A stretch of DNA of 63,549 nucleotides, the filler included, from Hausera hauseri (lineage: Eukaryota), in the NCBI GenBank assembly GCA_046269625.1. It is 11 parts of 11 records of this genome, joined end to end, with 100 filler letters (N's around TTAATTAATTAA, not from the genome) between each part and the next. Parts side by side here need not be neighbours in the genome. Positions count along the whole stretch, not along the records: positions 41,092 to 49,891 come from JBJURY010532120.1; 10 more parts are not named here. One strand, 5' to 3'. This document shows positions 1-63,549 of this stretch, piece by piece. Numbering within the stretch: the stretch's first letter is position 1; each line of letters begins with the position of its first letter. Position numbers and translations under genes: made by a program. The notes below the pieces were generated by a model, which had not been told where the DNA came from, made no database searches, and worked only from the letters and a program-made list of their open reading frames with translations.

Positions 1-3000
1 GTAAAATTTTTCTTTGAAGCATTGTTCGTTAATGTCGATAATAAAACGACACAACGGGCATTCAAAACCATGAATAAGCCAGTGGTTAAAAGAATTGACT
101 TACAGGGCTTCATTTATGGGGAATTTCAAAAATTAATCAATAAAGCTGGAGAAAGCAAAATGAAGAAAAACTGATGTACGCTATCTGCAATCCGACAGCT
201 GAGTATTCGAACAAGTATTCCTTAATAGANNNNNNNNNNTTCCTCTTATATTCCGGTACCTGACTGGGTCAAACATACAAAGTCATGTATAAATGTGCAA
301 AACTTTCGGGACACATTTTGCTTCAAGTATGCGGTCTTAACGAAACTACAGGTGGATCAATGCGTCATAAATTAGCACCGGGTTCAGAAATATGATAATT
401 TAGAGTAACACTATGATTTCAACTACATACAGTATCCACCGAGTTGGCATGGCATCAGGAAATTTGAGACGATCAATGATATCTCTATCAACGTTTTGCG
501 ATAGATGAATTAAAGAGCGTAACTCGTGAAGGTGTGTATTGAAAAAAAAGATGATAATAGGAACCTTCTCATACTCAGCACCGAAGATGGAAATGAAGAA
601 TGAAGCCATTTCGTGTATATACGCAGCACTGAGCAATAGGTTTGCTCCAAAATGACGCGAAATGGGCACCATATATTCATTTAAAAAAGGTGACTCATTC
701 ATTTTAATGACAAGAAGAAAATGGAGCAACACAAAATCTACTAGATCCAAAAAGATGTTTCGAGTTGGATTTCCTGAAGACACGGTTGAGTTTAAGGAAT
801 ACGAGAAGGCAATTCGCGTTCTTGTCATTGTGTACTGAGATTTCGAGTCAATTCTCTGACCAGTTCACACATGTAATCCGCAGAATGACAAGTCCAGTAT
901 GGCAATTATTCACACACATGAAGTAATGACTTTTTGTATGTTGGACAAAGGATTCCGGGTTGAAGAACCATACATATACAGGGTGGTCCGTTTAAATTGG
1001 AAATTTTGGAATTGGAGATATGTCGTTATAGTACTCATTAACAAAGGACAGGTTCAATCCGATTTATTACCCAGACATTCAACTGTTCATTGGAAATAAG
1101 GATGACTCAAAATGATTACCATCTGCCTTGATCACGATTTCGATTATCAATCGGAAACGGTTGCAGGCATTGATGAAGTGTTGTCGGTCGATATTGGCGC
1201 ACAAATTGACAATAGCAGCGCGCAACGAGTCAACACTGTTGTGTGCAAGCTTGTTAGACTCCGGCGGGATTACGCCCCAGCAGTAATAATCGAGGGGATT
1301 CAAATCTGGTGAGGACGGTAGCCAAAACTCCTTTGACCAGAACATATTCAGGTTTTCGTCACACCAGTTCTGGACGATTCGAATGTTGTGGGCTGCCTCG
1401 CTATCTTGCTGAAAGACATACGGCTTGCTAGAAGTTATCTGGTTGATCCACGCATGTACCACTGTCTGCAGGACTTCCAGGTACACCTGACTGGCGTTGT
1501 CTGGCCCTTGTCAAAGAAGCGAGGCACCATGACATCACCTGTGCTAAAAACAACCAGCAGCATGTGTACGGACGCTGGATTCTTGCTTGTCATGATGATG
1601 GGCACATCTTCGGGATCTTGTGCCAGCCAGCGTTAATTTATGAGATCGAGGGAAGTGTCGACGGTGAAGATTTCGTCACTGAAGAGGCGCAGACGGCTGG
1701 ATGCCTTATGCTTCAGTGTTGAAAGCAGCAAGTTGCACTTGGCCAGTCGCTTCGCTTTCATCGGCTCCGTTAGCCGTTATCACACCTTCAGCACGTAGGA
1801 GAGGAATAGCAGATCATCTCGGATGGCGTTGATGATAGCCTGATACCCAACGTTCAGCTGAGCAGCCAAAGTTTGCATCGAAGTGATCGGATCGGCACCG
1901 ACCAGCTCTTGCAACTGCTTGATAAAGTCCGTTGTGCGCTTTCGGCACTCGGATCGATCGTGCTTCTAGCGGAGAGATGTTGCCGATCCATCTTATTCCT
2001 CTTCGGAAGCTCTGAAATTGGCTGCAACCCGATAGACCGTCGATTTGGGAATCTTCGTGAATCCGATGATTTCATTGGGCGTGCGGCCCGCACGAAGGCA
2101 GGTGCTGATAGTGGTACGTCGCTCTTCTTCAACCGACATTTTAAATTTTGATTCTACAATTGTACATAACACAGCATGCCGCAAATATACGTACAGTATG
2201 AAGATTCATACTTTTATAATTAGGGAAAAGTGCGAGTTTCAAATCAGTCCCAATTTAAACGGACTAACCTGTACAGAGGTCCAGATGCAGAATGGGTTTT
2301 AATAAGAAGGTTGGCGCAATTTTCTAAGGACGTTGAAGATATGCCAGACAGATTGATGGACCGATTAACAGAAGAAAGTGAGCAGTATACGAACGCAACA
2401 GAATGTTGTCTATGTAGAAAACCGTTTACCGTAAAGAACCAAAAAGTCCGAAACCACTGTCATTTCACCGGTAAATATCGAGATGCAACATGCAACAACT
2501 GCAACCTCCATTGCAAACGAGTCAAATTCATTCCAGTAGTATTCCATAATCTGTCTATACACGACTCACATTTTTACTCTCGAATTGGATGAGTCTCCCG
2601 GATAAAAAACAGTTATACCACATAACCCAGAGAGGTATATAACATTTCCTAAACACGTGGGAAAACGAATGCAACTCCGATTCATCGACAGCTACAAATT
2701 CATTGGTATCAGTCTCGATGAACTTAGTATAAACCTACCGGAAGATGGATTTTCGAAAAGAAGACATTTTACAAATAGCCGGTTGTTCAATCTGGACAAG
2801 TGAAAAGGTGTATTCCCGTATGACTACATTACGGGATGGGATAAGTCAGACAAAATATTACTGCCAGCTAAGAAATACTTTTGCAGTTTATTATACCATC
2901 AGATATTTCAGATGAGGACTACGAACATGCACAAACGGTGTGGCGTGAATTCAATTGCCGGAACCTCGGTGAGTACAGTGACGTGTGCCTGGCGAATGAG

Positions 3001-4468
3001 GTACTGTTGCTCACTGATATATTCAAGAGATTCTGAGCTGTCACCATGGACTCACGCAAAGTAGATCCAGCACATTATTTCACCACTCTCGGGATGTCTT
3101 GAAATGCAATGTTGAAACATACCAAGGTACAATTGAAGATAATCAAAGACTTTAACATAATTCTCATACTGAAAAATTGGATTAGTGGTAGACTGTGTCA
3201 AGTAGTGCATCGATATGCTGAGGCCAACAATAAGCATATGGGTGAGAAGTACGATGAAAATAAAGGGTCACGGTACGTCACATATCTGAAAGCTAACAAT
3301 CTCTACGGATGGGCCATGTCCCACTATCTTCCGTATGGAGACTTCAGATGGACGGAATAAGTCGGCAATATGGATACGGACATAATAGAAATCAGTTCAA
3401 CATCCTCCACAGGGTATATATTTGAAGTGCATATTGAGTACTCTGAGAACTACATGACCAGCTTCCATTTCTGTCGGAATCAGTTAAGGCACCGAGCTGC
3501 AAAAGTGAAAAACTAAAAAACTGATTCCACATCTCGGTAATCGACAACATTACGTTGTATACTATCGACTACTTCAATAGGCCATTCAACATGGGCTGAG
3601 AGTCACTGAAATCAGAAGGACGTTTCAGTTCAGTCAATACCTGAAACCTTGCATTCAATTTAATATGGAGCTCCGGACATGTGTTGGGAACGATTTTGAG
3701 AAGGACCAGTACAGGTTTTACAACGGTGCCGTGTTCGGGAAGACGATGGAAAATATACGGAACCAGCAAAATATCGAACTGGTTACCGAGTGGAAACGAG
3801 CGAGAAAACTCATTAGTAAACCAACATTTCGAAATTTAGAAATCTACACGAAAAACCTGGTAAGTATTGATTTAGAAAAAGGCCGGTTGGAATTCAGTAA
3901 GCCAATATGTTGGATTGTGTATTTTGGATTTGAGCAAAATACTCATGTACGACTTCCACTATAACAATGCTGCCTAGGTTTGACTTGGAAAATCTGCAAT
4001 TACTGTACATGGATACAAGCTCACTCATATATGGCATAAAAACGAGGGATATTTTTGTGGATTTCATGGCGATGGCAGAAAACATAGATACGAGTGATTA
4101 TCTAGCAAATCATCCGATTCACTCATTAGTCAACAAAAAGTACTGGGAAAGTTTAAAGACGAGGTGAACGGCTCAATAATTACACTATTCGTGGGCCTCA
4201 AGCCAAAAATACAAGCGTAGGATGTTGGTGATATTCAAAGAAACGGGTAAAACGTATCCAGTGGACGGTGGTACGAAATCAGTTAACGATGGATGACTAT
4301 ATTAAGACACTACATGATGATCAGGTGAAAATTAATACATTGCGTTCAATCAGATCCCGTTCACATTGTGACGACTGTACAGCTGCAGAAAATCAGGTTG
4401 TATAATAGGGATGACAAACGTGTGATTCAAGAATATTGTATTGAGACGCGTGCTCACAGACTGTAATT
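1..4468 (+). pseudogene. Polinton/Maverick-like protein-primed DNA polymerase B, decayed and interrupted by a Tc1/mariner element at 979-2271
   Basis: Ordered motifs across frames: KSCINVQN...CFKYAV, DFES (exo I), YRGPDA (rejoined across the insertion), CCLC...VRNHCHFTGKYRDATCNNCNL, IPVVFHNL, RFIDSYKF, KGVFPYDY, ANNLYGWAMS, FGKTMENIR, YMDTSS (DTDS-like), KFKDE, DDKR. Many stops and frameshifts. Confidence 0.9.
979..2271 (-). mobile_element. Full-length Tc1/mariner DNA transposon, maT/DD37D family, transposase decayed
   Basis: TIRs CAGGGTGGTCCGTTTAAATTGG (979) and CCAATTTAAACGGACTAACCTG (to 2271). TA duplication at 977-978 and 2272-2273. Minus-strand transposase runs from ATG 2139 (HTH-like STVYRV) through FSDE to FQQD-x37-D (SSPDLNPLDY). 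Confidence 0.93.
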
Positions 4469-4666
4469 AGTGCAAAAAGTGATAAAAAATAAATTGTGTA
4501 ATACTGTTTTCTTTTTTATATCCTGTTAGTGATTTTAATAATGTGTTTCTGTGTTAATTAAAAAATTTATATATATGGCGTCTTGTTTTATTAACAGTAA
4601 TTTCATCTAATTATGTAAACCATATAAATTTTCAATATAAACAAGCAAGTGTAACATTTTTTATTA

Positions 4667-5001
4667 ATGGACTGTATTCAAAATAATTCAGTTATACAAG
4701 TAGTTGATCTGAGTGTAAGTGGGAAAACTCATTTCATATGTAAACTGTGGCAGATGCCTGGATTGTTGAAATCAAAAGTCAGGCATGTGTATTGGCAAGA
4801 AGGTGAGGGTGGTGAATTAGGGAAAACACCATGAAATATGCAAATTGAAAAATATTACTATCATCAATGGATTTGACTACAATTGGTGTAGTAGATTACA
4901 AAAATGAGATGTAATTAATATGGATGATCTGTTTCAAGAAGCCAATAAAGAGGCGGAATTTTATAATTTACAAAAATTGTTCGACTTCGTGAGGTAACCG
5001 T
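4667..5001 (+). pseudogene. Polinton-type (A32/FtsK-like) packaging ATPase remnant
   Basis: MDCIQNNSVIQVVDLSVSGKTHFICKL contains a degenerate Walker A. MDDLFQEA near 4920 resembles Walker B. It lies directly downstream of pPolB and is cut by the contig end. Confidence 0.6.
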
Positions 5002-5101
5002 NNNNNNNNNNNNNNNNNNNNNNNNNNNNNNNNNNNNNNNNNNNNTTAATTAATTAANNNNNNNNNNNNNNNNNNNNNNNNNNNNNNNNNNNNNNNNNNN
5101 N
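5002..5101. other. Artificial contig spacer N44-TTAATTAATTAA-N44; also at 10050, 15431, 20313, 26850, 31686, 36548, 40992, 49892, 59489
   Basis: The same 100-nt unit occurs 10 times, and the 12-mer has stop codons in all six frames. Confidence 0.99.
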
Positions 5102-6734
5102 CATTTAAGAGTATTGGTGCCTGATCATTGCCCCTTTCGTCTTACCAATTTGTAGATTTTAGGTACGTAGGCTAAGGCGCATGGTGGTATTTTTAGAGAT
5201 GTCAGTAACTACAAGTCCCCGACTTCAAAGAGCAGAGAAACAAATGACATATAGTATTGGTCTGGACATTTTCGTTACAGGAGACAGAAGCCGGCGGAAC
5301 AGGGTTGTGAATTTCATAGAAAGTTAAGATTAGGGGTGAGAATTTCTCTGAAAACGTGTCGCCAGACTTATAGAGCTAGCAACAGCGGAAGAAAAAAATT
5401 CCAAATATAAACTTTTCAAAGTTGTAAGACTTTTATATTTAAACAAATAAGAACTTAAAATACTCTTGTGATTGGCCAGGTTGGTGGGCAATCGGTGTGC
5501 TTAGACAAATGTACTGGAATCGAATCTGGTATTCACGTATCCCAGTTCACCAAGCTGTAAATGTGTGCCAAAGTTATTTTTTCCCACAGATTAAAGGTGG
5601 CCAGACGTGGTGCTTCCCACCTCAGTTATTCATGTTTACTTTAATTACAAGGACGTATAGTCATAACGCTATACCTATACGTTCAGCAAGGTATTATTCT
5701 GGTTTGTTTTGTTTTCAAATACCCACTTTAAAGAATGAAAATAAAATGGCCAGTTTTGTTTCAAGAGAAATAAATAAGATGTCTACAAAAGGACTGCCAT
5801 AATCAGTACTGCAAGTATACGTTTATAAACAATTAAGTGGAACTGGATTTCACATGACGTTTTGGTATAAATACATTGATTGCATGTGCTGACATTATGA
5901 ACCGAACAATTTTAAAAAGCTGCAGTTGTATATTGAATATGTGCGTTACACTGAAAGCCTGGCAATTGCACAAAAAGGGCGGTCTATATTCACTTACAGA
6001 ACCTCTGAGGAAGATGAAAGTGTCCTGACACAATCGAATGCCAGGCTTAATGAAGCATTGTACAACAAGCATGCTGCAGTAGAATTCAATGGCCTCGTAA
6101 TCAAGGCGAAGCAGCTGCTGTTCGTGACCTGGTGAATGCTTTCTGGCACTGGCTGTGAAAACCAGCACGAGCCACCGGCACTCAGGAGATGGATTCCATT
6201 TTCTGTATTTGTTTGCGCGTGGCAGAGAGAAACACATTTATCACATCATATATGTGTGCCGCGCCAATATCCGGATTAGTTATACAGGACAAATAACTCT
6301 TGTCATATCTAATTTGGGGGTATAAAGAGCAGTTTTATCTTTTCTTTCAGTATTCATTTCATTTCCTGTTTTGTATCTGAATTTTATTTTGTCAAATATT
6401 GTTTAATGTAAACATTTAAAGGTTTGTTTCTTTACTACGTGTTCGTTTGGTATCACCATCATCAGGTGCACTGCCGACTGCCGCTGACGATCATGTCTCT
6501 CCACAACACCCAGCTTTTGTGTTTCATTTCAAACTTTTTGTCCGTGTTTTTCTATCAAATTTGTGTTGCCAGGCCAAAAAATCCAACTGAAACATTTTGT
6601 ATAATATGCATTTATTTATCGATACTATCCTGACGCAGCCACATATTCCTTGACAAACCGTATTGTTCCATTGCCAGTTCTTCGGCTGCCGGAAATGATC
6701 TACTATAGTGTAAGATTGGTAAACATTCACATGG

Positions 6735-7000
6735 TGACCAAGAGAAACGCTTTAAGGCAAGGCCTCACCAACAGACTTTGACATACATTCTGATTCATAG
6801 GAAACAGCAGCGCAAGACAGATCTGCACGGCCAACATCTCTTCGAAAGACTGCAACAGCATCTGAGGTATCTAGAAAAGCAAAACCAGCAGCTGGCTAGA
6901 AAAGACCATGAATTGTAATCTGCGCCTGGACGGATCATTCCCAGTTCGCGTGGCCCTCGCACGCGACTGACTCATTAATCACGGGTACACTCAGACAAGT
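6735..7000 (+). mobile_element. RTE-clade LINE 3' fragment
   Basis: Broken translation QEKRFK...ETAAQDRSA resembles RTE C-terminal KRxKD...WExxAxDRxxWR. Heavily decayed. Confidence 0.45.
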
Positions 7001-7804
7001 AAGTCAGTTTAATATACATTCTTACCTGGAGACGGAGGTTCTGTATGGTCGGCGACCTTTAGTCGGTCCTGATACACAGTGCCAAGGCTGACGAATTATT
7101 AGTCAGCCAGGATTTTCTGTCCATGTCCAAGTCGTGTCTAGTGGTAGGGAAACCTGCCAATTAGCAGGCGGATGCTCGGGATGGTCCATGATTGAGAGGT
7201 GGATCACCTCTAGCAAGTAAAGCATTGCACTGTCGTCTTGATGACCTATTTCAACCTCCAAGACATCACCGGGACAGAAGAAAAACTCAGACACCCTCTT
7301 GCATAGTCCTTCTGTGGACTATAACAGTTCTTCTCAGGGCTCATCCAAAACAGCTGATGTTTGGAGATGTGAACAACGAACAACAACAAGAACAACAACA
7401 TATTCTGAAATGGGTGAATAGATGATGTCCTCATCACCTATAAGGAGCGAACAACACACATATTACGTATGTATGCATTACAGTAGGTATGTAGCACACA
7501 CGTGAATTGACATAAATTACTCAAAACAGCAGTCATATTTTGCAAACCCTGACACGTTTGGCAATCAATAACAAATTATTTAGAGAAGATAAATGAATGA
7601 AAAACTAAAAATGGAAATAAAAATCAGAGCACCAACAATTCCAGTTGTCGTATTTTAACACATAAGCCTCTTGAGAACTGATTTCATTTTCTGTTTCGTA
7701 CACAATTAAATTTAAAAAAAAAATAGAAACAGGCCGAAGTTAGACCCAGCAAAAAAATCACGAACTGTCTCTGGAGCAATCATGGGATGGATTGTTTTGT
7801 GTCC

Positions 7805-9083
7805 AAGTTATAAGAATAGGCGCAAAGAATGTGAGAACGCTAGATGAGGGGAAAACTCCAGGTAATCAGCAAAGAAATGACAAGAACAAACACAGACATA
7901 CTAGGAATTGTTGAACACAGATGGGCTGGAAATGGCCATTTTACAACTAAAACTGTAGAAAAATGTATGTGTTCAGAAAAAGAAAAAGGTGGACAAGGAG
8001 GAGTTGGTTTCATCCTAGCAAAGAAATTGCAGTCATCAATCTTAGGGTAGGACTCAATAAACGATAGGATAATAACAATTAGATTCAAGAGGAAGGAAAG
8101 AAACATTACAGTCATACACATATGCGCACCAACATCTGCAACAATGGCCAGGACATCGAGGAATTTTACAGCAAACTGCAAAAAACTCACAACAAAGTAA
8201 AAACAAGAGACATCATAATTATAATGGGAGATTTCAATGCAAGACTCGGTATTGAAATAGCAAGGTTAGAGAAAAAAGTGCGAGGATCACTCGGTATGTG
8301 ACGCAGAAACGAAAGAGACGAAATGCTCATTGAATTATGCTTAGCAAATAACTTAGAAAACGTCACACATACTTTTCAAAGAACACCCCAGAAGGCAGTA
8401 TATATGGACCTCACCAGGTGGCAATACCAGGAACGAAATAGACTTCATTCTAATGTAACAATGATTGAGGTCAAGTGTAACAGTCACAAAGACATTACCA
8501 GTAGCAGCCTGCGACTCAGATCATGAGCTGCTGAGAGCACATGTCAATGTAAAGTTCAAAAGAATCGTTAGCTACTCAGGCAAGAGACGTCCTCATTTCA
8601 ACAGCACAATATATGTTACCAAAAAAAAAATCAAAAGAAACAGAACTACATCACAAATAAAACACTGAGCCTCACAGAAGAAAGAAGGCAATTAAAGCGT
8701 GAAGGGGCAAAACTGAACGGTGAAAACTATATAAATTATATTAGAAAAATCAGAAGAGAAATCAAGAAAGACAACAACAACAACAACAACAACAAAACAG
8801 TATATAACAAATGTTTGCAACAGAAGATCTTCAAAAACAAAGAGATATGTTCAGAGAAATTAAAGCACTAACTAGGGAATTCAAATCACAACTACAAGTA
8901 ACAGATGACAACGAAGGAAACACACTAACAGAAAAGGTGCTCCAAGAACTGAACATCACGAACAACTGGCTCATCAACAGTATCATGTCTGGAAAACTGA
9001 AATATTTTGACCACGTTAAACGTCATGATCACCTAGAGAAAATAGTAATGGAAGGTATTGTTCCTGGCACAAGGGGCAAATGA
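7805..9083 (+). mobile_element. RTE-clade LINE: AP endonuclease plus C-terminus, with the RT core deleted
   Basis: IGAKNVRTL, DILGIVEHRW, GGVGFIL, DRIITIRF, ICAPT, IMGDFNARLG, WTSPGGNTRNEIDFIL, SDHELL. It then jumps near 8930 to KLKYFDHVKRHDHLEKIVMEGIVPGTRG. Confidence 0.88.
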
Positions 9084-9849
9084 AATGAAATGAATCTTTA
9101 TTGAACCAGGGTTGAGAAATAGGCACTTAGCCTTTTTACATTTCTACCTTAGACAATAAACATAACAATTCAAATGAATATTATACGAGTAAAATAAACA
9201 TTGAAATTAAGTAATCAGCACACAAGTACCAGTCAAAGGTTAATTTCACGATATTCGGATCTTTGCCGCCAGAATTCAAATTCTGTTGTTGACATTGGCC
9301 TTGGCTGTCTCGTATCACGAGCAGCCCCATTTATGATTTCTGTACTCCTATGCGCAAAACGTTAAACGTTGCTAGTCTTTTGCTTTGCTACTCAAATTTC
9401 AATCACTCATAGCACCACAGTGTGGGCAGTTTAAACATGCATGTTGCTATGAATATTAAATGCCCCCAGTGTCTCACTATTGGTTTTTCTTCGCTGTGCA
9501 TGATGTCCTCCGCACTCCTGGGCAAGATGTACGAACAATGTGACAGGAAGGCAGAGTGTAATGCAGGCCCTGGGTGCCCAGTTCTTACCCATTTAATGTT
9601 AATTTGATTTAATGTGTGAAGCATTTGACTTTGAAAACTATTATTTTCTTTCCAGTCGATTTGTTTAGCGTCCTTGTGTTGTCGGTAGAAGTATGTACGT
9701 TCTGAGCAATATTAATTGCATTTCTTTTTATTCAAGCAAACATCAAAAACATAAACAGTACAAAATACAGTCAACAGATGAACTTTAAAAAGTAATGCAA
9801 TCGGAAATTTTATTAACGATAATGATTGATTTTGAACATTAAAAAAGAA

Positions 9850-9901
9850 AATTGTTCGGGGGTGCATAGGGCCCTTTGCACCCCCTCTGGGTACGCCAGT
9901 G
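9850..9901 (-). repeat. Probable terminal end of a non-autonomous DNA transposon (CACTGGCGTACCCAG... type)
   Basis: GC-rich island with internal palindrome GGGGTGCA...TGCACCCC in an AT-rich background. The partner end was not found. Confidence 0.35.
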
Positions 9902-12069
9902 CACCCCCATGTTGTTGATTCCTTGCAACGGCTACTCACAGCTGCATGTTTTTATTTATGACCCCCTTTTCAGGATCCATAGAAATCGCCGGTCAGGGTC
10001 ACTCGTTGAAAAAGGATCTCATAAAATATCTGCGCGTGAAATGGACAGCNNNNNNNNNNNNNNNNNNNNNNNNNNNNNNNNNNNNNNNNNNNNTTAATTA
10101 ATTAANNNNNNNNNNNNNNNNNNNNNNNNNNNNNNNNNNNNNNNNNNNNATTGGGGATCTCGAACGATCCTTGCGTTTTCGTCTCAATGATGGGCTACGG
10201 CCTCTATTCTTGGTAATTTTAAGTATTAGTGGTTCCAGAAATTCTTCTTTTCCGGCGGCCTCTGCCTCTTTGGTTACCCTTTTTATAGTATACTCGGGTT
10301 CTACATCTAAATCCACCTTATCCGGAGTCTCAGGTTTTTCTGTTTCGACTAACTCTTTGTTTATCGTGGGAATGTTCTTCTTCCGTGACATATCAATAAT
10401 TCCTGGAGGGGCAATGGAATGTTCATACTCCGTTTCCGGTTCACACAAGCCATGGTAAACTTCAATAATCGCAATTTGTGTTCATACTCGTTTCGGGCCA
10501 CTAACACTTTGGGGTCCTTAGTATCGGGCTGGGCCTATAAGAAGCCTCGTAAATCTTGTATCTCGATGATCATGCCCGTGTCTCTACGGACACCGTAAAT
10601 TGCTTCTAAATTTTCGTTTTTAATTACATTAGTTTTACTAGGTTCAACAAATGAAACGCTTCGCGGGTTTCGACAGAATCTCGCTGTGTCCTTCTTGTCC
10701 GCATGTATAACAAATTAAGTTGCCATTTCTTCCGATTTTTTGTAGGCCATCTTCGTTTAACGGAGGTTTCGGTCTACTCGGATTTCTATTGTAGCCGTGC
10801 TGCGACGGGGCCTGCCCAGGATCTTCATATTGGCGATTATCGTAATTTCGGCTGTCATTCTGTCGATTAAAATTTTTGGGGCCATATAGGCGTTTATCCG
10901 TATGATAATTTGATTTACTAGGAAAACTATTTCGACTATTATCAAAATTCGGATTGTTGTATCGATCGTTTCTGCGTTCATAATTGCTCCTCTTGTTCCG
11001 ATCCCCGTAATTCCTGTTAAATCATCTATCATTTCTACTATTCCGATTTCTATCGCTTCGGTCACTTTGATCATTATTTCTATCATTCATGTCGTTGTTT
11101 CTGGTATGTCGGTCCAATGCCATTTCAATGTCCTATCAAAATTCTCCGGGCGTGCTAGAATCAGTTGCTTTACTACGTCTTTAGACCAAATACCATTTAT
11201 TAACTGCGTCATCATCACGACGTCCAAATCTGGAGGACTTGCCTTCTCTGCGGCTTCACGTTCTCCTTCGTTTTTAGCCTTGGCTATGTTTGCTATCCTT
11301 AAGGTGCTTACGTAACTGTTGGCCAATTTCTTTAAGGCAAAAGCGAATTGGGTTATCGATTCACCCTTTTGTTTTACTCTATTCTGAAAAGCCATGAGTT
11401 TTTGTTGCGGAGTTACAGTCCGCAATAGTTTTCGGTTCAGTGCTCCTACCAGGGAGGACCAAGATTTCTTTTCATCGTCGGTGAGCTCACTATAGGCATC
11501 GGCGGCCAGGTTCTTCAAATATAACGAAAAACGTTTAATCATCACGTTAGCTGCTAGTCCAGCACCTTATGCATGCAATTTATATGTCCTTAAAAATTCA
11601 TTAAGTCCGTCCGGGTCTCCGTCCAACTTCTGTAATACTGCTTGATTTTCAACCATATTCTCAACGTCTATTAGATTTTGTTTAACTATCTTACGAGTTC
11701 TAATTCTCTAACCTTAAATTCAATAAGCTGTTCAACAGCGTTTAAGTCGATGGGCTCAGTATTGGTTAAGTTTGTTTCAGATAAAGTGCGTCTACTCAAC
11801 GTCTTATCTTGTCGATATACTTTATTACGTGTTTCGCGAAAATTTATATTCTCCTTACCGTTTAAAATCAGATTTAAACTATCGTCAGACATATGTCTAT
11901 CAATATTCGTTCTTGATTCAATAGTATGCCGTTATAATACTGAGGGTTTTCTTTTTAAAATCCCAAATTTTAGTCTCGCAAAAATCTATAATCAATTATT
12001 CTGTGTTAGAGCTGATCGCTAATGTGTCGTTACTTTTTCACTGAAAGTCAAGTCTAGCAAGTACAAACC

Positions 12070-12087
12070 GTCCTGCTAGGGTCGCCA
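12070..12087 (-). promoter_or_regulatory. Primer-binding site, tRNA-Arg type
   Basis: TGGCGACCCTAGCAGGAC, 18 nt, complementary to a tRNA-Arg-like 3' end GTCCTG-NNN-GGGTCG-CCA. Confidence 0.75.
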
Positions 12088-12089
12088 AA

Positions 12090-12892
12090 TGTTAATAGTT
12101 GAAGGTGGGCCCTATTCAACACCCAACTATAACAATTATGAAACTCAAACTTAAATAGTAATTATAAGCAGATAAGTCCTAACGTTCTCGTTAGAATGTT
12201 TGAATTAAGTTTAATTGTGTGTACTGCGTGCGGTACCTTGTGTAGTTTACAAATTCCCAACTTAATTATGAAGTTTAATACGAGTTTAATTTTTAATGTG
12301 GTGCAAGTCCCTCGTAAGGAGTGACGAAAAACTATGAGATTTTAGAATTACGACAATTTATTAACAAAACAATAACAATACCGTTATCACTATCGAAGAT
12401 TCACAGTTCAAATTCAAATGTCTTTGCTATCAATCGAATCGACCTTCTTTAATATGCAACGTTGAATTTCGTCTAATCGTACTGACTGAATAAAACACTA
12501 CGAACTGTACACTAATCCATTGGTTTATATAGCAGTTCCAGGTACATTATTTACAACACTTTTCTCGATTTATACATAAATTTTTCTGATTTAAATTGAA
12601 TTATTCGTCTATGTACATAATTTCAATGAATTTTCACATAACAGATTGTTATTCACTCATTTGATATTATCAGAATTTCCGCAGACTAAGTAGATAATTA
12701 TAAGTGTTTATAATTGATCGACTGATTAACGTTTCGTTTTCAGTTTCGATTTGCGGTTTCATATTTACAATTGACAATTCGGTTCGACCTTTTTACAACA
12801 GAAATAACTCCTCACAGACTTGATTGATATAATTTATCGTTCTTATTCATGTTCCAACAATTGTGTGTAATATATATTTAGATGCTACAACA
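12090..12892 (-). repeat. Putative 5' LTR, about 800 bp
   Basis: Minus strand reads TGTT...AACA and ends 2 nt before the PBS. TATATAAA near 12530 and AATAAA near 12360 on the minus strand. The outer boundary is inferred because no second LTR is present. Confidence 0.55.
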
Positions 12893-14189
12893 AGTCCTCC
12901 TTTAACTACCAATTCCGAAAAATGATTTTATTCATGGAAGTTTATGTACCATATGAGATGCACATAATCCAAATTTTATCAAATGGCGATCACAAAATCA
13001 CACAATCCAATTCAAAAAATTGTTCTAAGTTTTTACTCAGTAGTTTTGAAGTTTGTTCAAGGCTACTGTAAGATGATTCCGACTAACATCAACAATTTTG
13101 ACCTCAAGCGTTTTTTCGATTCTCAAACAATTTTTTGAATGTAAATCAGTATCATTATACCGATGAATGAACACAATTTTCCTTATCGATTTTCCCATTT
13201 TTCTAACGTACAATCCCAACACAATTACTTATAGTGTATTATTTCCATTCGGTGGTAGATGTTATATATTTTGTAATATAAGGCACAAAGCAAGTTGTGA
13301 AAAGATTTATAGTCCTGACCTTTATGAATATCCTTTGTAGTTTTTTTACGTAGCATGAAACAGTCTATAAATACAGATTGTACTGGTCAATCTGAACTCA
13401 TTTTGAATGGCATAGCAAAGAAAGATTTAGATAAATAGATAAATTATTAAGTTTACAACTCATAAACGTTTGCTTTATTTTCCCATACATCAATAAATTT
13501 TGAAATATGATTTTTCTGTAATAAAAGTAAGAGGTGAACTTGAACTGTTAATTAAGAATCTTGGTCTTACCACTGTTATTTGTTGTACAGATAAATATTC
13601 TTATTTATATTTATCAAAAATATTTCAAAAGGTGTGTATATTTAAGTAGTACAAATATTTTCATACCCGCTTTGTATCCTGAGTTTCACAGGCCGACATT
13701 TTGCTGCAATGGATAATTGTGACTATATTTTTTTCAGAAATTTTTCACTTTTTCTTTAATGTTTAACGGAAACATTATTTTTTAGAAAAAAAAACTGTAG
13801 CCTGTAAAAAATAAATAAGATTTAATCAAGAAAAAAATTAACCAATTTTTTAATTGCTGCAAAGAATTAAGTTCAGCCAAATTTTTAGAAACTGTTAAAA
13901 TTTCCACATTTCGATGCTGTTTTTGGTGAGTTATTTAAATTGGAAACATTTAATTTAGTCATTCAGTTAATTTATTTCTTACGAAATGGGAATAGGAAAA
14001 TCTTTAAGTTCCGAAGAAAAAATGAGGAACATTAACACAGAGAGGTGAAGTACAGTTATAAAGCATAGAGAATCCGTGATTATTTACTATTCTATACCAT
14101 ACTATGCTATGCTATACTATTTTTTATATTACTTTATTGATATTTTATATCTTTGATTGTTCTGTATTCCATATTTATGATTTTCCAGA

Positions 14190-14650
14190 TAATCATGGTT
14201 GGTTATTTAACTAACGAAAGTGGATTAGCATAGAATATTGGAAGACGGAGACTGCTGAAAAGAATTTCATGCACCTCCACTAACTAGACTAACAACTTAC
14301 AGAATACGTATTACATTTGATCAAACAATCCACCACATAGTGGTCGGTCAGTCAATGTTACAACCCATGGAAACGAAATGTTAATTTTTCTGGTATTTAC
14401 TCAAACCCAAAAACTCAACGAGGACAGCTTCTATTAAATTAGACATTTCCCGTATGATTTTGCGTCGTCTGATGCAACGTTTAGGTTTGAAATTGTATCG
14501 GCTTATTAGATGATTCAGATAGCCGTACTTTTGAATGAAGGTGATGAAATCATTCGAAAAATTTGGTGGTCAAACGAACCTGATTTTAAACTTGCTGACG
14601 CTGTTAAAAGGCATAACTGTGTCTATTACTCAATAGAAAACCCGCTTGTA
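14190..14650 (+). mobile_element. Tc1/mariner transposase fragment (rosa/maT-like)
   Basis: LTRLTTYRIRITFDQT...SGR, ISRMILRRLMQRLGLKLYR, and IWWSNEPDFKLADAVKRHNCVYYSIENP, which resembles the WSDEAHF...VNxHNCxYWxxENP motif. Confidence 0.65.
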
Positions 14651-14679
14651 ACAATTAGAAAATAACTACATTTTGTCGA

Positions 14680-14745
14680 GCTAAATCAGCCGTGAATTAA
14701 ACTAAATCAGCTATGAATTAGATTAAATCAGTCGTTGAACTAAAC
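14680..14745. repeat. Degenerate ~21-bp tandem repeat, 3 copies (CTAAATCAGCCGTGAATTAAA)
   Basis: Seen directly in the sequence. Confidence 0.7.
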
Positions 14746-15769
14746 TATAATTCTAATTTATTCTTCCTCGGACTTGATTTCACATTTCATTTGTTTTTAT
14801 TTTTGAATAGTTCATTTTTATTTTTATTGTAAATTTATTGTTACAGAAAAGTATACATACATTGTGACTATTTCATTTGTTCATAATTTTCAATTTCACA
14901 TTCAAAGAAACGCTTATCTAATGAGTGCATATTATGATTCTTGTGAGTTATTTTGTCATTGTGTTTTCAATATTGTCTAATCTTTTTATTATTTGTTTAA
15001 TTAAACGTTAGTAATTATCGTATTCATTTTGTTAGTTTATTTTCATTTTAATAAGCTGTACGTATTGAAATAAGTCAAAGTCATCTAAAATACAGGGCCC
15101 GTAATTTCGGTATTTCTGCCAATAAGGCTTGGATGTAAAAATCTTTTAACTAAGGGACAGAAGCGTCAGTGTACTTTCCTGACGACTCACACATTAAGGT
15201 TCATTAATAAAAGTAAAGGATCTTTTTGATATCGGCAATCACACAGGTTGTCTTTGGACTGATTAAATAAGAAGAGTTTGAGACAAGGAGAGAGCTCTAA
15301 CTCTTATAGAATAAGTTTAAAGTCGTAAGACCATTAATACTTCACCTGTAAACTTATCACTGGTACCTCGAGTGAGAAGGCAAACTGACGTATAACACTC
15401 GAAGTAGAGTTAACGCTAATATTACAATTTNNNNNNNNNNNNNNNNNNNNNNNNNNNNNNNNNNNNNNNNNNNNTTAATTAATTAANNNNNNNNNNNNNN
15501 NNNNNNNNNNNNNNNNNNNNNNNNNNNNNNAAAGCTGCGGAAATTCTTAAAGGAGGGGGATGTGAGGAGGAATTTAAACGAATATTAATGTTTAAATTTA
15601 ATTCAAATTTAAAACAATCAACAGTCAATATAAATTCAGGAAATTCAAAAACAGGTTGAAAAGAAAAATCATTTAATGAGTGAAGGAGATAATTGCTGTA
15701 CAAACTTTTATAATAAATTTCTTATGCAGAATTCAATCTTACAATCATCGAGTGACGTTAAGGTCAAAA

Positions 15770-17140
15770 TGGTAGAAACGCGATCTACTAACAGATTGTA
15801 TGGTCGGATCTGGTGAAATTGTCTCGAAAACTCCAGTTATGGAATATTTGTCGAGTGGCCGGTTATTACGTCGTGTTATATGATGATAGCCAATGGAAGA
15901 ATCAGTTTCAAGCAAATATCGCAAGTGTATCGGTAAAGGGATCACGAAATCCAGCTAACGCTACGATCAGTGAACCAAACACCTTACCGGTAGAACCACT
16001 AATGATGGAGAATGAATTATCTGAGTCGTCAGATGATGCCAAATCCAAGAAAAGAGAAGACAGAAACGGTGCTGGCGGAATCATCGCAAAACGTGATAGA
16101 TATGAGAAACAGTTAATGGAGATCCTCGTTAACGTTTATTTCTTTAGAGCAGAGGCTTTTGTACGTTCATCGCGAAATGAATGTTCGCAGCTATTTGCGT
16201 TTCCAGAACAACTCAAAGATCTCAAGAAACATCCAAAGAGCTACATAAAAGATACAACGAAAGAAGACGCTGATTGGGAAAATTATTTAGGTTTTGAAAA
16301 GAATTTCTGAAATGATCGTTAGCTGCTTTACTAGAGCTGTAGCAATATCGATTGATCCGCAAGAACGGTGGATCACATGGAATGCAGCAACATACTTATG
16401 GAACTATAGTATTCATATTATTACACTCACCATGACTGAGATTCTCGCATCGAGTTTTCAGATTATTTATGACATAATTCGCCAAGTCATGAATGAGAAC
16501 ATGGCGGAACTTTTGGTTCAGTATGGCCTTGATTCATGGAATGGTCCAACGATATATGCCGAATGTAAATTTTGCCATTACCGGAATTTTCAACATTCCA
16601 ATATCTGCTAATGCTGGCGATAAGAAAGGCAAGGAAGGACTAGATTCGCCGAAAACTAAAATGGTTTCACCTGATGCGCAGGTTGATCAGACGGCTATTT
16701 TTCGGAAAGCCATGGAAATTTGTCAATATCTTATGGACTTAACAACAGATGTCAATACACCGAATTTGGACTATGTTAATTCAGCGAATAATAGCAATAA
16801 GACGATTCCGTTCGCTAAATTGATTGATATTCGAGTAAAAGCTCGACTTAGTGAAATGTGGGCGCGATGTAAGCAACTGTTACAACAAGGTATAGGTAGA
16901 TCATTGGGCGTTGCTGATCCGGAATGTGAAAGCAGTCAGACAGGAAATATTCGGGCAATAACGGCAATAAGTATGTTGTGGATTAGTCAAAACGATTTGT
17001 ACAAATTTTCGGATACTCCGAGTATCGATGAGGGCATTCAACTCGCGGTGAGTTGCCAATGGTCTGAGAAATCCGTATTCATGCAACTTTTTGTTAAACT
17101 GTGTTATTACATAATGAACGTCGGTTCATCGAATACATTG
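15770..17140 (+). pseudogene. CFAP46: Intronless, frameshifted internal fragment of CFAP46/TTC40 (ciliary central-pair protein)
   Basis: KLSRKLQLWNICRVAGYYVVLYDD, VYFFRAEAFV, DLKKHPKSYI...DADWENY and ERWITWNAATYLWNY match remembered CFAP46 blocks ([46 protein letters not shown]). Frame changes look like small indels, not GT-AG introns. Confidence 0.8.
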
Positions 17141-17689
17141 GTAAAAAAACAAGATAACCAGAAAAACACTCACATACCGATATTGTTTCGCATCTTCATG
17201 AAAGCATCAATCATGTGTTGATGCAATTACGAACACTGAGTTGGGGTTTTGTAAGATTTCGATTAACAAACTGTTCGTGGAGCTCTCGCATGTTCAGTTG
17301 TTTGCTACCAACGAAGGAAAAACCGTTAGTACCAGATAACCGAATTCGGGCCAATGTCGAAATTTTTATGGTGACTTGAGAAGTGAAAGATTCATTATCA
17401 ATACGAAAAAAGTGAAGAATCGTCAAGTTCTTCTCCAATTGCCGATAAAGATAGCATGTTGCTTACTGAAAAAACTACGCACCGGTCAATAAAGCCGAAA
17501 TAACCGATCCCTCGGACTCGTCCACGTCGATTGTTCTCCTGCCGTGCACTCCGCGGAAGTATCTGAACCTCAGTGAAGTCTCGGACATCGTCAATAGGAA
17601 TAATCCAGTCGAGCGAACATGTCAGATTCGGCAAAATCCGGCAGACGTCTTACCATCAGAGACATTTAGACACAGGTTGGTGAAGTTCT

Positions 17690-20205
17690 TTTGCTGATTT
17701 TCGCCCACCAGTGCGATTATTTTGTCACTACTCCCCGGGCGACACGCTCAAACCTCTCCCTTGTCCAAACGAAAACCGCCCAAGCCCCTCGCGCATACCA
17801 ACCTTTTGCTCATATTACCTCAGCAATTTTCTTTTCTTGTTTTTATCAATAACCAGTATATAAAAACCATAAGAGCTCCACTCAACGACACAGCACAGCT
17901 ATTATACAACTCTTTATTCTCCTTATTTAATACTTCTGACTTCTGCTTCACATATCGAGGTCTTACTATACATCCTTCTGACTCTCTTTTACTGTTCTCA
18001 TGTCACGAACATCCGATCATCCATCTCACGCTTCACTTCCACCTTCGGGGTGGATCGGACACAAATCCATCTTTTTCTGATGATAAATCTACAAATACAT
18101 GCAATATCTATCGCTTACCAAACTCTCAACAATCATAAGCTTCAATAAATCTACCTTGTGGATGTTTTTCTTGATAAAAACAATTCCAGTAAGCTATGGC
18201 TCCAATTCCACCAACAGTGGTTAAAATCTAACAACATCACTGATTCTTTTGTGCGAGCCAACAGTCTTTTAATTCTTCTGCCTGCTAACGTTAAGCAGCA
18301 GATCAGCAACATCTCCGAACTGCTTCAATCCCCGACACCTTACGAAACACTCTGTGAGGCTGTACTCCATGTCACGGATCTTTCGATAGACAACGTTATA
18401 CAAAAATACTTCAAAGACCATGCGATAGGAAACCAAAAGCCATCCGATTTTTTCCAAACGGCCATTTTGCAGCTTATCACCTTAGGTGTAACGCCTACGA
18501 ATAACGCGGATTTAATTCGCCATTATTTCTTGTCATCTCTGCCCACCTCAATTAGAGCCTTGCTTACTGTCGTTGACGAGTCTCCTGCTATTCAAAAACT
18601 AGGCATAATGGCTGATAAGTCCTTTGAAATCCTCCATACAAATAACTCTCTCCCGGTAGCGGCTGCAACCACACATGCTTCAGCAATAGACACAACATTC
18701 TTCACTCAACAATTGCAAATAATGCAACAACAATTTGACACATTACAGCAGTCAATTTCGGCCATTGCCACCAAACTGAACAATCTTAATGGGCTTCGGC
18801 GAAGTGAAGCCAGATCTTCAAGGAAGCGAATCACTTCAAGACATTACGCGATCGATTCCACCTTGCGGACGCCTGGCTTGCTTCTGTCATACGAAGTTTT
18901 GAAAGGATGCAAGGAAATGTTTCTTGGGCTGCCGGTTCTACAGCAAATGATACGCTGTGGGCAACCCTATTTGCATCTACCACAATAAGTTCCAGTCACA
19001 GGCCAGATCATGTGTGCCTGGTTGCAAATATTACCAAAATAAATCTCTTCCTTTTTTCGCACCTTATTTTTCTCCAAATCCTTCAAAGAACTAACAACGC
19101 CGCCAAATTCCACGGCGCATGCTGGTATAGGCAATACATTGCATTTTTGACTGTCTTAATACCACCGCTGCAGTTTTTCTGTTGAAAGCTGCAATCTTCT
19201 CTGACAATTCATCAAATATAGACTTTCTCATTGACTCTGGAGCCGCCTTTCCCCTTTTACCACTATCTTTTGCTCCAACGTCCAAAAATTTTTCTTCGCC
19301 TCAACTCTTCACAGCCAGTGGAAAGCCTTTGCGCATTGTTGGCACCACAGAGCTAACTTTTACATTCCATCACTTACCAGATAAATTTGTTTGGAAATTC
19401 TTTATCGCTAACATAAATTCACCAATAATCGGCTCAGATTTCCTACGCACACGATCTGTTAGTTGATTGTAAATACGGCTGTCTGCCGAGCAGGAACTCG
19501 ATCGCAAATCCAATCAAATATCTCACAGACAATCTAGCGAGCAACGCATTTCACGCATTTGTAAATATGTTGAACGTCTCGTCAACCATTGACGAAACTT
19601 TCGATAAAGTCGGTATTCCTTCAACTATGAATAAAAACCAGAAGTCTAATTTGAAACAAAATACCAAATGGAGTGTTGACAGTGGTAATGCCAGTTGCTT
19701 TTTGTCAATTACTGCAAATGTTTCTTCCGATGATATGTCTCATCCATTCTTATCTCGAGACTCCGATTTTAGATCGCACATCACAACGTCTTGCTTTCGC
19801 ATAGTCAAAAGAAACATCAACTTCAATCCTCCATCTTCAACTTATCATCATATAGTATTTGACAATCAGAGGCCTATCAAACAAAAGTCAAACCCTTGTC
19901 ACCATCAGGCATAAAGCTGTGGAACAGGAATTTAATGAACTGGAAGAGTCTGGATTCATTCGGAGATCGAATTCACCTGGGGCTTCTCCTCTTCATATAG
20001 TAGCAAAGAAAGACAGTACTTATAGGCCATGTGGCGACTATCGTCAATTAAACAACTTCACTATTACAGATGCCTATACACTACCACTCATTTAGGACAT
20101 CCTTCGTAGCCTCAATAACACCAATACCTATTCTACAATTGATCTGCACAAGGCCTATCACCAAATTCCTGTTGCACCTGATGGCATTCCAAAAACTGCT
20201 GTTCT
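17690..20205 (+). mobile_element. Ty3/Gypsy element copy A (CsRn1/Kabuki-like): Ubl-gag, protease, N-terminal half of RT; truncated
   Basis: Gag ITDSFVRANSLL, GNQKPSDF, LPTSIRALL. Protease FLIDSGA...IIGSDFL. RT SPGASPLHIVAKKDSTYRPCGDYRQLN...DLHKAYHQIPV, then an abrupt switch to unrelated sequence. Confidence 0.93.
17827..18054 (+). CDS. Ubiquitin-like domain (76 aa, ends LRGG) at the N-terminus of Gag, copy A
   Basis: FSFLVFINNQYIKTIRAPLNDTAQLLYNSLFSLFNTSDFCFTYRGLTIHPSDSLLLFSCHEHPIIHLTLHFHLRGG follows the ubiquitin pattern (KTI, P.DT, LIFAG-like FTYRG, LHLVLRLRGG-like tail). Confidence 0.75.
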
Positions 20206-20529
20206 CTGATGCAATTCGTGAAAAATAATTCGGAGATGCTCATGATGTTGTTTTGTGGGGGTGGAGGCAAATAGTATGTCATCTATATATGTATGAGCAA
20301 AATCAAAGCATANNNNNNNNNNNNNNNNNNNNNNNNNNNNNNNNNNNNNNNNNNNNTTAATTAATTAANNNNNNNNNNNNNNNNNNNNNNNNNNNNNNNN
20401 NNNNNNNNNNNNTTAGGCAAATTGTCATAGATTCTCTCCTTCAGTTGAGTAAAAGTCGACAAAATCTCGAATACTATACTAATATTTTTGGATGCATAAT
20501 GGCATTGTTATCAAAAGAATATTGTCAGT

Positions 20530-20825
20530 ATGCCATACATCAACCATCGAAAATTCTCACCAAAGATCGTCCTTCGGAGTTACTTGGAGATTTTATTTTA
20601 ATGGATAATTTTACTGTTTGGAAACCTCGACAAATTATAAAAAGGGGTCGTGATCGTCAACGTGGTCGTAAGATGTCTAGCACAGGTGATGTGGAATTAC
20701 CACCACCAATGGCTCTACAAGAATTTACAATCGTTTTGCCATCGAATAGTGCAGAAAGTAGTTCGAATTCCGGTGCATTCAAAGCTGTTCAGGAATTAGT
20801 GAGATAAATTCAGTTGATGCAAAAA
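20530..20825 (+). pseudogene. TRIO: TRIO/Kalirin/UNC-73 RhoGEF fragment with an internal deletion
   Basis: LGDFILMDNFTVWKPRQIIKRGRDR resembles Trio PH1 QGELILQESFQVWDPKTLIRKGRER. It is fused in frame to VELPPPMALQE...AVQELVR, which resembles the more C-terminal Trio VPLPPPMAIQQ...AIEELVK. Confidence 0.7.
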
Positions 20826-21148
20826 CCCCAAGAACGATTACCCGATTCGTTATCATTACAAGGTAATTGTGATAGATATTCATATCAGTATTCCATCATT
20901 TAAAATATGGAACGATGTTAGTAATTCACATAAAACTTATACGTCATTTCAAAACTATGATGGTCCTTATCAGGAAAGTGCTGTTTTTTCTTCATCGAGA
21001 AGTGGTCCCGGTTTTCATGATTTCGATCGAAATGTAGGCAGCTACAGATCATCACCACCATCACAACCACTTTTACAAAGAAATTATTCTCCTGACGATA
21101 ATGAAGAGGACATTTTACGTAAACCAAATGCGCAATCAAAGAATTTCC

Positions 21149-24100
21149 TGGCTGAGGGACCGCGCGTGACCGCCCCCGCTGCACCATGTCCCTTTTCCTT
21201 TTTTATTTTTTTAACCATAAGCACATGTATACGCTCAGTGTGACACAGAAAGACCAGATCCGGTCGTCGTCCTGTTGACCCTACACCATCTGCTTCTCCT
21301 AACCTTCCTTGTACAGAGTTCTTCCTTGACAAAACTAACTCAAATCGCACCTGGCTATAATTCCATTTGCAATGGCTTAAAGCCAATCACATCACAGATT
21401 CTTTCTTGCGTGCTAATAGCTTGTTGCTTCTTCCAGCAAATATCAAGCAGCAAATAAATAATCTTGCCGATATACTTACATCTTCAAATCCATGACATGG
21501 TCTATGAATCAGTCCTACATATTACCGACCCTTCCATTGACAGCATAATACAAAAATACTTTAATGAACATGCTATCGGAACTCAAAAGCAGTCTGATTT
21601 CCTTAAAACAGCAATTTCTCAACTGAGTTCCTGAGGCGTCACTCCTACAAACAATGCCGATCTTCTTCGTCGGTATTTTCTTTCCTCCTTACCCACTTGT
21701 ATCAGAGCGTTTCTTACTGTCGTAGACGATTCAACGGCACTCGAGAAATTCGCCTTACTGGCAGATAGAAGTTTCGACATCTTACAATCAAATAGCTCAC
21801 AACCAGTAGCTGCAGCAACCGTTCACACACCATCACACACAGATAATATTTTATTTTCACAACAACTGCAAATGATGCACAAACAATTTGACACACTTCA
21901 ACATGCAATTTCTGCGATTACAGCTAACTTAGTGAGTTATCTGTGCCTCGACGAAATGAAACCGTGTTTCGCCTAATCGCAGCCTTTTCAGGCATTCCTT
22001 TCGATCCAAATCTCTAGATGGAAGAATAATTTGCTTTTATAATAACAAATTCCACAGAGATGCAAGAAAATGTCTTATGTGCTGTCGATTTTACGACGAA
22101 CGTTATGCAGTAGACAGCCCAATCTGCATTTATCACTCAAAGTATCGGTACAAGGCTAAGTAGTGTGTGCTGGGATGCAAATATTATAAAAAAGTATTCT
22201 AGTTTTTCTCTATCTTCTTTGCCTCCTCGCTCTTATTGTTCTTCTTCTTCTTTCCAACAAACCTCAAAAAACTAACAACGCCGCCAGATGCCACGGCACA
22301 TTCTGGTATAGGCAATACCGCTGAATATTCTGGCCGTCTTAACATCACCTCTGCACTTTTTCTGTGAAAATCTGCATTGCTTCCCAACAATGCTTCACAC
22401 ACAGACTTCCTCATCGATTCAGGAGCTGCCTATTCCCTTGTACTTCACTTCGACATCCACTATAGTTTCTTCTCCAACGCTTTTCACTGCCAGTGGTCAA
22501 CCGTTGCACATCGTAGGTACCATGGAAATAATTTTCACATTCGCCAACTTTCCAGATAAGTTTGTCTGGAAATCCCACGTGGCTAATATTAAATCCCCAT
22601 AATCGGCTCAGATTTTCTGGCCCGCACATGATCTGCTAATTGACTGCAAGTATCGCTGTCTGCTGCTCAGAAACTACGTCGTGGATGCCAGCAAATATCT
22701 ACCAAACAGCCTGGTACAAACTACGTCGTTTTCGGCCGTCAACTCGCGTGTGAATTTGAAATCTTGTTTGCCGGCTAATAACGGTACAGTTAGTAATTCA
22801 TCCATTTCTGTCATCACATCAAACGCATCTAAGTTGGCTTTAAAACAGCTAAGTATACAAAGTGTTTATGTTGGCAGATACGGTAGTTCTTCGACAATAC
22901 CATCCACTGTGGCTTCTAATGATATGCCTCAATCATTCTCATCGTTGGATTCCAATCTCAAATCCTCTATCACATACTCTTGCTTTTGCACACTCAAAAA
23001 GGACGTAAACTTCAAACCACCTTCTACAACTTATCACCACATGGTAACCGAACACCAAAGACATATCAAACAAAAGGTCAGACCACTGTCACCTAGCAGA
23101 TGAAAAGCCGTTGAATCAGAGTTCAGTGAACTCGGAAAGGCTGCAATCATTCGAAGATCAAAATCACCATGGACTTCACCATTGCAGGTAGTAACAAAGA
23201 TAGAAGGCACTTACAGACCATGTGGTGACTCTCGGCAGTTAAATAACTTAACAGCTCTGGATGCTTACCCTTTACCTCTCATAAAAAACATCCTACACAG
23301 TCTTACCAATACTAACACGTACTCCACAATTGACTCGCATAAAGCTTATCATCAAATCCCGGGTTGTACATGATGATATTCCCAAAATTGCTGTTATTAC
23401 TCCATTTGGCCTCTATAAATATATCTTTATGCCATTTGGTTTACGTAGCGCTTCCCAAACTTTTCAACGGCACATTAACGCTGTCCTCTCAGGCCTTGAC
23501 TTTGCTCATCCATACATTGATGACATATTAGTTGCCTCCACACCTGTTAAACAACATCAAGAACACCTCCGTACTATCGTTCACAGACTACATCACAGCA
23601 GTTTGCAAGTCAATTTCTCCAAATGTCATTTCTTTCAAAAACCTGTTAATTTCCTAGGCCACGTGATCACTCCTCACAGCCACTTTCCACAACTGGATCG
23701 ACTACAATAATTGAAAAACATAACGCTATCGACGACTACTACGGATATGAGGAGTTTCTTAGGCACACTCTACTTCATCCACAAATACGTACCTCACTGT
23801 TCTAAGCTTACAACACTTTCGCATATTTATCAGCTGGAAAAAAGATGCAGTTGATCTACTGGACTTTTGATTTAGTAAATAAATTTGATCACTTACTCGA
23901 AGGCCTAAAAACCTTCGAAATACTGGCCTATCCAAAGACCAAGGCAGATATTATACTTACCACCGATGCATCTACCACAACTACTGGTGCAGTGCTACAC
24001 CAGATCTCTAATGGCGTCGACAAACCATTAGAATTTTTCTCCCAAAAACTCACAGAACCCAAAAGCCGTTATTTACATTTGACCGTGAGTTAGTCGCCAT

Positions 24101-26020
24101 AGTTCTGACAGTAAAACACTTCAAACACTTACTTCTCTCTCGCCCATTCGTCATTCAAACGGACCACAAGCCTCTCTTGCATATCATGTCGTTTAAACAG
24201 CCATCATCGAGGCAACAACGACACATATCATACTTGTCTACATTCAGTTTTGTTTTACAATACATTTCAGGCACAAACAATTTAGTAGCAGATTTTCTAT
24301 CAAGGTCGGTTGGCTCCATTACAGTTGAGCCAGTTTTCTCATCCGAAGTATTAAAGGCAAATTAACCGTCGGCTGACGTCCGTAGCCTTTTCCAACCCTT
24401 CGAAATCAATGATGGTATTGCTTTTGATACGTCGAATTCCGGTAATGAAAAGATCATTCTAACTCCACCTTTACAAAAGCCAGCCTTCCTTCATACGCAT
24501 TCACTGCATCATCCGGGTTCGAAAGCAACATTTCGCCTGCTCCAACGTCATGCAGTTTGGCCATCAATGCGCAAAGATATACAGGGCTGGGTCAAGGAAT
24601 GCGTAGCCTGTCAAAAATACAAAATCAATAAACATCTTAAACCGCCACTCTACCATTTTCCCTTTACGTCACGTTTTCATAAGGTTCATCTTGATCTCGT
24701 TGGCTCTTTACCTTCTGACAACGGGTATCAATATATTCTTCCTATAATGGATCGTGCTTCTCGATGGCCTGATTCAGCAGCCGATACATTTATAAAAATC
24801 TGTATCATTCGTTCTGGTTCCTCACATTACATAATAACGGATCAATGTCAACATTTTGAATCGGAACTCTTCAAATCACTTGTCAAACGCTTGGGGATAT
24901 TCCATTTTCATACAACACCATATCATCTTCAAGCGAATGGCCCCTTGAAAGGTTCCATCGAGCAATGAAAATTTCTCTAAAAATCTTGGCTGACAATCAT
25001 TGTAATAGGACGTTCATTCTACCATTTGTTCTACTACGGTGGCGCAACACACCCTCTACCACTACCGGTTGTGCTGCATCTGAGGCACTCTTTGGGACTT
25101 CAATTCGAGCTTTATTTGAACTTTCTGATCTTGGCGACAATCCCACAAACGAAAACGTTCGTGCATTACAATCTCAGTTCGTCGAGGTCAGCTCAGTCTC
25201 CTGCCGTCTCTTCAACAATAATAAATCGTATACTCCGAATAATTTATACACCGCCAAGTTTGTGTGACTGAAGGGTCAATCGCTTTCTGGTTTTATACCT
25301 CAATATGTTGGCCCATACAAACTGCTGAATCTCTTATCTCATACAGCTACCAGCTTACTCCAAGGTAAACCTTACAACTTCTACGTTTCGAATTTGAAGC
25401 CCGCTTTCTTCATTAATGACAATCCGGATGCCAACTCTACCTCAAATTCAAACTCAAATCCTAGTCCTTCTAGTCCTTCCTCGACCTTTCTGCATGACTC
25501 TGCACCGTAGCAGCAATCATTTCTCTGTCACACTCAATCGCCACCTTCCATCTCGCTTCCCTCCCTTTCTTCATCTGCACCACTTTCCTCACCACATTAC
25601 CAACATCGACTGTTTTATCACCTTTAATTGAATCGCTTCTTTTCCTTGATTTATACTCCTCAACACTCTTATTAGTTTCATCATGAGCAATACCACACAT
25701 TGAACCAAATAATCCCACAAAACTTCAATCACAAAATGTAACTCAACAGCCCACCTCAAATCAATCGTGTAAGGCACACAAAGTGACTTTTAGTAACTAC
25801 AGCAAAGAAAAGTTCTTTGATGGTACACAACGCCTGACACATACCAAAACCGAATGGGCACTAAACATTGTTCCTTTGTTAATTCATTGTTTTCATCTTC
25901 ATTAACCTTTTCATTCATTTTTACCTTTACATAGTTTTTCTTCTGCCACGGGGGTGATGTGGTTGGCGCAAATCTTATCCCCACCAAAATGCTGATGGCG
26001 TCATTCCTTCTCGTAATTAA
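21149..26020 (+). mobile_element. Ty3/Gypsy element copy B: near-complete internal region (partial Ubl, gag, PR, RT, RNase H, IN), PPT and start of 3' LTR; decayed
   Basis: FLIDSGA; TPFGLYKYIFMPFGL...YIDD; TTDAS...KPLEFFSQKL; TDHKPL; HHCC zinc finger; HLDLVG...ITDQ; GPY; PPT GGGGGTGA at 25950-25957 followed by TGT. Confidence 0.95.
22266..22306 (+). promoter_or_regulatory. -1 programmed frameshift signal (A AAA AAC TAA plus H-type pseudoknot); homologues at 19085-19125 and 47536-47576
   Basis: Slippery heptamer at the gag end. Stem 1 GCCG/CGGC and stem 2 CCAGA/TCTGG. Conserved in three otherwise divergent copies. Confidence 0.8.
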
Positions 26021-26800
26021 TTATTATGCCGATCTACGATGCAAGCATGTCAATGGCCAACAGAGCTTTCCTGATGTCTCTGCATATTGGTCTGTAAAAT
26101 CGTACGGAGTATGCATCAGAGAATGAAGAATAATCCACAAAAATTCATTGAATATCTTGTTCATTAGAATGATATACAGAAGTCTGAGCTGTTCAAAGTT
26201 CAATCCACATTGCCGAAAAATCTCTAAAAAATGAAGAATTAGACAAAATTCAAATATTCGCAAAAAACTGTGATACCATAATAGATGTGATCTCATCTTT
26301 TCGAGACAGACATTTATGAGCTTGGCCTTATTCAGTATATAATTATTGAAGACGAAGACTGGGATTTGGAAATAAGGTATAATTGCCTCCTTGGAGATAA
26401 TCATTCGGAAGTAAAATTCAAAAACAATATCTCCCTCCGTTATCTCAATCAGTACACAACCACGTACTACCTGCAACAGCCCAACAGATGGATTCTCATC
26501 ATGCTCACATTAACTCAAATTTACAAGATTGCAAAGCAATTCACCACAGACTGCCTAGCCATAATCAATTCCAAAAGCTGACGATCTCTAATGATATTTT
26601 GAATGAAATCTTGAATTATTATTATGAATGTTCAAATACTCCATCGTAACGGCTATTAAAGAAATAGTTTTACTTGACAGAAGCGATGTTTTTTAGTGTT
26701 TTATTAATATCAAATCATGTTTAATCGATTTTCTGTAATTGAATAATTGTTTTTTTGAAATAAACTTCTGTGTTTTGCTTCTTTACTGGAATTATAAAAT

Positions 26801-26831
26801 TGGTGTCGGAAGTGGAATTCGAACCCACGCC
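26801..26831 (+). promoter_or_regulatory. Extended tRNA-Leu primer-binding site (31-nt complement of the mature tRNA 3' end including CCA) after a U5-like segment
   Basis: TGGTGTCGGAAGTGGAATTCGAACCCACGCC is the reverse complement of GGCGTGGGTTCGAATTCCACTTCCGACA-CCA. AATAAA lies about 40 nt upstream. Confidence 0.85.
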
Positions 26832-27769
26832 AATTTTATAATTCCACACNNNNNNNNNNNNNNNNNNNNNNNNNNNNNNNNNNNNNNNNNNNNTTAATTA
26901 ATTAANNNNNNNNNNNNNNNNNNNNNNNNNNNNNNNNNNNNNNNNNNNNATCCCAAACCTCTGCCCATTAGCCAGCAGGTTTCCCTACAGGGCAGAAAAT
27001 GTAATAACTTATTAACATTGTCCATTTTTTCCGAATCTGGCAACATTTTATTTTACAAATACTAATTTTTTATTGCAAATTTGTTATATGTTATAAATAA
27101 TTGTTTTGTGTGATAAATGTATGTTTTTTTTAATGATAATTATATTAAAAAGACCTGATAATAAAGACTCATTGAATAAAGAAGTAGGAATCCCTCCATT
27201 ACCCCCAGCAACAGAAGAAACATGCAAGAGCATGTACTTCACAAATATATGCTGAATTTCCTATTTTTCTCCTGCATTTCAAGCTATATAGCTTATTGCT
27301 GCAAATTTGATGTATCTCTAACTCATCTGTGTTCTTTTTTTTCCCACATCTTTAGTTCTTTCTTTTTACTGGTTTCCACCATGCACTTTATGTGTATAGA
27401 CTTGTTTGGTTGTGCCCTCTTGTATCGTTCATTCTTTCCTCATGTTCCATCCAATGTCCTTTAAAGTCTATATATTAGAATCAACAACAAAACAGCTACT
27501 TGGTGGCACATGCTGATGGTGCTTTAGAAACCATATTATTATAATTGATATGGTTGGTAGAATTTCCGGTACGCCTTCACAACTGAGTGAACTGGGGTCA
27601 AGCCGGTCCTTTCCTCTGTGTTCAGATTTCTGGTCCAGGAGAAACTCCAGCATATTCCTACTAACCATTTCAGAACTGTGCTGGTTCACCAGATTTGTTT
27701 TGGGCCAGTAGTTGTGCAAAGGACTCAAATAAAAAAAAAAAAACAGTAACGACAACAGTTTCTAAGAAG

Positions 27770-28370
27770 AAAGAACCTTTTTAAAGATAAAAAGGACAAC
27801 TGTAAAACCAGTACAGATATTCAAATATCTCAGAGCTCTCATAACATCGGATGGCAGATGTGACACGGAAATTAAAAGTAGAATTACAAAGGTGGAAAAC
27901 AGAACCCCAGAGAATGAAAAACATATTGTATACAACAGATCTATCGTTGCAATTACAAGACGAGTCCTACAGTGTGTAGTTCTAAATTGACCCAATCCTC
28001 CTGTATGGCCGTGAATCTTGGAAATTTGAATAATAAAAATTAGAAAATTCTTTGTGGTTTCTCAGAAAAATGTTGAAAATCCCATGGAAAGCAGAGAGAA
28101 CAAATGAAGATGTTTTGCACAAAGCAGATGCAGAAAGAACATATCAATAAAACCAGAAAGATATAAGCATTTATGTTTGGTTATGTTTTAATAATAGAAG
28201 GTCTGTAGAACTTGGTCACCACAGGCAAAATACAAGGAAATAGAAATGCCAGTAACTGATGGCAGTGAATGAAGTGTCTGGATGATTTACATGTCTTGGA
28301 AGACAGACAACAGCAAAAATTATTTAGAACACCAGGATTAGCAAGAGATGGAGATCCATGATGACCCATG
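27770..28370 (+). mobile_element. RTE LINE 3' fragment
   Basis: FKYLRALITSDGRCDTEIKSRI, ILLYGRESW, WFLRKMLKIPWKAERTNEDVL, VTTGKIQG. Confidence 0.85.
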
Positions 28371-29349
28371 CTTCTCAGCGTGATGATAATGGTCAGTTGT
28401 TGTATTATGTCAGAATGGAGCTTTTGATTTAGTGTGCATGGCATACTGGTGTACCACAAAGGCTTTGAGAATACATTTTTCAGTAGGGGCATTAACATTA
28501 TAATTCAGAATTCTATTGCTATACACAGGGGATTTTCATTTTCTTCTTCAAGTAATATTATAAATATTTTTAGATATTGGTATAATTCACAATTATTGGA
28601 TGGTATGCTTTGGTAGTTCTCAGCATTACTTCATGTTATTTGTGGTTCGCATTACTTCTTGTCATTAGTTTGTTTTTGATGTTTCAGTCACCGCAAGCTT
28701 TCATTATAAGGACATGAACTATCACCTTCTGTGTGCTTGCGTTCTAAGGACATGGCCTATCACCCCTACCTTCTTATATTAATTGGCATATTGGCCTTTT
28801 CAGGAAAGGGGGATAGGGTTTGGAAAGAGAATCTGCTAATACAGTCTCCTAGTTGTGTCAAATCTCTATCACATTATAACCTGTGATTGTACGTTAGTTG
28901 TTTTTGTGGTTGCATTTAATTTTTCACGTGATCTATCATAGATTCAATCACATAGGAGAAATATAATGCTCAGTGCTAATGTTCTAGTGGAAACAGCATC
29001 ATAGCATTTTAGACATCCCCATATCAGCTCTGTTGCTTGTTTCGTTATCCACCAAAGAGTTGTCTTGTTTACCATTGCTCAGTAAAATATATAAACACAT
29101 AATCAGTATTATAAGAGAAGACAGTCATGAAAATGTTTGTTTTTTTCTAAACTGAATAACTAGCACAATTTTTATGCAGTGATGTACAATTTTAAGTTTT
29201 CCCTTGCCACTTGTAGCATTTATGTTAACTGTACTAATCTTAGCCTTCACTATAGTGTTCGTCTGATTAATCTTTTAGCATCTCATCACATCCCAGACAG
29301 TAAGTAGAGTATCTCCTCCTGAATATGTCTGTCATTAACCTTTTTTCCA

Positions 29350-29545
29350 TTACCCTGTGGCACATGACAGAAACTAAGCACCTCCAACCAATCCTGTCCA
29401 GAGCCGATCTCTCTTTCATATTGTGTTTTACCCCAGATCTTGAGTTCTGCCTCAATTGCCCAAGCCAGTGAGATTAGATTATTCACTTTTCTAAGGATAT
29501 AACCTATCCATCTCCATCTTTCCTTTATATCCAGGAGTATTTCCC
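29350..29545 (-). mobile_element. RTE LINE 3' fragment
   Basis: IKERWRWIGYILRK and ALDRIGWRCLVSVMC. Confidence 0.7.
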
Positions 29546-30347
29546 CCACCATACATAAGCTACATCCCACCAAGTCATGAACTATATGTTGCACCTCTTT
29601 GACAGTTTTCCCATTCTCCATCTCAGTGTATTGCTTGCATTGCTCATCATCAGTGAAGATTCTAGAACAATGAATGCTTTGTGATGGCATGACCTGGGTG
29701 TTTTTCACTGAATGTCCTATTGTAATAGACCCTTTATTAAATTCTTCGGTGCATATCATGCCTTTTCATGGTTTGCGAGATGGAATTTCGCTAGTTAGGT
29801 CTGCTGCCTTCCTCTTCTCATGCCACCTGGTCAGCATGTAGAGGACCTTCTGTATTGGTCTGCTCTTGTCTCTCTCTCTTTCAAATTTACCAGCTGCTTT
29901 CTTCTTTTCTGATAGCCATGATAATCCCTGCAATGGTGGGACTTGATAAAACAGTCTCTCTGCAGATCAACACTGCATCTGCTGCAAAGAATTAACACTC
30001 ATGCTATGTCTAGAGAATATACTAGCAACACCATGATTTGACAAACACTAGAGCAGAGATAAGAAATGTACTCGGAGAAAACAGGAAGAACTGACAATCA
30101 AATGTTGAGTCGGAGTGGCAGAGAGAGTGGAGCAGATATAAGCACCTCATGTGTGTTATGATTTGTTCTATCGAGCAAGCTGCTATAATGTTATTACTTT
30201 TGCTACCGAGCGTTTTATACTCAGCCCTATAAAGTTTGTGATTACTACTAATGACTTAGTGTTTAAACCCAGTGCTCTAAAATGTGTGATTTATAATTTT
30301 GATCTGCTATTTGTCTTGCATTAAAGAAATTATTTGCTTTTAAAAAA

Positions 30348-30610
30348 GCCGCGATGGTGTAGTGGTTTGCGTGCCGATTTCTGCAGATTGTGTGTTCAAT
30401 CCCAGCTGCGAGCATTAGATTTTTTTCGACAGAAAAGGCTCAAGGGGCCCACCCAGCCTCACAAATAGGTACCGGAGAAATTCTCTGGGAAAGTAAAGGC
30501 GGCCTGGTGTTATGCTTACAACATAACCCAATCATGTCAAGGAAAAAATGTAGACAGCAACTCCACATTTCCCTATACGCCTTATGCAGGCGTGAAATGG
30601 ACTTTACTAA
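30348..30610 (+). mobile_element. tRNA-derived SINE with a Deu/Nin-type central domain
   Basis: Pol III A box TGGTGTAGTGG and B box GTTCAATCC, then GGCCCACCCAGCCTC...AATAGGTACC...GTAAAGGCGGCC, characteristic of the Deu/Nin domain. Confidence 0.8.
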
Positions 30611-31785
30611 AGTGGACAAAACATCAGTGGAAAATATTGATACAACCTATGAACTCAACTGAAAAGACCACATAAACTGAGAACTTTACACAGCAGATTG
30701 AGTCACCACGTGTTCCACAAGTGAAAAATTGTGATGCCCAATTGGAACTGATGAACACACAGTACAGCTCCCAGAAATGTCAACCCCAATCTCCCTACAT
30801 GAAAAGTTGTATGACAGCAGAGAAATACTAAGACTTTGTGGGAGAAATCGATCTCTATGTCGAACGGAACAACAAAAAAAAAATACAGAAAACGAGTCTC
30901 CTGAGTGAAAAAACAACACAATGTGACATACTAGACAGAAACAAAAACCTGGCAAAATATGTGTAGTTATTTTATTCCCTGCTTTGTTTTATTGACTGAA
31001 CATTTGTCTCATAAATACAAAACATTCATCTCTTCATTCCAAAATAAACAATTTTTGTTTACAATGCATAACCATATGTAATACAGTGTGCCACGGATCG
31101 ATCAACAAGGGAAATGTCATACTGCCAAAAATAATGAACACAGTTCAGGTTTTACTTGGAGCCTTTATGGTAAATACATGCAGGCAGGACAGATCTAGCT
31201 TGCTTAGACAACTATGAAAATAATATTCTCAAATTAAAAATGCTTCCTGCATAACACGACACACAGCATGTCTGTCAAGCAATTCCTCAATGTTCTTCTA
31301 GCAAACAAATGCTTAATATACGACACCATAATTTGTCAAGTTTAGTTGTGAACATTACTGCTAGGCAATAAACCTGCTGAACATTTTTCTGAACATGAAC
31401 TTCTATTTAACGTTACAGACCGGCTGGCACAGTCTGTTTTTATGGTTATTTAGTACTGAACAAAATCTCAATTGCCACATGATGCTGTTATATGCTACGA
31501 GAAACACAGATACAGAGGATGTGACTATAAGAAGAAATATTGTGGTCAACACAACACATATGGAGGGGGAAAAATGTAACATGTTTTTAATAAGCTTGCC
31601 CTCAAAAAGAGCTGACGCTCGATGACTGTGGATCAAAGACAAGACAATAAGCCTGCCCTAAAGACCAATCAACAAAACATAAAACNNNNNNNNNNNNNNN
31701 NNNNNNNNNNNNNNNNNNNNNNNNNNNNNTTAATTAATTAANNNNNNNNNNNNNNNNNNNNNNNNNNNNNNNNNNNNNNNNNNNN

Positions 31786-32430
31786 ATCATTAGTTCCTCT
31801 GTTAAGGCTTCCGGTGTTATTTTGTGACTAAAGATTCCCTTCACCAACTGTTCGATTTTGTTAAAGTAGGCTTCCGGTTCTGCCGCATCCATTTTGTAGT
31901 CCAAAGCCTCACTCAGATCTCCGCACAGCATTGTGGGTTTTGAAAATGTTTGTTTTTCAACCGGTTTTGGTACCCTTTAACCTTCTGGCTCACCAGATAG
32001 TATTTTTCCTGTGCTTCTTCCGCCAACAAGCACAGGACCGCGGTTTCTCGACCCGTCTCTGACATCTTTATGAAGTCGAAGTATCTGTCGCATTTTCAAA
32101 TAAAGGTTTCCACGTTATCATCTCTCTGGAATTCTTTTGGCATGAATTTTTTTCGAAGAAGTCTCTTGAAGCGTGGTCACCATGTTAGTAGATCGGATCT
32201 CTACCATCCCGATCTCAACCTCACTTGATGATTGCAAAATAGAATTATCCATAAGAGATTTATTATTAAAGTTTGTATAACACTTATCTCCTTCACTCGG
32301 GAAATGAGTCTTATTTTCCTTCTTTTCTGAATTTCCTAACTTTCTGTTAGCTGTCTCAATTCATCCTCATAATAGGTAATGTTGATAGACGTTGATAGGT
32401 AGTACGAGAAAGTAGTTTACGAGACGTACA
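31786..32430 (-). mobile_element. LTR retrotransposon 5' end: LTR (about 32183-32430), PBS (32171-32182), decayed gag start (ATG 32143)
   Basis: Minus strand reads ...CTAACA-TGGTGACCACGC followed by MPKEFQRDDNVETFI*KCDRYF. AATAAA is present in the putative LTR. The outer LTR edge is uncertain. Confidence 0.65.
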
Positions 32431-33029
32431 AAATTGCCAAGTTTATAAACTTGTTGCATGGCGATTTGAATGCCTTCAGACGGTCAAACTTTTTACCTTT
32501 ATTTATGCGGATGGAATCATTTCAGAGTATGTAGTCTTGACTCATTTGTGTTTGTAGAAATGTAATTGCATATATAAAGTTGTTTGTGAAAAACTCTCCT
32601 GCTTTTTTGTATTTTCATTGACCGGTAAGAAAGTGCCAACTCTGAACATATTTCCTTACCATGAAACTATTTGTACGGAATTGTGTAAAATCACGCAGTG
32701 TTGTAATGCACAGTATACTGGCAAAAAATTTCTTTCGACATCTGAAAGTAAGGATGACTTGATTGCGTTTGTCACCGTACCATTTCATCAGCGATTCCCG
32801 ACCAAAAATATACTTAAGAAAGAATTTGGATGCAACTATGACCTTCGGATTAGGAGTAGCATTCAAATTTTTTAACACATGTAGTCTGAGCATATCGAAA
32901 ATCAAATGGTTTTGTTTTATTCGCTTGCAACAATTCGTTAACTTTCTCGGATATCATTTTAACATAAGGTTTACAAACATTTATATTGTTTAATTTTTTA
33001 TTTTATTGTTTCATCCACGGATATTGAAT

Positions 33030-35180
33030 ATAGATAATTTGTTGGTGAAAATTCTATAGTTGAATTTTTGGCATGTCTAGATGAAATTGTGAAAACCTTA
33101 GTTTTTCCTTTCTATGAAAACGCGAAAAAACAAATGATCCCATTAACATTTGCTGAATGGCATCGCTTTAAAAATGCCACAGCTTGTTACCTTTGCCATT
33201 AAAACAGGTCTGACTTTGTTTACTGTCATGTAACGGGTAAATTCTTAGGCTCAGCTAGTACTAACAGTAACTTGGCTCGTCAGATTAGGTACAATTTACT
33301 TGTTATGTTTCACAATTTGTGTGATATGATCTTCAGCATATCTTAAATCAAGCATTGAGTAAATTCAGCAGTTGGGAATTAAGGGTTCTTCCTCAAACAA
33401 CAAAATATTCTTGACCATGCAGGCAATGATATGGTGCTCAGGTAAAAGTCTGTTTCCATTCGATTTCTGGACCTATTGCAGTTTTTACCGCCTTCACTTA
33501 AGACTTTAGCTTCGAACTTAGATAGCTACCCATTCACTGAATCGGCTTTTCCTTCCGACATCATTAAGGGCAAAGGTATTTTTCCATACACTGCAGCCAA
33601 AGGAATTTAGTGATTTACAGTCGATGTCTGAGTTACCCGCCAAAATGGCATGGTGTTACCGATAGCGATTATGAGGCAGCGCAATTTATCTGGTCAAAGT
33701 ATAGATGTAACTGTCTGTCAGATTACATGTTGGTATACATAAAACTCGATGCATACTTGTTAGATGTTTTTGAACGGTTTAGAAAGGAGGTGAAGTTGCA
33801 GGATGGTTTAGAGGCGGTTAATTTCGTATCCATTCTCGGTTTATCTTGGGCAACAACACTGAAAACATACCTTTGTAAGATTGAGCTAATTCAGGATCCT
33901 GAAATATACAGTTTTTCCAACCAGGTATTAGCGGTGGCATGACTTTGAAAATAAGCATCGGGTTACCACGGATGAAAGCACCAGTCTCTTATATATAGAT
34001 GTAACCTTTGCCATTTGCGAATTTGGTTTAGATTTATGATGAGGAAAAATTAAGTAGTCTTATTGAGCAATTGCTTTATGTTGACACTATTAGGGAAAAC
34101 GTGGTTTCATCTTTGAAGTTGATTTAAACATTCCAGCTGATAAGCATGATAAATTAGACCAACTAACTTTTGCTCCAATTAATCAGTGCCCTCCTGGTTC
34201 AAGAGTCAAGAAATTGTTTCTGACATATGAGCGTAAGTTCAACTGTGTTATTTACTATCGACTGTTACAGTTGTACAACAAGTTAAGCGCTGTAGTTTAT
34301 AAAGTACATCGGGCTGTTGAGTTTGACCAGGGTTATGTTTTTAAGGATTACATAGATATAAATGCTGCTAAGAGGGCTGCAGTGAATAATGCTTTTAAAA
34401 ACGACTTTTTAACCATAACAACAGCTTGTATGGGAATACAGTTATAAAACCTGTTGAAAAGGTTAAACTTGAGACTGTGTAATAATGCAAAGAAGCTTAT
34501 TACATATGATAGCAAGGCCCAGTCTAAAGAGAATATTATTATAGCCGATGATCTGGTTGCCGTTCTCCTCGATAAAGACGGTTGCATTAGATAGGCCCTC
34601 ATACATTGGTCAGGCCGTACTTGATCTTTCCAAGTTACGTATATATGAGTTAAATTATATTAAGTTGGAGACGTATAGGCAGCAGTTTAATTGTGAAATT
34701 ATTATTATTGCTGGTGGCACAGACAGTTTCTTCCTTGAATGCCTGGGTATTGATTTGCGATCACAACTCTTGCCAGAAATCATAGCTAATGAACAGTTGG
34801 ACACTTCTAACTATGATAAAAGTGATCCATTATACTCAACTCGTTTCGCTTCTGTAATAGGGAAATTTAAGGATGAGAATAAGGGCTGTTTCGAGTATCA
34901 AGAAGGGATTTCCCTACGGCCGAAATCTCATGCACTGAAAAACCAAAGCAAACCGATCATGAAATGTAAGAGCATCAATCTCAGACAGACTGACTTACAG
35001 TTCGACAGGTATCTACACGCATACGAAACCGGTTTTGCGACAATTGTGGTACAAGAAGGAATTGGGACCAAGGACCACCAGCTGATTACAATCCAGTTGA
35101 GAAAAAGGCCTTGGACCCGTTCGACGACAAAAAGCAGTGGATAGAAAAGACAAAATGTGTGGCCTACGGACATTTTTGTA
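33030..35180 (+). pseudogene. Second, divergent Polinton-like pPolB, decayed
   Basis: FVGENS, CYLCH...CHVTGKFLG, MFHNL, KGKGIFPY, DVFERFR, GISGGM, FEVDL, RPSYIGQAVLDLSKLRIYELNY, GTDSFF, LDTSNY, IGKFKDE, LRPKS, KALDPFDDK. The 5' limit may extend further upstream. Confidence 0.9.
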
Positions 35181-36732
35181 AATAAATGTTTTTGTAAATT
35201 GTTTTGTATATTAATAAAACTTTTTTCGTCTCTTATTTTATTCATAGTAAATATGTACACTCCGAACATACCGTTACCTTAGAACATGTGTTTCATACAA
35301 TCACATGGTGGCACATTAGGAATACCCTATCTACTTTAATCTTTTTACATAGTGTAAACATAAAGTTTGATTTCACTCTTCTTTTGTATGTTCTTTAATT
35401 CTACACACAACTTTTCAACAGTATTAAAATAATCTACTGCAAAAAAGCGTTGAATGAAGTGAAGGTATCTGAACTAGTTACTTGAGGCATTTTCATAAGT
35501 GACACTTTGTGAAATTTAAACAAATATACCAAAATTTAAACAAAAAAATTTTTGCCGCGAAATTCGAATTTTTATAACTACCTAAAAAACATACAGTACA
35601 CATACTGTACACTTCATTCCCATACACACAAACACAACTGTATGTCTCCCATCTCCACTATATTAACCGCGCGTGTGTATCACTTTTTTCTACCCGATGA
35701 CTCATCCATGAACCACTTCGATTTTCCATCAGCAGGGGGTCTGATCTGGTGTGCTTACTTTTACTTACTAGCTTTATATTGGCTGTATTCTAGCAGAATT
35801 GTAACGGCATTTCACTCTAGCACGCGTTAATGATTTTATTATTTTTGTTATGATTTTCTCTTTTTGTTTACACGAGTTTAATAATTTCAACCAGACTGTA
35901 AAAAGTAAGAGATGTTGTGGTGCCTTCGTGCGTTGCGCCACCCTGGCATTTCGGATGGACACAATTAGGCACAGTAGCTTTGCCCCTGTTATCCGGGTAC
36001 TTGGGTTCGCTCTCTCGCCTCGGTGAATTTTGAGTGCAATTATAAAAACGTTCCGAAATTAAATCTATTCCGACTCAGTGGCATGTAATCTATTAATTAA
36101 TGAAAATCAACCGGAAAATTAAAGTTAACAACAAAACCTTCAATTCCCAAAAATAATGCCTAATATCAATCAGATACGAAATTATTGAAATTCGAAGAAC
36201 CCCTCATTGTAAATGGAATATTGGCGTTTAAAGACATTAAATTTAACCAGAATTTCAAAATGTCCTTGGGACCCAACCAAATATATTATTTGTTAGTCGA
36301 ATTCAAACGCCAACGACAGAGTATCAAAATATCACGTTATTGGATACAATTAAATTGTCTAGGCAATTAATAACTGACTTTTCTCTGAACAATTATTCTA
36401 CTGTCGTTCTGAGCAACATGCATGAGAAAACTGTTTAACGGGAATTTCCTTTCTTTTTCAAAATTATAATTCAATCGAAGATGCACGAAAAAAATTGAAT
36501 TTACCCAAATTAAAAGCAATTATTTTTATCCAATCAGCGCTAGAGGANNNNNNNNNNNNNNNNNNNNNNNNNNNNNNNNNNNNNNNNNNNNTTAATTAAT
36601 TAANNNNNNNNNNNNNNNNNNNNNNNNNNNNNNNNNNNNNNNNNNNNTAATTGTATTTCATTCACATTGAAATTAATTACATTTTTATATTATTTAATTT
36701 AAATCGAAATATTTGACGCTAATTTAATTTAG

Positions 36733-39700
36733 AGAGATGCAACAAAGAAACCGAAGTGAACTTAATCAGATTCTTGAATACGTCGAAATGTGGAAGACTG
36801 GTACTTTGGAATACACGAGTCTTGCCGAATCAACAAATATTGATATGGGATCTTATTCACCAGCATCTTCTATATCCGATTTATCGCGGGACACCAAAAC
36901 ATATTCCTCGGTTTCAACAATAACCGACGGAGTTGAAAGTGGAAATAAAATAACTCGGATTAATATCCCATGTTCTCACACTCCAAAGGACACAGGTGCC
37001 TTTGGAAAAAGCAATAATGAACTATATGTGTCTTGCACCAACATTGAAAACAACATGGAGCTTGAATCTCAATTGAGTTTTGATCAAAACAAAACGTTTA
37101 AATCTCGAAAACGGTTGCAACTAAAACCATTTTGGGATGGAAATAATTTACGAATAACTTACTTTGAAGTGGCTCCAGTTGTTGATGGATATTCTTCATC
37201 AGAAGAAGAAGCTCAAACCGTTGGAAGTGTTCAACGAACTGAATCCAGCTATCAGCATGACATGGATGGTAATCCTGTTCAGGACAATGAGGGCATAGTT
37301 TGCGAACAGCATGGAATTAAATATAATAACATTACATGTGATATAGATTTTAATGAGACAGCTGATCGCTGGACGTTGGATGAAACAGATTATGTTACTG
37401 ATGTTATACGCAAGGCTCAAAGTGATGGTTTACTGGATAATTTACAGACGGCATTAAATGCAGTATTAGACAAATCACAAATGACTATTCGGGCCGATGA
37501 AACAACCACATCAATGAAATCATATTCAACAAGTTGCCAGACTGATAGAATCAGAGATATACAGACGGTTTCTATTAAAAAAATAGTTGATGAAATTGCG
37601 GATCAAGACGAAGTCAATTTACTCATGAACGAAATAAAATCTCGAATTTTTGTTTCATCGGTTATGACTCAAACAGACCGAGTTCGACCAATAAACACAA
37701 TTTCCGTGAAAGAAATTGTTGATGACACAATAAGACGGGACGAAATGGCTATGTTAATAAATGAAATCAATTCTAGTCTTGTGAGATGTTCGACATCAAG
37801 TCAGACTGAAAGAGTACGTCCGATTGAAATAACAAACTTGAAAGATCTAGTTGAAGAAGCATTTTTGCAAAATGAACTTCCAATTCTTTTGACTGAAATA
37901 AATTCACACATACATCGAAGCTCTGCATCAGCTCAAACCGATAGAATTCGACCAATTCAGACAGTCTCATTAAAGGAAATAGTAGACGAGACCATTGCTA
38001 GGCAAGAGCTACCAATATTGATGAATGAAATAAATGCAATGTTATTAAAATCTTCGGTATCATGTCAAACAGACAGAGTTCGACCAATTCAGACAGTTTC
38101 ATTGAAGGATTTTGTAGATGAGACCATTGCGAGACAAGAGCTACCAATATTGATGAATGAAATAAATGCAGTGTTATTAAAATCTTCGGTATCATGTCAA
38201 ACAGATAGAGTCCGACCAATTCAGACTATATCAATGAAGGAAATAGTGGCTGACACGGTGTCAAGAAATGAACTACCTATTTTGCTGAATGAAATAAATT
38301 CAATATTACTGAGATCGTCAGTAGCAATCCAAACCGACAGAATACATCTCTTAGATACATCAAATGTTAGGGAACTGGTAAGAGATGCTATAAATAAAGG
38401 CAATCTTTCTGTTTTGATAAATGAAATAAAATCAACAATCATCTCTGAATCTGTTTCAATGGATTCTCAAACGGTTTCGGAAATGGCTCCGGATTTCGAG
38501 ACAGTTGTTCGAACAGAAAAGCGCTATTTAAGCAAGAGCACAGAAAACATTCGTAAATACGAAGAACGTAGTTCATATACTGATTATCCAGATAAGATTT
38601 TGCAAGAATTTGGAATGAGTGGCAATGTAAAGAAAACAATTCCAAAATTGACGAACGTTTTAACAGAAACATGCATGGAAACTGGAATGAAGGAATTAGA
38701 TTATGTAGAAGATCATAGGAGAATTGAAGTGGAGAAAGAAAGACTAACTGATACACTGATAGTACCATCAGAAAAATTGAAAACAGTGATAGACTGCTGC
38801 TCTTATTTCGAGATTACATCGAATTCTAATCTAAGTGAGGCAACATTCACAGATGGAAAAGAAAAGCCAACAGAAAAAGTGACTAGAATAATGGAACAAG
38901 AAGAAAAAGGAACGCAAACAGCGAAGGTAAAATGTGGCAATGAATTGACAAGCGTTTTAATTACTGAAGATTACAATGAAAAGCTTAAGAGGCAATTTAT
39001 CGATTCATTTTCATGTGCCGAAATAGAAACAATTATGACAGAATGCGAAAGCTTTTATAACCCTGAACTTATTGAAATTCGAGACGAAACCTTACAGAAA
39101 TTACAACACATTTCTTTTACAACAGATGAAGCAACATGCGTAGATTTCAGAAATCCATCAGTTTCAACTCAAACATATTCGGACATTTGTGAAGAAAAAG
39201 AGATGTCACAACCAACAGTGGAAAAAATACAGAAAATAATGGTACATTCTAGTAATTACTACGAAGTAAAGCAATCAGAAAAAAGCACACACGTCGAGAC
39301 ACTAAAAGACACCGATGTGTACAAACAATACGATACACAAACGAATGAAGCAGCTACTAGTACTGCTACAAATTTGTCAATGTTACAAACAAACCAAATC
39401 GAACTAGGGCATGAATTTATCGCACTTAAACAGGATATCAGCACGGACCACGCACTAGACATGGTTCATAAAAACGTTGCCACTGAAGAAAAAAACATTA
39501 AAACTGACAGTAGACAAGAATTGAAAGAAATAATATCCTATTACGAAATAAATAGAAAAGATATTAGCTTAGAAATAACAAAGAAAGAACATGTGGTGAG
39601 GCAGACAGAATCATCAGCAGAAGAATTTAAGCAAAGTATTGAGACAGGATTGGAAAGTAGTGGAGCTGTTGAGGTTGTCGACGAATGTTCGAGCTACGAG

Positions 39701-40102
39701 ATAAGCTGTTGCACTGTTGAGTGTGAAGTAATTGAACCTGTAGAAGACATATTAGAAGTGAAACGAGAAGTTGAAGAAGCTGAAGTTCCAAGCATTGAAG
39801 ACGAATGTGTCAGTAGTGAATTTGTTTTGGAAGAAAAGGGAACAGCTGTCGAATGTAACATGGAGGAGAGTAGCAGTGAAATGAAGATTAAATATTTGGA
39901 TGAAAGCAGTGATTGGACGGAAAGAATCAGTCATAGTGAAGTAGTAGTTGAGACTGAAATGGCATCACTTTTAAGCATATTGACATCATCCGAGGTTGAG
40001 TATTGTACAGTGGAAATGGAAATGGAAGAAAAGAAGATGATCAGTGACGAAAGTGGTCACGAGACAGAGACGACAATTGTGGATTCTCAGAGTGACTTTG
40101 AG
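36733..40102 (+). CDS. Large internal exon of a host gene for a giant acidic, repeat-rich protein of unknown identity
   Basis: 3.37-kb uninterrupted ORF. Acceptor TTTAATTTAG at 36732 and donor GAG/GTAAAA at 40103 (phase 0). AT-rich flanks. Confidence 0.85.
37520..38475 (+). repeat. Coding tandem repeat, about 7 x 132 bp (44 aa)
   Basis: Unit is approximately SSVSCQTDRVRPIQTVSLKEIVDETIARQELPILMNEINAMLLK; two units are nearly identical. Confidence 0.95.
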
Positions 40103-40228
40103 GTAAAAGAAATGTTTACTTTATGTATTTTTTAAAAAATAGTTGATTAATTTTTTTAAATATTGTTGAATATGTAATTTAAATATTTTAATTTTATTTG
40201 AAATGTGTTTCAATCTATTTTAATTCAG

Positions 40229-40991
40229 TTGACCAGAGAATCTGTTACAACTGAGACAATGCCAACGATCCGTTTAGTGGATACATGTGTGGAAATGGAA
40301 TCGAAGACTAGTGATATGTGGTGCGAATTCAAATCGACAGTAATTGACGAAAGCAGTGAATATTGGCGAGAAATGAATGAAATGACCGTGAAACATGAGA
40401 AAGAACAAGACACAGTAGATTTTGGTAGAAGTATTGAAAGCAAGTATGTTGAGATTGGAACTGAAGTATTTGAAGAAACGAAGTTGATTGAAAGCTTGAC
40501 AAGTTTCGAGGCTGAGATGCGTGTTGTGGTTGATGAAGCATGTGTTGAATATGTCTGTGCGACAGTGGATTTTGAAAGCAGTGTTGAAAAGACATTCTCA
40601 GGAAAAGTAAACAGTGCTGAGTCTGAAGTAAAGATGGTTGAGACAGGATTAGAATTCACAAGTAAAATGATGGTAGATTCGACAAGTGAATTTAGTATAG
40701 AATTGAGAGAGACGGGACTTGATGAATCGAAGAAAACAGTAGAGACTGGAGTGGAAAATGTGGAAATGGTTAGAGTAATCGATGGATCATCGAGCTATGA
40801 AATGAGATACGACAACATTGAATCAGAAAGTGTTTCGAAAGCGTGTGTTGATTGTGGATCAGAGTTCAAATGTGAGACAATAGAATGCGGTAGTGAACAT
40901 GTTGTTAGACTGAGAGAATCATCAGCAGAAGAATTTAAGCAAAGTATTGAGACAGGATTGGAAAGTAGTGGAGCTGTTGAGGTTGTCGACG
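40229..40991 (+). CDS. Next exon of the same gene (E/S/T/V-rich), truncated by the contig end
   Basis: The 126-nt GT-AG intron at 40103-40228 preserves frame. The last ~75 nt duplicate sequence at about 39608-39682. Confidence 0.85.
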
Positions 40992-41091
40992 NNNNNNNNN
41001 NNNNNNNNNNNNNNNNNNNNNNNNNNNNNNNNNNNTTAATTAATTAANNNNNNNNNNNNNNNNNNNNNNNNNNNNNNNNNNNNNNNNNNNN

Positions 41092-41600
41092 TTCATGCAT
41101 TACCGATGAAATATTCCATATTCCTCAAGTCCAACTTTATTGTCAAAGTAATTTCACACATTGGAATCTGAAGATCACCACATTTCCTGGATTATATTTA
41201 ACATCGTATTTAACCATGGAAATCTTCCAAGTTTTACGAATCGACATTGACAGCAGTACGACCGTTTTACGGAATTTTAACGCATTTTCTTGTTTTCCTA
41301 GTACGTACTTCTTGTGAAAATTCTTTATTCTCGTCGACGAACATCAAGTTTGGAAACTAATCTCTATGCACTTACGATTATTCTCAATCCATTTTTGTAT
41401 TTTATTCTATATTTTACTATACCGATATTTACTCTTGTTTGGTGTTGATCTTTACTATCAGAATTTTACAGAGTTACGAAAGTCAGAATATCAATTTCAG
41501 TATGATTTCGGATGATTCGTACGATATCAGTCAACACAATGTTTTCGTACATTATTTCCAAAATTAGCGATACTTCATTTACCAACGACGTTGAATAACA
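41092..41600 (+). pseudogene. ALG10: ALG10/DIE2 alpha-1,2-glucosyltransferase N-terminal fragment, decayed
   Basis: DEIFHIPQVQLYCQSNFTHWNLKITTFPGLYL matches the family signature DEIFHIPQAQxYC...WDPxITTxPGLY. A later YFTD motif is present, with stops and frameshifts. Confidence 0.85.
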
Positions 41601-41892
41601 AACTAGTGCCGATGACGTTTAAAAATTTTTTCTTTGTTGTTTAAATATTGTATTTATGTTAGCGACAGTTTAAAAATTTTTAAAATAAATCGATTTTTTA
41701 GACATTTTGATTTTAGCCCTTTTGTCGTGGTGAATTTTTTTGCAATCAATCTATCTTTTGTGGTTTCGTTCGTTGGAATTAACAAATTCAATATTGTCAC
41801 TATTTATTATAGGAATTATTTTCATATCCGTTATTCCGGCAGTTTAAAGTTGTATTTTTGGGTTTACTATCCCAGAATTTATACCTACAAAT

Positions 41893-41910
41893 TGGTGTCA
41901 GAAGTGGGAT
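41893..41910 (+). promoter_or_regulatory. Canonical 18-nt tRNA-Leu PBS following an LTR/U5-like AT-rich segment (about 41600-41889, ends CA)
   Basis: ...CCTACA-AAT-TGGTGTCAGAAGTGGGAT; complementarity stops at exactly 18 nt. Confidence 0.9.
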
Positions 41911-41958
41911 GATTTTACTATAGTATTTTCTTCGTTATCAAATTCAGAACTGCACAGC

Positions 41959-42560
41959 ATGTCTATTTTAATTCTTGAAGATGGAGATTTTTCATTCAGT
42001 AGAAGTGTATGCAAATAATCAGTATTTGTTACGAGAAACGTTTTATGCACTTGTTTGGAAACTTATGACGAAATTGTTAATAAATATAAAAATGCTGCTC
42101 AAAATATCAGATCAATTCAAGATGATGCAGGTATTATAAAATTTTGTGTCAATGCAACAGACTTAAGCTATTTTATGTTTGAATGTGAATTCGAGTTAAT
42201 TCTTTTTAATTTTCCGCATGTTGGTGGAAAAAGCAATATTAGCTTCAATAGAAAATTGTTTATAAACTTTTTCAACAGTATTATAGGATCCGGTTTGCTT
42301 ACGAGTAATGGTTCTATTTGTGTCAGTCTCTGTCGAGGACAAGCCGGAACCCATGTTGATGTTTTAGATAGAGAATTCGGTAACTCATGGCAACTCGAAG
42401 AAATGGTAGCACAGTCAAATTGTTTTATTTGATGTTCGCCAATTCAATTCCGATCTTTACCGAACTTATATTCCAACTGGTTTCAGGTCTGAGGAAAAGC
42501 GGTTTGAATTAGTCGGTTCTCGGACTTATGAATTTGTTGACTATCAATCATCGGATAAGA
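41959..42560 (+). pseudogene. FDXACB1: FDXACB1 / DUF2431 (BMT5-like) methyltransferase N-terminal domain, frameshifted; may continue to about 43020
   Basis: MSILILEDGDFSFSRS, VNATDL, ILFNFPHVGGKSNISFNRKLFINFF, VSLCRGQAGT...NSWQ. Confidence 0.85.
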
Positions 42561-43059
42561 ATAACCTCACTGAAACATTGAACTTCGGTGGCAATTGTTA
42601 CTGGGTATCGTCATGGATTGGCAAATGGATTCAAATGCATGATGCTGTTAGGATGGATTGCATTAGCGACTATATCGTCGGCCAACTGTGGAAATTACCG
42701 CAATTTAAGGATTGTAATTCACGGGATTGGTGTTACGTGTTCCAGGACAGTTATCAAAATTCGTATGGACTTATGAAATACGATAGCGATTGTTTATCGA
42801 ATGAGATTGATGTTGATTCGATCTCTTTTTAATAGATAATCAGAAAATCAATGGATACCGTTTTTCGTCTCTTGTTCACCTGGGCAGCAAATTGTTCAGA
42901 TGTTTCATGAAATTGACGAAGGTCTTTGTGATTTGCCGGTGTTTTCTGTCGGACTCTGTTTCTCCAAATCTTTGACAGATACGTCCAAGTCTTGTCAAAA
43001 ATTCGCTATAACAATGAGATGGAGATGAGAATGAAGTTGTTGTAGATTCCAATACGTCA

Positions 43060-44990
43060 TACGACGATTATTCCGTCGAATATTTGCGCATGCATGATAC
43101 TGAAGTGACGTCCTGCAGATGGACGATCGTAGACGATGTGCGTCGTTTGGTTTTAAGTGTAGGGTACAAAAATTCTTCGATTATTCGCGAAAGTGGATGG
43201 TGGATCCGAAACATAAATCTCCTTCAAAAAGTCATCGAAAATGTAGCAAAAAACGATTCCCAAAAATCCAAGAATCCCATGGACTCGGCAATATTTTATT
43301 TGTATATGAGAAAACAGAAATTGCTTTCAAAGCTTTTCAAAACGAACGATAAGCCACATAAAAATTTTTTTTTGCCATAGATTTTTCGGCAATTGAAAAC
43401 AAAAAACGGGCCATGGAACAGGCATTCAAAATGCGCAGTAAACGGTGCTGTGGTCATGCAGTTGCTTTGTTTCTGTTGTGTAATTTGTTTGCCGATGCGC
43501 TGTTAATTTGTATGCACAATCTGAAGGACATTCAGTTGGCACTCGTTATATATTGATTGTACGAAATCCATGTATCGAGGGAGAACAAACATTATGAGCT
43601 CATCATTAAGAATAATGCTGTCAACAGCCACGATCCCTTTATCCCTAGCATGGGTTTCTGGATGATGGAGGAGTACATGAAATCTTTCGAAACTCTTATG
43701 GAAATCGATGTCAAATGTACTACCGAATCAACGGTTTCCAAATCAACATTCAATGAAACCGTTGTGTTTACGTTTTACAATTTCCTGAAAACACTCCCTG
43801 ATTAAAAAGCAAATGCATCAATGCTATAAAGAAATCAATAAACAACAAACACTGAACAAAATGGAAAGGCGACTGTTTTTTCGAACGGCCTACATTTATT
43901 TTAAAATAGTTTCCCCAGATTTGGATTTGGAGGTTTTGTCGAAATTTTCAGAAAATAAAGAAATTCAATCGGACTACAATTGTAATATTAAAGGGGATAA
44001 AAAACAAGATGAAAATGACATCTTCAATATTTTCACCGGTCTAATTGACTCGGAAGAAACCGGCTCCACTCTGTTTAAAGTGGATTTCGATTTGGGTTTG
44101 GACGTAAAATCCGAACCGAAATTTGTTCAAGATCAAAAGGCAGTTGATTGTTTAGAAAAGGATCTCGACATCATGTGTTTACAATTTAAATTTGATTTGT
44201 CTAAAGCTAATTTCGGAAGAATTGTGTACTCTTGCATCTGGACTCGAATCTTGCGGGTCCCAATTGAGATTTTCATTGTACAATTGGGTGGAAAAGGAAG
44301 TTCGAGTATTGCAATACATGTGTAAGTATTCGACTCATTCCGATTATTCGGACACGTCGAATGGACTCGTCGATTTGTTCAATGGAATGTTGATGTAAGA
44401 AAACTCCGAGAGTCGTCGATTGTGGCTTAATGCTAATGAATCTCTGATATTGAGTCTTTACAGTTTCTGTTCTTTGCGTAGCTCGAATGCCGTCGGACCT
44501 GCCGCAATACGAATGGAGTTGCTCATTTTGATTCAGGAACTCCAGGGAAATTTACGGAAAAGAAACGATGTTTTTAAAATGTTACCTCTCGATATCAATT
44601 TGCCATTCATCAATTCGGCTCTTTCGGCAGATACCGGACTCTTTATAACTCCCATTCAATATCTTAAAACGTTCGTTTATGACATTGTTGATCGAATCAG
44701 TAGTTTTAAATGTCCGACCCACTCACAACAATAGATAAATTTACTCATGAATCAATGCCAGGCCCTGTCGGCTTGTCTGTTTCAGTGCTTATCGAATTTT
44801 AATTTTGATAAATATTTGAACATCAGTGACAATTCCACTCAACGCCGAATGAGGCAAACTCCATCCAGTGTCGTATTCACAACCGAAAGAGATATTCATC
44901 TATTATCGAAACAGTTATCCGAAACATTTTACCGGACAACATATTTCCGAATTCCGATCCTTGGAAATGGCCAGAATCTAAGTGTAATCC
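43060..44990 (+). pseudogene. DMXL: DMXL/Rabconnectin-3alpha (Rav1p_C region) intronless internal fragment, decayed
   Basis: GWWIRNINLLQKVIENVAK...PMDSAIFYL, LKDIQLALVI, ERRLFFRTAYIYFK...LEVLSK, CLKLISEELCTLASG...LRFSLYNWVEKE, FCSL...RMELLILIQE, ALSACLFQCL, all in DMXL order. Confidence 0.92.
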
Positions 44991-45149
44991 GTTGAACATC
45001 GGCAGCAAGTACTAAGTAATAGTACAGTCATTTAAAGAAAAACCATGCTGGAATAAAATAATTTTACTCGTTAGACATTTGAAAACTAAGCAGTCTAAGA
45101 GTGTATGACCCTTTCAAGTAAACAATATCGGAAATAAACTTCCGAAATT

Positions 45150-45700
45150 CAATAAAGATTTTCTATCAATTGCTACTGAATTATGCGGCTATTATCGTCC
45201 ACAAAGGTCAATGACAAAACCAATTGATATTTCACGCAAAAACGGTTCCTCTGCGGAATATTGATTTTGCTCACTGCCGCCTTGGAAAATGGTGGAGTCT
45301 GTCCTGACTTTGAAAACATTTTCATGAAAATGTGGTCACAACGAAAGAATTTATTAGACGACAAACACCAACTGGCATTTATTTACAAAACTATTTTTAA
45401 AGCTGCAAGTGATATGCTTTCAAAACGTCTCATTGTCATCGGTCCTGGTAGACTACCATATAAATGCCACTCATCTAGCAGCGAACATTCCAATTCACCT
45501 GTGCCAGTTACATCTATGTTTCCCGCTGTCATTAGTAGCACCAACAATAGTGCGAGTAGTTCGTCAATAATCGACCCCATATTTAGCAGTCAGCATCTGC
45601 TCATCAGTCGTTTAAATTCGCACATTTCGAAGTGGACCGTAAAAATCGACGAAGATAAACAATCAGTCACATCGAAACCAAGCGTTTTACCGGCATTTAG
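45150..45700 (+). pseudogene. Unidentified host-like coding fragment
   Basis: A 165-codon open frame with a protein-like N-terminal half, lying between the DMXL and NUP98 fragments. Family not recognised. Confidence 0.35.
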
Positions 45701-46062
45701 CAGCTTTGGTGTGACTCCAGCAACGACACAGTGTCATATTGTTTCCTCAACAAGGTAGTTTGGTAACCAACAGAAGCTAAAATATACAACGTTTGGTACC
45801 ACATCGAACTTATTCGGCAATGCGACGAATAAACCAGAATTATTTGGTTATTTATCAACAACATGCTACGGATTCGGTGCAAAGACATCATCGACATTCG
45901 GTGGGTTTGGTGCCGGTCAACAAATGGGCACACCGATTGTGTCATCGATGCCATCCAATTCAACGACCATCAATATCGGTAATCAGGGCGATTTCTTTTT
46001 GCAGCAGCAGAAGATTCTCAATTCGATACCTCCACGACCGTATGGCGTTAGTAATTTGTTCT
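45700..46062 (+). pseudogene. NUP98: NUP98-like FG-repeat fragment
   Basis: Clustered FG motifs (TFGTTSNLFG, ELFG, GFG, TFGGFG) followed by QQQKILNSIPPRPYGVSNLF, resembling the Nup98 post-FG motif QQxxxL...P(Y/F)GDSPLF. Confidence 0.7.
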
Positions 46063-46094
46063 TATTGAATGTCATATTGACAGTCTACACTAAA

Positions 46095-49000
46095 TTGCTG
46101 AGGGGAAATTCGGGTACCCCGCATTTTGCTGCCCGCCCCGCCAAGGCGGAAATCCCGACCGCCAACCTTGCGCCGGTCGGTCGAGGGGCACCTTCGATGT
46201 CGGTCCCAAGTCACGCCCCCAGGCCCACCACTGCTCCCATCTCCGTTTTCTTTTTTTATAACAACATTCACATACACCCTCCATACCACACACCCACACA
46301 TTCCCACACTTCAGACCCACATTTCTTTTTTCCTTGGTTCTTCAGACTTCTATCTCACTCTAAACGGCGCTATTATACACCTAAATAAAACTTTACCTTC
46401 TCTTTCAAATCATGCCTGCCTCCATATACATCTCCGTATCCGTGGTGGAATGAATTCCCCACCAATCACTGACACCACGGATACAATCACCATAAAAAAG
46501 TCAATACCCATTCTCTACTACACCAGACCAAATCATCCACCTATTTTAACCGACGCAAACTCTTCCAACAAAAACCCAGTTCATACTTCAATACATTGCA
46601 CAGACTACTTCATAAATAATGAAAAGTCTAATAAAACGTGGCTTCACTTCCACCTACTCTGGCTACAGTCTAATGGTATCACAGACTCCTTATATAAAGC
46701 CCATAGCTTACTCTATCTTCTCTCAAAATCCATAAAATCCTCAATACATAACTTGCTAGACATTTTTCAACACCCTGACCCTTATACCCAATTATTCGAC
46801 GCTGCATTACAACAGACCGAATTTTCCATTGACTCTATAATGCAGCGTTTCCTTAACGAAAATGCACTGGGGACACAAAAACCCAGCGACTTCCTACGCA
46901 CCTCGTTAGCACACTTGCGTACTCTTGGCGTCACTAAGGACACTAACCCGGATCTTCTACGCCATTATTTTCTGAATGCCCTATCTATCCAAATCCGGGC
47001 CTTTTTACCGTGGTGGGAGACTCCGCGCAGCTTGACAAATTGGCCGAATTGGACGATAGGACATACTATGTCCTAAACATAAATTTGCAACCCGTAGTTT
47101 CCACAGCAGTTGCTGCCAACGACATACAAACAACTATAACGCACAAAGAACAGCAGCTAAATCAGCTACGTGCTGAAAATATTGCATTGCATGCAACTAT
47201 CAACAAAATAAATAATAAATTAAATGAACTGTCTTTGTCCCGACGAGGAGGTTTTGCCGTTTCCCGTATCCGTTCTACGTCACGAAACCGCTCACCATCG
47301 CCTGCGCGTTCGTCGATATGCTACTACCACAGCAGATTCAACACAAAGGCTCAGAAATGCTGCCTGGGTTGCCAATTTTATAACCAAAAGTTTTCCTCAG
47401 ACACCGTTGTTTGCATTTATCACGCGAGATTCAAAAATCAAGCACGTAAATGTATCCCTGGCTGTACCTTCAAATCCAACAAGAACGACGGACATACTGC
47501 CTTCACTTCTCACAGTCGTCCCAGTTCATCTTTCCAAAAAACTAACTTTGCCGCCAAAGGTCACGGCAAACTCTGGCAAAGGCACTCTTTCACATTCTGA
47601 CCGCCGACACATCTCTTGATGTCTTTACTCTAAAGGCTGCAATCACTGCCCATACACCTCAATCTCTTGACTTCCTTATTGATACAGGGGCCGCAATTTC
47701 TCTATTACCGCAAACATTTCCTACACAAAATTCTCCATTCAAACTTAAGCCTTTATATACTGCTTCAGGCCAGCCGCTGTTTATCTTGGGCACGGCTACA
47801 CTGTCTTTCACATTACCAAATTTCTCTACATCTTTCTGCTGGACGTTCACAGTCGCTAACGTCCAGTCGGCAATCCTAGTATCTGACTTTCTCTCACACT
47901 ATAACCTACTGGTTGACTGCAGCCAGCGATTTTTGAGGAAAGGCACCGTTGGCGACATTTCTGGACATGTAAATAGCGTTTCGACTACCGCGCAGTCGAC
48001 CGTGAGGTGGAAATTAATCTTAAAATATCAACGATTAATTCAAATTTTCATAATAATTATATTCGTAAATTTTTAAACAATAACACTGATATACGATCGA
48101 GATTTGATGTCGATAAGTGTGGTACTGCCACAAACATTGTTCCATTCAGAGAAGTAATTTTATCCAACGCCATCTTTAATTCACCCATCTTACATCAAAT
48201 ACCACTTCACTGCACATCACCTAACAATTCACAAATTGCATCCGCTACCACCCAAATCGTTGCACCACTTTCACCGAATCTTTCACAGCTACCTACAACG
48301 TTATAGCAATTAATCAACAAATTATGTCCACGCGTACTTAAAAAAGATCGTACTTTTACTCCTGCCAACAGCACCCTACACCATATAGTCACACAGCATC
48401 AACGTCCAATTCGCCAAAAGGTACGGCCTCTGTCACCTCGCCGTAGATAGGCCGTAGAAGACGATTTTCTCGATCTAGAACGTTCCGGCATAGTACGCTG
48501 TTCTAAATCTCCTTGGTCATCACCGTTAAATGTCGTACAAAAAAGGACGGTACCTTTAGACCATGCGGTGACTACGGACAGCTGAATAACTTCACTATCA
48601 TGTACGCATATCCTTTACCACTCATTAATGATATCTTGCATCGCCTTAATTCAACCACCATATATTCAACCACTGATCTAGCTAAAGCATACCATCAAAC
48701 ATCGGTAGCACCCGAAGACATCGAAAAAACCGCAGTAACTACTCCTTTTGGCCTATACGAATATCTATTTATGCCATTCGGTTTGCGGAATGCCGCACAA
48801 ACTTTTCAGCGGCACATTGATTCCATTCTTTCTGATTTCTCGTTTGCACATCCTTATATTGACGACATTCTAGTCGTTTCATCTTGGGCCAAACAACAAG
48901 AAGAACATCTTCGAGCAATACTTAAACGTCTCCACCACCATAATTTACAAATCAGTCTTGATAAATGCAAATTTTTCAAAAAACGCATTAACTTTTTAGG

Positions 49001-49891
49001 CCACGTTATTACACCAGACTGCCATTCTCCCCAACCATACCGAGTCGAAGCTCTTAAAAACATCCAGTTGCCACGTACGACCACCGAAATTCGTAGCTTT
49101 CTTGGCACACTCCACTTTGCACATAAATATGTGCCATATTGCTCGGAATTAACAGCTCCATTCGCACACCTAATCGGCGGCTAAAAACATCAACCAATCC
49201 AATGGACATCTGAATTGGTTGACAAATTCGACAAACTACGTGACGGCATCAAAACCGTAGATATTCTAGCCTTTTCCAAACCTGATGCAGAACTTATCCT
49301 CACTACAGACGCCTCAACCACCGCAGTAGGCGTTGTACTCCACCAAATCTAAAAGGGAGAAAACCAACCACTGGAATTTTTCTCCGCAAGCTAACAGCAC
49401 CTGAAACTCGTTATTCCACGTTTGATAGAAAACTATTGGCAATCGTTCTCGCTCTCAAACATTTCTCACACTTACTCGTCGCTCGTAATTTCACTCTACA
49501 AACTGACCACAAGCCTTTACATAACATCATGGCCATGAAACACCCCTCCACACGCCAAGAGAGACAAATATCATACTTGTCGACATTTAATTTCGATACT
49601 AAACATATCAACGGGGTTAACAATTTATTTGCTGATTTTTTATCGAGGTCGGTTAATTCGATTAGTTTTTCTCCGATTTTTACGCAAGAACAACTTCAAC
49701 AGAACCAGCCACCTCAAGACGTGCTTAAGTCTTTTAAATCTTGCACAATCGTTGACGGTGTGGCTTTGGACACCTCCAAACTAGGCCATTCCGTAATAAT
49801 TCTAGCACCTTCATTGCAAAGACAAGCATTTCACCACGTGCATTCATTACACCATCCTGGTGCTAAAGCCACTTTTCGTCTCCTCCATCGA
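46095..49891 (+). mobile_element. Ty3/Gypsy element copy C: Ubl-gag with two CHCC motifs, PR, RT, RNase H, start of IN; cut by the contig end
   Basis: CYYHSRFNTKAQKCCLGC and CIYHARFKNQARKCIPGC; FLIDTGA; YIDD; TTDAS; TDHKPL; HSLHHPG. Confidence 0.95.
46246..46449 (+). CDS. Ubiquitin-like domain (ends LRIRGG) in frame with Gag, copy C
   Basis: ...SSDFYLTLNGAIIHLNKTLPSLSNHACLHIHLRIRGG|MNSPP... is continuous with the capsid region in ORF 46126-47076. Confidence 0.75.
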
Positions 49892-49991
49892 NNNNNNNNN
49901 NNNNNNNNNNNNNNNNNNNNNNNNNNNNNNNNNNNTTAATTAATTAANNNNNNNNNNNNNNNNNNNNNNNNNNNNNNNNNNNNNNNNNNNN

Positions 49992-52900
49992 ACTCCGTCG
50001 CCCTCTGACATTATCTGTCACTCCTTCGCGTTGTGTCCCTCTCTCAATCTCTCTACCTACCTCTCTCTCCAACTTTCTTTTTCCCTCTCGCCCTCATTCT
50101 CCCCCTCTCTCCTTCTCTCTCCCTCTGTCTCTGCCTATCTCTGTCACTCTCTTTTTTTCTCCATCTCTTTCTCTCTCTCCTTCCGTTTCTCTCGCCTTTT
50201 CTCTCCCTCTCTCTCTCCTCCTCTCTCTCCTTCTCTCCCTATCTCCCTTCTCCTCTCTCTCTCACCCTTTCTCTCCCTCTCTCCCTCTCACTCTCTCTCC
50301 TTCTCTCTATCACTCCGTCGCCCTCTGACATTATCTGTCACTCCTTCGCGTTGTGTCCCTCTCTCAATGTCTCCTTTTCGCTCTCCCTTTCTCCCACTCT
50401 CTCTCCCCTCTCTCTCTCCCTTACTCTGTCTCCCTTTCTCTCTACCTTTTATCACTCGCTCCCCCTCTCTCTCTTCCTCTCTCCCACGCTTTCTCTCCCT
50501 CTCTCTCCCTCTCACGCTCTCCTTATCTCTATTCCTCTTTGGCTCTCTCTTTCTCCCTCTCTCTCGCCCTCCCTCTATCTCTCTGTCCCTCTGTCCCTCT
50601 CTCTCTCCTTCTCTAACTCTCTCCCTCTCTCTCCCCTCTCTTATTCCTGCTCTCCCTCACCCTTTCTTTCTCCCTATCGCCCCCTATTTCTCTCCCTCTC
50701 TCTCTGTCTCCCTCTTTCTCTCCCAATCTCTCTCCCCTCTCTTTTTCTATTCTCTCACTCCATATCTCTATCCTTCTCTCTCTTCCTCTCTCTGGCTCTC
50801 TATTTCTACCTCTCTCTCCCTCCTTCTCTATCTCTCTCCCTCTCTCTCGCTCTCTCTATCCAGCCCCTACCCCTTGTCTGTATCCCACTCTCTCTCCCCC
50901 TCTTTCTCTCNNNNNNNNNNNNNNNNNNNNNNNNNNNNNNNNNNNNNNNNNNNNNNNNNNNNNNNNNNNNNNNNNNNNNNNNNNNNNNNNNNNNNNNNNN
51001 NNNNNNNNNNNNNNNNNNNNNNNNNNNNNNNNNNNNNNNNNNNNNNNNNNNNNNNNNNNNNNNNNNNNNNNNNNNNNNNNNNNNNNNNNNNTATCCTCCC
51101 CTCTCGCTCTCTCTTTTCTCGCCCTCTGTCCCTCACCCTCTGTCCCTCCCTCTCTCCCTATTTCTCTGTCCATCTCCCAATATCTCTATCCCTCTCTCTC
51201 TATCTCCCTATCCCTCCCCGTCTCTCGCTCCCTCTCTCTCTCCCTCTCCCTCTTTCTCTGTCCCTCTCCCAATGTCTCTCTCCCTCTTTATATCTTTCTC
51301 TCCCTCCCTCTTTATCTCCCTCTCTCTCTCCATCTCTCGCTCTCTCCATCTCTCTTCTCCTCTCTCGCTCTCTCTTTCTTCCTCTCACTCTCTCCCTCTT
51401 TCTTTCTACCTCTCCTTCTCTCGCTCGCTCTTCGTCTCTCACTCCTCCTCTCTCGTTCTCGCCCTCTCTCTATGCCTCACTCTCTCTCCGTCTCTCCCTT
51501 CCGCTATCTCTCTCGCCCTCTCTCTCTTTCTCTATCTCTTTCCCTCTCTCCCGCCCGCTCTTACTCCTTCTCTCTGTCCCTCTCTTTCTGCCTATCTCCC
51601 TCCATCTCTCTGTCCCTCTCTCTCCCCCTACTTCTCTCCTCTCTCTCACCCCTCCTTTCTCCCCTTTCTCATTTGATATATCTCTCCCGCCCTCTCTCCC
51701 TCTATCTATCCCCTCTTTTTCTCCACTCTCTCTCCCTCTCTGTCCCCTTTCTCTCTCCCTCGCCGTCTCTCCCGCTCTCTCCCACTCTCACTCCCTCACT
51801 TTCTCTTTCTCTATCGCTCCCTCTCTCTATCTATCTCCCTCTCCCTTTCTCTCTTTCCCTCTCATTCTCCTTCTCTTTCTCCCTGCCTCTCTTTCTCTCT
51901 CTCGCTCTCCGTCTCTCTATCCTCCACTCTCGCTCTCTCTCTATCCTCCACTCTCGCTCTCTCTCCCTCACTCTCTCTCTTTTCTCTCCCTCTCTCCCTG
52001 CCCTCTCTCGCTCCCTCTCTCTCTCCCTCTTTATCTGTCCCTCTCCCAATGTCTCGCTCCCTCTCTATCTTCCTCTCTCACTCCATTTCTCGCTCTCTCC
52101 ATCTCTCTTTTCCTGTCTCGCTTTATCTTTCTCCCTCAAACTCCCTCTCTTTCTTTCTGCCGCTCTTTCTCTCTCTCACCCTCCGTCTCTCTCTCCTCCT
52201 CTCTCGTTCTCTCCCTCTCTATAGGCCTCACTCTCTCTCCTTCTCTCCCTCTCTCCCGCCCCCTATCTCTGTCCCTCTCTCTCTCCCTTTCTCTCCCTCT
52301 CTCTCCCTCTCGCTATCTACCTCTCTTGCCCTCTCTCTCGCCCTTCCTCTCCCTCTCTGCCTCTCTTTTCCTCTCTGCGTCTGTCTGCCTCTCTCTCCCT
52401 CTCTGTGTCTGTCTGCCTCTCTCTCTTTCTCTATCTCTTTCCCTCTCTCTCCCGCTTTTACACCCTCTCTCTCTCCCTCTCTTTCTGCCTATCTCCCTCC
52501 CTCTGTCCCCCTCCTTCTCTCCTCTCTCTCTCACCCCTCCTTTCTCCCCTTTCTCATTCGATATCTCTCTCCCGCCCTCTCTCTCCCTCTATCTATCGCC
52601 TCTTTTACTCCCCTCTCTCGCCCTCTCTGTCCTTCTTTCTCTCTCCCTCTCCGTCTATACTACTCTCTCTCCCACTCTCCCACTCTCACTCCCTCACTTT
52701 CTCTTTCTCTCTCGCTACCTCTATCTATCTACCTCTCTTTCCTTTCTCTCTTTCCCTCCCTATCCATCTCTCCCTCACTCTCGCCTTCTCTCTCCCTCTC
52801 CTTCTCTCTCACTCTTTCTCCCTGTCTCTCCTTCTCTCTCCCCTCTCTCTCTTTGCCTCTCTCTCTCCCTCTCTTTCTCTCCCTCTCCTTCTCTCGCTCT

Positions 52901-55900
52901 CCGTCTCTATCTCCCCCTCTCTCACTCTCTTTCCCCTATCTCTCCTTCTCTCCCTCTCTCCCTTCTCGTCTCTCTCTCCCTCTTTCTCTTTCTCTTCCTT
53001 TCTCTCTCTTTCTCTCTCGCCCTCCCTCTCCCTCTGATTTTCTCTCTCTCTCCCTCGCGCTGTGTCCCTCTCTCTCCTCCTCTTTCTCGCTCCCTATTTA
53101 TCCCCCTCTTTCTCCCTCCCTGTCTCGCTACCACACTCTCGCTCTCTCTCCCTCTCTCTCTTTCTCTCTCGCTCTCCTCTATCCTTCTCTATCCCTCCCA
53201 CGATTTCTCGTTCTCCCCTCACTCTCCCTCTCTCCCCCTATCGCTCCTTCTCTCTCCCCTCTCTTTCCCTTAGCCACTCTTTCTCTCTCTCGCTCTCCGT
53301 CCCTCTCTCTCCCACTATATCGCTATCTCTCCATCTCTCTCAACCACAATCTCACCCCTTCTCCCCCTCTCTTTCCCTCTTTCTCTGGTCCTCTCCCAAT
53401 GTCTCTCTCCCTCTCTCTCCGCATCTTGCCCTCTCTCTCCCTATCTCCCTCACTCTGACCCCTCTCTCCCTCTCTCTTTCCGTCTCTATCTCCCTCTCTC
53501 TCTCCATCTCTCGCTTTCTCAATCTATCTATTCCTCTCTTGCTCTCTCTTTCTTTCTCCGCCTCTCTCTCCATCTCTCATACTCTCTCCCATTTTCTTTC
53601 TTCCTCTCTCTCTCCCTCTCTCTCCACCTCTCTCCTTCTCTCTCTCCCTCTGTCTCTGCCTCTCTCTCCCTCTATTTCTTTCTCCCTCCCTTTCTCTCTC
53701 TCTCCGTCTCTCTCTCCTCCTCTCTCCCTGTCTCTCCCTGTCTCTCCCCCTCTCTCTCCTTCTCTCCCTCTCTCCCTCCTCCTCTCTCTCTCTTTCTTTC
53801 TCTTTGCATCCCTCCCTCTCTCTCACTCTTTCTCTCCTTCTCTTTCCCTCTCACTCTCTCTTCTTCTCTCTTTATCCCTCTCCGTCTCTTTCTCTATCTC
53901 TCTATGTCTTTCTCTCCCCCCTCTCTCCCTCTCTATGTCCCTCTTGCACACTCCTCTCTCTCCCCTTCGCTCGCTCCCTAGCTCGCTCACTCTCTCTCGC
54001 CCTCCACATCTCTCTCCCACTCTCTGTCCCTCTTTCTCCCTCTATATCTCTATCCTTCTCTATCTCTTTCATTCCCTCTCTCTCTCCCTCTCCGTCTCTC
54101 TCTTCTCTCTCCTTCTCTCTCCCACGCTTTATCTTTCTTCCTCTCACTCTCCCTCTCTCCCCTCCTCTCTCTCTCCTTCTATCTTTCCCTCTCTCGCTGT
54201 CCCTCTCACTCTTCATCTCTTTCTCTTTGCCTCAATTTTTCTCTCTCGCTCTCCGTCTCTCTCACCCTCTTTCACTCTCTCTCGGTCTCTCTCCCTCACA
54301 CTCTCTTTCTCTCCCTCTCTCCATCCCCCTCTCTCACTCCCTCTCTCTCCTTCTTTCTCTGTCCCTCTACCTATGTCTCTCTCCCTCTCTCTCTCTATCT
54401 CTTCCTCCCTTTCTATCTCCCTCTCTCTCTCCATCTCTCGATCTCTCCACCTTTCTCTTCCTCTCTCGCTCTCTATTTCTCCCTCTCTCTCCCCTCCCTC
54501 TTTCCAATTTACTCTCTCTCCCTCTCTCTCTCACTCTTTATCTCTCGCTGCCTCTCTCTCCCTCTCTCTCACTCTTTCTCTCCCTCTCTTTCCCTCTCAC
54601 TCTCTCTCCTTCTCTCTGTATCCCCCTCCCCTATCTCCATCTCTCTCTCCTTCTCTTTCTCTCTCCCTCTATTTCTCTATCTCACTGCGTCTCTCTCTCG
54701 CCCACTCTCTGCCTCTCTGTGTCCCTCTCGCACACTCCCTCTCTCTCCCTCCCTCTCTCTCCCTCTGTCGCTCCCTCTCTCCCGCTCTCCCTCTATCTTT
54801 CTCTCTCCTTCTCTCTCTCTGCCACGCTTTCTCTTTCTCCCTCTCCCTCTCCCTCTCTCCCCCTCTCTCTCCTTCTGTCCCTCTCTCCCTCCGACTCTGT
54901 CTCTCCCTCTCTCCATATATCTCTGTCCCTCTCCCAATGTCTCTCTCCCTCTCTCTCTATCTCCCTCTCCCTCCCCCTCTCTCTCTCCCTCTTTCTCTGT
55001 CCCTCTCAAAATGTCTCTCTCCCTCTCTCTCAATCACTCTATCTACCTCTCTCTACCCGCTCTCTCCCTCTCTCTCCCACTTTCTTCCTGCCCCTCTCAG
55101 CCTCTCTCTCCCTCTCTTTCTCTCTCCCTCTCTTTCTCGCCGTCTCTCCTCCTCTCTCCCTTTATCTCGCTCTAACACTTTCTCTACTTCTCTGTATCCC
55201 TCCCTCTTCCTCTGTCTTTCTCTTTCTTTCCCACGCTTTCCCTTTAGCCCTCTCACTCTCCCGCTCTCTCCCCCTCTCTCTATCCCTCTCCCCCTCTTTC
55301 TCTCTCACTCTCCTTCTATCGCTCCCTCTCTTGCTCTCCCTCTCTTGCTGCTTCTGTCTCTTCTGTCTCTCTCTCCTTCTCTATCTTTCACCCTCTCTCC
55401 CTCTCTCTGCATCTCTGTGCCCCTCTCCCTATCTCACTCTCCCCATCTCTCTCTCGCCCTCTCTCCCACTCTCTATCGACATCTCTCTCCCCATCTTTCT
55501 CTCCCCTTCCCCACTCTCTTTCTCCCCTCTCTCGCTCCATATCTCTCTCACCCTCACTCTCCCCCTCTCTCTCCCTCTATCTCTCTGCCACTCTCTCTCC
55601 CTCTCTCGCCCCCTGTCTGTCGCTCTCCCTCTCTTGCTCCCTGTGCCTCTCCTCTCTCTCTCCCTCCCCCCTCTCCCTCTTTTCTCTCTCTTCCCCTCTC
55701 TACCTTCCTCTCATTCCCCCGCTTGTTCGCCCTCTCTCTCCTCTCTTTCTCCGCACTTCTGCTCCATATCTCTACCACTCTCTCTCCCTCTTTCCGTCTC
55801 TATCTCTCCCTCTCACTCTTTCTGTCCCTCTATCTCATTCTCACTCTTTCTCTCCTTCTATCCCTCCTTCCCTCTCCTTCTGACTTTCTCTCTCTCCCTC

Positions 55901-58900
55901 TCGCTCTCCCCCTCTTTCTCGCTCTCTCCCTCTCTCTCACGCTTTCTACCCCTCCATGTCCCTCTAAATCTCTTTCTCCCTCTCTGTCACTCTTTCTCTC
56001 CCTCTCTATCCCTCTGGCTCTCTCTCTCATTCTCTCTCCCCACCCTCTCCTTCTGACTTACTCTCTCTCCCTCTCTCGCTCCCTCCTTCTCGCTCTCCTT
56101 TATATCTCCCTCTGTCTGTCCCTCTATCGCTCCCTGTCTCTCTCTCCCTCCCTCTCTCTCCCCTCTCTCCCTCTCTGTGTCCCACTCGCACACTCCCCCT
56201 CGCTCTCCCTTGGTAGCTTTCTCTCTCTTGCGCTCCCCTTCTCTCTCTTTCTCTCTGTCCTTCTCTCTCGCCCCTGTTCTATCTATCTCCTTCTCGCTCC
56301 CTTTCTCTAACTCTTTCTCTCCCTCCATCTCTCTCCCACTCTCGCTGCCTCTCTCGCGCTACCTTTCTCTCGCTCTGCCTAGCTCTCTCTTTCTCTTTCT
56401 CCTTCTCTCTACTTCTCTCCCCCACGCTTTCTCTTTCTACCTCTTACTCTCTCTCCCTCTCACTCTCGCCCTCTCTGTCCCTCTTTCTTTCTCCCTCTCT
56501 CTCCCTCTCTCACCATCACCTTCTATCTCTCTCCTTCTCTGCATCCCTTTCTCCTCTCCCTCTCTCAATCGACGGCTCTCTCTCCCTCCCTCTCTGCATC
56601 TCTCTCCCTATCTCTTTCATTCTCTCTCTTTATATCTCCTTCACTCTCCCGCTCTCTCTCTCTCCTTCTCTCTCGCTCTCTCTCCCACCCCCTCTCTCCC
56701 CATCTGTCTCTCCTTCTCTCTCTTTCTCGCTCTCTCCCTTTCTCTGTCTATCCCTCTTCCTCTCGCTCTCACTCTCACTCTCCCACTCTCTCGCTTTCAC
56801 ACTCTCTCTCCTTCTATCTCTCCTTCCCTGTCCTTATATCTTTCGCGACCTCTACCTCTCTCTCTCTCTCTACCCTTCTCTCTCGCACCGTCACTCTCTC
56901 ACTCTCTCTTCCTCCCTGTCTCTCCCTCACTCTCTCCCTATCTCTATTTACCTCTCTCTCCCTCTCTCCTTCTCTCTCTCACTCTCTCTATCCTTCTCTA
57001 TTTATCTACCTCTGTCTCTCCTCTTTCTTCCTCCCTCGCTCTCTCCCTTTCTTTCGCTCTACCACTTTCGCTCATTTTTTCTCGCCTTCTCTATCTCTCT
57101 CCCTCTCTATCCCTCCCTCTCTCTCTCTATTTCTCTCTCCCTCTTTTTTTCTCTCTGTCTCCGTCTCTCTATCCCACTCTCGCTCTCCCTCTCTACCTCC
57201 TCTTACTCTGTCTCTATCCCACCCCCTCTCTCCCTCTCTCGCCACTCTCTTTCTCCACTCTCTCACTCCATATCTCTCTCCCCGTCTCTCTGCCTCTTTC
57301 TATCCCTCTCTCTGTCCCCTCTTTTTATCTCCTCTCTCTCTCTACTTCTCTCTCTCCCTCTCTTTCTCTTTCCCTCTCTTGTTCTCTCGCTCTCTCCGTC
57401 TCATTCTCTCCCGCACTCCGTCTCTCTCTCCCGCTCTTTCGCTCCCTCGCCCTCTCCCTCTCTCCCTCTATATCACACTTTGTCGCCCTCTCTCTCCCTC
57501 TCACTATCTCAGCTTCTCTCTCTCCCTCCCTCCCCTTCCCTCCCGCTCTCTCTCCGCCATTCTCCTTCCCTCTCTCATTCTCTAGCTTTGTCCCTCTCTG
57601 TGTCCCTTTCTCTCTCCCACTCTCTCTCTCCCTCTTTCTCTTTCCCTCTCTTTCTCCCTCTCTCTCCTTCCCACTCTCTCTTTCGCTCCCTCACTCCCTC
57701 TGTCTCTCTCCCACTATCTTCCCCTTCTCTCTCCCTCTATCTACCCCTCTTTCTCTCCTTCTCTCTCCCTTCTCTTTTTCCCCTCTATCACGCCATATCT
57801 ATCTCCCCCTCTCTGTCCCTCTCTCTGTCCCCTCTCTTTCTCCCATCTCTCTCCCTCTCTCTCCATCTCTCTCTCCCTCTCTCACACATTCTCTTTCTCT
57901 CTCCATATCTTTCTCTCTCTCCCTCCGTCTCTCTCTCCCGCTCTCCATCTCACCCTCTCCCGCTCTTTCGCTCTCTCTCACTCTTTCTATCCCTCTCTCT
58001 CCCTCTCACTCTCTCGGCTTCTTTCTCTCCCTCCCTCCCCATCTGATTTTCTCTCTGTCTCCTCCTAGCACTCTCCTTCTCTCTTTCTCCCTCTCTCTCT
58101 CCCTCTATCTATCTACCTCTCTCTATCTACCTCTCTCTCCCTCTTTCTCTCTCATTCTCTATCTCTGTCCCTTTCTCTCTCCCACTCTCTCTCTCCCTCT
58201 TTCTCTTTCTCTTTCCCTCTCCCTCTCCCTCTCTCCCTTTCCCACTCTCTCTCTCGCTCCCTCACTCCCTCTATCTCCATCTCCCCCTATCTTCCCCCTC
58301 TCTCTCTCCCTCTATCTACCCCTCTTTCTCTCCCTCTCTCTCCCCTCAATTTTTCCCTCTCTCACGCCATATCTATCTCCCCTCTCTGTCCCTCTATCTG
58401 TCCCTCTCTCTGTCCACTCTCTTTCTCCCATCTCTCTCCCTCTCTTTCTCCCTCTCTCACTCATTCTCTTTCTCTCTCCATCTCTTTCTCTCTCTCCCTC
58501 CGTCTCTCGCTCCCGCTCTCCGTCTCTCCCTCTCTCACTCTTTCTATCCCTCTCTCTCCCTCTCACTCTCTCGGCTTCTTTCTCTCCCTCCCTCCCCATC
58601 TGACTTTCTCTCTGTCTCCTCCTAGCACTCTCCTTCTCTCTTTCTCCCTCTCTCTCGCTCTCTCTTTCTCCCCCTCCCTCCCTCTCTCTATCTACCTCTC
58701 TCTCCTTCTCTCTCTCTCCCTCCCTCCCCTTTCCTCCCGCTCTCTATCCGTCTCTCTCCCTCTCTCTCTCATTCTCTATCTCTGTCCCTTTCTCTCTCCC
58801 ACTCTCTCTCTCCCTCTTTCTATTTCCTTCTCTCTCCCTCTCTCTCACTCTTTCTATCCCTCTCTCTCCCTCTCGCTCTCTCGACTTCTCTCTCTCCCTC

Positions 58901-59488
58901 AATCTCCCTCTGACTTTCTCTCTCTCCCTCTCGGACTCTCCCTCTGTCTCCCCATCTCTTTCCCTCTCTCTCTTTCTCCCTATTTCTCTCCCTCTCTCTC
59001 CCTCCCTCTCTCTCCCTCTCTCGCTCCCTCTCTCTCGTTCTCCCTCTCTTTCTTTCTCTCTCTCCTTCTCTCTCTCCCTCACTCTCACTCTCTCTCTCCT
59101 TGTCTCTGTCTCTCGCCCTCTCCCACTCTGTCTCTCTCTCCATCTCTCTCCCTCTCTCTCCCTATATCTACTGTCTCTCGTTCTCCCTCTCTGGCTTTCT
59201 CTGTCTCTCTCCTTCCCCCTCTCCCTGTCTCTCGCTATCTCTCTCTCGTCCTCTCTTTTTCTCTCTCTCCCTATCTCTGCCCTCTCCCTCTTCCTCCCTC
59301 TCTCTCTGCCCCCTCTCTGCCACCTCTCTCTCCTTCTCTCTCTACTTCTCTCTCTCTCCCTCTCACTCTCTCTCACTCTTTCTTTCTCTCCTCTCTCTGC
59401 ACCATCTCTCTGCCTCTCTATCTGCCCCCTCTCTCTCCCTCTCTCTCTCCTTCACTCTCTCCGCCTCTCTCTCTCCATCTCTCTCCTT
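49992..59488. repeat. CT-rich (polypyrimidine/polypurine) degenerate satellite with higher-order duplicated blocks
   Basis: About 9.5 kb of (CT)n/(CTCC)n variants. Recurring blocks include ACTCCGTCGCCCTCTGACATTATCTGTCACTCC at 49992 and 50312, and CACGCCATATCTATCTCC near 57789 and 58363. Confidence 0.97.
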
Positions 59489-59588
59489 NNNNNNNNNNNN
59501 NNNNNNNNNNNNNNNNNNNNNNNNNNNNNNNNTTAATTAATTAANNNNNNNNNNNNNNNNNNNNNNNNNNNNNNNNNNNNNNNNNNNN

Positions 59589-62500
59589 ACACCGCCAGAT
59601 CTAGATGTTATGATGAGACCTATGAGGTATTTGGTCACGAGACTTAGTTAAACAATTAATTTGGGCTAGACCTGAAAACTTTGAAGGAAATTTACAATTA
59701 GGCCAAGATTTAGAAATGGCGCTTGATAGATACGCCAGACATAATGATAGAAGTGATCGAAATAATGATCGAAATGATCGTAACGACAGAAATCGAAATG
59801 ATAACCCTGGAAGAGAAGATAGACGATTTATGGGTAAGAAAAATTATGGGAACCGAAATAATAATAGCAGTTACAGAAATGGTGGAGGTAATAATCATAC
59901 GAACAGATCATATTTTAACTGGGATACAAATAGAGGAAATTATAAAGGCTCGAATTACTCGAATCAAAATAACAATAACCAAAATAATGATAATCGACGA
60001 AATGCAGATAATGCACAAGGTTTGTCAAACCAATTTAATAAAAGTATAAATAGATCAAAGTCACCGGTGAACGAAGACGGTCGACAAAGAGTCGGCAGAA
60101 ATGGAAACTTGGTTTGTTTCACTTGCGGTAAGGAAAGACATATTTCATGGTCATGTCCAAATCCGCGTAGCGTTTAATTTACGGAACCAAATAAGACTAG
60201 TATAATTAGAATCAATGAAAATTTAGAAGCAAAGTATGGTGTTCGTGGAGACACAGGCACTATCATCGACATTCAAGACTTAAGAAAATTTCTAGATGCC
60301 CAGCCGGAGACTAATAATCTACAAATTTTGATGGCCAGAAAAGAATACGGAGATAAGCTGAGACTACTAGAAGTGTATCACGGTTTGGCAGAACCAGAAA
60401 CTGACTATGAGCATGCGATAGCACCTAAGCGAATTGATATGACACAAAAAAGAGTATCCCGTCAAGTTACAAACCATCTGATAAACCAGGCACATCAACA
60501 GCAGTCGACTTAGATGCAGAGCCTGAGTTCACAGTTAAGAAAGTAGATAAGTCTAATGATGATGATACTGCAGAAAAGGAATTTATAGAGCCACTAATAC
60601 TTAAGATTACAAAAAATAGAGGTCGTAGTCCTTCCTTTAAAACGAAACGTAGAAGTCGCTCACGCTCCAAAGTAACTAGAGAGAAAATTGAAGAAACAGG
60701 AAGTCCGAACATCGCTGTAGAAGATGATGTGGACCATAGTTTGAATACACCAGAAATTGGTTCACTCACACCTGTCGGAGTGGTAGAGCTTAGTGATAAA
60801 ATTAACGAGATTTGCCCACGTCTCATTAGTGAGGTAGAAACGGAGAATACTGATGAATTCGATTTAAAGAAATGGAAAGTTTGACGTTCGTGGAAATATG
60901 CCGATAAGTTAAACAAAATGAGAATTAGATCCCATAATCCAGAGATATTGCAGCGAAATTTAGAAAGGCTTAAACAGATTAGCGAACAGGTAGATATATC
61001 CGGAAAGGAACAACAGTATGCCGAGAGGTTATACAAAAATTTGAAACTATGTAGCGAAGGGAAACTCGCCGAAGCAATCGATTTGAGACAATATGAGTAG
61101 GTATCACCTGAAACATTGTCAAAATGGAAGTATGAATTGGAGTCTTGGATCAAAAGCGGAGTACAATTTTTAGAAGGATAGAGCAAAAATGAAGTTAGAG
61201 TCGACGCAAAAGTCACTAAGGCCCAAACCCTATTGACAACCTTGGAAGCAAACCCAAAACTTAACAGGGTAGTCAGTAATCTGGAACGTATGATGGGCGA
61301 AATTCGTTGAGAAATGATCAATCGGCTTAGGAAAAAACCGGTTAACCACCGAAGCAACATTGATTTAGAGATATTGGGTATAGATCCAGTATATATTTCT
61401 CTCTTGATGGAGATGATAAAAATCGCACTTGCTACGGCCAAACAATATACAAACCTAGAAAATCGAGTTAAGATAGAAAATAAAAAGCGAGCACAGATTT
61501 ATAGTTTGAAAAACCGAATTGTCTCCAAACAACGAAGAAATTAAATGTGCAATAAAAGCCTGTATTATAGAATTTAATGAATATAAGGACGAGTTTAGTT
61601 ATGTCGGTCGTATTATGAATTTCGTAAGAGGGCCGGACGATGAGTTAAAAGATGCATATAAGATGCTAGATAAGGCTATAATGGCCGAGCCAATTATCGC
61701 AAATCAATTGTCGGAGTGGTCCGAATTAGTAACACGACTAAGCAGGTTAGTAAAAGACCGAAAAAAAGAATTTCAGCAAAGTGAGCCAATGGTAAAGAAT
61801 CAGTTAGAAGAAAGTGCACATGATTTAGGCACAATGCAAATAGAAATAAACATTCGTAATCAATTCGAAGCATTACGACGATTAAAATTTATGAAAAAGA
61901 AATAAGAAGCGTCCATACTGGAGGAGATCTATAAATTGGTCGAGGAGACGAATTTTAGAGAAAAGCGGAATACATTTACGATGTCAACTCAAAGTTAAAG
62001 GTTGCCCGACTAGAAGGAGTACAACACTTAACGGGAAAACCTATCGACGAGATATCTGTACAAGACATTGAAATCTTAGACATTTGTCCGGGACATCGAG
62101 TCACCATAACGGACGCGATAACATTTTTGCACAAACCACAAGAATAGAAGACCGGATCAGATCAGAATTTCCATATCGAGTTGACAAAAATAAGAGACGA
62201 CCCACATTTTAGTTTTCAGGAACACAAGTTCGTGAAGAAATTGTCGGATGCAATGGACCCCGACTCAAAAGTTATAAATGAGATGTATGAGTTGGCCTAT
62301 TTATTGGTAGAAATGGCAGAAATTAATGACGAGATGATGAAGCAATTGATGCCAAAAATACAGAAAGTAGAAGAAACATGTATCAAAACGAAATAAAGAG
62401 CAACGAAGCTAGATAAACTGGAGAGAGAATTCGAAATTTACCGATACAAATATGTTTTTGCGGAATCAGAAATCAAAAATAAGCGAGAATTCGTACAAAG

Positions 62501-63537
62501 ATGGCAAAAAGATGTAATTGTCAAACTAACAGATTATCACCAAATAGGACTCATCGACTCTAACGAATTCGGAGAATTACTGAAAATGATCCAATATGCC
62601 TGCGGAAATGGAGTAGGTTTCCGAACTACGCAGATGAAAGAAATACAACCCAAGTTGAAAGAAATCCGAGAAAACGTGCAAAGAACAAATGTAGCATTAA
62701 CAGACGCTGGGCTCCCAGATGTCGGAAACGAGGCAGAATGGAATGCATACTTTGATGCAATACTAGCCGAGAAACTTATGACTCCAGTGCAATTAAATGA
62801 GATAGAACCGTGCCCGCAGAACAGGATATTTAATGTGGAGATACTTCTGGATTCAGCGCTAACTGAAAAAGATTTAATCGAACTAATTAGCGTAAATATT
62901 ACTGAAAATAAATTAAGACAACTTATTCCAACTTTAACTAAATTATCTAGTGTGAATAAAATTTATAGCACGGTGCCGAAACTTTTGATAAGGAAATACG
63001 CTAAAACTTTAAGGACTAAACCAGAAGTAGCGATGAAAGTAATGCTATCGTCCGAGTGGATGGATGAAAAAGTATGCGAGCTAACTACACATTCTTATGT
63101 ATGAGACGTAAGAGAATGGTTATTAAATAATGGCGGAATGAATGAGCTAAATTATTGATTTTACTTTAGAGGTAGAATCCTCTACGACCTAAAACAACTA
63201 ATAAATGTCGGGATTATTCCCGATGAGACAAACCGGATAGTAGCAGTAATAGCTGATGAAAAGGCAAAAGAAGAAGCCACACGGAAGGCAAAAGCGGAAC
63301 AATGGTTAGGACAAATTATGGGAGTCCGAGATGCTTCAATGTATTTTGAGTACTTACAAACAGATGAAGATAAGAAACAATACGATATAAATTTAGTACC
63401 ACCGAGTGAAATAACCGCTGAAGGCCAAAAGCCAAAACGTCCAGTAGGTAGACCTAAAAACGCGAGAAGTAGACTACAACGGAGAATTGATTAGAGAATT
63501 GAAACAGATGTCGATTCTGACTCTCAGTCCGGATAAT
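59589..63537 (+). mobile_element. LTR retrotransposon gag (capsid C-terminus, N/R/D-rich linker, CCHC knuckle) with a very long decayed C-terminal extension
   Basis: CFTCGKERHISWSC. Homologous to the PBS-bearing element at 10150-12892. Overlapping + strand ORFs continue for about 3.3 kb to TAATAA near 63535. Confidence 0.75.
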
Positions 63538-63549
63538 AAAGAATTAAAC

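Follow-up and report, generated by a model that had tools for sequence, protein, structure and literature searches.

Several host genes encode proteins behind a ubiquitin-like domain (Ubl). In the ubiquitin-eS31, ubiquitin-eL40 and FUBI-eS30 precursors, and in polyubiquitin, the Ubl comes first, at Met1, and FUBI is likewise a diverged spacer. The locus described here resembles these precursors in having a ubiquitin fold, a Gly-Gly joint and an in-frame tail protein. It differs in that the Ubl is usually internal and is carried on a mobile element.

Captured ubiquitin is also found in viruses. According to the available text of PMC8310069 and PMC13517609, cytopathic pestiviruses (BVDV Osloss, CP1, CP Rit) have ubiquitin or ubiquitin-like insertions, which host hydrolases cut to give an authentic N-terminus, freeing NS3. 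As in these viruses, we find a captured host ubiquitin that is internal to a polyprotein and lies directly before a viral protein, with cleavage here being predicted. The pestivirus inserts described in that text are sporadic, recent and near-identical, whereas here dozens of clusters share the domain as a fixed feature, its identity has fallen to about 20-30%, and it precedes the structural protein of a DNA-integrating element. By analogy, the best reading is that the Ubl would work like the pestivirus processing signal.

LTR elements capture sense-strand, partial and sometimes multi-gene pieces of host mRNA by template switching (Tan et al., PMC5131818, available text). In that account of LTR-mediated retroposition the retrocopy lies between discontinuous parts of the element, whereas here the pieces stand before an intact gag-pol layout, with the Ubl between the pieces and Gag; the available text has no mention of a ubiquitin spacer. 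Mobile elements have other ways to divide polyproteins or to interact with the ubiquitin system. 2A/StopGo peptides occur in retroelements (bioRxiv 10.64898/2026.09.24.754024), and Ginger and Helentron transposons carry OTU and Ulp1 proteases (PMC2836005, PMC6431247), as far as the available text of these sources goes. 2A acts on the ribosome, and OTU and Ulp1 are proteases, unlike the substrate-type Ubl here.

No description of a ubiquitin-Gag fusion in LTR retrotransposons was found in the literature available to us, and there is none in the accessible text of PMC3383448, PMC2836005, PMC6431247, PMC12440569 or bioRxiv 10.64898/2026.09.24.754024; Repbase or GyDB may nevertheless have one. The ubiquitin-Gag element is a real and apparently undescribed form within a known class of elements, and the copy at this locus is broken.

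The Ty3/gypsy copies and the layout of copy C

The window is the whole stretch of DNA analysed, 63,549 nt from Hausera hauseri (GCA_046269625.1), in which short contigs are joined by N spacers. Decayed copies of one Ty3/gypsy group are present on three of the contigs: copy A (15531-20312), copy B (20413-26849) and copy C (41092-49891, JBJURY010532120.1), the last having the Ubl-Gag joint of interest here. Their gag-pol regions are 66-67% alike, and across the copies the Pfam matches to RT, RNase H and integrase follow the order of gypsy elements. The Ubl-capsid region of copy A (17698..18988, + strand) has an open Ubl ending in Gly-Gly-Ser (to 18054), then a break at 18138-18149 and the capsid frame; the serine is as reported in the first-pass annotation of this DNA. 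Copy B (20818..26849, +) has a 141-codon frame running into the first Ubl strand, with most of the Ubl absent, followed by gag-pol, a purine tract and a presumed 3' LTR. Its pol has RT and then Integrase_H2C2 (Pfam E 3.4e-15), and a primer-binding motif is present at 26801, after the presumed 3' LTR. No paired LTRs or direct repeats are visible in the window, where the contigs end inside elements. A repeat at 15621-15793 was considered as the LTR end of copy A and rejected, being part of another element.

Copy C is a decayed Ty3/gypsy retrotransposon copy. Its pol (47546..49891, +) ends at the contig edge and has a protease motif, RT (RVT_1, E 1.9e-27), RNase H (RT_RNaseH, E 5.7e-16) and the start of integrase (a weak Integrase_H2C2 match, E 0.085). 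This is the pol order of Ty3/gypsy elements (Metaviridae), with the protease assigned by motif alone. Gag contains a retroviral-type capsid, and a tRNA primer-binding site that presumably belongs to copy C is located upstream of gag, at 41893-41910. DUF7041-type Ty3/gypsy elements, among them the named capsid relatives from the tick Ornithodoros turicata, which are Ubl-free, have the same capsid family, gag followed by protease-RT-RNase H-integrase, a primer-binding site and a purine tract. In contrast to them, the elements described here carry, in frame before the capsid, a domain derived from ubiquitin whose Gly-Gly is invariant, and they have a long leader with host-gene pieces. Among the 30 clusters looked up, the named capsid relatives are all tick-linked, and the host is probably an animal. 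Copy C is dead, since the rest of Gag is read in a different frame (46947-47600) and pol contains numerous stops.

The frame from 46102 to 47076 (+) of copy C has no stop codon. The high-copy core begins here, with a Pro/Ala-rich linker before the Ubl (46100..46238, +). The ubiquitin-derived domain follows (46239..46449, +; about 72 codons), is broken near 46274-46278, and ends in the motif IRGG, its Gly-Gly being at 46444-46449. After this come a Met (46450) and a 46-residue linker of low confidence (46450..46587, +; pLDDT <50 over residues 81-118), and then a helical, DUF7041-type Gag capsid (46588..47013, +), 46% identical to that of copy A. The capsid-like motifs that had been noted after RGG-Met, WLHFHLLW (46639) and LGTQKPSDFL (46867), are both read in this frame. 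No Pfam match was found for the copy C capsid itself; it matches a PEG10 capsid-like domain (Z 8.4), and DUF7041 is found in 28/37 aligned rows of relatives. The rest of Gag (46947..47600, +) has a coiled coil, an Arg/Ser-rich stretch and twin Cys/His knuckles (the first at 47319), and this tail is also present in the relatives P0001-P0005. A second Gag break lies near 47010-47050. The single open frame proposed in the first-pass annotation is thus free of stops, but is not an intact Ubl-Gag ORF, given the two breaks and the lack of any ATG before the Met at 46450.

A second frame overlaps the start of the Ubl (45759..46388, +; 209 codons) and enters the high-copy core from the leader. It has an FG-repeat stretch, presumably nucleoporin-like, for which no Pfam or PDB match was found, then the Pro/Ala linker and what are likely the first two Ubl strands, with an ATG at 46197. 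A 176-codon frame (45228..45758, +) precedes it in the same frame, with one stop between. Its weak Y_phosphatase match (Pfam E 0.031) is below the Pfam cutoff, and a tyrosine-phosphatase identity was not confirmed.

Depth was summed over the contigs aligned to the window, from one run (share 0.43), possibly the source of this sequence, and is not a copy number. At about 46100 it climbs from tens or low hundreds upstream (90-230) to 2,900-9,500, and long contigs start aligning at 46100-46105. The Ubl is therefore part of the repeated core. The maximum is on the joint (36,000 at 46428-46450, versus 500-800 in mid-Ubl). The alignment of three of the five longest contigs begins at about 46100 and ends at 46274, and the break in copy C is therefore placed there. 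There are just two indel rows of at least 5%, both past the joint and in 1-2 contigs.

It had been suggested that the overlapping frame is a better match to the first strands than the main frame, and that a frameshift may hide the true start. Compared with the two closest relatives, P0001 and P0002, the overlapping frame does score higher (50 v 36 and 26 v 21). Compared with copy A it scores lower (22 v 31), and overall it is better in 17 v 15 of 34 relatives. The break does hide the first strands. A true start around 46197, or anywhere at the Ubl, is not supported, the Ubl being usually internal. As a start for the family, ATG 46197 fails: another middle base is present in 83% of depth (29 contigs), so that the codon is largely private to copy C.

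Ubiquitin identity of the domain and its relatives

Searched directly by sequence against Pfam and the PDB, the Ubl segments of the window gave negative or weak results, with polyubiquitin reaching only E 0.55 in the PDB. The RNA polymerase chain 8k43, which matched the C segment (E 0.002), was rejected given the fold and profile results. In the ESM atlas both segments adjoin ubiquitin-family clusters (A 0.92, C 0.88), which serve as leads only. AlphaFold2 predicts for both copies the β-grasp fold of about 76 residues that characterises ubiquitin-like modifiers. The copy A model has pLDDT 88, with a Foldseek E of 1e-5 to ISG15/ubiquitin and TM 0.8. The copy C model has TM 0.72 to ubiquitin and a VIA Z of 9.9 over residues 1-72, and is weak over residues 1-20 (pLDDT 45-63).

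A profile of copies C and A was searched against 1.84 billion representatives, giving 92 matches. Relatives were counted as distinct 50%-identity clusters, and 48 of the 92 were Pfam-scanned, all 38 fusion rows included. In capsid-bearing matches with at least 60 residues upstream, Gly-Gly is present within 60 residues of the capsid in 39/42, compared with 9/316 background windows. P0074 has a chance Gly-Gly and was dropped as a fusion, so that 38 relatives remain. P0014 and P0024 (Gly-Gly present, fewer than 60 upstream residues) and P0034, P0039, P0050 and P0061 (no capsid) were not counted. All 38 share the Ubl-Gly-Gly-capsid order with copy C; they are related rows, not independent ones, and are enriched for the Ubl because the search profile itself contained it. 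A word-based protein search found two relatives of P0066 and otherwise nothing useful, and scans of viral and metagenome contigs for DNA loci of the relatives gave none that could be confirmed.

A Ubl profile built from the relatives only was run against 2,474 stop-to-stop pieces of the window, and found copy C (E 8.5e-9) and copy A (E 1.3e-8), the next best piece having E 0.018. A profile of 30 divergent rows, from which the near-ubiquitin rows were excluded, finds ubiquitin first in the PDB, with single-domain E of 1e-8 to 1e-11. Pfam identifies ubiquitin in 14/38 relatives at E<=0.01, and 4 of these pass the curated cutoff. P0018 and P0066 exceed the Pfam cutoffs for both ubiquitin and DUF7041. 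The Ubl of P0104 is identical to ubiquitin at 58/75 positions, which indicates, on sequence grounds, that the donor is ubiquitin and not NEDD8, SUMO or FUBI, at least in the P0104 clade. The Pfam and divergent-row results give the same answer to this question, which the first-pass annotation had posed.

We regard it as virtually certain that the ubiquitin-Gag fusion is real and conserved. The earlier view that the Ubl-capsid unit is coding, and not UTR, holds, with 38 relatives having the fusion in frame and the fold predictions in agreement. The opposite would be that the segment is an untranslated leader with a chance ubiquitin-like end, Gag starting at the Met after Gly-Gly. Such a view could draw on the lack of a Pfam match for either window segment, the E of 0.55 in the direct PDB search, and the absence of an in-frame ATG before 46450. 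It is nevertheless extremely improbable: 33 of the 38 in-frame fusions have no Met after Gly-Gly, the fold and profile tests are against it, and at family level it is already refuted.

In a quick tree of the capsids, about half (27 of 70 rows) is mostly Ubl-free, and DUF7041-type Gag therefore does not need a Ubl. Four Ubl-bearing rows are placed in this otherwise Ubl-free half. The near-ubiquitin relatives P0029 and P0049 are inside a capsid clade with 100% support in the quick tree, in which the other Ubls are 16-34% like them. Their placement suggests a fresh capture of ubiquitin that replaced an old spacer, or very uneven rates.

The leader and the start of the frame

Four Pfam-supported host pieces, from three genes, were found on the copy C contig (55 frames scanned), all partial and all on the + strand. 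A fragment of ALG10 glucosyltransferase (41093..41314, +; DIE2_ALG10, E 2.9e-21, profile 5-70 of 391) lies in what is, by position alone, presumed to be the 5' LTR region. The leader has a BMT5-like rRNA methyltransferase fragment (42019..42429, +; E 8.4e-24, profile 26-147 of 168) and, further downstream, there is a Rav1p_C fragment of RAVE/DMXL type, split over two frames (43018..43553, +; E 6.1e-9 and 4.7e-8, profile 385-436 and 448-508 of 640). Partial, sense host coding pieces inside an element are what LTR-mediated retroposition produces. The primer-binding-site-like motif (41893..41910, +), which we take to be of tRNA-Leu type, is an exact 15-mer match on the contig and strand of copy C; this 15-mer has 2 matches in the window, versus 0.08 expected. 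It is 4.2 kb upstream of the Ubl region of copy C, to which it probably belongs. Neither this site nor the host-gene mosaic had been noticed in the first-pass annotation. In the leader, the + strand has the seven longest frames (111-178 codons), and no frame on the - strand is above 92 codons.

Some relatives have longer frames. In 11/32 the predicted frame extends 116-628 residues upstream of the Ubl and through a primer-binding-site peptide, this continuity being that of gene calls, which may splice or bridge frameshifts. Such peptides are absent upstream of the Ubl in 21/32 (for the 11 with one, 1,000 shuffles gave a mean of 0.16 and a maximum of 2), and none occurs in the 11,557 residues downstream. 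Host domains above the Pfam cutoff precede the Ubl in 5/38 relatives (Rrp44 and CNOT1; histone H2A; 5'-nucleotidase; SelO and dynein; cohesin SCC3), with no Pfam host domain upstream of the Ubl in the other 33/38. The top match, P0001, has an Rrp44 piece, a primer-site peptide, a CNOT1 piece, the Ubl and Gag. As its 996 residues are encoded on a contig of 3,554 bases, there is little space for introns. P0001 also has a 98% identical twin. Judged from these sequences, the Ubl would usually be internal to a longer frame, and not at the protein start. This differs from the ubiquitin-tail precursors: a Met at the Ubl start is found in 3/32 relatives, and in the main frame of copy C there is none.

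The main rival explanation is that Gag truly begins with the Ubl, which would have a nearby non-AUG or variable start of its own and be cut off after Gly-Gly, as in the ubiquitin-ribosomal-protein precursors. The host pieces would then be untranslated passengers and the long predicted proteins gene-caller run-ons, and the Ubl would boost expression and set the first residue of Gag. This would leave the same cleavage signature. It would also account for the six of 38 predicted proteins that begin at most 20 residues from the Ubl or inside it, for the ATG that copy B carries at the first Ubl strand, and for the copy C leader, which is full of stops, with 209 codons open before the Ubl. We consider it rather unlikely, in view of the absence of a Met at the Ubl start even in P0029 and P0049, the long upstream frames, the reading through of the primer-site peptide, and the location of this peptide at residues 2-34 in all eight members of the P0006 cluster. 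Probably, then, the Ubl is translated from upstream, as a spacer.

The Gly-Gly joint and the proposed role of the domain

The hydrophobic core and the tail of the Ubl are conserved across the relatives. The C-terminus has Gly-Gly, for which the rows were selected, and a ubiquitin-type tail, with Leu at -4 in 31/38 and Arg at -5 in 26/38; Arg74 is present in 12/38. The Leu8-Ile44-Val70 patch and the near-invariant sequence of ubiquitin proper are not retained. Ile44 is found in 0/37 divergent rows, and only in the near-canonical P0029, P0049 and P0104. The domain thus appears to retain the fold and tail that proteases read, and to have lost the surface read by proteasome and ESCRT receptors.

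This bears on the suggestion that the Ubl stays attached to Gag, where it would assist folding or serve as a permanent ubiquitin signal bringing ESCRT or proteasome receptors to the particle. The fold is well preserved in the predicted models, and engineered Gag-ubiquitin fusions can substitute for late domains in budding; the available text of PMC2958808, which reports this, also has the effect requiring Leu8 and Ile44. An uncut ESCRT signal is therefore unlikely, and since permanent attachment would also leave the invariant Gly-Gly, the conserved Arg-Leu and the restricted residue at +1 unexplained, we find an attached Ubl improbable.

The residue following Gly-Gly (+1, n=38) is Ser in 16 relatives, Met in 5, Asn in 4, Ala in 4, Gly in 3, Thr in 3, and Asp, Val and Gln in 1 each. 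It is R, K, H, F, W, Y, L, I or P in 0/38, and these residues make up 32% of the linker that follows. Pro and primary destabilisers are present in 9-12 of 38 at each of positions +2 to +6. The nominal p of 4e-7 for the restriction at +1 is overstated, the rows being related. Pro after Gly-Gly blocks deubiquitinases. The restriction fits the expected trace of selection on a newly exposed N-terminus. The idea that the residue after Gly-Gly is a stabilising one stands in so far as the position is non-random, with no Pro or primary destabiliser, but there are six exceptions with Asn, Asp or Gln. Met is found in 5/38 only, and the Ubl-less Gag isoform that had been envisaged from the ATG after Gly-Gly is not a trait of the family; in the copy C subfamily it may occur. 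An alignment shows that the polyubiquitin junction also reads Gly-Gly-Met, and the Met of copy C therefore need not be a second start.

From these features, cleavage after Gly-Gly is predicted, and we think it highly probable. The divergent Ubls have 14-34% identity to a near-ubiquitin relative, and at this level, with Arg74 in 12/38 and Ile44 lost, many deubiquitinases might reject the domain.

On the whole we incline to the reading that the Ubl before Gag is a cleavable spacer in a decayed Ty3/gypsy family, with translation from upstream and release of Gag by a host deubiquitinase. Translation would start upstream of the Ubl, in the LTR or leader, and would continue through a variable region in which pieces of host mRNA accumulate through template switching. 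The long protein would then be cut after Gly-Gly by a host deubiquitinase, freeing Gag with a constant, stable N-terminus whatever the leader has captured.

The main purpose could instead be the released Ubl, which would be conjugated to host proteins or occupy ubiquitin enzymes, blunting silencing or degradation, with the release of Gag secondary. Arg72-Leu73 and Gly-Gly are preserved, the fold is conserved despite rapid change of the surface, and near-canonical ubiquitin reappears within a divergent clade, all as such a role would have it. However, column counts show no evident shared new surface, and if a long leader is translated, what is released would be a large fusion protein. We give this a low probability as the main purpose; it is compatible with the spacer reading and does not exclude it.

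More tentatively, and with less confidence than in the spacer itself, the relatives could form an undescribed, broad Ty3/gypsy lineage in which a domesticated ubiquitin is a host-cut insulator before Gag, the leader mosaics being translated and the spacer refreshed at times from host ubiquitin. As Gag would always be released clean, the element would remain autonomous while its LTR and leader collect translated pieces of host mRNA.

With the 38 natural domains, ranging from 77% to about 20% ubiquitin-like, one could ask at what degree of divergence deubiquitinases cease to recognise ubiquitin. If a host enzyme cuts the joint, maturation of Gag depends on the host ubiquitin system, which would be a new control point over transposition. 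It would also explain how these elements go on acquiring host coding sequence in front of gag and are not disabled by it. If the insulator reading is true, they would be standing engines of exon shuffling.

Capsid-associated ubiquitin-like domains and the ends of Gag

Among the predicted proteins matched in the profile search with copies C and A, which are decayed Ty3/gypsy elements, three (P0029, P0049 and P0104) carry a near-canonical ubiquitin. They are nested amid divergent ubiquitin-like domains and have short capsid branches, and repeated re-capture of host ubiquitin is possible in these proteins. P0039 is an unrelated polyprotein: it has three ubiquitin-like units with RLRGG ends, and its 2,277 residues contain no capsid.

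At the end of Gag in copy C there are two Cys-x-x-His...Cys...Cys knuckles (47319-47460), whose spacing differs from that of the usual CCHC. The pair is common to the relatives. Several predicted proteins (P0099, P0100, the P0006 cluster and P0018) have Met-Val-Ser-Glu-Val at or near their beginning. An ATG therefore overlaps the junction between the LTR and the primer-binding-site-like motif, and in certain lineages this ATG may be where translation truly begins.

The 3' end of copy B and other features

The presumed 3' LTR of copy B, another decayed Ty3/gypsy copy, lies within 25950-26849, preceded by a purine tract and followed by a primer-site motif whose tRNA-like complement extends for about 30 bases. 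The contig terminates in a 60-base hairpin, which is probably an assembly artefact.

Elsewhere in the window, an open frame of 1,135 codons (36728-40135) contains 44-residue (132-base) repeats and has no match in a Pfam search. A degenerate CT-rich simple repeat (49992-59488) fills an entire 9.5-kb contig, and a 600-base repeat occurs on opposite strands of two contigs (10177-10776 and 60051-60647; 68% identity). A fragment at 2224-2592 with a match to recombination endonuclease VII (Pfam, E 4.7e-6) possibly derives from another mobile element.

A second element family

The stretches at 15621-15793 (+) and 32183-32354 (-), which are 79% alike and terminate in ...AACA, are the LTR end of another element, because on the 32-kb contig a different primer-site motif and a gag-like frame come next. 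Immediately upstream of the latter stretch is a weak Beta-Casp host fragment (32618-32953, -; E 3e-4). Host-gene pieces in the LTR may also be carried by a second family in the Hausera hauseri genome.
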